NCBI GenBank assembly: GCA_030704615.1
Contig: CM060732.1
Coordinates: 63,054,001 to 63,118,000 of the forward strand
DNA: 64,000 bases
Direction: 5' to 3'
Source: Takakia lepidozioides
Taxonomy: Eukaryota; Plantae; Bryophyta
Shown here: piece by piece, positions 1 through 64,000 of the stretch
How the letters are laid out: each line of letters begins with the position of its first letter
Numbering within the stretch: the first letter of the stretch is position 1
The notes under the pieces: generated by a model
Databases searched by the model: none
Told to the model about the DNA's origin: nothing
Seen by the model: the letters and a program-made list of their open reading frames with translations, nothing else
Program-made: the position numbers and the translations under genes

Positions 1-2548
1 GAGATCCCGGTCCTCCCTTCCTACACATACCTGGGCGTTGAGTTTTCCTCCAATTGTAATTGGGATGCACATATCCGGAAAGTTGTTCAAACTGGCAAGG
101 GCAAAGCTCTGGGGCTCACTAAATTTTTCCACTGCAGAGGGGTCAACTCTGAGGTTAAGAAAACCATGCTTTGTCGCGTTATTAGACCTGCCTTGGAGTA
201 CGGATCTGCTATATGGGTTGATAACTCCAACCAGGCTAAGTCTCTAGAATCCATTCAAGTGGGGGTGCTTAAGGAGTGTATGTCAGCATGCTCCAAAACA
301 GCCAATGTGGCTGTTCGGGGTGAGTTTGGCATTCCATCCTTAAGCTCCCGACGAGATGAATTCAAGGTCAGATGGTGGGGTCAGCTGCAACATATGCCCA
401 ACACCAGATATCCTAAGTTAATCAACTCTATGTCTTGGAAACAGGACCGCCCTGTCAAACAGGCTAAGTCCTGGCAGAAGAGAGTAGAAGAGATTCTCAA
501 GGACCTGGACCTGGATCCGCAAGTCTTGACCCTGCTGGATAAATCTGACTTAGAGGCTGTAGTGTCCAAAGCCATGTCTGTTGCCATGAGATTGTCTGAT
601 GAAAATGAAGTTAGGCAGAAAACTTCCCTGAACTTGTTTCCAGTCAGTGACATGGGGGAGGACATCTTGGATGACCTCAAGGGTCTACCCACTCTCGGCA
701 CTAGACTGAAATTTAAACTCAGGGCAGGAAGCCTACCTTTGAACAGCAAACAGAAGCAGAGAGGAAAGGGAGAGTGCAATTGCCCGTTGTGTGGGCAATC
801 TGAAGACAGTATTCATTTTCTGATACACTGTCCGGGGTTCTCTCACCAAAGAGACGCTCTCTTCAACTCTATCAAGGGAATTGTGCCTGTACCCCTGTTT
901 ACCAACTTTGAAAGTCTCGAGGCTGAGCCAAAAGCCCAGGCCCTCCTGAGGCCTAGTTTTTGGGCAAATCACACACAGCAGATTGATGCTTGTGTGAAGG
1001 GATTTCTAGAGGATATCTGGAAAACCCGGATTAATTCTTTATATGAAGGTAAGTCTTACTACCAACGTCAGCCCCTGAGGCCAATTTCAGTAAATGTGCA
1101 GTGGTGGCATTCAACGATAGAGGAGAGGGAGGAAGTGATCTTAAGTGGCAGTGGGGTAGCCAAGAGATCCCAGTCCTCCCTTCCTACACATACCTGGGCG
1201 TTGAGTTTTCCTCCAACTGTAACTGGGATGCACACATCCAGAAAGTTGTTCAAACTGGCAAGGGCAAAGCGATGAGTCTCACTAAATTTTTTCACTGCAG
1301 AGGGATTAACTCTGAGGTCAAGAAAACCTTGCTTTGCCGCATTATTAGACCTGCCTTGGAGTACGGATCTGCTATATGGGTTGATAACTCCAACCAGGCT
1401 AAGTCTCTAGAATCCATTCAAGTGGGGGTGCTTAAGGAGTGCATGTCAGCATGCTCCAAAACAGCCAATGTGGCTGTTCGGGGTGAGTTTGGCATCCCTT
1501 CCTTAAGCTCCCGACGAATTCAAGGTCAGATGGTGGGGTCAGTTGCAACACATGTCCAACACCAGATACCCTAAGTTAATCGACTCTATATCATGGAAAC
1601 AGGACCGCCCTGTCAAACAGGCTAAGTCCTGGCAGAAGAGAGTAGAAGAGATTCTCAAGGATCTGAATCTGGACCCGCAAGTCTTGACCTTGCTGGATAA
1701 ATCTGACTTAGAGTCTGTAGTGTCCAAAGCCATGTCTGTTACCAGCAAATTTTCTGATGCAAATGAAGTTAGGCAGAAAACTTCCCTGAACCTGTTTCCA
1801 GTCTGGGACATGGGGGAGGATATCATGGATGATCTCAAGGGTCTACCCACTCTCGGCACCAGACTGAAATTTAAACTCAGGGCAGGAAGCCTACCTTTGA
1901 ACAGTAAACAGAAGCAGAGAGGAAAGGGAGAGTGCAATTGCCCGTTGTGTGGGCCCTAAGACAATATTCATTTTCTGATACACTGTCCGGGGTACTCTCA
2001 CCAGAGAGAAGCTCTCCTCCAATCTATCAAGAGAATTGTGCCTGTACCTCTGTTTACCAACTTTGAAAGTCTCGAGGCTGAGCCAAAAGCCCAGGCCCTT
2101 CTGAGGCCTAGTTTTTGGGCAAATCACACACAGCAGATTGATGCTTGTGTGAAGGGATTTCTAGAGGATATCTGGGAAACCCGAATTAATTCTATTTATA
2201 AAGGTAAGTCTTACTACCAATGTCAGCCCCTGACGGAGGTAGGTTCTGTCCCTTTGGTTTCCGCTCAAACTGGGTGCGGGGTCAATGGCCACAAGGCTAC
2301 GGCAAACAACGTCTTATGTGTACATTCTCTCTCTCTCTCTCTCTCCCTGGTACCTGTTGGTGTGAAGGGATTTCTAGAGGATATCTGGAATACTCGGATC
2401 AATTGCATGTTTCAAGGTAAGTCATATTACCGGCGTCAGACCCTGACAAAGGTAGTTTCTGTCCCTTTGTGTTCTGCTCAAACTGGGCTCAGGGTCAATC
2501 ACCACAAGGCTAAGGCAAACAACGTCCTATGAGTACATTCTCTCTCCC
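1..2548 (+). mobile_element. Tandemly duplicated 3' half of a non-LTR retrotransposon (RTE-X-like LINE; RT C-terminus plus CCHC zinc finger)
   Basis: Motifs YTYLGV, RPALEYGSAIW, AVRGEFG and KLRAGSLPLN...CPLCGQSEDSIHFLIHC occur twice with a 1163-bp period (gagatccc at 1 and 1164). The second unit ends in (TC)n at 2326-2345, and a third partial 3' end lies at 2361-2548. Lies upstream of the first visible SDR exon, presumably in an intron. Confidence 0.85.
2326..2345 (+). repeat. (TC)n microsatellite at the LINE 3' tail
   Basis: About ten TC units directly after gtacat; shorter versions follow the 3'-end relics near 2539, 2870 and 2980. Confidence 0.9.
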
Positions 2549-3098
2549 TGGTAGCCCTGCACGCAGCCCAGAGTGACGAGCGGAAGCCTCCTGTGCCCCA
2601 AGCATGTCATTTTTGTGGTAAATGCAGGGCTATAAAATTAATATCTAAAAACAATACTCTGCAACCAGGCTGTCGAGTTTGCATGCGGACAAGTGCCTCT
2701 TTGAGCACCATAATGGCAGTTGCGTGAAAATAACTTAATACCTACAGCTGAGCTGTGGGGACCCTGGTGGGTGCGAACCCAACGAAAGGCTCCGAGAGGG
2801 TTAGTTTCCCGCAGGGCCAATGGCCATGCTATGGCAAGCCAACAATTGTAGGGAACAGCATGAGTATATTCTCTCTTTCCCTGGTGGGTGTGAACCTCGA
2901 AAAAGGTTCGGGGAGTAGTTCACAAGGGGTCAATGGTTACAGCAAGCCAACGTTTGCAGGGAACGGCATTAGTACATTTTCTCTCTCTGCATGATTTTGT
3001 TTCAAGAAGCTAAGCTGCATTGTATGATTGCAATGTTCTAGTGTTTCAATATGGTGGTCCACAAGAACCTTTATTAATATCCTGGTGTTTGTTTGCAG

Positions 3099-4971
3099 GT
3101 TCATTTCTTCTGACCAATCTACTGCTTGATACTTTGAAAGCAACTGCCAAGGAGACTGGAGAGCAGGGGCGCATTGTGATTTTGTCATCTGAGGCTCATA
3201 AGCACACTTACAAGGAAGGAATTCGCTTTGACACGTTGAATGATGAAAAGAGGTATAAAGAGAACACATGGTGAAGCTAGTGTCACAGAGTCAGCCGAGT
3301 TTTACACCTTTCTGGTGTTGGAAAGAGGTTGTACTCATTGACTGCTGTTTTCAAATGTTGGCTATAATGTACCTTTTTAGGGCATACTCCCCATTGGACA
3401 CCCCTCCTAGATAGTTTGAGGCGTTTTTGGCCCACAAAACATCTGAAAGTCTACCTGGAATCGCCATTGTACTCCTGTACACCCAAGAACAATCTGGTTA
3501 CAGAATTTGTAGTTCTGATGTATGCACTGTATTGACATCCTACTCCAAAGCATTAGGCTTGATTCCAACACTTCCTTAGCTGGAAACGAATGTGATAAGA
3601 TTTGCTGCTGTGCACAGCTAGTCACACTGTTAGAGAAAAAGGCCAGATATTGGCAGAGAAGAGAGAGATAGAGATTCTAAATCAGAGTGGACGTAACACA
3701 GTGGGCATGGGTAAGCAGTTACAAAGCTTGGGCTGCATATGGACAATCCAAGCTGGCCAACATTCTTCACGCTAAAGAGCTTGCTCAACGTCTCCAGGTT
3801 AGTCAACAGTCTCTGTTGCTTAGTGTAACACTAACGTGGCCAGGGGAGTGGAAGTAAGTTTCTCCAATGTACCATACTTGCTGACATTGCCTCAGGATTT
3901 TAGCCCTCTAATGTGATAGTAGTGTCACAAGCTACAAAATCGGACTGCCAAGACTGCGGCTGCAAAAACTGGACTAAAATGTTGACTAAGTGGGTGTGTA
4001 ATTTAATGGTTGCGCATTACTTCCTAGGAAGGGGGAGAGTTAGGATGAGATGGAATTCAGGAATGGATGGAGTCAGTGCAAATTCGTATTCGAAAAGACA
4101 TGGTGCTCATGAAAAAACGTGCTGCAATTGAGCAGGAAGAAGGAGCAAATGTGACCGCTAATTCCCTTCACCCTGGAGTTATCGTTACCAACTTTGGCAA
4201 GGGCCAACTTGCAGTCCTCAACCGTAAGCCCCGTCTACTTACCTGGGTACCCGTTAGGGAGAAGGTGCAGGGAGGACGCATCTATTGCTGCTCCAATGAC
4301 AGTGATGTCTGAGAGCATAGACATATCTAGTTAAGAAGAAGAAAAGAATTTTTTATACTTTTTACTTCGTTCTTCTCTTGCACCCCTGCCTCTTTATGAT
4401 TAATGTGACGTGGGGAAACAAGGCAAGACAAGTGATTTTTCTTTTTGGAAAGAGGAGTACAGCATGTCCCTGAAAAAACGTCTCTTCGTGTTTGTAACAG
4501 CTGTGACCATGAACATTCTCAGGCTATTCACGAAATCAGTTTCTCAGGTAAGATTTCAGTGAGATCCATGTGTTGCATTAGAAATGTGAAAGTATGCCTG
4601 CTTTTGTCTTCAAGATTTGCTGACCTCTTGAAATCTCTCTTGGATGTGGCTGACATGGAGAGAGAATCTCCACTGCTGGAGTGAGCTTCCAGTGATGAGA
4701 GTGGCCCAGTTCCTGCCTCTTCTATTTCTTAACAGTTCCTTGAATACAGCATGCTGAAGTTCAGCTTTGCTGCGTCTCAGTTTATTGTTTTCTGTGTATA
4801 CAGGGTGCGGCAACAACATGCTATGTGGCAACTCATCCTGATGTTGAGGGGGTCTCTGGAAAATATTTCCGTGACTGCAAAGAAAACAACAATATGTCTG
4901 AGAAGGCCAAAGACGGAGAGTTGGCAGCTCAACTATGGCAGTACAGTGAGGAATTTGTTGCTTCACATTGA
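3099..4971 (+). CDS. Short-chain dehydrogenase/reductase, Tic32/retinol dehydrogenase-like, last five exons (3099-3252, 3719-3797, 4136-4223, 4501-4547, 4804-4971); 5' exons lie outside the window
   Basis: GT-AG exons splice in frame to [11 protein letters not shown]...[11 protein letters not shown]...[40 protein letters not shown]...[30 protein letters not shown]...stop. The catalytic YxxxK motif (YGQSK) is intact. Confidence 0.9.
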
Positions 4972-6111
4972 GAAGAGGTGATGACAAGTTGAAATCTCAT
5001 CAAGCTGTGGAGCAAGTGATTGAGATGCTCAAGAAATTCCACAGAAATTCAACAGAGCTTCATGCAAGTTTAGGACTATTTTTCCTTCAACATTCTGCCA
5101 TATACGTGATCTACACCGTATCTACCACCCCAGACTGTGACATTTCCCCATTGCAGTTCCCGGAATCACCTGTTGGCATCTCCTCCTCTATTGCTCTTTT
5201 TTATCTGAAGCTGATGCTGCTCTATGTGAGGGTCTCAATCTTGAGTCCAGGTCTCTGCAGACATATTTCGACTGCATGACCAGTCCATCTATTAGCAAAT
5301 AGATTGGCAGGTGCCTGGCATAGCCCTACTTATGTTTGTTGGCCTTATGGAGAGGGTCAGAGGTATATTAATTGTGAGTTAAAGATCTGTGCTGTTATCA
5401 GAAGAGTGTCCTGACTGTCGTTGACTCACTTGGAGGCCTGAATGGTGTTGAAGACAAAGAATGCCAAATAAGCAATTGACAGAGTATGTTTTTAATTCTG
5501 ATAACCAGCCCAAGGCACGCAATCGATCACATCCTGTCCGTGCGTGCCTGACATGTTCTGTACAAAAAGTCGATGTGTGACAGCAGCAGCCAACTGTCGC
5601 GTAGAAGTGACGGTGGGTGCGGCCTATTTACTTATCTGCACCTTTATCTCCCTCTCTTCTAAGGGCATTGGGGCGATTCAGGGTGGCTCCCACAATTACT
5701 GATCTCTGGTAGATGGGAAAACTTGCAGCGAGAAGACCGCCTATGCCCAGCATGCACTTGGGCCCAACCGTTGTATCGAAACTGAAGAACTCTTCTTCTT
5801 TTAGTGCCCTCTTTACTATGAGGCCGTTGAGATCTGTGGGAGATTCCACTGTCTGTTCCGTGAAACTCAATCTCTCATTCATTACGAGGATCAGAAATGG
5901 TTGGCAGCTTATATGAACGGAAGCTTTGACGGCAAACCCTTGAGTAGTTGCTTTTGGGCTGACTCTGTCTTTTATCCTCTCTTGTTTCTTGCTTTTCTTT
6001 TGTCCCATAAGCTCTTCGAGCTTTCTGCGGACGTTATAAATTTCCATTTCATTTCCTTTCTCTTCGCCCTTCGAGTTTAGCTGCGTGCTTTGCTTACATG
6101 TGCACCATGTG

Positions 6112-6550
6112 GCAGATCTGCGAAATGTTAAAAGCCATAGCTCAGCATCATTCATCCTAAATTCAGTGCCGGTAAAGACTCACGGGTCTGTGTCTGGAGG
6201 AATGGTAGCGCGAGTGCTCCATCCACATACTCTGCGCACTATACAGAGAAGCAACAATCATGTGAAGCTTTCTACTCGCGGCAAGTTTCAGTGGGCTATT
6301 ACCTGGACTGAGGTGCCTCTCAGCGAAGCAGTGCTGGTCAGGGAAACTACAGGCAGATCAGAGTGCACTGATAGAGTGCATTCGTGCAAAGCGAAACAAA
6401 TCCGAATACTGACGCAGTTTCAGAGTCCAAGCAGAGTTTGGCTTGCGGCTGGGCTTTCCACTGTCAAACCTTACCTGAAGGACCAAGAATCGCCAACGAT
6501 TCTACACGGATTACTGGTCATGTGATTGTGTTTTCAATGCTGTGTCTTCC
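6112..6550 (+). pseudogene. Degenerate, internally deleted copy of the last exon and 3' UTR of the WD40 gene
   Basis: Matches the reverse complement of about 43890-44985 (ctgcgaaatgtta..., gaaggaccaagaatcgccaac, acgattctacacggattactg) with deletions and frameshifts. Confidence 0.85.
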
Positions 6551-7589
6551 CAATTCCATTGTGGGGCCACCCCCACAACTAGTGGTGGATGGTGTCTCAA
6601 GCATTGATGCAGCTTGCAAAAGCAAAGCACCGACAGCAAAATAGTATATTGCACTGTGCGATGGATGTTGGTTTGTATCCACTTTACTCGGATCGATCAA
6701 TTACCGAGGAGCATCACATCCTTCCACATTTGCACCCTCATTTCCGAGAATTCTCTCAGGCGGACAAGTCAGGCACGCAATCACACATGGGCCCTGTGGA
6801 CTCTGTTCAATGCAGAGAAAATCACTACCAAGCCTCACTGCTTGGAGGGGTAGCTACAGTATCAGTTGTGGCAAACAACATGAGCAATTTAGTATCATTT
6901 CAAGTGATACTACAAATTCAGTGGGCAATTTATGATGGCAGCTAGGGTGGGAACTAAATTGAGCTCCATTTTGTTTGATGACAAATTCAGTAGCCATCTT
7001 CGGAAGCCTAAGGTGGGTCCTATAACTACCTATCAAAAATTGAATGATGGCATTCCAAAGGCACATCGAATGGTACCTAAGGTGGTCAAAGGTATCTCTC
7101 TTGGGCACCTAGAACGAAAAATCTATCTTAAGTTGCACCTTAGTCGATTTATCGGAACAGTGATAGTCGCACAGATCTTTTCCTCGTCATCGACATGCCT
7201 TCACCCTCTGCCTGGAAGGCCAACAAAACATAAGTAGAGCAATGGTAGGCACCTGCTAATCTACTTGTAATGTAAGGGTTGTTCTTGCAGTTTAAATAGA
7301 TCTGCAGAAACCTGGACTCAAGATTGAGATCCTCTCATATAGCAACATCAGCCTCAGATGGACAAAAAGAAGTAATGAAGGAGCTACCAACAGGTGATTC
7401 TGGCAACTGCAATGGGGAAATGTCAAAGTCAGGGTGGTAGATATGGTGTACGTCACTCTATGGTGGCAATTTGAAGGAAAACAGGCCTAAACTTGCATGC
7501 AGCTATGTTGAATTTCCGTGGACACATGACTTGCTTGGTTAAGATTGCTAACCTGGCCTTTGCCAGGATTTCTAAGTCTCTTCTGCGAG

Positions 7590-7662
7590 AGTATTTCCGT
7601 CGCTAATCGCGGCGGTTGGAGGTCGCTGGGGCATCGCTAACCCCCGCCCAAACGTAGTAGTG
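7590..7662. mobile_element. Orphan CACTA (En/Spm) transposon terminus
   Basis: Ends in ...cgtagtagtg (reverse complement CACTACTACG), preceded by three (g/a)tcgct(a/g) subterminal motifs, and abuts PPR coding sequence. Confidence 0.6.
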
Positions 7663-9347
7663 AGGCTTTGGAGACCTATGAGCAAATGATGGGGGAAGCA
7701 CATTAAGTTTGTGTGCATTTGCAATGCTTGTGCAAGCCTGGCAGCCCTGGCTGAGAAGGGCAAAGAGGTGCATGGGGATATCATCAAAGCTGGAATTGTA
7801 CCAAATGTCATTCTAAACACTGCCCTGGCAGCTCTGGAAAAGGGAAAAGGTGGTGCATGACGACATCTTCAAAGCTGGAATTGTACCAGATTTCATTCTG
7901 AACAATATCCTGGTGGACATGTTTGCAAAATGTGGGTGCATCTAGGATGCAAAGGGAGTGTTCAACACTATGGCTGAACAAGATGTGGTGTCGTGCAAGC
8001 CTGGCAGCCCTGGAGAAGGGCAAAGAGCATCGAGGATGCAAAGGGACTGTTCCACACTATGGCTGAACGAGATGTGGTGTCGTGGAGTGCGATGCTTGTA
8101 GGATATGCACAGTAGGGACATGGGATGGAGGCTTTGGAGACCTATGAGCAAATGATGTGGTGTCGTGCAAGCCTGGCAGCCCTGGAGAAGGGCAAAGAGC
8201 ATCAAGGATGCAAAGGGAGTGTTCCACACTATGGCTGAACGAGATGTGGTGTCGTGGAGTGCGATGCTTGCAGGATATGCACAGCAGGGACATGGGATGG
8301 AGGCTTTGGAGAGCTATGAGCAAATGATGTGTGACGGGGTGAAGCCCAACCACATCACGTTTGTGTGCATTTACAAGCCTGGCAGCCCCGGAAAAGGGCG
8401 AAGAGGTGCATGGCGACATCGTCAGAGCTGGAATTGTACCAGATGTGATCCTGAACACTGCCCTAGTAGACATGTATGCCAAATGTGGGTGCATGGAGGA
8501 TGCAAAGGGAGTGTTCGACGATATGGCTGAACGATGTGGTGTCGTGGAATGCGATGATCGTAGGATATGCACAACATGGTTTTCATAGGAAAGTCGTGCA
8601 ACTATTTGAAGGAATGCAAAAGAATGGCTTGAAGCCGAGCAATATTGTCTTTATACGTGTTCTCTCTGCATGCAGCCACGCTGGCTTACTGAATGAAGGA
8701 AGACGCTACTTTGATTCCATGAGTCAAGATCATGGTGTCACTCCGACAGTAAAGCACTTTGGCTGCATGGTGGACCTTATATCTTGGATGTGCGCCACAA
8801 CCGGATGAGGAAGTGGACCTGATTAATAAAATGCCCATAAATCCAGGTGTTGTGGTGTAGAAGGCCTTGCTTGGTGCCATCAGAATCCATGGCAATGTGG
8901 AGATGGCTGAATATGCAGCAACATCTATCCTCATGTGGGCTGAACACGATGTCGCGACTTATGTGTTGTTCTCAAATCTATGATGCAGCTGGCAGGTGGG
9001 ATGATACTGCAAAGGTGAGAAGAATGATGAAGGTCAAAGGGGTTAGAAACGAGCCAGGTCGCTGCTGCATTGAGGTTGGCAACAGGGTGCACACCTTCGT
9101 TGTAGATGACAAGTTGCATCCCATAATTAAGGAAATCCATGCTGAGTTGAGAAGATTGGCTAGGAAGATGAAGGAGGCGGGGTATGTGCCTGACAGGCGC
9201 TTTGTATTGCATGATGTGGGGGAGGAGGAAAAAAACTTTTTCTCTTTGCCACCACAGTGAGAAGCTGGCCATTGGTTTTGGCATATCCACAGGAAATGAT
9301 AGTGGGGTCTACCCAACATAGGTAGGAAGTCAGCCCATAATTGCACT
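7663..9347 (+). pseudogene. PLS-class PPR protein with E/E+ and truncated DYW domain (organellar RNA editing factor family), pseudogene
   Basis: ALVDMYAKCG..EDAKGVFD.MAERDVVSW, LSACSHAGLLNEG, HFGCMVDL, AAGRWDD..KVRRMMK..GV..EPG, MKEAGYVPD, HSEKLAIGFG. Many frameshifts and stops; the DYW C-terminus is missing. Confidence 0.9.
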
Positions 9348-10371
9348 TGACTGAAGGGGTGATATTGAACTAGCTTTAGTGACAGTGGAAATGTACATTC
9401 TGGTAGCCTTTTGCGCGGAGTGCTCCAGGCTCCAAATTCTCCAAAACCCAGCTAGGGATGTAGAAAAACGTGAGTGTAATCGTCAACAACAACGTTGTCC
9501 TCCTTCCATAAGCTTCTCTTGTATCTCCTGGAATCTTCTGGTATATCGAGGAGGAGAGACAGAGACAGAGAGGTTGTCATTGCCATAGATTCCATGGACC
9601 CTTAGGTCGTGTGACGTACCATCTTTAGGGGGAGGACAGCCCACCAGGTTCTTCGTCAGAGTAAGATTATAGGGCTAGTGACCCGGATGTGACAGCAGTG
9701 TTGTGATTTCCTCAACGCAATGCCTGTCTCCATGAAGGATGGATAACGGCGGAGAAGGATGTTCTCATGGGCAGTTCCAATGGTGGTTGTGTATACAGTT
9801 CAGTGCAGCTCTTTACATGGATGTCATTTTGGACAATGGGTGCTGAATTTCCAACAAGAACAAAATGTCTGGCGAATGTATGGATAGAAGAAGGTGTTCG
9901 GCCTTCAAGAGACCATCTTCAGCCTTGTGCATAAACCTGAAGTGCCCGATGCACCTTCCCCCCCACATTCCCGAATATTGCGAGGTTTTGTGACAGTATT
10001 GATACTTCCATGTACTCGGCAACAATGTAGGCATGGTGGGAGCACATTGGTGTTGTATGGGATGATAACAATTTGATAACAATGCCAAAACTGATGATGT
10101 CATAATGTACAATGGTATAAAAAGCCTCTTCCCACAACTAAAGTCATGCACTGTGTACACAATAAAATAGAGGATGGGCATACTTTGTTAGTAATAAAAA
10201 CAGGGATGCTATTCCGTAAGCCTGGAGCCGTGAGCCTGTGAGCGCAGAAGCCCAACACAGGCTCACGCCACGTCATCTTGCAATTAGGAACTTATAGGGC
10301 TTATTTCCGGAGGCCGCCTAATTCCGCGGATGAAATTATCCAGAATTGCTAGGATGAAGTTTTGAGGAAGC

Positions 10372-11327
10372 TGTTGGAGGACTGTCTGGGACTTAGACAC
10401 TTTTACGGGATCTGTGGGGGACCCTTAATTTTTGCCACAGACTGAGACCAACAGGAGCCTTAGGGGTGACAACAGCGCACTTTAGGGGGGGTTACACAGC
10501 TCGTCACAGCCAACACAGCTCGTCACAGCCAGCACAGCCCGTCACAGTCCGGCATAGCTCGTCACAGCCAACACAGCCCGTCACAGTGACACAGCTCGGT
10601 CCAGCTCGTCACAGCCAGCAACACAGCTTGTCACAGCCGACACAGCCGACACAGCCAGTCAAAGCTTGACACAGCTGTCACGACCATAGGGAACGGATAG
10701 CAGGACAGGGAACGACTGTGGGGAACAACATCTGCGAATGGAACATGTTAGTTCACGGAGACGGTTAGTGAGGGAAACGGTTAGAAACAACGGGTAGGAA
10801 GATAAAGCGAGGAGGAGGACTGGAAAGGATCACATCTTGGGGATCACTTCTTGGGGGACTTCGGACATCACTGGGGGAAATGAGGGAGAGATCTCTGAGC
10901 AGAAAGAGGGAGAGCACGGAGTAGGAGGAGGACGATCTGTTGATGCTTAATGAATGCAAGCAGTAATTGTAATGTAGAGCAGATTAGAGACTCCATGGCT
11001 TCAGCCTGATACTTGATAGATATTAATCTGATACATACTTCATACTCACATTGTGTAGAGAGATCTGAGTGAAGCTGTGGAATGAATGGATGAGTTGATG
11101 GAATCCGATAGATTGATGAAGCAAACTGATACTTAATTACCAACAGTAAGGTAACTAGCTAACATGAATGCGGAAGGAAACAAATAGGAAACACCCCCAT
11201 GATACACTAGCTGTAGGTCATGACTGATTGTTCTGAGCGGGCTGAGTACTTAGAGATTTCCAACTCTTCTATCTTGGAGTTTCCGCCTCGGATAGCGAAG
11301 GGATGGGTGAGTAAAAGCCGCGCGACA
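10372..11327 (+). repeat. 5' LTR (956 bp) containing a CACAG tandem array
   Basis: tgttggagg...cgcgaca; nearly identical to 22410-23394. Confidence 0.95.
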
Positions 11328-11329
11328 TT

Positions 11330-11347
11330 TGGCGACCATACTGGGGA
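11330..11347 (+). promoter_or_regulatory. Primer binding site, probably tRNA-Arg type
   Basis: TGGCGACCATACTGGGGA begins 2 nt after the 5' LTR and resembles the TGGCGAC...CTGGGGA PBS of non-chromovirus elements. Confidence 0.7.
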
Positions 11348-12571
11348 ACTGGGTCATGAACAACCAGATGTGACAGGCATCTGGTGGGATCATGGTGGTT
11401 GGAGAATTAAAGAATTTGATGTGAATCAAATTCCTTGTGAAACTGAGAAGGAAAGATTGTCCAAACATTCTTTCAGAGGTTTTGGAATTGCCAGACGGTT
11501 GTAAAGAAAACATTCTTAAGAGAGTGCATGATGCTGACCCTGAGTGGGGTCTGGAGAAAGGAGTGATAAAGATTTATCAGGTGGCCTGTAGAGGAAGAGC
11601 ACGTTGGTTACCAACATTGGTTTATGTGATAGCATTGCTATCCATTAAGCGAGTAGAGTTTGAAGGCTGGGAGGAAAGAAAGGTGAATGTTTATACTCAT
11701 ATGCATGAAGAGCTTGTACTGGTAAAGAATTGGATTCCAAAGGATATTTTGTGGATCAAACTCACACCAAGAACAGCTTTCCAGACTTGTTTGCCATATG
11801 GTTATATGGTAACGGAGACTTCAAGTATAGCCAAGGGTGCATTGAAGCTTGAAAGAAACCCAGGCATATACGAGAGATATTACAGAAGAGAGTTTTGGTT
11901 ATTGCCACATTAAAAGAAATGAAAGACATGGGACATGAGTGATGAAAGAGAAGCTAGACTCCAGAGATATTCAGCAAAAAGAGAAAGCTATCTGAAAGCT
12001 AATTATCCATATCTTTGGGAGAGAGGAATAGACATAGGGGAATCATCTGGACCTCTCACACCATTAAGATGGTACGGGAAGAAGATCAATCACGAGGTGA
12101 AAGATCTGAGGTACATCCCTGGATAAAAGATTTGACAGAAATCTTTGATAAGAGTTGGCATGGAACACCAAAAGCAGGAACTCCAGTTTCTGAAGCGGAA
12201 GGTGAAGAAGGAGGAGAGGATGTGGCAGAGCCAACGGAGAGTTCAGACTCTCCAACACCATTGCAGTTGAGTTACATGAGTGAAGAAGAAACCCAAGGGC
12301 AGAACTTGGAGGATGAAAATAGAGAGAAGAAATTGGAAGAGGAAGAGTATGAAGAAGTAGACCCAACAGCTGAGGTTGAGACTACAACCAGGACATCCCA
12401 ACCCGTTGGACCTGGATCAAGTGGAGCACTTGGATCACAGGCCAACGAAGGTGTCGGCTCAGGGGGATCAGGCGGGGCTGCCTGGATCTGGCTCTGGGGG
12501 GACAGGGAGTGTGGGAAGTAGTGCAACTGAAGCTGGGAATACTGTGAATATCGTGGGGCCAGTAGCAGGGA

Positions 12572-15500
12572 GTGCTCAAGGGCCACCACTTGGTGGAAGA
12601 TCCACCACAAAAAACAACAGGTCCAGAAGGACCAGCACCAGCAAGGGTGCCAGCACCTGTCAGTGGGCAGAAGGTAGGGCCACAGATGGCGTTACAACCA
12701 ACACGGGCAAAACCACCTTTTCCAATATATTCAGGAAAAGGGGATCCCGATGTACACATTAGCCAATTTGAGCACATGTGTATAGTGAACAATGAGAATG
12801 GCGATGATGCCAAGATGAGATTGTTTCCTTGTTCACTTATCAAGAAAGCAAGTGAATGGTATGCAAGATTCCCTGATAATCATTTCCTAACCTGGAATGG
12901 CTTGAATACAGCATTCCGAAATAGGTTCAGGACAAGTAAAACTGAGGATGAAGTGTATGGAAGTTTACAACAGTTAAAGCAAAAAAGCATGAAACTGTTG
13001 AGGAGTATATGGAAAAGATGGAATTGATGATGAAAAAGCTGGCTGCAGTACCAGCACCAGGTTTACAGAAGACTTGGTTTGTGAGTGGACTAAGACCAGA
13101 GTTGCAAAAGAAAGTGGATATGTTACCCCAATAATACAGTGGAGGAGGCATTTGAAACTGCAAACAGAATTGAGCAATTGGGAATGCTCAGGAGAGAAAA
13201 AGGATGATGAGGACTCTGAGGATGAGTCAGATGAAGAAGAAGAGCAAGAACTAAAAAGGAAGAGTAAGAGAAAGGAGAAGTTGAAGAGGGATAACTATGA
13301 GAAAAGATTGGAAGAAATCTTGAAGAAGTATGCCACAGAGGCTGCAACACATTGGAGGAAGGGTGTATGGTGTGCAAAGTGCCAGAATGAAAGGCCATAC
13401 CACCACAGAATGCCACATGAAGGAGAAACACTGTACTATCTGTAAAATGGATAACCATTCTACTGAGAATTGTTACTACAACAGAAGGACAGCTGCAAGA
13501 GAACCTAGGCAAGTAAGGGTGCATCAGGTGCAGCCCCAGCCAAGAAGAAACAATGATCAGGACCACTATGGTAGGTCTGGTGGTTATAACAATGGCATGG
13601 AAGGGAGAGGTAATTCAAGAGGGAATTACCAAGGAAATTCCAGAGGCAACTATCAGGGTAATCCAAGGGGGAATTACCAGCCCGGGAATCAGGATTACAG
13701 AAATAATCCAAGAGCAGACCAAGGGCGAGGACCCAATGGTGAAGAACTATGTTACTATTGTAATCAGCCAGGACATCGCAAGGCAGCCTGTTCATTCTGG
13801 ATTAGACACCAGAATGAGATGAGAGCTCCTGTGAATGAGGGCCCAGTGGTGGCAGCTCACATGGTTAGGCCATGTGTTGTACCAGAAGTAAGTACAATGA
13901 TAGTAACAAGAAGCAAAGCCAAAAATACCTCCAGTAGTTGAGGAAGATGATGATAATGAAGGGCAGTGATATGCCTGAAGATGATGAGGCTTGGAGAGAT
14001 GAGAAGGAACTGCACAAGGAAGTGGCAGATACCATAAGGGAAATGCAGAAGAGTACTGATATTCCTGTGGCAGATTCCTCTGATTCTGATGGAGAAGAAG
14101 AAGTGAGTGAGGATGAAAGGAAGAAAGAAGATGCAGACATGCAAAGTAATGAAGAGACTTTGGCTGAAGTAATATGCCAGACCAAAGCAGAGATTACCAT
14201 TGGACAGCTATTGGCTGTGGCACCTTATTGTAGGCACAGGCTGTATCAAGCAATCAATCGAATTGCCCAGGAGACAGGAAACACAGACCTGAACAGCAAG
14301 GTGACCAGTTATAATGTGAAGCCGGAAGGGCGAGAAACAGTCATGGACTTTGATGATTCTATGCCAGTAATCCAATTGAGAATTGGAAGCACAGAACTAA
14401 CTGATGTACTGATAGATGGAGGTTCTGGAGTAAATATCATGACAGACCAATTAAGGAAGAAGCTTGGTCTAAGTAACATGAAACCAGCCCCATTTACAGT
14501 AACAATGGCAGATCAAAGAAGTGTACAGCCATTGGGATTAATAAGAGGAGTTAAGATACAGATACAGAAGATGATCTTTATGATCACAGTAACTGTGTTG
14601 AAGATGGATGAAGTCATGGAGGCTTACTCCTTATTATTGGGACGTCCGTGGCTGAAACAGGCCAGGGTATTCCATGACTGGAATTCTCAGTTACTAACCG
14701 TGCATAATGGGATACACGAGATACAAATTACCACAAAGAAATCTAGTAGATTACCTGCTACGAGAAGACCTCGAGGGGTCAGAGAGTATGACTGGAGAGG
14801 AGGACTGGATGAGGAGCAGGAAGCTACCCTGTTGCTGCACACCCAGAGTGGGAGCAGGTTGCAGAGATGCGGCTGGAAGGCCTAAGTTGTTTAAGAGGTA
14901 TCTGCTGTGGTGTAGTGTCAGCAACACCAATTGAAGAGGAAACCAGCAGTTACCCATCACATTTCTATGAAGAAAGAGAAGGAGAAATGGAAATCCTAGA
15001 GGAACCAGCCACTGTGAGTTTACAGGATGAAGTGGTGACTGGTTGGACAATCACAGCTGATGAGCAGGTGAGGGAAGTGAATGTGGGAACTAAAGAGGAA
15101 CCGAGGATGGTGAAGGTAGGAGCTGATTTGGAGCCAGAATTCTTTGAAGAAGCTAAGAGTTGTTCATCAAATACAGAGATGTATTTGCTTGGAGCTATGA
15201 GGATCTAAAAGGGATACCACCTGAAATCTGTCAGCATAAGATTGAACTGGAACCAGGGTCAGTACCAATCAAGCAGGCAAGGTACAGAATGAATCCCAAC
15301 TACGCACAGAAGGTTGGAGAAGAGATCAAGAAGTTGGCTGAGGCTAAGTTTATATACCCAATAGAGTATACAACTTGGTTGTCACCCATTGTGATAGTTC
15401 CCAAGAAGAATGGTAAACTAAGAGTTTGTGTGAACTACAAGAAGCTGAATGCTTGTACGAAGAAAGATCCTTTCCCTTTGCCATTCACAGAAGCAGTATT

Positions 15501-17830
15501 GGACACTGTGGCAGGCCATGAGATGTACTCATTCATGGATGGCTTCAGTGGTTATAATCAAGTGCAAGTGGCAGAAGAAGACCAAGGAAAGACAGCTTTC
15601 ATCACAGACTGGGGTGCTTATGCATACAAAGTCATGCCCTTTGGACTTTGTAATGCACCAGCAACCTTTCAGAGAGTGATAAGTGAATCTTTTCATGAGT
15701 ATCTGGATGATTTCATGCAGGTGTTCTTGGATGATTTCAGTGTGTACAGCTCTAAGAATGAGCACTTGCATAAATTGGCTGGCCAGATGCAGGATGAGAG
15801 GTCTGGGCCTGAATCCAGAGAAGTGTACTTTCTGTGTGAACTCAGGGGTGCTTCTGGGACACATTGTGTGTAAGAGGGACTTCTGTGGATCCCAGGAAGA
15901 CAGAGGCCATTAAAGCCTCTCCACCACCAGTGAATGTTAAGAGTCTAAGGAGATTCCTTGGGCAAACCAGTTATTACAGAAGATTTGTCAAAAGGTATGC
16001 ACAAATAGCAGCACCATTGAGCAAGCTTCTGAAGAAAGATGCAGTGTTTGCATGGACAGCTGAATGTCAACAGGCTTTTGAGGAACTTACATTGTCAGTA
16101 ACAACTACACCTGTGCTGATTAACCCTCACTGGCATGTAGTATTTCATGTTCACTGTGATGCTCAGGAGAAGCGTTGGGAGCGGTGTTAGCCCAGAATGT
16201 TACAGGAAATATAGATTCACCTGTGTACTATGCTAGCAGGTTGATGAACAGTGCTGAAAGAACTATAGCACAACTGAAAGAGAAGCACTGGCAATGATTT
16301 ATGCAGTCAAGAAATTCAGGCATTACCTATTGGGAAGAAAGTTTATGTTTTATGTGGATCACCAGGCTCTGATATATCTGGTGAACAAACCTTTGATAAG
16401 TGGAAGGATAGCGAGGTGGTTAATAATCTTGCATGAGTTTGAGTTCGAAGTTGTTTACAAGCCTGGCCGTTTGCATCTTGTGGCAGATCATTTGTCACGA
16501 CTAACAACAGGAGAGCCGCCACAGGAGTAGACGATCAGTTACCTGATGCGAGTTATTTGTAATGGAGGTGCAAGGAAGTGCAGATGAATGGTTAGATTGG
16601 CAGTGGCCAATCAGATACTACCTTACTCATGGTCAGTGCCCACCTAGTTATGGTAAGAGCAGAGGAAGAGAATCGCTATCAAGCTTTACCTTATACTATG
16701 GTAGGAGCAGAATGTATAAGCTAGGACCTGATGGAGTACTAAAACGATGCTTGTACCACCATGAAGTAAATAAAGTTTTGGAGGAAGTTCATAAAGGAGT
16801 GGCTGGAGGTCATTTTGGAGAAGAGACTACCAGTAGGAAGATACTACTGCAGGTTACTGGTGGCCTACTTTGTTCAAAGATGTACACAAGTATTGTCAGA
16901 GTTGTGATGAATGTCAGAGGCTAGGACCTTTGCAGAGATCTGGAAGATGGCTTTGCATCCTACAATGCCTACGGAACCATTTCAGAAATGGGGACTAGAC
17001 TTTGTTGGACCATTAACCCACCAGCCAAGAATACACAGAACAGGTACATAATTACAGCCACTGATTATACTACGAAGTGGGTGGAAGCTAAAGCTTTGAG
17101 GGACAACACAGCCAAGTCCACAGCAAGGTTCCTGTATGAGAACATACTTACACGATTTGGCTGTCCCTTGGAATTTATCAGTGATCAGGGAAGTCACTTC
17201 ATTAATGAGACCATTGAATTATTGACTAAAGAGTTCATGATTGTGCATAGGAAGAGTACAACATATTACCCACAGGGTAATGGGCAGGCAGAGGCTACCA
17301 ACAAAATACTATGTACTATCTTGGCTAAGATAGTCAATGCAAACAGAACGGATTGGGATACAAAGCTGCTGACAGCTTTGTGGTCATACAGGACTTCATA
17401 TAAAGTCACCACTAAGTATACACCATTCCAATTAGTTTATGGTATGGAAGCTTACTTCCAGTGGAATTCCTGTTACCTACCATGAGAACGGAATGGGGAA
17501 AGAGAATGGAATTGCAAGATTCATTAAGGTCAGGAAACATGAATTATACCATGTGGAAGAAGTACGTGCTGATGCAGCTGATAATATGACCAGAATTCAG
17601 ATGAAGAGAAAGGAACAGTTTGATGAAGGCAAGTTAAAGACTTTTAAGACGGGAGATTTGGTTCTATGGTTGCAGAAGAAGGAAAGATTAAAGCTTCTAA
17701 GCTTAAATCACCATGGAAAGGACCTTATGTCATACAAAAGATGTATGATAACAACACCGCCATGTTACAAACCATTAACAAAGAGATGCTGGGAAGAGTC
17801 AATGCAATAAGTTGAGGGGTACAGTGGTAT
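12572..17830 (+). pseudogene. gag-pol polyprotein region, broken by many frameshifts
   Basis: Gag (YSGKGDPDVHI...ASEWY), three CCHC knuckles, protease VLIDGGSGVNIM, RT (KNGKLRVCV, MDGFSGYNQ, MPFGLCNAPATFQR, FLDD), RNase H (VDHQAL, ADHLSRL), integrase (SDQGSHF, YYPQGNGQAEATN). Confidence 0.9.
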
Positions 17831-17954
17831 CCATGACAAACCATTGCAGCATGATTTGCATGTTGAAACGCAAAAGCAGTCACGGGCTGCGCCAGTGATA
17901 CCAACGGAGTATGGAGCACTTGTCGCTAGCCGAGCATATATGACCAGGGCGGGC

Positions 17955-18105
17955 AGTATCACAGCCCATTATCACAGCCCACCAGCTACACAACCTATCA
18001 CAGCCCAGCCAGCGTGTCACAGCCTATCACAGCTTACCACAGTGTATCACAACCTATCACGGCGTACCACAGTATGACACAACCTGTCACAGCTTAACAC
18101 AGCCT
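17955..18105 (+). repeat. Internal ~10-bp-period CACAG array between pol and the extra ORF
   Basis: tatcacagcc / tatcacagct / taccacagtg / tatcacaacc / tatcacggcg / taccacagta / tgacacaacc / tgtcacagct / taacacagcc. Confidence 0.85.
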
Positions 18106-18322
18106 ATTAGGGTTACACAATCCATAGAATCAGTGACAGGTGGACGCAGGATAACTTCAGGGAAATGGCCGGCAGAAGAAAGGACGGAAGCCAATTTAGA
18201 AAGGGACACGTGGAAGTCAGGGCGCAACACACAGCTGAGAAGGACGTGCAAGAACGGATGTCATCAAGAAAGAGGACAAGAATGGCCGTCAAAATACCTA
18301 ATTAGCACGTCAATTCGGATGA

Positions 18323-21199
18323 ATGGCGGGCCCATTAATGAATACGAAAAAGGGGCAACAGAACAAACGGCAAGTACAGAAAAGCGAAATTCTTGTCACA
18401 TGTGTTATCCTAGAACAGTCCAGCAGGGAAAATCCACTAAAGAAAATTAAATCTAAAATCCAGTCACAACGGTTACAGCCAATCAAAAGCCAGAAAATGG
18501 ATCAAGAAATTGGAAAGAATTTAAGCGCAACAGTCGGCGTCGTTCTAAGTAATGGGCGTCTCGACGGGACAAACCATCAATGCTATAGCTTTGAAGCTAT
18601 GGAGGAACTAACAGACTATACGCTTGCAATATTACTTACGCAGTGGCATAGAGACGAAAGAACAGAGCGGATCTTTTCTCTTGATCGATGCTTGCAAGCC
18701 CCGCAGACTTACAAGAAGTTACCCATAGCTTTTTGTGGCAACCATACTTTTATGCTTTGTGCCCTGCAGGCATTTCTTCAATTGTTACAGTCAAAACATT
18801 TATGTGGGTCTAGAATGAAGAGAGTGAGAGGAATGGAAGAAATCAAGGTGAAGAGCACCACAATCCTACAGAAACAAACGATTGCTACTCCACAGGCGGT
18901 ACAGTTACTGAAGGAGCTGAGATTGCAAGGATTGCAAAACAAAGATTGGACATTGCACCATAGACAATACATGTTACAATTCTTGCAGAACTTTGAGCCT
19001 AAGACAGGAGCAACAACGGTGAAGGGAGTTGAATTGGAAATTACTCCCCTATACCTACAGCAATTGTTTCAATTGCCAGCAGGTCAAGTGCATGTGGAGG
19101 GGCACAGGGCAAGACTGCAAATAGGGGACTTATTCCAAGAAGGGAGTTTCTTTAAAACTCAGGGTTATGCTTGTACCAAGGCCGTGTACCCAGGGCTAAA
19201 GGAGGTAGGCCAGGTATTGAACGTTCTGTTTGCCATGAAACAGAACCAACAGTATTTGAGCAGATCCTTCACAGAGGAAATACTCAAAGCCCTGAGAGGA
19301 CAAGAGGTGGAATGGGCGGACATAATGTACAACGCACTGGTAGAGGAGATGAAAAGATTACAGGGTACTGCCGCAAAATCTCCTATCATAGTGTCTGGCC
19401 CAATCATTGCTCAAATAATTCTTGATTCTGGCATACTTGATGCTCGAGAAAGAAAGGAGATGGGAGTGTTTGAGCTAGAAACCACTGCAATGGAAGAGCA
19501 AGGCTCTTCACACAGTGAGGGTGGACTAGCAGGGCAACCCCAAACTAAAAGACAGAGGCGGGGAAAGACTGTAGTGGCGGATCCATTGGCTTCACGGAAT
19601 CCGCATGATAATGTTTCCCAAGTTTTTGTGCAGGAAGGGGCACAGCAGCACAGAGAACTGCTATTACTGGAAGCAGGACCTTCAGAGAGGGAAGAGGAAG
19701 TTACTTCAGTATCACAGCCATCACAGCCAGAGGATCGGCTTGTCACAAGGTTACCACAAGTTGTCCATGCAGTTCAACCAGAAATAATTGATTTAGAAAA
19801 AAAAGGGTTAGATATTCCCACTACAGAACAGGTGGTGGCAGAAATTGAGAAGGGAGACCTTCTCTATGAATATTCTGGTGTGGTCAATGACACAGTGATT
19901 CCGGAGGTGCAACGGTTGTCCAAGGGAAACCCTGCGGTGCATATAATATACACACCTGTGACGGAGGTACCACAGGTAGAATGTCAAGACACTGCGGCAC
20001 CGGTTACGGATGAAGTGGTTCAGGAAGAAAATCTGGTGGGGCAATGGCCTGAATGGTTCGTAAGGCATCACACTATTGAGGATCAGGGAGAACAGCAGCA
20101 AGCTCACCAAGATGACCCTCAACAGGCTATGCTTATGAGTTCCATAAGCAGGACACTGAATTTGTTGGGTACTTATGTCAAATCCCATGTTCCCACTACT
20201 CAATTGGCAGCTTTGAGGGAGGAACTCGGGAAAGAGTTTGAGGCTCGACTTGCCACAGAGTGTGCAAACAAGGTCGATGAAGAGGTCACTCTCAAGATGC
20301 AGCAAGACTTGGAGAGTACAGAAGCGGCTTTGCAATTGGCCAAGGAACAATTGATTGAGGCAGGCCTCGCACAAGACCACTTGCACGAAGCACATAAACA
20401 ACAGCTATACCAAATGCAGGTGAAGCATGAAAGCAAGTTGCAAGAAGTGAATGCACTACATATGGAGTTGCAGACAATGCATGACAGGATGGCCATACAA
20501 TGTGCTACACTCACAACTATGCTTGACCAATCTACAAAAGAAATAAACAGTCAAGCGGAAAGATGTACGAAGGCAGAGGAAGAGAATGTTGAGCAAATGA
20601 AACTCATTGTCGATATGAAGAATACAATCTGTCGCAATGAGGATACTTTCAAGCAATACAGGCAGGTTGAAGTTGACCAAGAGAGGTACATTCTGGAGTT
20701 GCAACAAACGGTAATAGCCAATAGAAATGAAATCTCGGTCACTAACAAGGCTTGGAAGGAAGCCAATAATCTGCTTGCTGCCTATGCGAATTTGGTTAAA
20801 CCTCATGCGAAGCGCATGGAGGCTTTACAACAGCAGTTAGATATGTACAAACTCAGAGATGAGCACACTCTCAGAGGAACCACAAGCAACTTGGTGGATA
20901 ACCACCTTATGCAGGTCTGGTTAGCACAAGGGCCAGTGGAGGGCAAAGCACCACGAAAGCTCACCCAAAGCGAGATGAATGAGCTCAGGCTGCAAGTGCA
21001 GAACATTGCCACAACTACTATAGACAATGTCTATAGTAGGATAGCGGAGTTACAGGAGGATGTAGACGGCCTGCAGACTCAAGTGGAGGACCTCACTTCA
21101 AATATCGACAAGAGAGTCTGTATACCTGAGGAACAGCTAATGGCTTCTTATTTACAAGCCAGAACTTTGGCTTTTCAGTCTTATTCACAGGAGGTGTAG
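18323..21199 (+). CDS. Retrotransposon extra ORF, 958 aa; N-terminal plant-transposon-protein-like domain, acidic linker, long coiled coil
   Basis: Uninterrupted ORF inside the element, 3' of integrase. TVKGVELEITPLYLQQLFQLP and VEWADIMYNAL resemble motifs of Athila/SIRE extra-ORF proteins (recognised by eye). The C-terminal third is E/Q/L-rich and heptad-like. Confidence 0.75.
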   Translation: MAGPLMNTKKGQQNKRQVQKSEILVTCVILEQSSRENPLKKIKSKIQSQRLQPIKSQKMDQEIGKNLSATVGVVLSNGRLDGTNHQCYSFEAMEELTDYTLAILLTQWHRDERTERIFSLDRCLQAPQTYKKLPIAFCGNHTFMLCALQAFLQLLQSKHLCGSRMKRVRGMEEIKVKSTTILQKQTIATPQAVQLLKELRLQGLQNKDWTLHHRQYMLQFLQNFEPKTGATTVKGVELEITPLYLQQLFQLPAGQVHVEGHRARLQIGDLFQEGSFFKTQGYACTKAVYPGLKEVGQVLNVLFAMKQNQQYLSRSFTEEILKALRGQEVEWADIMYNALVEEMKRLQGTAAKSPIIVSGPIIAQIILDSGILDARERKEMGVFELETTAMEEQGSSHSEGGLAGQPQTKRQRRGKTVVADPLASRNPHDNVSQVFVQEGAQQHRELLLLEAGPSEREEEVTSVSQPSQPEDRLVTRLPQVVHAVQPEIIDLEKKGLDIPTTEQVVAEIEKGDLLYEYSGVVNDTVIPEVQRLSKGNPAVHIIYTPVTEVPQVECQDTAAPVTDEVVQEENLVGQWPEWFVRHHTIEDQGEQQQAHQDDPQQAMLMSSISRTLNLLGTYVKSHVPTTQLAALREELGKEFEARLATECANKVDEEVTLKMQQDLESTEAALQLAKEQLIEAGLAQDHLHEAHKQQLYQMQVKHESKLQEVNALHMELQTMHDRMAIQCATLTTMLDQSTKEINSQAERCTKAEEENVEQMKLIVDMKNTICRNEDTFKQYRQVEVDQERYILELQQTVIANRNEISVTNKAWKEANNLLAAYANLVKPHAKRMEALQQQLDMYKLRDEHTLRGTTSNLVDNHLMQVWLAQGPVEGKAPRKLTQSEMNELRLQVQNIATTTIDNVYSRIAELQEDVDGLQTQVEDLTSNIDKRVCIPEEQLMASYLQARTLAFQSYSQEV

Positions 21200-21202
21200 G
21201 AG

Positions 21203-22378
21203 ATGCCAATGGTACAAGAACCAGTGCTACCAACACCACAACAAGTCACAGTGCCAGTAGCTGACCCTGTTGTTACTACAGCCACACCACAGCCACCACA
21301 GCCTGAGGTATGGGGGAATGCTGCTTTTAACCCACCTAAAACTCCAGCTGCAAGGGAGTACAATAGGGCTATGATTATGCCCTTCAACCAAATTCCTATT
21401 ATGTTAGATTTGGCTTGGAAAGAATTTAGTCCCCCGCAGTCATTGGCACATTACTATCAAATCATGCGCATTTGGCTGCCAGTGGCAACTAGGACTAAAG
21501 TTCTTCCGAACAATCGACCAATTGAGGATCATCACTTTGCACAGTACTGGCATGAGGCAGGTACCATGTTGAAGGAATTAATTGCCTTCCAAGTTGTACA
21601 TGGATTCATTTATACCAAGACCAAGGAGATAGCAAGTATTGTCATGGGATGTGGGTTATACTACGCTGCTTGTTTTCTGGTACGTTATCACATTGAGCAG
21701 CACAAGATGCAATCGCGCTTTCTGAGTTATTCCAGTGGGGATCATTGGGTCTTACCTTCAGTGCTACCTCATATGTACCTATATGAGACAAAAGTTATGA
21801 TGCAAAAGGATTCTCAAATTCGTTCATGGTTTGATGCGGCCTGGAACAATTTGTCAACACAGAAATTCGGCCCTAACGATATTTTCTTTAAAGGACATGA
21901 GGCATGGAAATACTTGCACAATGCACAGGTCATTGGTACCCCACTCACCTGGACAGACAAAGAGCTCAGGGTCTTCACCAATTTTACCATTCAGCGTTTA
22001 CAGCAAGTTTTAAAGTTTAAACTTCCAGACATGGTAGGACAACATTGTATGCCCCAGAGGATTCCACAAAAAGTTCGGCAGTTAAAACACCTGAGAGGCG
22101 ATGAGGATTCTGATACAACTGTTTCTTCAGCGGACTCTTTTGACATGGGAGAAGACTATGCAATTCAGATGGCAGAGAAGAAACGACGGGGGTCTCCTAT
22201 ACCTGAAAGATTACCTCGATATCAGCCTCCAGAGGGCCTTACATATCCAGGTAGTGTTCAATCATCTCCGTCAACCAGTGACAGACCTCGGGCTCGTACA
22301 CAGAGTCCGCCACGAAACTCTCAACGTATCAAGGTGCTCGCTCACAAAGGTTTGCTAATCCCAATCAGTAAACCGTGA
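21203..22378 (+). CDS. Second extra ORF, 391 aa, in frame with the first and separated by one TAG
   Basis: gtg TAG gag ATG junction; ends just before the PPT; no recognised domain. Confidence 0.65.
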   Translation: MPMVQEPVLPTPQQVTVPVADPVVTTATPQPPQPEVWGNAAFNPPKTPAAREYNRAMIMPFNQIPIMLDLAWKEFSPPQSLAHYYQIMRIWLPVATRTKVLPNNRPIEDHHFAQYWHEAGTMLKELIAFQVVHGFIYTKTKEIASIVMGCGLYYAACFLVRYHIEQHKMQSRFLSYSSGDHWVLPSVLPHMYLYETKVMMQKDSQIRSWFDAAWNNLSTQKFGPNDIFFKGHEAWKYLHNAQVIGTPLTWTDKELRVFTNFTIQRLQQVLKFKLPDMVGQHCMPQRIPQKVRQLKHLRGDEDSDTTVSSADSFDMGEDYAIQMAEKKRRGSPIPERLPRYQPPEGLTYPGSVQSSPSTSDRPRARTQSPPRNSQRIKVLAHKGLLIPISKP

Positions 22379-22392
22379 GGACACGGCTTTTT

Positions 22393-22406
22393 GAGAGGGG
22401 AAGGGG
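22393..22406 (+). promoter_or_regulatory. Polypurine tract
   Basis: gagaggggaagggg immediately before the 3' LTR. Confidence 0.85.
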
Positions 22407-22409
22407 TAA

Positions 22410-23394
22410 TGTTGGAGGACTGTCTGGGACTTAGACACTTTTACGGGATCTATGGGGGACCCTTAATTTTTGCACAGACTGAGACCAATAGGAGCCTTAG
22501 GGGTGACAGCAGCGCACTTTAGGGGGGGTTACACAGCTCATCACAGCCAACACAGCCCGTCACAGCCAACACAGCTCGTCACAACCAACACAGCCCGTCA
22601 CAGTCCGGCACAGCTCGTCACAGCCAACACAGCCCGTCACAGTCCGACACAGCTCGTCACAGCCAACACAGCCCGTCACAGCCAACACAGCTCGTCACAG
22701 CCGACACAGCCAGTCAAAGCTTGACACAGCTGTCACGACCATAGGGAACGGATAGCAGGACAGGGAACGACTGTGGGGAACAACATCTGCGAATGGAACA
22801 TGTTAGTTCACGGGTGACGGTTAGTGAGGGAAACGGTTAGAACAACGGGTAGGAAGATAAAACGAGGAGTGAGGACTGGAAGAGGATCACATCTTGGGGA
22901 TCACTTCTTGGGGGAATACTTCGGACATCACTGGGGGAAATGAGGGAGAGTGTATCTCTGAGCAGAAAGAGGGAGAGCACGGAGTAGGAGGAGGACGATC
23001 TGTTGATGCTTAATGAATGCAGGCAGTAGAATTGTAATGAAGAGCAGATTAGAGACTCCATGGCTTCAGCCTGATACTTGATAGATATTAATCTGATACA
23101 CACTTCATACTCACATTGTGTAAAGAGATCTGAGTGAAGCTGTGGAATGAATGGATGAGTTGATGGAATCCGATAGATTGATGAAGCAAACTGATACTTA
23201 ATTACCAACAGTAAGGTAACTAGCTAACATGAATGCGGAAGGGAAAACAAATAGGAAACACCCCCATGTTACACTAGCTGTAGGTCATGACTGATTGTTC
23301 TGAGCGGGCTGAGTACTTAGAGATTTCCAACTCTTCTATCTTGGAGTTTCCGCCTCGGATAGCGAAGGGATGGGTGAGTAAAAGCTGCGCGACA
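22410..23394 (+). repeat. 3' LTR (985 bp)
   Basis: Copy of the 5' LTR with a slightly longer CACAG array, followed by TSD gaagc. Confidence 0.95.
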
Positions 23395-23469
23395 GAAGCC
23401 ATTTGACTTGACACAAGTGAATGCACGTCATGTGTGTATGCACGTAGGTAGTTCCCACAGATGTACGCA

Positions 23470-23815
23470 CCCGATCACCACTGATAATGAATCAGGAAAT
23501 GAATACTGTCGTCAGGTTGCCCAGAAAATGGCAATTGCATTAACCCTTTCCTGTCTGCTTCTGTTTGTTGTTCAAAGGCAGGGTATAACCTGCCCTGAGT
23601 TTGAATTTTAGTGTAGTGCGGCCCCGTAAACTTCATTATCATCAGACTATTTTCTGCCATCAGACATGGCTTTGGACAGCAGAGCCTCTAAGAAAGATCT
23701 ATGCAGCATGGTGAAGGCTTGCTGGGAAAGATGCAGTCCCTTGAGAACCTGTTTTACTCTCTCCCGCCAGGACTTAGCCTTGTGCACGGACAAGGCAATC
23801 CTAGTACGCTCACCC
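23470..23815 (-). mobile_element. Degenerate fragment of the RTE-X-like LINE family
   Basis: Reverse complement gives DSIHFLIH, tttgaacaacaaacagaagcaga and ggctaagtcctggc, homologous to about 450-830. Confidence 0.75.
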
Positions 23816-24084
23816 AAAAGTTAGGCGGAGTGGCATTGAGGTTTGGATACATGAAAATCGCCCTTGGACACGTGAAATTTTCTAATACATGGAATAGACT
23901 GATTGAATAGACCCAAAAAATGATGATCGTCAACGATCATCACTTCTGTTCTGTTTTGGCAGGAGTGACGATCATAGATGATCATCAATTTTTTGGTTTT
24001 TTGGGTTATTATTTATTATTTATTTTTAATAATAATAATTTTAAAAGAAAAAACGAAAATCATTCATCAATTCTGCTAGATGGA

Positions 24085-24131
24085 TTAAGGTTAGGGTTTA
24101 GGGTTCAGGGTTAATTTGGGATTTAGGGTTT
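24085..24131 (+). repeat. Short degenerate interstitial telomere-like repeat
   Basis: ttaagg ttaggg tttaggg ttcaggg ttaatttggg atttaggg ttt. Confidence 0.65.
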
Positions 24132-24779
24132 GTTCCACTCCACCCCATGCGCCGACTTATCATATTTTGATTAGCTTAAGGCAGTAGATATATTCGCTTA
24201 AAATAAGTAGCTTCTCCCATGCGGGCCCACACAAGCGGATATATGGTTGCTGTATAGTCATCCGAGGAAATACATCCCGTTTCTTAATTTTTTGAAGATC
24301 CATCCAGGCTTAGAAAATTATATTATTGTTATTGTGGGCTCACGATTTCCCGCTCACTGCTCACCACTCACGGCTTAGCGTCCCTTGTAATCAAAACTAG
24401 TATAGAGACAAAACAATCAAGTTAATCTATAAAAGCAATCACATTATAAGCCTCACTGAATAAAACAAATCTTGGTAAGCTACCTTCTCAATCCTGAGCT
24501 AATTTTTCTCACTCAGGGTGATTGAGTGCATGCTGACATCTGTAACATGCCTACAACAGGAAATGTTCATCACTCTCAAACAGGGGCAACCACTGGCAAT
24601 TGCTGCCACCCCGGCATTGCCGACGTTTTGAGACTTGCCAGTTCACCCAACCACTTTGTCAGAACTCTATCATCGGCCCCCTTCTTGCAAGTTTATGAGT
24701 TAGTATACTGTGCACTGCCCATATATTGTCATTCTCAATACCGAACCACCTGTTCAAGAACAACTTTAAAACTGAGGGG

Positions 24780-25500
24780 AATTTACAAAAAGATTTGTCT
24801 CCTCCATGTAGCAAAAGGTTTTGGCAATGCTTGGAAGTGTGGCCACCAACCTGTATACATCATATTGCTCTCGTAGGTTGCAGCAACTGCTCCCAGTGTA
24901 TGCAAGTCCCTCATCAGTGATGGGTTTAAACAAAAGCCCAACTTCAAAAACCTAAGGGTTGTGCGTCTTGCAATGACTTCAATCCTGCAGCATACAGACA
25001 TAATCAAAAGAGGAGGTCAAGTATCTAATTTACTGCTATGTATAGGATGAACCATCATGCTGGAAACTGCCCGGAAGCCTATTCAGATCACTTAGCAAGA
25101 AGTACATGAGACACTCAAGATCTCTTCCAATGCCAAGAGCTGAAGCCCTGAACACAGTTCACTATTCCTCATCCCGTATTTTCTCAATTTCATGGCTATT
25201 GCAATCCACTGTCCTGTTGTTCATAAACCATGGCTCCAATTAGACAGTAGGACAAACGTCAAACACAAACTACATTTATAACTATCTCCACTGTAACAGT
25301 TCTTGAAGACCATGCTCTAAAACAGGTCAATTGCCAATAGACTATGATGTTGTTGAATCATTGCAGTGCATGAGATCACATCATTCTTTGACATTTTGTC
25401 AAAGACTTGACGAGCATCCACCATCCCACACCTGCAATATATACCGACAAGGGCAGTCCAATCCACTTACTGAAGCATGACAACTCGAATCTTAGGAATC
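24780..25500 (-). pseudogene. Highly degenerate PPR gene relic
   Basis: Minus strand near 25355-25460 reads TALVGIYCRCGMVDARQVFDKMSKNDVISCTAMI, a typical PLS motif; the boundaries are approximate. Confidence 0.6.
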
Positions 25501-27386
25501 ATGACTTTGTGTTATGCTTCCTAACTCATGTCAAGAATCCCACATGGGTGTGTCCGTAGGCATGATTTTCTACCATAATACACACATTAGGTTGTTGCCC
25601 AAACCTCTAGTTATTGGTTCATGACAATGGACCGCGCTGAATGAATCTATAATAGTTCACATGACTACTCCTCACGACAGACTGTCATACAATGTACTTA
25701 TACACGACAATAAGAACATCTGTCTAGATCAAAGACACATGGAAGAGCAACTTATTTGCCAACTAGCGGGCGTTCTCTTTCTTCATTCCAAATGCTCAAC
25801 TTCACATTCTCAGAATGAAAGTAAATCTCAGGTATCTCAAGTTGCTTCCAATCTAGCTTACTACATGCTTATCCATACTGCCGCTATCATCCGCCATCAT
25901 CAGCTGGTGCCCTTAAATGTCTCTTAAAAATTCTGCATTGCCTAAACTCTATGTATGGCTGTGAGTATGACAGGAATGAACTCTACACTCCAGATTCCCA
26001 GCTCATCCCAATCCAACGCCTATGCTCTGGAATTTCCAGCGCTCAGTTTTACTTCATAACTCCCTAATCAAAATCACCCAAAGACTCATTGAGTTATACA
26101 CTGCAAAATGAGTACATAAAAACAGGTTTGAGCAGCCCCACAATATTGAGGGTGTTCTACCAAGATAGACAGCTTTTGTGGAGCCAACCAATGCTAGATA
26201 TTTGGATAGGTGCTGCCCTAACTGACATTGTGGTACTAATTGCTACGCAAAATTCAGAAGAGAAACTACTTCTCTACAAGAAGTATAAACTTATCCAAAT
26301 TCATCATAATACATGTCTGGAATCAAATGACTTCCATCTATAAACTGAACATACGAAAAGAGAAGGAGACTAGCCTCATCAGTTGAACAGTACAAGTTTG
26401 TGAGTTTGAAATGGAAGCTCGAATAACAATGGACTAAATTGAAGAAGGTCACATGTGAGAAAATCGTCGATTAGCTTTAACAATTCTGCCGCAAGAGCCT
26501 AGAAACAAGAAGCGCGGCATCTCCAACAATGCAATGTTGGGGACCTCCTTTCCATTAGTTTATTTTTCGCCAAATTCTAAACTTTGCCGATTTCATAAAC
26601 CCAAAATATGGATGGAGGTGTGGGACGGAGCTGATCCGCATTATGCGTAAGGCAAGGCAACGTTCACCCGTCGCTTCTCCTCCCTCAACTCAATAATGTT
26701 TCCTGACTGTCTCCATGGCCTCCAAAGGCCAAGCATACTATCCACACGACCTTCGTTGACTTCTTGATCCACTGTTCAAATGTTTCTTTAGGATTTCTCC
26801 GAAATGCTGCCTCAACCCCGAGGGCAGGTGATAAAAGAGGCCGGCGAAAGCAATAGTGTTGCAAGAAAAAAGACAGTATGTATAGTCAACCCTAAAGAAA
26901 AAATGAGGAAGAACTTCTACCACGCTGCTAAAAGAATCTGAAGAGAAGGCAATAACAACAAGGACAGCAGGAAATGATAAAATGAGAACTTTGAATGCGC
27001 ACACTGATAAGGCTACTCCATGGTGTGCAACAAAAAGAAAACACAAGGGGGACAACAAGAGAGCAAAGAGTTACGGTGGTGACACCAACCTGTGAAAACA
27101 CTTTGATGGAGGGAACATCTGAGTTGTTTCTCGAGATTGTCCTCTGCAGTTTACAAACTTTGGGCGAGGTCGATATGAAGAGGACTGAACCGTTCAAGCG
27201 ACATGAATAGTGCAGCAAAACGTCTCGCATGTGAAGCGTCCCCTTCCGCCTGTGTGTACGCACTGGTAAGACAGATAATGAGGCAATATGTGTGTATAAT
27301 GAGGAGGCATGTGAACACATACAAGACTGTATGATGGCAAAGTCATGATGCGATGGATATATTTCTTGCATTCATGGGGCATGCAC

Positions 27387-30300
27387 TGTCGTGCACCTCA
27401 CTTTGGTAAGCTCCCCCCTCAAGTCATAGTTACTCGCTTGATGCGAGCGCCTAACTCCCAACCTGGCCGCCGGGCCAACTTGGAGCTTCGGCTGCTCACC
27501 GGGACATAACGGTCCCCCCCCCTGATCTCCCAAAGAACCCTCCAACGATTTAGAACCAGCGGAATTCCCTTTGATAGTTGGCAGTCCGGAACAGCTCCCC
27601 ACTCTTTGGTCGCTTTCCGGCTCGCTCGCTTACTCACTAGCTTTTGGTCACCAACGGGCTTGCACCGTTCTCGGGGTTACTACTCCCTATATATACTTCT
27701 GTAGCTGTCCGCGGGGGTTTCACAAACAACCATGTCATTTTATGGCGAACCACCACGAACACCCTCGACTCCCGGTGATGAGTCGCGGTGAGTCTTGGCC
27801 CACTCACCACGGCCCCTATGGACCGTGATGAGTTTAAAGACTCCCCACGACTCCCACCACGAGGTCTCCACCCCAGGATGAGTCGTATGCCACCCCCACT
27901 AAGTCCCGCTAAGCTACCACCACCCCTTATGGAGCCACCCCACCGCAACCCGGTGTGCAGGGCTTCACCTAGTGAGCGCCTCCGCCTCCTTGAGTGCTTT
28001 GGGCACTCAAGGGTGCTTCAGCCCCCCATACCTATCGCTGCCACTGCCCCCACCACAGGGGCAACCCCTCTTGTGTCCCGACCCCCTACCCTCAAGGCAA
28101 AGGGCTGCGACACACACCCCTACCAATAGGGAGTCGATGTCCTCATCGGCTTGTACATTTTGTGGAAACAAACATCCAAGTTGTGGCGTCCCACATCAAG
28201 GAGTTTGTTTCCGTACCATGGCGTCCCATGGCAAAGAACCAAACCCCACACTTGACTCTACTCTCCACTAGCTAGTTCGGCCGACTTCCTCCAAGTCCCG
28301 CCCAGGGGTGGAGCCTCTCAAGCTCCTCCCATTGCACTCTTCTTGGCCTACTTCAAGGCCAAGGAACGATCCTCCCCGAGGATCGAATCGCCTTACTACA
28401 ACAACATTGCTTGCGACCGCTCATGATGCCGCTTTTGGCATCACCTTGAGCAAGGGTTCACCTCGAACCCTCTTTGACTAGGAAGATAACCTTGAACCAA
28501 CTGCGCGCCCCAATCACTACAATTGGGTCCGCCTTGGAATGCTAGCCTGAGGTACAGGAACACGCCGAAGCCGCACTACGACTTCTTCCCGAGGCTACAC
28601 GATTATAGTACGTGAACGGAAGCACGTAGCTTCCGCGTTAGCCCGCACTACAAAGCAACCCCCTCGGTAGCACAATTATAGTATGCGTACGCGCCAGGTG
28701 CGCACTAGCACGTGAACTCCTAAAGAAGGCGTAAGTTTTCTTGCCCCTTTGGATGGAAGTCACCCGATTTCGGCACTGCGCAAACACACGAATAACCCAA
28801 TTTACCTCTCCCACTTTTGTAAGCTAGCATGCATTCTACACACTAGCCAACCACACCATGCATCACCATTCCAAACAAAATAGGACGCACAACATTTGGA
28901 ACCCATTTCCTTTATAACAAATTTTTGTACAATACAAGTTTTTGCAATCGGATTCCTAAGCTAGCTAAGCCGGGCTAAGCATGCATTTCCTCCCCCACGC
29001 TCCAAGGTTGATGTCCCCATCAACGCTTTTTCCGTTTTTGAGGTCGCCCTTCGAAAACTGCAACCGCCTCGGATGCGTTTCCCATTTCTGAGGCACGCAC
29101 CCAAGATGCTTCCACATGATGATAGCCCTTCCATTTGAGGAGATACTCCGTTTCTCGGTTCTTGAACCTCCTCGACTTAAGTACTGCCTCCACCTCATAC
29201 TCAGGTTCATTTTCATGATCCAACAGCACAGGTGGCGGACGCAACACTTGATGCCGATTCGGACGCGCTTCATCTTTGAAGTAAGGCTTCAAAAGGGAGA
29301 CGTGGAATACTGGATGCACCTTGCTGTTTGCCGGCAGCTCCAATTCATACACATCCTCATTTATAACCTTCCGGATGCGAAAGGGTCCCGCATATGGAGG
29401 TACGAACTTTGGACTCACTTCCGGAGATAGTTGAAAATTCTTGATGTTCAACCAGACCTCCGTGCCTGCCTCAAACTTCACTTCCCTCCGCTTCCGATTC
29501 GTCTGCCTTTCATACCGTTTCCTAGCTTTGGCAATGTTGTACTTTGCGAGCTTCAACAAACGCTCGCGTTCTTCCAGTACCGCCGCTACTGCTGGTTCCT
29601 CAACGTCCTGGGCGGCCCAACTTGTCGGCACCAGAGGTGCTTTTCCATAGACCAATACGAAAGGGGAAACTCCCGTTGCGGAGTGTTCTGTGTTATTATA
29701 ACAGAACTCTGCCGCGTCTAAGTGTTCCACCCAGTCTGTTTGGTCTGCCGAACGTAATTCTGCAAGATCTGCTTCACTACGGAATTCATTCTTCCGTTTG
29801 GCCGTTGGTCGTAGGTCGGAAGGCGGTGCTCATCTTCAGCCTCATCCCCATCTTCTTCCAAAGTGCCCTCCAAAATTTACTCGTAAACTTTGGATCGCGG
29901 TCCGAGACAATATCCTTCGGGACTCCATGATGCTTTAAGACGTGGGCGAAGTAAAGTCGCTCTGTTTCCTGTGCCGTTGCTGTCTCCTTGGTGGGGATGA
30001 AATGGCCCATTTTACTGAACCTATCCACCACCACCATGATTGCATCGAATCTTTTTGACAGCGGCATAGCAGTCATGAAATCCATTGAGACGTTTTCCAA
30101 AGTCCCCTCTGGAATCGGCAAGGGTTGTAACAGCCCCGCTTGCTTTTTGTACTCGCTCCGGTTTTGTTGGCATGTGGTGCATGTCTTGACATACTCCTCT
30201 GCCTCCTTTTTTCTTTCGAAGCACCGGGTGCCGCCTTGACTTGTGAAGGCCCTCCCTTCGATTTCCACGTGCCATTGTCGCCGCGTGGCCTATCCCACTT

Positions 30301-31959
30301 CTTTTCCGGTCGGAAGGAGTCACCTTCCTGCCGGGTCTTCTTGTGGTTCAGCTCCGTACGGCCTTGTCTTTCACCCTTAGGGACATCCGAGAAACATTCA
30401 GCCCTCTCAATTGCCTTGTTCAAAGTCTTAGGTGGCTTCTCCTCCAACTTCCGCCTGGCCCATTGGGCTAGTCCCGCCACAAAGTTGAAGACCATTTCTG
30501 GTTCTGCCATGTCCGCGACTTCGAGCAACAACACATTGAAAGCCTGGACATATCCCCGAATGTCATCTGTTTGCTTCAAATTCCTCATCTTGTCCCGGGC
30601 GAGCCAGGACGCGTTGAGGGGCACAAACTACCTCTTCATCAATTCCTTGAACCCACTCCAGTTCATGGTTTCCGGGCTTGGACCTCGGTCGTGAAGGCGT
30701 TTCTGCCACCATTGTTGAGCATAGCCCCTCAAATAGGTGGGAGCCATTTCCACCCGATCCTCGTCACTCAACTTGGCCGCCCGGAAGTACTGCTCCAGCT
30801 CCAAGATCCAGGTGTTGAGTGCCTTCTGATTTCGGACGCCCTCGAAGGTGCCGGGTTCCTTCGGCTTCACCTTAAACTTTGCCTTAGTGGAAGTGGTATT
30901 AGCCGCCTTCAACACGTCTTTCAACGTCCCGCCAAATTGCGCCAACAACCCTTCCCAAAAGGCTGCCGGCATGGGAGACATCTGTTGGTCGGTCGGAGCT
31001 CTCAAGGATTCCTCAGGCTCCGACTCCTCAGATTCCTCCCGCTCTTGAGCGGCCTCGTTTTCGGAAACATGCATCGCTTCTTCAAACGGCCGCCTCGGTG
31101 ACCCGTCGCCCCCATCGGGCTCACCATGATCATCATCTTTTGGGCCGTTCCGCTTTCGCTTTGGCTTGCCCGACCCCATGATGAGGCCAATCCCAAGGAC
31201 GATCGCGTACTGAACTCTAAGCTCTGATACCAAGTGTCGCGCACCTCACTTCGGTAAGCTCGCACCTGAAGTCATAGTTTCTCGCTTGATGCGCGCGCCT
31301 AACTCCCAACCTGGCCGTCGGGCCAACTTGGAGCTTCGACTGCTCACCGGGACATAACGGTCCCCCCCCTGATCTCCCAAAGAACCCTCCAACGATTTAG
31401 AACCAGCGGAATTCCCTTTGGTAGTTGGCAGTCCAGAACAGCTCCCCACTCTTTGGTCGCTTTCCGGCTCGCTCGCTTACTCACTAGCTTTTGGTCACCA
31501 ACGGGCTTGCACCGTTCTCGGGGTTACTACTCCCTATATATACTTCTGTAGCTGTCCGCGGGGGTTTAACAAATAACCATGCCATTTATGGCGAACCACC
31601 ACGAACACCCTCGACTCCCGGTGATGAGTCGCGGTGAGTCTTGGCCCACTCACCACGGCCCCTATGGATCGTGATGAGCCCCAAGACTCCCCACGACTCC
31701 CACCACGAGGTCTCCGCCCCAGGGTGAGTCCTATGCCACCCCCACTAAGTCTCGCTAAGCTACCACCACCCCTTGTGGAGCCACCCCCACCGCAACCCGG
31801 TGTGCGGGGCTCCACCTAGTGAGCGCCTCCGCCTCCTTGAGTGCTTTGGGCACTCAAGGGTGCTTCAGCACCCCATACCTATCGCTGCCACTGCCCCCAC
31901 CACAGGGGCAGCCCCTCTTGTGTCCCGACCCCCTGCCCTCAAGGCAAAGGGCCGCGACA
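27387..31959 (-). mobile_element. Chromovirus (Galadriel-like Ty3/Gypsy) LTR retrotransposon, internally deleted for PR-RT-RH
   Basis: LTRs 27387-28112 and 31235-31959 (TG...CA), TSD TGCAC, PBS TGGTATCAGAGC at 31221-31232, gag (about 30215-31179) joined directly to the integrase core, chromodomain EYEVEAVL...EYLLKWKGY...SW. Confidence 0.93.
31221..31232 (-). promoter_or_regulatory. tRNA-iMet primer binding site
   Basis: gctctgatacca on plus, 2 nt from the 5' LTR. Confidence 0.9.
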
Positions 31960-32685
31960 TGCACGATGGATGCGTGCAATACCAATGTGTGGCAGTATTT
32001 TTGCGAGCAAGGACCCGGAGGGGGCGGCGGGTTGAGCGGGAGTGGGGGTGCCTGGTGGCGACCGCAGGCCGTGGCGCAGCCACAAGGGGGGCGAGGCGGA
32101 GGGCGGGGTGGGGCCACGTAGGCAGGCCCGCTGAGGCAACAATTCAACTCCGGGCCTCATATATCACTTGCCAATATCAGTTTCAGAAATTGTGTCAAAG
32201 GAGGCTGAGATGGATCCTACATGAACCTGTAAGAGCATGACCAATAGTGGCGCGGTAAACAGACACGCCAACGGCATTATACTAGCCAATTTTTGGCCCG
32301 GAGCCCATATAGTAGTGTGGCAGCTAGCCCTGCCACCTACCGCACCACCTGTCAACACATGTGAGCGAGAATGCCCGGATAAGGCGTTGCCGTGGGGGGG
32401 TTTGGGGGACGGCAACGGAATTCTAGATGCCGTGCTTGAATGCGGATTTGTGAGCCGGCACTATAAGGAGTGGGGTGGTGCTGCTGGGGACGCGGGGAGA
32501 GCCTTGAAACCGCCGGCCACGGCAGAATGGAGTTGGCGCGTCTGAAATGGCCGCTGCTAGCCATGCTCTAACTTACATTGTACAAAGGTCCCTGGAGTTC
32601 AATGCACTGACATTGCACCAGTGATTGCCCCGCCATGGTGGCGGTTATTGTCCGTGATGGCGGACCGATCGGACTGCTGCTTGTA

Positions 32686-33549
32686 CCGTAGGTTCATAGC
32701 AGATTAGGCACAAATTAAATTTAAAAAAAAACTCCTAAGCAAATCTGTGATTTTTCAAGATTTATGCCTAAAAGGTTGGAAATATAATATGAAAGTGCCT
32801 AATTCAGTAAAACTTTGTAAGAAAATCCTACTCTATATATTGAAAATAAAAACAAATGCCTCCATAACTCTTCAAAAAGTATAGGCCAACTCCCTAGGTC
32901 CATACAACCTCCAAAGACCTTCCAATGATAAGTACTAAGTACAGAATCAAGCATTACATAAGAGGATTTCCAAGTTAGCAAGATAAGTACTAAGGTACGC
33001 AATTATTATTGTAGATTAAGGTGTGGGTATCGTGTTGTCACCGCCTTTTGTAGTTGGATTTCTCTCTCACTCTCAAATGTCACTCCTTAATTCCATCTCC
33101 TAGGCCAACCACTTGTCGGGGTCGTTCCAATGACAGAGCAAAAAATTGAAGCACAATTTGAGCCCATTACCTTATGATGTCGTGGTGAGTGTGTTTGGGG
33201 GATTTAGCCTGCGGGCTAAAAGTTGCGCCTGACCTAAGCTTGGCCCAGGCTGGGTTCCTCCAGTGTTAGCCATCTCCACATTTGCGCCCATATCGTCTAG
33301 TGGGCTCTCGGACGCCATCTCCATTAGAAAGGACTTTTTTTAGGGTTTGTCTTGGGGAAGAAGAGAGAGGGTACATGAGACCTGTGGGGATGGAGGGAGA
33401 AGTTCCAAGTGATGAAAGGTGCCTAACACCAAATATTATGGATGAAAAGTGTCTAATTTACATAAATCTTTTTTAAAGTGCCTAAAAAGAATATTCTAAA
33501 TTTAATAATTGTTAGGCACTAGGGTGCTTAATCTGCTATGAACCTACGG
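32686..33549. mobile_element. Non-autonomous Tc1/mariner-superfamily element (MITE), 864 bp
   Basis: 26-bp TIRs ccgtaggttcatagcagatta(g/a)gcac with one mismatch, TA on both sides, no transposase ORF. Confidence 0.85.
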
Positions 33550-34235
33550 TATATGCGGTATCACCCCCTCTAGGCTCTCCGTAGTACGTACGTACCTACA
33601 TATGTACAGTCTATCACCTTTTTCGCTGTAAGTAGCACGGTCGCTTTGCATTGACGCGGTCAGTCAAGTGTGTTGTGAGGCACTGCGACTGCAGGATTCC
33701 CCGGCCAGTTACTGGCGAGTGTGCATGCGGCTGACTAGGCTAGTACAGCAGATAATAAGCGGGAAGCATGTACAAGGGGCAAAGCTCGTCCACGATCGCA
33801 TTCGCTCCTTCAAGTGGCGTTGCAATGCACACTTGGGATCGTCATGTCTCATCCATTCCTTGGAAAGGACGCTGAAGACGGTGGGTGGGTGTCTGCGCTG
33901 AGGCAAACCCTGAGGTCTGAACTTGCATCTGCACTTTTTACTCCGGGCCGCTCTGAATGCAGAAAGGTGATGGTTTCTGCATTACGTGGTGGCTGATCGC
34001 CTCATCGCTTTTCAAGGGCTTCTAATTGGCTTCATGTGCAGCGAACCGTGTCTAGAGGGGGAACCTTATTAGTATACTGACGTGGGTGGGTGGCAGACTG
34101 AGTGTCGGATTCTCACCTTTGAATCAAGTTCCCGATCGCTCTGATCGTACACCAAGCACTTGCTTCTCGATACGAACGTGGGCTTGTGGGAAGCGGTCGT
34201 CGTCGTATTTGAGGGTCCCCTTTCTTCCGGTTGTA

Positions 34236-35288
34236 ATGGCTCACTATTTCGAGCTGGAGGATCTTCTTTTAGCGATGTCATCTCGCTCTCCAAGTTATTT
34301 TGTCATGGATCTGGAACGGGTTGATGTAAGCTACGATGATAAGCGGTCGCTGTACAGATTTCCTTCGCAGAAAGATGAAAGCCGCGATCACGACATTCGA
34401 TCGGCGGTTCTCCTTTCAATTACTTCCTCCGTCGTGGCGTCTGTAGACGTGCGCCTACCGGCTTACAGGAATCCACATTGCGAAGCGGAGTTGCAGGAGT
34501 TCTGCAGAGGCCTGCACTCCAAACAGACTTTACGATATCTGACGATCAAATTGGATTCGTGCTATAAGGTCGACGCAGACGGACAATTGAGTATGGTACA
34601 TCACGTCGCAGAGATGCTTCGCGTGAACAAATTTCTAGAATGTCTTGATATTTGTGGGATATCCATCCACACAGAGTCAGCCAAGCTCTTGGCTGCCGCT
34701 TTGCGTGTAAATCGTACCCTGCAAACTTTGCGTTTGAATACATGGGGCGGATCGGCAGAGGGAGTGCAAATGTTGGTGGCTCCTTTGGTGGCCACAGATC
34801 CCTTAGGCTCCAACTCTGTGCTGCAGACGTTCGGGATGGGGTGCCATTTCGGGTATAAGAGCGTCGAAGATGGCGAGGCAGCCAAGCACCTGGCAGCGAT
34901 GTTGTGTGGCAACTCTTCCTTGTTGAAGCTTGACTTTTCCAACTATTGGGATATGACGTCGGAGGGCGGTGCTGCGATCGGCAGGGCTTTGGGCGTCGAC
35001 ACCACCCTTACAAACCTGAACATGTCCGGCTGCGGGATTGGGGCGGATGGTGTGGAGGCGATAGCACAGCATCTCGCACACCACAATTCTTCTCTCACAT
35101 GGCTTAGAGTTGGTCAAACTTGGCGTAAAGAGATTGAGGGAAGCAAGGCAGCCAACGCATTGGCCAACATGTTTCGATCCAACTCCACGTTGACGCATGT
35201 GGATGTGTCACATAATCCCTTTACCGAAGAAGGTTTTGTGGAGCTCTTCAAATATCTGCCCACCAACACGTCTTTGACATACCTTTGA
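34236..35288 (+). CDS. Ribonuclease-inhibitor-type LRR region (TORNADO1/NLRC3-like repeats), first exon of a chimeric locus; probable frameshift at about 35284
   Basis: Repeats of the form L..N.(T/S)L..L.L (LRVNKFLECLDI, LRVNRTLQTLRL, LCGNSSLLKLDF, NSTLTHVDVSHN, NTSLTYL). First ATG at 34236. Removing one T continues the repeat as LTYLDLSWCKGV. Confidence 0.8.
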   Translation: MAHYFELEDLLLAMSSRSPSYFVMDLERVDVSYDDKRSLYRFPSQKDESRDHDIRSAVLLSITSSVVASVDVRLPAYRNPHCEAELQEFCRGLHSKQTLRYLTIKLDSCYKVDADGQLSMVHHVAEMLRVNKFLECLDICGISIHTESAKLLAAALRVNRTLQTLRLNTWGGSAEGVQMLVAPLVATDPLGSNSVLQTFGMGCHFGYKSVEDGEAAKHLAAMLCGNSSLLKLDFSNYWDMTSEGGAAIGRALGVDTTLTNLNMSGCGIGADGVEAIAQHLAHHNSSLTWLRVGQTWRKEIEGSKAANALANMFRSNSTLTHVDVSHNPFTEEGFVELFKYLPTNTSLTYL

Positions 35289-35960
35289 TCTTTCTTGGTG
35301 CAAGGGTGTCGCCGGGGACTGGGCGTTGGCAGAAATCGCTGTTTCTAATAGTAGTGAACGTAGAGCACACAAGTTTATCCCGTTGCGCAGGGTTGTATAG
35401 AGGACCGAGGTGGGAGCGGCGCATGGCGTTACAAGGAATGATGAGGGCCGTGAGTCCGGAGGCAGCCCGCGTGTTGACTTACGGCGTCGCTGGTACTCAA
35501 CCACACTTTCTCTTTCTCATACTACACTCATCCTGTTTTGCTTTTCCATGTATTGAGGACGCCGAACGTAATGTAACAAGTAACTCCGCGGAATAATGCT
35601 AAAGTCTTGACCTCCAACGCGGAATGCAATGTCAAAGTGAGACTGAAAAACTCCGCGGATGTTTGGTTCCATACAGTTGGCCAACTAGAATCCATTTCAG
35701 GTGTGGTTTCCGTTGTCTTCTACTCAAGGATTCTTGGACAGAATTGTTGAGTGGATTTTGCTAATTCTCACTATTTCCTTTCAACATCTAGGTGGATAAG
35801 ATCGAGGACTAGGAGCTAGGCTCCGAAATCTGCCTTCGCATTCCAAATGCAACACAAGATAAAGAACTCCAGCGAAAGTGAGAATCTCTTTTGACTGCCT
35901 AATCTTCTTGTTCAATGAATAGGCTAGCAAAGCATAGTATTCAAGTGAGAAGCAATGTAA

Positions 35961-36246
35961 TTTTTGCTGCAACCTCCTGCCAAAGTCGTCCACAGCTTGG
36001 AGGTTGGAATATCTAACATCTGCACTATGAGATACGAGTAGAACACGCACTGTTCCTTCCAGGTCCTCTGGCAGCCACTTCACTGGCCAGGAGAGTTCAT
36101 GATTGTCACGATGAACCCATGTGTGCTTTGAAACGCTGCTTTCCTCTCCAAACTGGAGTCCATGGAAAAAGATGACATCCAGGGTGGTTTCCCGATCATC
36201 GTTAGGGGGTGGCCACACTTGTTGAACGAGGTAAACCTCGGCAAAA
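35961..36246 (-). pseudogene. N-terminal exon of a SERAC1-like alpha/beta-hydrolase domain, inverted relative to the rest of the gene
   Basis: VWPPP...LDVIFFHGLQ...TW...WPVKWLPEDL...RVLLVS is the conserved start of this hydrolase family. Confidence 0.8.
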
Positions 36247-37369
36247 TGAAAGAGATCTACAGTCAGAAGTGTTGTATAGTTTCCAAAACATTGATTCAAA
36301 GCTTTAAGAGTACTCTTTTAATTGCCAAAAGAAAAAATCTAGTGAGCTTGCAATGTGTCTTTGTCAACATGTGTCCACAATATTGTTTGAAGCAATGCAT
36401 ACATATGTTACCGTATCCAGAGTCTAAAACCATGTTGCAAAAAACAATGAGTTGTTTCAGAACAGAACTAGAGATGTGGTAAGCACAGTTGCAGAGATAT
36501 GATGAGCTCGCTTGTGAGTCTACAGTGAAAAGAAATATCTTTTCATGAAAGCTACTTAATGATGTATGATGTACTTTATTAACATCGGAACGTACAGGAG
36601 TCACTCCACGATCTTTGGCAGTGAAAGGTGCTCATAACATATTTGAATAACTAGAACCCTCTGACCCATCAGTTAGAGATGCCGGACAAGTAGGGGTACC
36701 TCATGACAAAAGAAAGGAACTTTGCGACAAGGACCTCTTCCAGACACACTCACTTGCACCTACGACCTAGCCTAACATACACCGATCGTAGACAATACCA
36801 TTTTGTACCCCCAAGGAGTGACGAAGAGACCTCATACCACATGTTTTTGGTCCCTGTTGCTGCTTTCGACCTTTTCTCAACCATAGTCATTAACCCCTGC
36901 ACGGATACACACCTCTTGTTACTCTCAACCGGAGAAGCTGTTGGTACCTTGCAAGAGTTGGTGAAAAGTCGAGATCCTAGGATTTCACATGAGAAAGTGA
37001 CCTTTGCGGTGATGGGTGGTGTGATTCTCTGTGATCTCTCGTTCTACAACACTCTTGGTTGATTATAGTTGACTGCTAAATGCAAAAAGTGCGGATTAGT
37101 TCTGTATTCTGAATAACGCACCCTCAATCTACCCTCAACTTTTGAAGGTAGTCATGCACAAAACTCATTTTTGAGGACAGGCACTCCCACACCGGTTGCA
37201 TTGCACTCAAATACCAAGTCTTAGGTTACAGGTGGAGAGATGAACTGTCTGATGGAATATTCTTATCATTTTCAGAACAAGATCTGGAAATGTCTATGCA
37301 CATTTTGGTGTCCAAGATCAAAATCTGATATTAGTTGATCCTGTTCGCTTGCGGTTCATTTGCTTCCAG

Positions 37370-38282
37370 GTTTGGATGGCAAAAACCAATAGTGCTTGTT
37401 GGCCATGGCTACGGAGGTTTGGCTGTCAAGAGCTTAGTGGTAACATACTGCAAGGACTGAAACCATGCCATGTGCGTACGAACTGGACAAGGAGGCTGCT
37501 GAGAATGCAAAAGCGTTCTTATCAAATCTCCGAGGCGTTGCATACTATGCTGTTCCCCATTCCGAAATGAACTTGGGAAGTTTCGGTGAATTGGAGCCCT
37601 CAAAAAATAATCAACCCGACCTGATTGAGCATTTATCGACAGAATTTGAGGGAGTTATTCGTAGACTTCAAATCCATGTCTTTGCTTTTGGAGAGGGCAA
37701 ACCAACACAAAAATGGGTATGTTCTCTGGAGTTTTTCATAATGACGAACCAAGAAATGTTGTGCTGCATAGTGTTGGTATTAATAAAACTTACTAAATGG
37801 ATAGGAACATGATGCAAAGGATTTAATGTTGGGTGTCAAGTAGTCCAGTATTTTAGGGTTAGCTAGGTGTACGTTCTCCTTCAACAATAACTAAGATTGG
37901 CGAGTTTTCCCCCTCTGAGAGGTTGAATTGCTTACTTTCCATCACATGTGGAGAACACAGACCTATGGTAATCCTCCCTGTACAAGCAACGATGCTGTGC
38001 AGACGAATCAGAAGCTGAATTGTGTCATCTATGGTCCAAGTGGTTTAGATATCTTGAAGGCTGCCTTTTCTGCGACAACTCTTTGAGGTTCAAGAAAGTG
38101 TTACTACCTCCAGTGGTTGAAAAGATGAATGTTCTATCTATGAGTCTGCCATAAGATTATCTGGCTATAACAACTACAGAGTGGAGGACTCGGATCATCT
38201 GGATATCACACGACCTCCTTCCAGAGAACATATCATATGTGACAAATTGTTGATGCTGCTGAAGATTTGCCAAAAACCAGTG
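37370..38282 (+). pseudogene. Remaining alpha/beta-hydrolase exons (37370-37716 and about 38121-38282)
   Basis: KPIVLVGHGYGGLAVKSLV, FLSNLRGVAYYAVPH, FAFGEGKPT, NNYRVEDSDHLDITRPPS. One frameshift near 37450 and an in-frame TGA at 38118-38120. Confidence 0.8.
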
Positions 38283-38630
38283 GTACGTCCTCATGTCAGT
38301 AGTGGATTTTTTATCTCCTTGCCATATTTGTCCCTCACTTATTTTATCATTAATGTGCGCCTGTACTCCGCCGATGTAATCTGGGTTTTGCAGTATAATG
38401 ATGACTAATGCGTAACACCTTCGCCTCAGCTCTAGGTTAGCAATATTTCCTTATGCTATCCTGCTGCAATCAATCTTGCAATCGGACCCTGAGACATGTG
38501 TCCTACACTTTCTCTTGTCAGCTGTAGATATGTGTAGACATGTGTAGACATGGTGTCTTGTAGATTGCGTTCTTAGCATATTTGCATATTGTGCCTTTGT
38601 TATTATTTTTATCTGGTCACTTGAGTGCAG

Positions 38631-40484
38631 GTGAACTTTGATCTTATGATCTCTCAACTTGAAGGAGGGTGCCCAGAGGAGTACAACACCATAACTGACC
38701 TGTTCCTCGAGGTATGAGTCAATGGATGACTACCATAAGTGTATTCAATTCACTAATCTTCACCTGAACCTGAAGCTTAACAGAGGAACCTATTAATCAT
38801 GAGTTTGTGTTGTGCAGCGCAACATGATCAGGGAGGCAATTGCTTTTCTTCTGGATGTTTTGAAGCCTAACCTTCTAGAGCATGCCATGCTTCAGACTAA
38901 GGTAGAGTCAGCTCTGACTCTCACAATGTCCAGTGCAGATGGACTTGCATGGTCTGTGTCTTCCTGTAACTTGTCTGTTGTTTACTAGTCCCCTCCACTT
39001 TACATAGCTACCTTGCACATACTTACCTGTAGACATGATCGACAAGGTCATGTCAATCCACTGGATAAGGTTTTTCCCTGTTAGTGCGGTTGACATGTGT
39101 AAATGAATGTTGTTGGTTATGCAGGTCTTGAAGATCAGTCTGGTCAACATAGCTGATTCAATTTTGGCAAATGCCATGTCCAGCCATCATGACTGTCCTC
39201 AAATTGCTGAGCTATGTTGGAAAGCTGGTCTTTACACATGCCCTTCAGGTCTATTTCTGCTTTTGCACTCTTGCAGTTCTCTGCTCATTGTACTTCAATC
39301 TGGTAATTTTGCTGGTGTGTCTTGACTCAGGTCCAGAATATACTTTCCATTAGGCCTGAGTGCACCTGCTCTTGAAGGAACAAGAAATATCCTGAATACA
39401 CTGACTGAAAGTGGAGCAGTGAATATTTTTTCCCCTCTTTTGTGTTCTAGCTTGGTCTCCAGATTAATTTTTGCAGTGTATCTGGATGTATACATCATAC
39501 TTGCCCTGGAGGTCAAACAGGCATTTTATGTCCATGCAAATAAAGTTTCTAATGATCCTTCCTTGTGCAGTTGAACCCAGAATATGCTCCTCTGGTGGTT
39601 GGGCGATTGCTGGATGATGGCCACCCTGAGGATTTCATCAAGGACCTTATCTTGTCTGTCTGCTCTTTACTGCCAGTGGAGGCACTGGTTGACGAGTGTG
39701 AGAAGAGGTCATAAATTGTCCCAGGGTGTCTTTATGTCATTATTAATCTGTTTGTTTGCTCCTAGCATGATGTCTATGTCACAGTCAACTCTCAGGTCAT
39801 GCGCAAGATGAAAATGTATGGAAAGAGGGCACATTACTGACCTGTTAAATGCATGTGGAAGCTGTTTGTTGTCTCAGGATTAACGGTTTGATGGCTCGGA
39901 CAGGAACCGGTTGAGATTGCTGACACAGGTCCTAGAGCATCTTGTGAGTGAAGGGAGCGAAGATGTGCATGCACATAATGCATTGGGGAAGATCATTGTC
40001 GATACAAACAAGGATCCAGAGTTCTTTCTGACCAGAAACTGCTACTATGACTCTAAGGTCATTGGTAAATATTGTGGGACAAAGGATTACACACTTGAAG
40101 TAATTGCATATAGACGTGGTCAATGTGATGCTGAGCTTGTTGATGTCACAAACAAGCACAAGCTCTTCAAGATTCAGGCCAGGTACATCCCAACTCTATC
40201 TCCTGTCATTTGTGATTTTGTCTTGTGTTATTTGCATGGTCTTAGAAATGATAAAGAAATTACCTGACTACATCTTGGTGGCGCTTCTTAGGTATGTGGT
40301 GGAGCGCATGGATCCTGACTTGTGGAAAAAGGTTCTGAACCCAGAGTATGCAGAATACAGGAAGCAGTTTACTCTTGAGGTGTTGTCTATTCTTCTACCA
40401 GAGAGCAAGAACCGAGAGCAGGTGTTAGCCCTGTTAGCCACTTTGAAGGCACACTTGCCCCATGAGTTAGTTGAGCTTTTATAG
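38631..40484 (+). pseudogene. Diverged clathrin heavy chain fragment, six exons (38631-38711, 38818-38901, 39125-39248, 39571-39707, 39904-40182, 40292-40484)
   Basis: [27 protein letters not shown] / [18 protein letters not shown] / [23 protein letters not shown] / [30 protein letters not shown] / YVVERMD...LPHELVELL* match plant clathrin heavy chain repeats; all introns are GT-AG. Confidence 0.9.
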
Positions 40485-40547
40485 TCAAGCATGTTCTTCA
40501 AAACTCTGCCTTGAGTGGGTAGTCACGTCTAAAATGATCTCTTTGCA

Positions 40548-41520
40548 CGCTGGTGGCATTCAACGACCATGGGGAGGAAGGTGGGGATCTCAAATGGAAA
40601 CGGGGGCGAAGAGGGCCCAGTGCTCCCTTCCTACACTGTCCCTCCCTTCTGAAGTCAAAAGGACCATGCTTCGCAATGTGATAAGGCCTGCTTTGGAGTG
40701 TGCATAAGCCGTGTGAGTTGACAACTCCAACCATGCCAAGTCCCTTGAATGCATCCAGGCTGGGGTGCTCTAAGAGTGTATGCTAGTGTGCTCCAGAACA
40801 GCTATGTGGCTGTTCAGGTGTAGTTTGGCATACCTTCTTTGAGCTCTCCAGGGGGTGAGTTCAAGGTCAGATGGTGGGTTCAGTCGAACAAAATGCCTAA
40901 CACCAGACACCCTAAGATAATCAACTCTATTCTCACTGATAAACAGTCGAAGTCCTGGCGGAAACAGGTAGAAGAGATTTTTAAGGATCTGGATATCAGC
41001 ACTCTAGACTTTTCTGCTAGATGACGGTGAGTTGGCAACTATTAGTATCCAAAGACTTGTAGGTTTCCCAAAGACTGTCCGATGAGAAAGAAGTTAGGGG
41101 TAAGACATCCCCGAACTTGTTTCCAGTCTGGGACATGGGTAATGATGTCCTTAAGGATGACCTGAAGGGCTTTCCTACTCTATGCATTAGACTGAAATCT
41201 AAATTAAGGACATGTGAACAGCAAACAGATGCAGTAACCTGAAGACAATATCCACTTCCTCATTCGTTGTCCACAGTACTCTAGCCAGAAAGGGACCCTT
41301 TTCGATTACATCAAAAACATGGAACTGGTATTTCTGTTCAACCACTTATAAAATCTTGAGGCTGAGCCTAAAGCCTTGGCCCTGTTGGGTGCTACTTTCT
41401 GGGCTACCCACACAGACAACTAGATGATATCTGTAAAACCTGGACTAACTCCTTATACGTTTATACCAGAGTGAGCTTTCACAAAGGTAGTTTCTGTTCC
41501 CTTTAGTTCTGCCAACCGGC
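40548..41520 (+). mobile_element. Old, degenerate copy of the RTE-X-like LINE 3' half
   Basis: Collinear with 1101-2270 (ggtggcattcaacga, RPALE, ttcaaggtcagatggtgggt, gaggctgagcc). Confidence 0.85.
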
Positions 41521-42849
41521 TTTGGTATTTCAACCTGATCCCAGATGTCTTCATTCTCCGAATCGAGGATACAAGTAATGTGGGAATCTTGGGGTCCAAG
41601 GGTGCCCTCTCAATGGAATCAGCTTTTTGAGGTTAATGGGCTCTCAAGTCAGCTTTCTAGACTCTTGCTGGCAGTAAAAATGAATGGCCTTGCAGAGCCT
41701 TGTACATCTGGTGTTTACACTATCTATGTTCGGGAGATATATGAAAGGATTGCACTAAAGCAGGTCATGCTGTAGGTTCCAGCCCCCTTTTGTTGTTGTG
41801 GGAGCCATTCATTCTACAGCTCATAAGATACTTTCGCACCGGCTGTTATTTGAGCCAAATATATTTGACCTTGCTACGGTGCCATTCGGATGGGGGAATA
41901 GATTTATCCTGAAATTTTGACATGGCAGTGGCGGGCAGTGGTAAAAACTGGGGCCAGCATTATCCCGGCTATTAAGAAAGTATTCGTTCCCATGCATGTC
42001 CCCACGAACTGTGTTCCCAATAATGTGGCCCTGATTATGCGCTGGATGTGGAGGAGGAGGGGAACGTATGGAGTTAGAGTTTTTGAATGCAGCGCTAACC
42101 GGCCTCTGGTTATTGGTATACTAGGCCCTCCCCACCCAAACCATGATCTAAGCCTTCCCCTATAAAAAATAGTGCAGCTGAATAGATTTACACATTGTAG
42201 ACGCACCCCTAAAGGACGAGAGCTTTTTTGCATTTTTTTAGAAAAACCCGACATGGCCTGACTCGGATGGATGTATGTTGCTGCCAAAGTTCATCCATGT
42301 GGATGAACCATACAATGTTGTAACTACATCATATAGGTGGTCAACAAATTTGAGGTCATTCCACAGTTGGACTGAGCAGATTATAATGTGAGAGTGACTC
42401 CCAATTTGTAGGCTCATACAAAAACTCATGGAAAAACTTGGTTTGACCACCAAGTTCTTCCATGTTCCAGTTTTGGTTCCCCTCCAATTTTTGACCAATT
42501 ATTGCCTTCCAAGTGGAGGACATTGTGTCCAAATTTTAGCATGTGATGACATGTTTTCATTAGTGCCCCTTTGTATGTAACTGTTTAGGGGTTCGTGTTG
42601 GCAAAAAATACAAGGTTTTTCTTTGGATGCAACTAACAGCCAAAATTTTGCATGAAATTGAAAATTTCAACCCCCTTTCTCAGAACCCTAAGCGATCATT
42701 GATCCACATCACCAAGTCAAGACTCTAACATCACACAAAATCTGCACTTTTATAAGACAGCTGTTTGTCCAGGAGACAGACAAACAGCTTACACAAGATG
42801 GTTTAATCCCCCTTGGGGCCTTGGGTGGAAGAAGAACTAATTATGTACA

Positions 42850-43848
42850 ATGCCACAATATCCGGAACAATCTGGTGATGGTGTTGGAATCAAGCTTCAT
42901 GCTAACTGTGGTGCATACATCAGACCTGCATTTGCTGTAACCGGATTGTTCTTGGGTGTACAGGAGTAAGCCATGGCGATTCCAGGTAGACTTTCACATG
43001 TTTTGTGGACCAAAAATGCCACAACTATCTAGGAGGGTTATCCAATGGGGAGTATGTCCCCAAAAGATACATTATAGCCAACATTTGAATGGACACACCG
43101 AGGCATCCTCTGCAGATCATCCCCGTTGGGTCACTAGACCACCTTCAGACTGGCGATTCACCTAGCCCTTGGCCTTCTCTCGCTGATCATGACGATGACA
43201 TAAACTGGCGCCACCGCAAGAGCAGGGACTCCAAAGCAAGGCCCACCTGAACTTTGAACCTCTTCGTCGCAAGCGCTAGAAGAGGCTCCCTTCACATTTG
43301 GGTCTTCTAGTGTTAACTTAGTATTCACAAAAGATCGCTTGCTTACCTTTTTCCATTGAATCAGCTTGTGATCTTCCTCGTCTGATTCAACGATAGCAGA
43401 ATCCTTTGTTTGGCCAATCAGCCTTTCTGGCCTGCTACCTTTAGTCCTCTGGAAATCACATTCTGCATATGTTTTCTCTTAAGTAGGATTCAGGCTTGCT
43501 GTCCCAAAAACAGTGAATCCCTCTGAGATTTAAAGCCTCCCCCTAGGAGGACAGGTCTGGGTGTTACCCGATCATTCGTTGATGTACTCGCCTTCTGGTT
43601 ATTTTTTTTCCATGTCTCTCTAATATGAACTACAGGGCCTCCGTCCCCTTTTATTAATAAATAAAGAAAACATTTGAAAACAGCAGTCAATGAGTACATT
43701 CTCTTTCCAACACCAGAAAGGTGTAAAACTTGGCTGACTCTGTAAATTCACTGGACGTTAAAGAAACTTTTTTTATCTGTGACACTAGCTTCACCATGTG
43801 TTCTCTTTATACCTCTTTCATCATTCAACTTGTCAAAGCTAATTCCTT
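42850..43848 (-). pseudogene. Inverted relic of the SDR exon end and following intron, with two later insertions
   Basis: Reverse complement matches about 3216-3570 of the SDR gene. Confidence 0.85.
43090..43668 (+). mobile_element. 579-bp insertion with A-rich 3' end and 10-bp TSD, probably a truncated non-LTR retroelement
   Basis: aacatttgaa at 43080-43089 and 43669-43678; the empty site is visible in the paralogous SDR intron at 3350-3359. Confidence 0.75.
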
Positions 43849-43955
43849 TCAATTTGAAACCCTTAATGTGGGGACATACTTTTGCATTAAAGACACAGCA
43901 TTAAGAACCACAATCACATGCAGTAATCCGTGTAGAATCGTTCTCATTGTCATCC

Positions 43956-46900
43956 TTATGCATTTGGATTGGTTGGCGATTCTTGGTCCTTCATGTAAGG
44001 TATGACACTGGAAAAAGACGAAAGTCGGACAGGGAGCCCATAATTTTGAAAAGTTGTAATTTCTCCCCCTAAACTAGCTGTAACTATGACCATGCCCCAC
44101 CCTGCAGACACCACAGGGTTATTCCCATGGCTACTCCTCTCGGCGTCCATGTGGTCACTCCCACTACTCTTTGGGGGCGCACCTTGAGGCAATCCAGACC
44201 CTGATGTGGACTGACTGCAAAAGGAAGGGAGCTTTTCTTCTGGTGAGGTGGCAGACTCTTTAGACCCATCCTTGGGTAGGAAGCTGGAGTGGCACTCTGG
44301 GTGGGGCAGGCGATCATTGCAGGTGCTCAAAGCAGGTGGACTAAGAAAGGGCTCTCCCCTTGCATCCGTTGGTGACGCTTTGGGCCTCCCACTCCGAGAT
44401 TCACCTTGCCCACTCTCTCCCTGCTTTACTGAGGTGACTCCATCCCTGTCACCCCTTTCTAGCTTCTTGCCTAATCCACACCGGCATGGAGATAGTCCAA
44501 AACATGATGTCGCTCTGGACCGAGACTGATATGTCTTGGAAGTAGATTCCGAAACTGGACTGGCAGCACGGTCTGCGTGGCTGTGGCCTTTCGAAGGCTC
44601 AACTGAGGCCCTTCCACTCCCTCCATGCCCTGACTCTGAGAAAGCATCAGTATTCTGGTTTGTTTCGCTTTGCCCTCTTGATGGCGAATGCACTCTATCA
44701 CTATAAACCCTAAACTCTGACCTGCCTGGAGTTTCCCTGACCAGCACTGAGGGTCTTGGCTGAGAGGCAACTCCAGGCCAGGTAATAGCCACTGAAACTT
44801 GTCGCGAGTAGAAATCTTCACATGATTGTTGCTTCTCTCTGTTATGCGCAGACTTTGTGGATGGAGCACTCGCGCTCCCATTCCTCCAGACACACACCCG
44901 TGAGTCTTCACTGGCACTGACAATGAAGTCTCCACTTGGGCTGAATGACGCCGAGCTATGGCTGTTAACATTTCGCAGACCTGCCATATAGTGTATATGT
45001 AAGCAAAGCAAGCCAGTAAAACAGGAGGGGTGAAGAGAAAGAAAGAAGTTGCTAGGTCCACCGGAGGTCAAGGGCCTAAATGACAGAGAAGAGAAACAGA
45101 ACCAAAGAGCTACAGAAGCAAGGATAGAGAGAGAAGAGAATGTAAGAAAGATAGTAAGGAACTTGAGATCGTCCATTGGGAGCTCAAAGAGCTCACTGAA
45201 CAAGGAACAGGAAGAGAACAGAATTTTGAAAGGCCGCTGGAATCTGAAAGATTCATGGGAGAGAGACATAGATGTAATCATAAAATGTACTTGATTCCCA
45301 TGAGAAGAGACGCCTGGGGCTTGTAACCATACACATCCTTATTTGGATGCCCGTTGTAATGCATGGGAATTGCCACAGCCTTCCATAACAAACAGCATGC
45401 CACCAATTACAAGATAATATTCCAGTATAGGCCGATCTGGAAGTGCTATCTGTGCGAATTGAAGATGATATATGCAGGCGATGATAAAGTAAAGATTTGC
45501 TACTGCAGGGTAGATTGTAAAGCATGCCAATGCAGAGAGTACTTTGTCACCAATGTTTGCATGCAATAGCCAGACCTTGCACCCAATTTGTCCAAAGGGA
45601 AGAAGAAAGAAAGAGACAAAAACGAACAAGAATTGTGGAAATAATTAACACCTTTGTACTTCGCAAATAAATTTAGTCCATCATATATCCGAACGCAAGA
45701 ATCATTTGATGTTACCAACACTTTACGGGCGTCACCTGGCATACACTGTCCACCACCAGACCATCAGTTGAGCTTGTTGATCCTCCTTTAACTAGCACAT
45801 AGCTTAACCATATATTTTGTCACTTCACAAACCAGTGAACCCTCCTGAGAGACTTCAGAGGCGGTAATCTCGACCATGGAAACCACCATAATTAAAGTCT
45901 TCTTCCCCCAGTATAGTGAACTATGTGGCTACTAGTCAACACTAGTAGTCCACACATACTTCTCACCATGACAGATCAAGACGTTTTGAGAAAATGGGTC
46001 AAGGAACTTGAGAGGTTGGTATAGTGGGTGTACATGAAGGCCAGTAATTTTCTTGCTGCAAGCCTTCTTGTTTCGATCACTCCGCACATGGATGTGTGCT
46101 TCCAGCTGCAGCCTGTTCCCTGTGGACAGGGATTCTGCACCATGTGACAGGATACATGGCTACAGAGCTACCTTCATGCAGTCATAAGAAGGTTAGATGG
46201 TAGATAACATCCAGGTTCGGGCACATGGCCATCTTACAAGTGGTCGTGGGTTCAAAGCCACATAGGTGTATGGATGTCACCCATTATAGCCGACCCAGCT
46301 ATAAAAGGGGGGTCCAGGGTCAACCGGTCACTTAATGTGTGGGTACCTAAGGGCTTTTGAGTCCTTGGGGGAGGTTTGGGCAACCGCGCTGCGCGGTTAT
46401 GGCTGTTAGAAGGTGTCCACCTTTCAAACGGAAGGCAGTAGCCCTTCGGGGTGAAGTGACACCATAAGTTACACCTGCTTCAGCAGGAGTCTTCCTCCTC
46501 TCTCGTAGATGGTGAACTTTTCCCCACTGACTGTCACCCTACGCTATTCATAAAACGAGGTCCCCGAGTCATGTGAAAGTCTCACAGAGCTATGACAGAT
46601 GAATGCACCATTTGCAAGATAATCTGGCATCCATTTGCAAGTGGTCCAATTCAAAGACAGCAGCAGGAGTGTATTTTTGCACCCATGTTCACCACAGAAA
46701 AAGGGGAATATAAGCTCATTCTCCTGAATAAAAGGAGATCAAAAGTGCAGTTTAAAATGTGGGTGATGTCTAAAGACAGTGTTCCCAACCTCCAATGTTG
46801 TAGAAACGGCAGATGCCCTTGTATGATCCCACCATCGCCCTCTGCTCAGCCAGCCCTAACAGCACACATGCCAATTAGAGTGAGTTTCTCACCAAGCGAA

Positions 46901-49900
46901 CAAATAAGTCTCAATCCCTCAATAGTGAAGAGGAAACCATTCAATTGACTAACTTCTACATCCAATGAACAGTTTGGTTTATCATCGCATCAGGATTCCC
47001 TTCCCTTCATACTGTAGAGCATTCAACATCTTAGGCCTCACTCGTAGTGAGAAACAAGAGAGTGAGAGGAGCGAAAGAGAAGTACCAAGACAGATAGACA
47101 GTTGGCTAGAGAAAAAGGCAAGCATGACACCTTGCCATCGGGAGTGTAGCATACAGCTGTTACCATCTCTCGCAAATCCCTCCAGTCCACAACTTGGTGG
47201 TCTGCAATGCTCCATAGCCGCACTTTGTCATCAAGTGCCCCACTCAGAAAATAGCGATTGTCGATTGGATTGAACGCTATGCTTGTCACTACTCCCAATT
47301 TCAACAGCCACAAGAATTGCACTAGATTTTTAGCCATGTCTTCAGGGAAACTACTAGACACACAAACCTCTCAGTTTTGATATTTTGATGCTTGAGATGG
47401 CTTGACTAATAACAGCTAAGATCCATTTGTGATGGAGGCACGTGGATGATGCTTAGGAGGGGGCTTTATTGCATTCGAGTACCTCCGCCTCAAGGCCATT
47501 CAGGAAAGCATTGGATAGGAGATGACATGGTTGTTCATTCTACTCGACATGTGGCGGTCTGATATAACCTCCCATATAAAAATAAGTCCGTTCCAGAACA
47601 TGTCTGTCGGAATTGACAATGTGGGTAGTATAAAAAGATTGCAATGTAAGATGCTGAAATAAGAGTTTCTGTGATGTAAGAAGCACTGGATTTCACAAAA
47701 AAGTTGTTACAGCCACTCTGAGCACGTGCCACAGCATGACATGGTTCTCTATTTCCAAAACACAGGTTCTTCCCACACACCGTGTAGTTTTAACTCAAAA
47801 TTCACTGTCAAGTGCAATGAAGACCTCTGGAGCTCACCGTAGTCATTATGCGAGAAAGTTCGCAAGCACTCCTCATACGAGATGTGCCACAAGCGCACAG
47901 TTTTGTCCATGGACGATGACAGTAGAAACTGCTCTCACATCCCCAATTATCACACATTAGCAGCTGGCTAGGGCATGCCAGACACAAATCAAGCCATGAT
48001 GATAACCGACATTACTGAAAGTTTGGCACAAAATAGCCCCAAGGAAAGGAGAAATGGCATTGTGTATGATGACAGTATTTTCAGTCGTATAGCTACCCTC
48101 TACTGCCGTCCACTAAATGCTGTGTGAGGTTTTCATTCAAGAGAAACAGGACTGTTGTCCAATCATGCAAAGAATGTCATAAGCTTTTGAGTAAGCTATA
48201 TGGCATTCCATCTTAAAGTTGCTACCTAGAGGGGAAAGTATTCACCTCCAGGATTGTAGCTACAAGACAAGGACATCTGTGGTGAAAGCACAGTCTTGTA
48301 GCTTCAGAGTACTATCTCCCCTCCATGCTTTTGCAGAAGAAAGGAGGCACAACCCTGAAGTTAAAACATGTCTCCCTTGCACGTTCTTTTCTTTCTTCAG
48401 TCCATTACCTGACTTTGAGACCATGATAAGTCCAACACATCTTCAGTATGGCCACAAAATGAGCACATTGCTTTTTCAGAGATCCAAAAAAGCTTGGGAA
48501 CTGGGGCCTCATTCTCCAGATTTTCTGACTGCCTTTTACGAAAGGAATGAATTCTGCGTCTCAACACGCTGCGCAATCCTGTCTCTGAGCTCCCCTTCTC
48601 TTGTGCAACCCTGCGGTCTCCAACACAGTTATCTGCATTCAGCACGCAATAATTGTGGTTTCCCAGTGAGAGGCATGGAAAATGTCTCAGTTGCACTCTT
48701 TCGTATTGTTCACCAACTTTGAAAATCTTGAGGCTGAGCCGAAAGCCCTGGCCCTGTTGGGGTCTAATTGCTGTGCAGCTCACACTCAGCAAGTTGATGC
48801 TTGTGTGAAGGGCTTATATATGGAAAACCCGAACTAATTGTCTTTATCATGGTAAATCACACTACTGGAGTGAGCCCTCGCAAAGGTAGTATCTGTTCCC
48901 TTTTGTTCCACCCAAACTGGGCACAGAGTCTATGGCCACAAGGCTACTGCAAGAGTCTTCTGAATACATTCTTTGGTATTCTTCCAGGATACACAACTGT
49001 CTATGCCTTTTTATGAAACTGAGGAACCCAAATGTCCATACCTCACTCAGTCACATCACCATCAATTCAGGCTCAATCTCTGATGGGTACAAATCTCACA
49101 ACCAGCTTTGAGAAGGTTGATGAGGTTTAGCCACATAGACTCAAAGGTACATCATTGCCCATTAGCAGACTTTACAAAGGACTCTTAATTAACTCCATGC
49201 TAGGTACTGCCCGTTTATGACAAACCACTGATTAAAATTATCGTGTCCCTGCTACACCTACCTGGATCGGTCCTCGACGGGTGATCAAGAACCTCCCAGA
49301 TATGCACCTTGCGGTCTTCACCGGCACTAGCGAGGTAGAGTCCATCAGGGCTGAATTTCATGGTCCAAATTGCACCCTGGTGAGCCTTGATTTCTTGTCC
49401 CATGTGGAGATCTGACAGCTCCTTGTAGCTCCTGTGGTGCACCCGCACTTTGATTCGCTGGGGCTGCTTCCGTGTAGGTATTGTATCAGAGTTTTCCTCA
49501 GTCACAGACCCCAAGCGCCAGACTCCCTTCAACGAGTCCTCTCTATCACGGCCTCGCATGAATGGACCTCTCAACCGGAGTCCCTTGGGTGAGCCCCATT
49601 TTGAAATGCCTCTCTTCAATGACCCCTCTACACCATCATCAGCATTTTGAGAGCCTTTATTACTGGGTGACTTTTCTCCAATTTCTGGTATGGTCCTGGA
49701 GTTGATATTGATAAGCAAACTGTCCTTCTTCAGGACGCCAGAACCAGCATTCAACTGGGGCCTATTGTCAGCGTGCCCACCTGCCTCTTCCTCTCGTGTC
49801 CTTACTTCTTTTTCAAGGTTTGGAAGTGTGAGCACCTTACCTGAGTCAGCGGCCCTACCTTCATCCCATGTGCTATCAATGCCCATCTTATTCACATCAA

Positions 49901-51332
49901 CCTCCTTCCCACTGCCCAAGTCCCTTATTGCATTTCCAGCCTCCTCAATTTTCTCATGTAGCAGCGAGCTGCCATCTTGGTTTGTTGACTCAACCGCTTG
50001 ATCCCTGTTGTTGGCCTGTAAAATCTCGAGAACCTCACCACCACCTGCCTCCCCACAATGGTCTTCTGCTAAATCTGGAGGTAAGTCAGGTGAATTAGAG
50101 CACAGGGGAGCCAGATTACTCCTGCCCTCCGTCACAAGTGCACCATTCGTATCCACAGGTCTTTCTATCCCAAATATTCCTACCTGAGTACCTGTTCCAG
50201 ACCTGCTAGGCCCTTCGGTATAATTGACTATATTCTCAGAGTAGATTCCCACCATCGCCACTGCAGCGTCCACCCTAGGTTGCACCTCGGGAGCACCCAA
50301 AGTCAGTAAGCAATCATGTCCGGCACTCCCTCGCTCACCATCAGAAATCTGACATACTAGATTCTCCTGCACATGTTATCGTTGTCTCTCTGTTTAATTA
50401 TTTAGAAACATTCACTTTCTTGAAATTCACTCGACTCACTGCTAGTGCAGGGAAACCTAATGCAGAACTGGCTCCGACACTGAGAACGCTCTCATGTGTG
50501 ATCACAAGGGGCCCCTCTATAACATCTTCTGGTGGCCACTTGTGATGACAACCACAGGGGGCACTTCAGTCGCTGACCAAGTTGACGGAAAATTCACCAA
50601 AAACTTTTCCAAGTTACATAAGGATTTAGTATAAGCTATCTGCGCTTTCCTCTTCATGTCACACCCTGAGAAGCAGCTTTGTCGGCATTCGTCCTCACCT
50701 CCCACTTTGGCAAGAAACACTAGACTCGGAAGTTAAATACATGACTTGCACCACAGCGCCTCCCAGCGACGTAAGCCCAGGTCCCTCAGACAATAATTTC
50801 TCGAATTTTGTGCGTCACTGCAACTATTCCTGCATGCACGGATTTCTGAGGCCAGAGCACAAACTATAAACACCAGGTGACCTCCGGGCAAGACATGATA
50901 TTTCATCGCGTAACTTCCATGAGATCCGAAAAAGTGATCATGGGGGGATCTTGAGCTTACGCTTTCCTGGATGTCATTCATTCCAGCTGCATGAGTTCCC
51001 GTGCAAATCGTCTTTTTCTTGCCGCCGTGGGAAGACAAAGGTTTGACGAGGAGCTCAAACATATGCCCAGACATATGTTCTTCTCTAAGGTTTCTGATTC
51101 CCATTTTCTGGAAAAAGCGTTGCCGCCGCTCATTGATGCTTCCAGGGTCATCGATCCACACTGAAAATTTGGAACCGAGGAAATGTAAGGGAAGATTTCG
51201 GTCATAGATGGCTGCTGCGTTTGTTGGGCTGCTGGGAACACCCAGGTGTTGGTTAGTCTCGTCATCTGCGCTTGATATTGATGATCTGTCGTCCAAGGCG
51301 TTGAGTTTGTCATCTGAGACTCCCCCGTCCAT
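43956..51332 (-). CDS. WD40-repeat protein, WDR44-like plant family. Confident exons: 50366-49262, about 48553-48410, 47928-47838, 47288-47131, 46841-46790, 46119-46034, 45745-45652, 44980-43956; first exon starts at 51332, 5' structure uncertain
   Basis: [112 protein letters not shown]. Splice phases are consistent from 48410 to the stop. Confidence 0.88.
46210..46475 (+). mobile_element. Possible tRNA-derived SINE (second family) in a WD40 intron
   Basis: B-box-like gggttcaaagcc; the tail agtagccc...gacaccataa.ttacac recurs near 63822-63860. Confidence 0.4.
48620..48980 (+). mobile_element. 3' end fragment of the RTE-X-like LINE in a WD40 intron
   Basis: caccaactttgaaa...gaggctgagcc...gttgatgcttgtgtgaaggg...tggccacaaggctac matches about 2050-2325. 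Confidence 0.85.
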
Positions 51333-52287
51333 ATTCTATAGAGGGCGATGAGAGTGAGGACAATGCCGAGAAGACATTACCTTGCAAATCGCCATCACCT
51401 CTCCCAAATCTGTTGCAGCTTCTCTACCAAATCGGTATAGCTAATTTCGCAATCACATAACCCCTTAAGATCGATTGCTCCATTCCACGGACCCAATTAA
51501 ACCCACGATCCTCTAGCCCCTTACAGTTACCATCAATTGTTGTGCATGCCCGCCAAAATCAGAAGCGTGGGTTGATGTTCCCGCTTAGAGTGGCACGCTT
51601 TTGTAACTAGTAACTTGTAACTGTTGCTTGCTACACCCAGCGGTCCGTCTTGCCACGTTTCAGTGCCATGGAATGCCCTGTTATAATTCTGGCGACGACC
51701 GAAGGTCGGAAGCTAGTTTAGCGTAGAACAGGAGTTAGGTTGCCATAGTGCCTCGTCATCGTCGCCACATCATCATCGCCACGTTTCATAGACACGTCAT
51801 TGTAGCCACGTCATCATTGTCAAAGTTTTTGGAACCTGCCCAAAATGCCCAAAAATAACCAGGAGAGGCCATGGCTTGCAGTGCGGGGAAGGGATGAGCG
51901 CGGAGGGATCTGTTTCACACACCGATCGCAGATGGAGACATTTGCAGATTATGAGTACACCGGAGCTGACACAGCTGGAATTTGGACCATGGTGGGACAA
52001 CCACAATTGCAAGGTGTGGCTTTTTCTTAATGTACGATGTGAAGAAGTTTGTCCATCCTACAAATGTGGGCTCTTGGCTCCTGTTAGTACCATGATTTGG
52101 TATCATTCCTTACAAGGTTCTTGGGAGAGTCAGCTTGGTCTTAGCAGGCCGTGTTTCAATCTCTTCCTGCTAAGCTGTGGTTCTTAGAGACCAATCCGAC
52201 ACTACCTGACTACATACACAAGCAACACACACAAGAGGTCCTTTTGGGTTGATGGTCGGTCAAAAAGTCTTTGAAAGAACTTTGTAA

Positions 52288-52390
52288 ACATTGAAAACAA
52301 CATTGAAAACAAATATCAATATCAAAGACAATTATTTTTTATCAAGACGATCATTTTTTATCAAGACAATCATTTTTATCAAGACAATAA
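52288..52390. repeat. Short AT-rich tandem repeats (12-bp and ~20-bp units)
   Basis: acattgaaaaca twice; ttttt(tt)atcaagac(a/g)at three times. Confidence 0.7.
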
Positions 52391-52666
52391 AACTAAAATG
52401 AGAAACTAAATGATGAGCAACGGAAAAGATATAAACAATCGACTTCCCATCGAGACAAAACAAATGCTAAATGAAGGGAAAAATAGAGAAAAGGGAGTTC
52501 AACTCCTCCTCACTTCTTGGGCATAGATAGAGGTAGCTGCATCAAACAATGGGATGACCCACCCCTTTTTCTGAAAGTTGAACGGAGTTCTCAGAATTTG
52601 TCGCTCATAGTGCGGAGCAACTCAAAGCCCTCGATTCTCTACTGAACCAAGATTTCTTCCAACCGT

Positions 52667-52849
52667 GCACTTGAGCAGGTAGCCCAGTGGTTGGGTGTTT
52701 GTGCCTCGCATGTGCATAACCTAGGTGATCCTGGGTTCAATCCTTCAACATGTGCCTTCAGACCATCCAGTGGGCCCTCGATGGCCTGTGTGTTGAGCAA
52801 TAGGCTCTATAAATTCACTGGACGTTAAACAAACTTTATCTTTATCTTT
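52667..52849 (+). mobile_element. tRNA-derived SINE, about 180 bp
   Basis: A box tagcccagtgg, B box gggttcaatcc, (tttatc)n tail; a second full copy is adjacent and a tail-only copy lies at 43744-43775. Confidence 0.8.
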
Positions 52850-52903
52850 CAACCAATGTAATTTTTACTATTTTAAAGGACCAATAATTTTACTGAGAGG
52901 AGG

Positions 52904-53090
52904 GATAAAAGATAAAGATAAAGATTCTTTAACGTCCAGTGAATTTAGAGAGCCTACTGCTCAACACACAGGCCATCGAGGGCCCAATGGACGGTCTGAA
53001 GGCACATGTTGAAGGATTGAACCCAGGATCACCTAGGTTATGCACAGGCAAGGCACAGACACCCAACCACTGGGCTACCTGCTCAAGTGC
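52904..53090 (-). mobile_element. Second copy of the same SINE, inverted
   Basis: Reverse complement of 52667-52849 with scattered substitutions; possible TSD aggga. Confidence 0.8.
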
Positions 53091-55399
53091 AGGGAGTAAA
53101 GCACAACACACCCCCAGCAACTTCAATAGGGGTGAACCTGAGACATTAATTAGCTAAGCTTTTTTTAGCATGGATGGTATTCTCATGTCCTCACAAGTTC
53201 AGAAGGGGCTTGCAAGATTAGAAGAACCTCCGACGCAGGCAGTGACAGAGGTATCAGCCAGAAGCGACGGTAACGAACATGAAGCATGTAGACACAAGGG
53301 AAACATCCACAGAGTAATGTCCACACACACTTCTTTGTACATACGAAAAGAAGGCCCTTTACTCATGGTCAAGCTGACCATATACCAGAAAACCCTAGGT
53401 TCCACTCTGTCACCACCTGGCAACACTGCATAGGTTACTCAAATTGCCTTACATCCTAGCCTTTGAAGTATGAAGGGGCTGGATGAAGCCGTCTTCACCC
53501 AGGTTAGCTGTATACACAGTGTCACAGGCCACGCATAATGATACTCCGTCATCGTCTATTATATGCAAGGATGAGCATGACGGGTTCATGATGATAAAGT
53601 CTATTCCAAAGTAGGGGAATTATGGGGCATCACATGCGGGTGGATTGAGTTGTGATTAACAAAATTAAACAAGACGTGGTTTTATTATTTTTCATTTGCA
53701 AAAGCACGGGGATTGCAGGGGTATTGCCTTTGTCAATACCAGCCTATGCAGGGTATTGACCTACATATTAGAATTGCCAATACCAGAGGGTCCGGCTATT
53801 AACCCTAGTTTTACAACAGCAAATATCAGCCAGGTCGGTTATTTAATACGTCCCGGTTTGCATAGACCTAGCCAGGCCCTATATACCAGCCCAATAGTGG
53901 TTTACACCCTCATACACCTAGGCACAACAAAGATTTCCACCTAGGCACCCTCAAACCAGGCAATGGACAATCTAGGTTGATAATTCAGCAGGGGGGATGT
54001 TTGGTAATACTATCCACTCTAGAAATCGAAGAGAAACTACCAAGCTTTAGCAGCCCTCGGGCAAACGAGCGTACAGCTGGATAGATTCACATATAGAAAA
54101 GAAAAAATGGGACAATATATGATATCAATGTTGATGAACGACCTAACCTGTAGAATCCAATTTGCTACTTTATATAAGAATGTGCTAACCTTGGTTGTCC
54201 TCTCTTTCTTCTAGATTTCCTTTCCAATTATCGACCCCTAGAGGAAAGGCTCAATTTTCTTTTTCACTTATTGAACATGATTGAGCTGGGACTAGAAGCG
54301 AGTAACACAATTTGACATGGTAACGTCCATCCCCCTTGATCGAATTGAACGCCATTATAGGGAATGACAGGAACCAAGAGAGGTTAGAGTGTTTAGGCCA
54401 CTACGATTCCATATTGGATGGTGGCATGGGGTTCGCGTTCCATCTTCAAGATCAATAATATGAATAGCAAAAGTGATTATGACATTTGTCTCAATCTTTC
54501 TGCAAATAATCAATTACCAGAGTGCGTACTTTGGAACCAACTCCTGAAGCCATCATTGTGTCTTATCATAGACAATCATGTTCTTACAACCTAGTCCATA
54601 CAACCTCCCAACGCTACTACCTTCCGCTCTTCGTTGTTCCACAATTGTGACGATGGTTAGAGAGTCTAGTCAAAAGTAATCTAGCTCCCACAAGTGAGCA
54701 TAGGAAATGCCAGCTGCTTCCCAAGCAACCCATTTCAGAACCGACTTGGCTAGATTCTCATCATCTATATTGTTCGAAGTAGAACTAGAAATTGTGAATC
54801 CTAGAATTCCCTCGCCCCAATTGTAGAAAGAAACCTTTGAAGGTGAGAGCATGCATGAGTCTCAGCAGTGCCTTTCACAATCTTGAATATGCACTTGACA
54901 AATATTGTACTCACCCTCATAGTTGTACATAGCACTCTCGACCCCGGAGGAGTGCACTCTATGTGCCACACTGTGTTGTCATGGTCTGTCTCTTGCACAA
55001 TTGGAATTATGTTTTCCTCACTTTTAAGGATTTTCAAAAGGCCCCCCTTTGCTTTGGGCTCCTACCTCACTAAAAGAAAATGAAGTTTATTATTTATTAT
55101 TTATTATTTTTGTAGACTAGTTATAGGAGGATGGACGAGAGGTTATCGCCAGAAAATCGATATGACTACCATAGTGGACTTGTTAAAACATGCCACTTAT
55201 CATAAAGCAACCTTTCTAGAGGTGCCAGCTCATTTTTTTCGCCACATAGGTTGTAATACACAAGTGGCCGCTCGCGCTACTTTTGCAAAATGAGAAAGAA
55301 AAATGTTGCTCCTCATACATACACTCATAGTCTCAAGTTCAATGCCTTGCGACACAACTTCAAATTGTGATAATCTAAGGCTATTACTTATTGCTTTAA

Positions 55400-56167
55400 C
55401 CCCTAAACGACGAAGCGAGCCCACTCGCTTCAGGCACCAGGTCCACCTCCCTTGGATGTGAGTGGACGGAGGTGGGTCCCGAAGATAAAGTGAGGGGCTT
55501 AAGGAGAAGCACACATACGAATTTAAAGCACCCTGAAAAAGTAAAAGCTCTGCTCCCTAGAATTTTTCAAAGTGCAAATACAGCGTTGACTTGCGTAGGC
55601 GGCAGGCCAAATGAGGAATTTTGAAAACAACATCTAAGGCTCAGATTTTATCAAAATGCCAAGATTTTTTGACAAGGCACTATGTAATGTTAGTGTGCGC
55701 TTGCTTACCAAAGGTATTAGAAAAATAAAATCATGTCATGGCTCTACTTGGGTAAGAAGCCAAGCCATGATAATTTACCCCCTAGATTTCACATACAAAG
55801 AACCCGAGTGCTGCATCCCAAACCCTCACACCAAATTTCAGGTGAATTTGGTGGGGGGGGGGAACACTAGGATATGGCACTTTTTCTCCCAGCAAAAATT
55901 TGAAACATTGATTTTTTTCTTGGTCAAACATAAAGTTTTGGTTTATTTTATTTTATTTTCCAAAACATGCACTATTTTCAATTGTTATAATCTCCCAAAC
56001 AAAAGGGTGGAATCTCCCCAAATTTGGGTTGCTTGTGCATTTGGTAAGTAGGTATGATTTTGTACGGTTCATCCACGTGGATGAACAGGGGTAGGCAGTT
56101 ACAGGCTGACGTTTGAGGGTGGGTCCCGGTTTTGTCCCAAAATCCAAAAATAGGTCTCGCTTAAGGG
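55400..56167. mobile_element. piggyBac-like non-autonomous element, 768 bp
   Basis: TTAA at 55396-55399 and 56168-56171; termini CCCCTAAACGA and (reverse complement) CCCTTAAGCGA; a related terminus is at 42206. Confidence 0.6.
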
Positions 56168-56999
56168 TTAAGATATATACCAGTACAGAACCACCATTTG
56201 ACCCTCAATACTATTATCACCAATAAATGCCAACTAGAACAGAAACCCATTGCCTCCCAACTAATTGCCACAACCCCAACCCCTTCTCCCTCCCCATCTC
56301 CACCCTAATCTTATTGTAACTTCTTTATTTGGTCTGTTCCCGAACATGGGCAATAGCCGAATGTTGAAGTGGCGTTGAGGTGGCTCTTAATTATTAGGCT
56401 AACTTTGGTTAACGTCTTTTGTATGTGTGCATGTATGGACATGATTGGCCATCAGAATTCCACATTCTATAATAAATAAGTTTTTAAAAAAAAAAATCTG
56501 ATTCTTCTACTTCATAGTTTTTTATCTAATTAATGTTTTTATTATGGTTGATAAATTGTAAAGGGACCGCGCCATATTGCAGGAATCATCTCCAGAGGGA
56601 CACGCAATGGATGTCCTCTTATTTTTGTTGAAGCACATCAAGAGGAAATTGGGATATATGCCAAAATCCAGGAGATTCATCATCCTCAAGCGTTGTCTAC
56701 CAATAGTTTTATGTCTACTACCTTGGGAGACGTGGCTGATAACACACTGTTGGTGTCAACTGATATTGTCATTTTTCCCTCTGTGAAGCAGAAAGATTTG
56801 GTCTCGGAGATAAATGTCCCTCAGACCTCTTACGCTAACAACCATTTTGAGATCTCATATTCTAATCCTATGCTATATCATTTTGAGAGAAAACCCTGCA
56901 TAGCTTTATAAAAAGACCCAAGTGGGGTGACTGTATAAATGAGTGTAACTGTCCCCAAGAGGAAACAACCAAAGCTCGTAGAGCTAGATATATTAACAC

Positions 57000-59900
57000 A
57001 GAGAAAGAAATCAAACTATTCTAGTATCACCTACAGCCTAAAGAAGGTCAGACAACAGGAAAGAGGGTGGATCAGAGAGTTCAGGGAGGCGAGATGAAGC
57101 CACCCCAGCAACCTCTGCCCGACGTAAAATAGATTGAGCTTGAGCCTTTTGCAAAGCAATCTAAACTCGTTGTCTAAAGAAAGCTACAAGAACAGAGGCG
57201 TATGGGCTTCCAAGGCTTTTGTTTTCTGCTGCACGATGGGCACAGGTGCGAAGGAACTCGTTGAACTGATGATGCAAACAACCAAAGATCTCGACTGCCA
57301 AAGGAAGGAATGTGTCTGTGGAATGACGTGCCTGATAGTCATACTCATTTCCCTGCGCAGCTACTGAAGCGGCAACTCCCTGTGATGAGGCTGTGCGGGG
57401 CAGGAGATCCGACCTAGTAGGATCAGCGATGACAACGTCCGCCAATGTACGCAGTCCGTCCTGTGAGAGAACAATGTCAACCCGTCGTCGAGTGGAATGG
57501 TGATTGTGGGTCGATGGGAGTATGTGCACCTGCTCTTGAATGAGATGTATCCCAGCATCACGAGCAACCGCAACTGCTGCATCCCGGACGACGTCATGGG
57601 TCGCAGTGCGTTCTCCACCGCATGGCCAACGAAGAAGATGTACGCCGAGTGAATCGAGAGGATGGCGACAAACACACTGTTGTAGTCCTAACACAGAGGG
57701 AGCGGAAGACCCAGTCAAACTCGTAGGGAGATGGTAAATACAGCAGAAGACATACGGAAGGGTGCAATGGTTGGTCGTATCGTGAGCCACGCGCCTGCTC
57801 CGGGCCCTGCGCACGAGAGAAGTCTGGCCCGATGTGCATCTAAAGGAGCGTCGGAAAGCATGCTGGCAAATGAGTGTCGGTGCACGCGTTCCATGATGGT
57901 ATCATGTCAATGTTCCAGACCTTGAGTGACCAACTGTTCAAAGGGTGGCAGACAAGCCCGTGCTGGTGTTGGGATGAGATCCCGCGCTGAACGAAGATGT
58001 TGCTGGAAGGACAAAGAGCCATTGTCGCGCACCTCACTTCGGTAAGCTCCCCCTTCAAGTCACAGTTACTCGCTTTGATGCGCGCGCCTAACTCCCAACC
58101 TGGACGCCGGGCCAACTCGGAGCTTCGGCTGCTCACCTGGACATAACGGTCCCCCTTTCTTCCCCCAACAGACCCTCCACCAATTTGGGCCTAGTGGAAA
58201 TTCCCTTTGGTAGATGGCAGTCCGGAATAGCTCCCCACTCCTTGGTCGCTTTCCGGCTCGCTCGCTTACTCACTAGTTTTTGGTCACCAACGGGGTTGCA
58301 CCGTTCTCGGGGATACTACTCCCTATATATACTTTTATGACTGTCCGTGGGGGTTCCACAAATAACACCATCATTTTATGGCGAACCACCACGAAGACCC
58401 TCGATTCCCGGTGATGAGTCGCGGTGAGTCTTGGCCCACCCACCACGGCTCCATTGGACCGTGATGAGTCCCAAGACTCCCCACGACTCCCACCGCAAGG
58501 TCTCCGCCCCATGGTGAGTCCTATGCCACCCCCACTAAGTCCCGCTAAGCTACCACCACCCCTCGTGGAACCACCCCCACCGCAACCCGGTGTACGAGGC
58601 TCCACCTAATGAGCGCCTCCGCCTCCTTGAGTGCCTTGGGCACTCAAGGGTGCTTCAGCCCCCGCATCTATTGTTGCCACCGCCCCCACCACACGGGCAA
58701 CCCCTCTCGTGTCCTGACCCCCTGCCCTCAAGGCAAAGGGCCGCGACACACACCCCTACCAACAGGGAGTCGATGTCCTCATCGACTTGTCCATTTTGTA
58801 GAAACGAACATCCAAGTTGTGGCGTCCCACATCAAGGAGTTTGTTTCCGTACCATGGCGTCCCATGGCAAAGAACCAAACCCCTACTTGACTCTACTCTC
58901 TACTAGCTAGTTCGGCCGACTTTCTCCTAGTCCCAGCCAAGGGTGGAGCCTCTCAAGCTCCTCCCAGTGCACTCTTCTTGGCCTACTTCAAGGCCAAGGA
59001 ACGATCATCCCCGAGGATCGAATTGCCTTACTGCAACAACATTGCTTGCGACTGCTCATGATGCCGCTTTTGGCATCACCTTGAGCAAGGGTTCACCTTG
59101 AACCTTTTTTGACTAGGAAGATAACCTTGAACCAACCGTGCGCCCCAAATCACTACAATTGGGTCCGCCTTGGAATGCTGGCCTAAGGTACGGGAACACG
59201 CCGAAGCCGCACTACGACTTCGTCCCGAGGCTACACGATTATAGTACGTGAACGGAAGCACGTAGCTTCCGCGTTAGCCTGCACTGCAATGCAACCCCTC
59301 GGTAGCGCAGTTATAGTACGCGCACGCGCCAGGTGCGCACTAGCACGTGAATTCCCAAAGAAGGCGCAAGTTCCCTTGCCCATTGGGTAGGAGTCACCCG
59401 ATTTCGGCACTGCGCAAACACACGATTGACCCAATTTACCTCTTCCACTTTTGTAAGTTAGCATGCATTCTACACACTAGCCAACCATACCATGCATCAC
59501 CATTCCAAACAAAATAGGACGCACAACATTTGGAAACCATTTCATTTATAACAAAATTTGTACAATACAAATTTTTGCAATCGGATTCCTGAGCTAGCTA
59601 AGCCGGGCTAAGCATGCATTTCCTCCCCCACGCTCCAAGGTTGATGTCCCCATCAACGCTTCTTCCGCTTTTAGTGTCGCCCTTCGAAAGCTGCAACCGC
59701 GTCGGATGCGTTTCCCATTTCTGAGGCACGCACCCAAAATGCCTCCACATGATGATAGCCCTTTCATTTCACGAGATACTCCGTTTCTCGATTCTTGAAC
59801 TGCCTCGACTTAAGCACTGCCTCCACCTCGTACTCGGGATCATTTTCATGATCTTACAGCACAGGTGGTGGACGTAACACTTGATGCCGATTCGGACGCG

Positions 59901-62900
59901 CTTCATCTTTGAAGTAAGGCTTCAAAAGGGAGACGTGGAATACCGGATGCACCTTGCTGTTTGCCGACAGCTCCAATTCATACACATCCTCATTCATAAC
60001 CTTCCGGATGCGAAAGGGTCCCGCATACGGAGGTACGAACTTTGGACTCACTTCCGGAGGTAGTCGAAAATTCTTAGTGTTCAACCAGACCTCAGTGCCT
60101 GCCTCAAACTTGACTTTTCTCCGCTTCCGATTTTCTAGCTTTGGCGATGTTGTACTTTGCGAGCTTCAACAAGCGCTCGCGTTCCTCCAACACCGCTGAT
60201 GCTGCTGGTTCCTCAACGTCTTGGGCAGCCCAACTTGTCGGCACTAGAGGTGCTTTTCCATAGACCAATACGAAAGGGGAAACACCCGTTGCGGAGTGTT
60301 TTGTGTTATTATAAAGAACTCTGTCGTGTCCAAGTGCTCCACCCAGTCCGATTGGTCCGCCGACACGTAATTCCGCAAGATCTGCTTCACCACAGAATTC
60401 ACCCTTTCCGTTTGGTCGTCCGTCGTAGGTCGGATGGCGGTACTCAGCTTGAGCCTCATCCCTATCTTCTTCCAAAGTGCCCTCCAAAATTTACTTGTAA
60501 ACTTTGGATCACGGTCCGAGACAATATCCTTCGGGAGTCCATGATGCTTGAGAGATGTGGGCGAAGTAAATTCGTCCCGTCTCCTCTGCCGTTGCTGTCT
60601 CCTTGGTGGGATGAAATGACCCATTTTACTGAACCTATCCACCACCACCATGATTGCATCGAATCATTTTGACAGCGACATAGCAGTCATGAAATCCATC
60701 GAGACACTTTTCCAAGACCCCTCTGGAATCGGCAAGGGTTGTAACAGCCCCGCTTGCTTCTTGTACTCGCTCCGGTTTTGTTGGCATGTGGTGCATGTCT
60801 TGACATACTTCTCGGCCTCCTCCCTTAGTTTGGGCCAGAAATACTCTTTCTTCAAGAGTGTCGCAGTGCGCTTGGCTCCGCCGTGGCCCGCAAGCGGGCC
60901 ATCATGACATTATCTCAAGAGACTATCTTTGATCCCTCCCTTTGGCACATAGAGACGCTTTTGTTTGTACCGGAGCAATCCATTTTGCAAGTGGAACTGC
61001 GATTTAACCCCCATCCTCAAGTCCCGCATCACGGACTTCACCATCTCATCTTTCCGGTAAGCCTTCTGGATCTTCCTTTGGAGCGCCGTCTCGCCCCTGT
61101 ACACCAGCATGAGCTGCTGCTTTCTACTTAAAGCATCGGCCACCACATTGTCTCGTCCCAGTTTGTACTGGATATCCACGTCGAACACCGCCAAAGTATC
61201 TTGTCTCCTAAGTTGTTTTGGGGACAACTTAGGCTGCGTGGCAAAATACTTCACCATGACATTGTCCGTGAATACCTTCACCGGGTTGGAACCAACATAG
61301 TGGCGCCAAAGCTTAAGGCAATGCACCACCGCCTTCATCTCTTTCGCGTGCGTCGGCCACTGTCGCTCCACTTCATTCAGTTTCTTACTTTCGTAAGCCA
61401 CTGGACGTCCATCTTGCATAAGTACACCCCCAATCGCAAAGTCCGACGCATCTGTATGAATCTGAAACGGGCGGTCGAACTCCGGGATTTTCAAGACTGG
61501 AGCTTCCGCCATCCGCTGCTTCAACTCGGCAAAAGCTTGGCCACAAAAAGTGTTCCATACCCATACCTTGGATTTACATAGAAGATCTGACAGCGGCCCC
61601 GCGATCTTGGCGAAATTTCTCACATACTTTCGGTAATAGGAGGCGAGTCCTAGGAAGGATCGCACTCCCGAGACCGAAGTCGGAGGTTCCCAGTCCAAGA
61701 TCGCCCTCACCTTTCTGTCATCCATTTTGATCTCATCCTGTGTAATCACATGCCCTAGGAACTCCACTTTGTGACCCCGAATTTGCACTTTGAAGCTTTG
61801 ACAACAGCTTCCTTTCCCGCAATTTCTGGAACACCTTTTTGAGGTGCTCCAGGTGCTCTTCCTTTGTTTTCGAGTACACCAAGATGTCGTCGATGTACAC
61901 GATCACAAAGTCATCCAGCCACTCCTGGAAAAGGCTGTTCATTAGCGTGCTAAAGGTCGCGGGTGCGTTGGTGAGGCCAAAAAGCATCACCAAGAACTTA
62001 TACGAACCATATGTTGTCATGTACGCGGTTTTCTCCTCATCTCCTTCCGCCACTCGGATTTGATGGTACCCGGAGCGCAAATCGATCCGGCTGAAATACT
62101 TCGCTCCTGCCAACCGATCGAAGAGGTCGTCGATCCTTGGCAAAGGGTACCGGTTCTTGATAGTCACCTTATTCAGGGCCCTGTAATTGACACACATCCG
62201 TAGCGTCCCATCTTTCTTGTCTGCGAATAGCACCGGGGCTCCGTAAGGTGACTTACTCGGCCGGATGTACCCCTTTGACATTAGATCCTCGAACTGAGTC
62301 TTCAGCTCGACCAACTCTCTGTGGCTCAACTGGTAGGGCGCCTTGGCAGGCGGCTCCGATCCCGGTATCACCTCAATCTTATGGTCAACTCCCCTTCGCG
62401 GTGGCAAGCCGCTTGATAAATCCTCCGGCATCACATCTTGGTATTTCTCCAAAATCCTCTTGATCTAATCTGGGCTGGGCTCCCTATCGCCTTCTCCCTT
62501 CACTTGTCTCACGTAAAGCAAAAACTGGGGCTCGTGTGGCTCCTCCACGGCCCACTCCCTTGCTGACAGAAGGTTTATTCGCCTTCCCACGGGGTTGGGC
62601 GTTTCCGACTGTGATAACTCCCCACGACTCCCCACGACTCCCACCACAAGGTCTCCGCCCCATGGTGAGTCCTATGCCACCCCCACTAAGTCCCGCTAAG
62701 CTACCGCCACCCCTCGTGGAATCACCCCCACCGCAACCCGGTGTGCGGGGCTCCACCTAGTGAGCGCCTCCGCCTCCTTGAGTGCCTTGGGCACTCAAGG
62801 GTGCTTCAGCCCCCGCATCTATTGTTGCCACCGCCCCCACCACAAGGGCAGCCCCTCTCGTGTCCCGATCCCCTGCCCTCAAGGCAAAGGGCCGCGACAG

Positions 62901-63733
62901 CCATCGTCGATGTGGGCAACCACCTCCATGAGAAAAGGGCGTTGCTGACATAGAAACCGAGATGCCAGGGCTGGAGCGACTAAAACCCAACTACCTAGGA
63001 AGGCAGCAGGGGCAGTGACGACTGTGGATAGTAAACCCACTCCTCCAGAAGAGATCGGGAGGGTAGCCTGACGACATGCCAAGGGCCCCTGCTCACTATC
63101 AAATGCACATGGGCCTAATAGACGACCAAAAATCCCCCTAACAGTCGTATCAAAAGAAGAAAGAAGCTCCACAAACTGGGGAGTGGAGGGGGAAACAACG
63201 CAAAAGATAAGAAGGTCGCTGTAAAAAACATTTGGTGATAATGCCATGGGTTACCTGCATATCGCCTAGTTTGGGAAGAAGCTCTATATGGCTTGTATCT
63301 TGTAGCAAAGCGTCTTGGAGGAAAGATGTTGTGTAAGGGCTACTACCAAAGGGAACACCTAACACTCGAATACCCTCAGATGGTGCTAGAAAGTCGACAG
63401 AAGGCACGAAATCTGAAGGCAGACCAGAGGGTGACAAAACTGTGGATTTGCGAGGTTGAACATGAGCCCAAGAGAGTGAAGTTGGGTAGCAAAGTGATGG
63501 AAAGCCAAAAGGATATCAGTGGGAGGGCCAGTGATGTGGGTATCATCAGCAATAGAAGGAAATATACAGGATTGGAAGGCTTGCGCAGATGAGCGAAGGG
63601 CTCGGAAGTGGGCAAAAGCAAAAAGAGGTCCCCCTAATGGATCGCCCTGGCGGGTTCCTACTTCGGACTGGATTATAGAAAGATCGCCGGTACGGGTGTG
63701 ATTACTGTAAAACAAAGGGGTGGAGGAAGCATA
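57000..63733 (-). mobile_element. CRE-clade-like non-LTR retrotransposon (RT plus restriction-like endonuclease), 5'-truncated and split by the LTR element at 58023-62899
   Basis: RT: GTRQGDPLGGPLFA, IADDTHITG, GIRVLGVPFGS, QATLPISSGGVGL (62905-63733). RLE: CVC...H....C, THDVVRD, RRVDI...ADVVI, FLPLAVEIFG (57161-57700). The 3' boundary is approximate. Confidence 0.8.
58023..62899 (-). mobile_element. Second copy of the chromovirus family, deleted for part of the 5' LTR, PBS, gag and protease
   Basis: TSD GCCAT; full 3' LTR 58023-58748, partial 5' LTR about 62616-62899; RT ([10 protein letters not shown]), RNase H (TDASDFAIGGVL), integrase and chromodomain with frameshifts. Confidence 0.93.
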
Positions 63734-64000
63734 TCATTTTGGCCATACTAAGATAAACTTCTGCCAGACTTCACACAATTTACAGAGGTTTATCTATTGT
63801 TCACATCGGACGCATCCTTAGTAGCCCCCCAGGCTAAAGAGACACCATAACTTACACTTTCTTAGGGAGGCATCATCCTTTTCATTTTTATGTGGGATAC
63901 ATTTTTAGGAATTTGCAGAATTATAACAAGAGTTTGCATGTTGGTGATCACATTGAAGCTTTTACCATCTCTTTTCAAGAATGTTTTGGGAAATTGAACT

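Follow-up and report, generated by a model that had tools for sequence, protein, structure and literature searches.

The stretch of Takakia lepidozioides DNA analysed here (the window, 64 kb) carries an RI-type LRR open reading frame (ORF), the pieces of an alpha/beta-hydrolase domain and six exons of clathrin heavy chain (CHC). The original prediction had read these parts as a single gene lying on one strand and encoding a sensor with an integrated decoy. Database searches were run exon by exon. No second copy of the LRR, hydrolase or CHC part was found within the window, and Rfam gave no match in 31000–44000.

An RI-type LRR ORF upstream of the hydrolase exons

The LRR ORF (34086–35288, plus strand, first ATG at 34236) comprises 400 codons, a stop-free run with a chance probability of about 5e-9. 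It matched Pfam LRR_6 at 5.2e-9 (35.9 bits against a gathering cut-off of 23.4) and is built of the 28–29-residue ribonuclease-inhibitor–type repeats that define RI-type LRR proteins. Its nearest database relatives were LRR_6 proteins with 27–29% identity, and its Atlas neighbors were LRR_6 clusters. The ORF is ended by a +1 frameshift near 35283, beyond which the next frame holds one more repeat, as far as about 35400. In a set of 5.8 billion proteins that excludes those of this organism, searches for close homologues of the LRR ORF and of hydrolase exons H1 and H4 returned only distant LRR_6 proteins or nothing.

The LRR ORF lies upstream of hydrolase exons H2–H4 and the CHC exons and in the same orientation as them. 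RNA depth across it was about zero, however, and no RNA joining it to the hydrolase was seen among contigs from the transcript-like runs. In mRNA of the sister copies described below, the exon upstream of H1 has a different sequence, which is not present in the window, is out of frame and has stops in the hydrolase frame. The proposal that the LRR belongs to the same transcript as the hydrolase was thus not borne out.

An NLR-associated hydrolase domain in three ancestral exons

Together, the hydrolase pieces amount to a full alpha/beta-hydrolase domain of the kind found in Hyd-NLR (HNL) immune receptors, spread over three ancestral exons (H1, H2H3 and H4). H1 (35964–36239, minus strand; motif DVIFFHGL...WP.KWLP.DL) was 54% identical to exon 1 of L001, a Hyd-NB-ARC-LRR gene, and lacks a Met in the window. 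H2 (37360–37442, plus strand) contains the nucleophile elbow, GHGYGG, and an additional base at 37442 that puts it out of frame with H3 (37443–37716, plus strand; YYAVPHSE ... FAFGEGKPT), which ends in the donor TGG|gtatgt; H2 and H3 form a single exon in the sister copies. H4 (38124–38282, plus strand; YESA...EDSDHLDITRPP) keeps the His and ends in a phase-0 donor at 38282.

All four pieces displayed 40–54% identity to Hyd-NB-ARC-LRR proteins and the same exon breaks as L001; BLASTP against the L001 exons gave 4e-27, 2e-8, 8e-18 and 1e-15. A phmmer search with the hydrolase produced 101 matches, the long ones being Hyd plus NB-ARC with or without LRR, and Pfam PGAP1 reached only 0.19 on a short hydrolase piece. 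These results support the view that the hydrolase is of the NLR-associated type (PMC3352924, PMC11218826). The nucleophile Ser has been replaced by Gly in the window (GHGYGG), with the His retained in EDSDH, so that the G-x-S-x-G motif of catalytically active serine hydrolases (PGAP1/DUF676/SERAC1-like) is absent from this copy. Among relatives, the corresponding site reads GHSxGG in P0021, P0072 and P0013, GHCFGG in P0017 and GHNIGG in L001.

Six internal CHC exons ended by a LINE-like repeat

Six internal CHC exons with their introns retained occupy 38631–40484 on the plus strand. Exons c to f were mapped to bovine CHC: exon c (39125–39248) corresponds to residues 594–623 and carries a frameshifting 2-nt deletion relative to sister mRNA, exon d (39571–39707) to residues 807–851, exon e (39904–40182; Pfam Clathrin, 5.8e-15) to residues 856–941 within CHCR3, and exon f (40292–40484) to residues 946–1008, ending in a TAG at 40482. 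Exon a (38631–38711; 27 codons, phase 0 to phase 0) and exon b (38818–38901; 28 codons, a weak Pfam Clathrin match) are too short to be scored against solved structures, and no CHC match to them emerged from the PDB. We take both to be CHC from comparison by eye with plant CHC sequence, an assignment backed by RNA contigs in which they are spliced on to exon c.

The exons cover part of the distal leg, roughly bovine residues 527–623 and 807–1008, or about 300 of some 1700 residues. CHCR repeats are present; the N-terminal beta-propeller, the light-chain–binding region and the trimerization region are absent, and the leg is incomplete. Exons c and d are separated by a gap of about 183 CHC residues (624–806), and no further CHC coding sequence was found in the 322 nt between these exons or in the 348 nt upstream of exon a. 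By eye, the piece is about 75% identical to plant CHC, a much faster rate of change than that of canonical CHC. A metagenome scan with exon e gave no match. CHC is conserved with human, and some contigs may have been filtered out; dips in depth were not interpreted.

Beyond the TAG, CHC-like sequence continues by eye to about 40515. The fragment is truncated by a LINE-like dispersed repeat fragment (40551–41414, plus strand) that is 67–77% identical to copies at 148–2130, and sister mRNA contigs extend past 40540 towards this repeat.

The window copy is broken

A 1.5-kb segment (35590–37089) that carries H1 is inverted relative to the multi-copy sister arrangement, which was recovered from run X1 as the joint 35589<->37089 and from the RNA of run X5 as the joint 36149<->37364, each connecting opposite strands. 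Zero-difference DNA contigs over both inversion breakpoints back the arrangement in the window. Since H1 lies on the minus strand inside this inversion, the parts are not arranged on one strand, contrary to what had been proposed.

Further lesions were the +1 nt at 37442, a base missing from contigs in all four runs; the loss of the H4 acceptor, where the first 15 nt are scrambled relative to sister mRNA (which encodes GWIVP there) and no AG is available; the 2-nt deletion in exon c; the +1 frameshift in the LRR; and the TAG at 40482. RNA matching the window copy itself was low-level and exclusively unspliced. The window copy is dead: no protein can be made from it, because H1 is inverted, three frameshifts and a premature stop are present and one acceptor has been lost. 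The lesions noted in the original prediction are real, and its suggestion of a pseudogene is supported: the copy belongs to a multi-copy family, whose sister copies were seen in contigs.

Sister-copy transcripts join the hydrolase to CHC in frame

The phase-0 donor of H4 (CCA GTG|gtacgt, 38282) and the phase-0 acceptor of exon a (gtgcag|GTG AAC, 38631) were found as first described. The intervening 348 nt contain stops in all frames and, as had been stated, no CHC N-terminal domain. Transcript contigs from sister copies about 90–97% identical to the window contained the predicted hydrolase–CHC junction, in frame: one joint (38279>38631, 9 nt between) connects H4 to exon a, and in an alternative variant another (38279>38817, 2 nt between) leads from H4 straight to exon b. 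A third joint (38709>38816) links exons a and b. All information on the sister copies derives from short Logan contigs, among which no full-length transcript was seen, and the key joints have only 29–32 nt on their shorter side. GT..AG spliced joints were confined to runs X5 and X6, both transcript-like, whose RNA label is our guess; they are probably RNA, since their coverage is exon-only and spliced joints are present. Because the contigs join the last hydrolase exon to the CHC exons in frame, the chimera represents a transcribed multi-copy family rather than unrelated relics. The family was transcribed in two independent studies.

Sister-copy DNA contigs spanned the whole 6 kb. Contigs were 90–99% identical to the window in exons, introns and spacers alike, and the depth of variant-sequence DNA contigs was 3–8 times that of zero-difference contigs. 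Divergence among copies was similar in exons (about 3.5–7.5%) and introns (6.4%). In a sample of 38 of about 240 differences, in which several paralogs are mixed, 16 synonymous changes were observed against 11.4 expected, a nonsignificant excess (P=0.08) with an omega-like ratio of about 0.6. In-frame stops occur in at least two of the transcribed variants: in one, H1 is interrupted by a TGA, and in another the sequence past the GHG motif departs from the rest and runs into a TAA. Together, these results suggest that the family is under weak or no constraint.

CHC exons at the position of NB-ARC

In HNL genes, the hydrolase and NBS domains are separated by a conserved phase-0 intron (Xue et al. 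2012, PMC3352924). Among 32 related loci of other organisms, 29 had an NB-ARC exon 60–550 nt after H4, and neither CHC nor an RI-type LRR occurred in any of 85 related hydrolase loci; CHC was absent from three further hydrolase loci and from 80 metagenome loci. The window has the homologous hydrolase and the phase-0 intron after it and lacks a downstream NB-ARC: tblastn of the whole 64 kb with five NB-ARC/NACHT-bearing proteins and the L001 NB-ARC-LRR exon found none and returned hydrolase and LRR_6 matches only, in agreement with the original prediction. The CHC exons therefore replaced the NB-ARC-LRR part at the conserved phase-0 intron. The family originated at an HNL gene whose three hydrolase exons were kept, with six internal CHC exons and their introns placed at the intron that normally leads to the NB-ARC exon. 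As the CHC introns are retained, we infer exon shuffling at the DNA level, probably followed by spread through duplication.

Discussion

We consider it probable that the locus is a pseudogenized copy of a lineage-specific, multi-copy hydrolase–clathrin mosaic gene. On balance, we lean towards a family of transcribed pseudogenes or young genes rather than an established immune sensor. Taken alone, the window copy has an ordinary answer, a dead copy.

An unlikely alternative is that LRR, RRM, hydrolase and CHC fragments were serially captured by, or carried with, a Helitron-, Pack-MULE- or CACTA-like element, whose amplification would give dispersed chimeric pseudogenes transcribed by read-through. 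The multiple dispersed copies with their 90–99% identity through introns, spacers and exons, the TE-rich region, the weak constraint and the common orientation of all fragments (H1 being counted so despite its inversion in the window) are consistent with such an origin. However, no terminal repeats or element ends were found around the unit within the window, and no repeat pair brackets 32000–41500. The retention of all three ancestral hydrolase exons, with the CHC join exactly at the ancestral NB-ARC intron, also fits rearrangement inside a resident Hyd-NLR better than random capture.

It is more doubtful still that intact sisters encode a functional receptor, an NB-ARC-less sensor-effector with an NLR-type hydrolase as executioner and the CHC distal leg as effector bait, with interchangeable LRR or RRM modules at its N-terminus and the window as a recently dead member. 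In-frame hydrolase-to-CHC splicing in two variants, transcription in both studies and the mild synonymous excess speak for this reading, as does the finding that N. benthamiana responds to Marchantia Hyd domains with cell death (Chia et al. 2024, PMC11218826). Against it stand the 1-in-3 chance of a phase match, the nonsignificance of that excess, the comparable divergence of exons and introns, the stops in the sisters' upstream exon and in transcribed variants, a window H1 without Met, the lost nucleophile Ser, and a CHC piece that arbitrarily lacks 183 internal residues and stops where a repeat was inserted. The sensor with an integrated decoy is accordingly not supported in the form first proposed, and such a role for the chimera is speculative and unproven. 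It is similarly improbable that intact sisters encode a new NB-ARC-less immune module in which the CHC piece, fused to an HNL-type hydrolase executioner, serves as bait for effectors that hijack clathrin-mediated endocytosis or tethers the protein to clathrin coats; if true, such a module could be called an "integrated decoy without an NLR."

A chance apposition of three unrelated relics, with no shared transcript or history, agrees with the LRR's lack of an RNA link and with the broken window copy with H1 on the other strand, but is very improbable and, for hydrolase and CHC, contradicted by RNA contigs that splice the two at the predicted sites, by sister-copy DNA contigs across the unit and by the CHC exons' occupation of the usual NB-ARC position.

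As a copy of a mosaic gene family, the locus would record exon shuffling at the intron that marks a domain boundary in a bryophyte-type immune receptor, in which the NB-ARC-LRR part was exchanged for a piece of an endocytic coat protein and the product later amplified and transcribed. If any member is translated and under selection, the family would represent a new plant-immunity architecture and a gene recently born from an NLR. Otherwise, it would be a clear case of NLR loci in TE-rich genomes making transcribed chimeric pseudogenes, which can pass for novel receptors during annotation. A full-text literature search returned no paper on the fusion of a CHC piece to this hydrolase or on its integration in an NLR.

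Among known systems, HNL receptors share with the locus the homologous hydrolase (40–54% identity), the three-exon structure and the phase-0 intron after the hydrolase; they differ in having an NB-ARC and a plant-type LRR where the locus has CHC exons, and a nucleophile Ser, Cys or Asn where it has Gly. NLRs with integrated decoys (NLR-IDs) likewise fuse an unrelated host-protein fragment to an NLR-derived module. The locus, however, lacks their defining switch, since it has no NLR core (NB-ARC plus LRR), its sole LRR being RI-type, upstream and without an RNA link; and whereas the extra domain of an NLR-ID mimics an effector target and is one that an effector binds or modifies, the CHC piece is a putative bait only. 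Truncated NLR-derived genes (TIR-only or TX, CC-X and RPW8-only), which are sometimes fused to other domains, resemble the locus in having an executioner-type N-terminal domain without NB-ARC-LRR. Here, in contrast, a hydrolase-type domain is paired with a fragment of a cytoskeletal or coat protein, and the coding integrity of the family is unproven. Helitron and Pack-MULE cargo pseudogenes are also multi-copy mosaics of unrelated genes with retained introns, chimeric transcripts and weak constraint, but no element termini were found at the locus, and its join uses the ancestral intron of a resident gene. Finally, the locus shares spliced exons and CHCR alpha-solenoid repeats (Pfam Clathrin) with canonical CHC, from which it differs in that its piece is internally deleted and confined to the distal leg.

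Results

The four hydrolase exon pieces were mapped to 35964-36239 (H1, minus strand), 37360-37442 (H2), 37443-37716 (H3), and 38124-38282 (H4), the last three on the plus strand. A phmmer search with H1 against 1.84 billion representatives returned 101 matches, the long ones being hydrolase–NB-ARC(–LRR) proteins (P0072, P0021, P0017, and P0016). The best match, P0011 (55% identity), is encoded on contig L001, where the hydrolase is laid out as H1, a joined H2H3, and H4, followed by an NB-ARC-LRR exon. H1, H2, H3, and H4 of the window were 54, 54, 40, and 50% identical to the L001 exons (E = 4e-27, 2e-8, 8e-18, and 1e-15), with identical breaks. Together, these matches indicate by homology that the hydrolase is of the HNL/Hyd-NLR type (hydrolase-NB-ARC-LRR immune receptors), in agreement with the original prediction of an NLR N-terminal domain. 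Such hydrolases have been reported from bryophytes (PMC3352924), and those of Marchantia trigger cell death in N. benthamiana (PMC11218826). The nucleophile elbow of the window hydrolase reads GHGYGG, where its relatives have GHSxGG, GHCFGG, or GHNIGG, and the EDSDH His is retained. Since the Ser nucleophile is also substituted in bona fide Hyd-NB-ARC genes (GHNIGG and GHCFGG; L001 9272-9754, P0017, and P0016), its loss alone does not mark a pseudogene.

We then considered contigs of sequencing runs aligned to 34550-40540. Runs X5 and X6, labelled RNA by guess, behaved as RNA, in that exons were covered, introns were not, and GT..AG joints occurred in these two runs only. Their contigs were mostly 90-97% identical to the window and therefore derive from sister copies (family members elsewhere in the genome); RNA from the window copy itself was limited to low-depth, unspliced, near-identical sequence at 35165-36043. 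In the DNA runs X1 and X2, contigs 90-99% identical to the window spanned nearly the entire 6 kb, and variant contigs had a word depth of 149-399x versus 45-63x for zero-difference contigs, indicating several genomic copies.

Among the key RNA joints, whose shorter side measured only 29-32 nt, 38279>38631 (9 extra nt) connected H4 to exon a of the clathrin heavy chain (CHC) segment and kept the reading frame (K P P S D V N F). A second joint, 38279>38817 (2 nt between), was likewise in frame, automatically so because exon a is 81 nt long. Thus, the predicted in-frame hydrolase–clathrin splicing was borne out at RNA junctions of the sister copies. A further joint, 37717>38139 (14 nt between), together with G at 37717 encodes GWIVP and restores the expected hydrolase strand, and RNA joints also covered four CHC introns.

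The CHC exons lie at 38631-38711 (a), 38818-38901 (b), 39125-39248 (c; bovine CHC 594-623), 39571-39707 (d; 807-851), 39904-40182 (e; 856-941; Pfam Clathrin, 5.8e-15), and 40292-40484 (f; 946-1008). Exons a and b, both too short, gave no scored CHC match; by eye, we take them to be the CHC stretch immediately upstream of exon c, to which they are spliced in RNA contigs. The piece represents the distal leg only, with ~183 residues absent between exons c and d. It stops at TAG 40482, CHC-like sequence is gone by ~40515, and the fragment is truncated by a LINE-like copy at 40551-41414, which is 67-77% identical to copies at 148-2130; these repeat copies have a C-terminal Cys/His motif and gave no Pfam match. 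Sister-copy mRNA contigs pass 40540, the end of the aligned stretch, heading to this repeat.

The window copy was found to be broken, as had been suspected. Besides the TAG, it has an extra base at 37442, which is absent from the sister copies so that H2 and H3 form a single ORF there, and its exon c is two bases shorter than theirs (loose ends 39236 and 39568). Opposite-strand joints in DNA (35589<->37089) and RNA (36149<->37364) show that 35590-37089 is inverted in the window relative to the sister copies, and this inversion is real in genome DNA because zero-difference contigs cross both breakpoints. The claim that all three parts share one strand holds for the LRR ORF, H2-H4, and the CHC exons, and fails for H1, which lies within the inversion.

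The LRR ORF (34086-35288, plus strand; first ATG 34236) comprises 400 uninterrupted codons with ~9 ribonuclease-inhibitor-type (RI-type) repeats (Pfam LRR_6, 5.2e-9, exceeding the gathering score). Its stop is produced by a +1 frameshift near 35283, the next frame continuing one further repeat to ~35400. In protein databases containing none of the species' own proteins, its closest relatives were generic LRR_6 proteins of just 27-29% identity, one with a NACHT domain. RNA depth over this ORF in the contigs covering 34550-40540 was almost nil, and its proposed membership in the same transcript was not supported.

The window consists of TE-rich, plant-like DNA that holds a WD40 gene and a PPR E/E+ fragment besides chromovirus-type gypsy elements and LINE-like repeats. 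The LRR region is immediately preceded by a small LTR retrotransposon (27387-31964) with LTRs of ~730 nt each (27387-28117 and 31235-31964; mutual identity 93-98%) and a minus-strand integrase with SH3 and chromodomain. Elsewhere, two intact long ORFs (958 and 391 aa) without a Pfam match occupy 18323-22378, downstream of a shattered gypsy gag-pol, and a CACAGC-rich tandem array (unit 19-20 nt) lies at 22512-22750. PPR fragments with E and E+ motifs spread over several frames at 8165-9260 probably represent a frameshifted pseudogene. Short direct repeats 7.4 kb apart (41335-41509 and 48707-48908; 82-85% identical) flank part of the minus-strand WD40 gene (43956-51332).

Discussion

We compared 85 hydrolase loci (0.7 Mb), 80 of them additional loci from metagenome contigs that are apparently plant host DNA. 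CHC-like or RI-type LRR sequence was found at none of the 85, and an NB-ARC segment followed H4 on the same strand, 60-550 nt downstream, in 29 of the 32 loci with enough downstream sequence. In HNL genes, a conserved phase-0 intron separates the hydrolase from the NBS (PMC3352924). H4 of the window ends in an equivalent phase-0 donor, followed by 348 nt and the phase-0 exon a, and no NB-ARC was found anywhere in the 64 kb, as predicted. Together, these features of gene structure indicate that CHC exons with their introns replaced the NB-ARC-LRR, probably through DNA-level exon shuffling, a replacement apparently restricted to this lineage.

The proposal that the family consists of decoy-sensor receptors is consistent with the in-frame splicing and with transcription in two studies, but we consider it unlikely, since a phase match has a chance of 1/3 and constraint appears weak. 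Among 38 listed exonic differences, a partial sample, 16 were synonymous versus 11.4 expected under neutrality with the observed spectrum (P = 0.08; omega-like ratio ~0.6), and divergence was alike in exons and introns. The 30 nt upstream of H1 in sister mRNA, a stretch not found in the window, hold two stops in the hydrolase frame, and the window H1 lacks a Met. One transcribed sister variant, present in X5 and X6, departs at 37409, directly behind the GHG codons; its divergent sequence, 135 nt or longer, opens with a repeated CATGGC and a TAA and resembles an insertion accompanied by a short duplication. A second transcribed variant, more diverged, has a TGA in the reading frame of H1. These observations favour the view that the hydrolase–CHC chimeras form a transcribed, weakly constrained family whose window copy is dead.

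Truncated or non-canonical hydrolase contexts occur in other systems as well. In another organism, contigs L003 (2217-3384) and L004 (2747-3914) carry H1 and H2H3 without detectable H4 or NB-ARC, followed by a retrotransposon; this is a further truncated Hyd locus. In P0047 (1065 aa), a protein kinase precedes a hydrolase of the same type, and P0013 (653 aa) is a tandem double hydrolase without NB-ARC.
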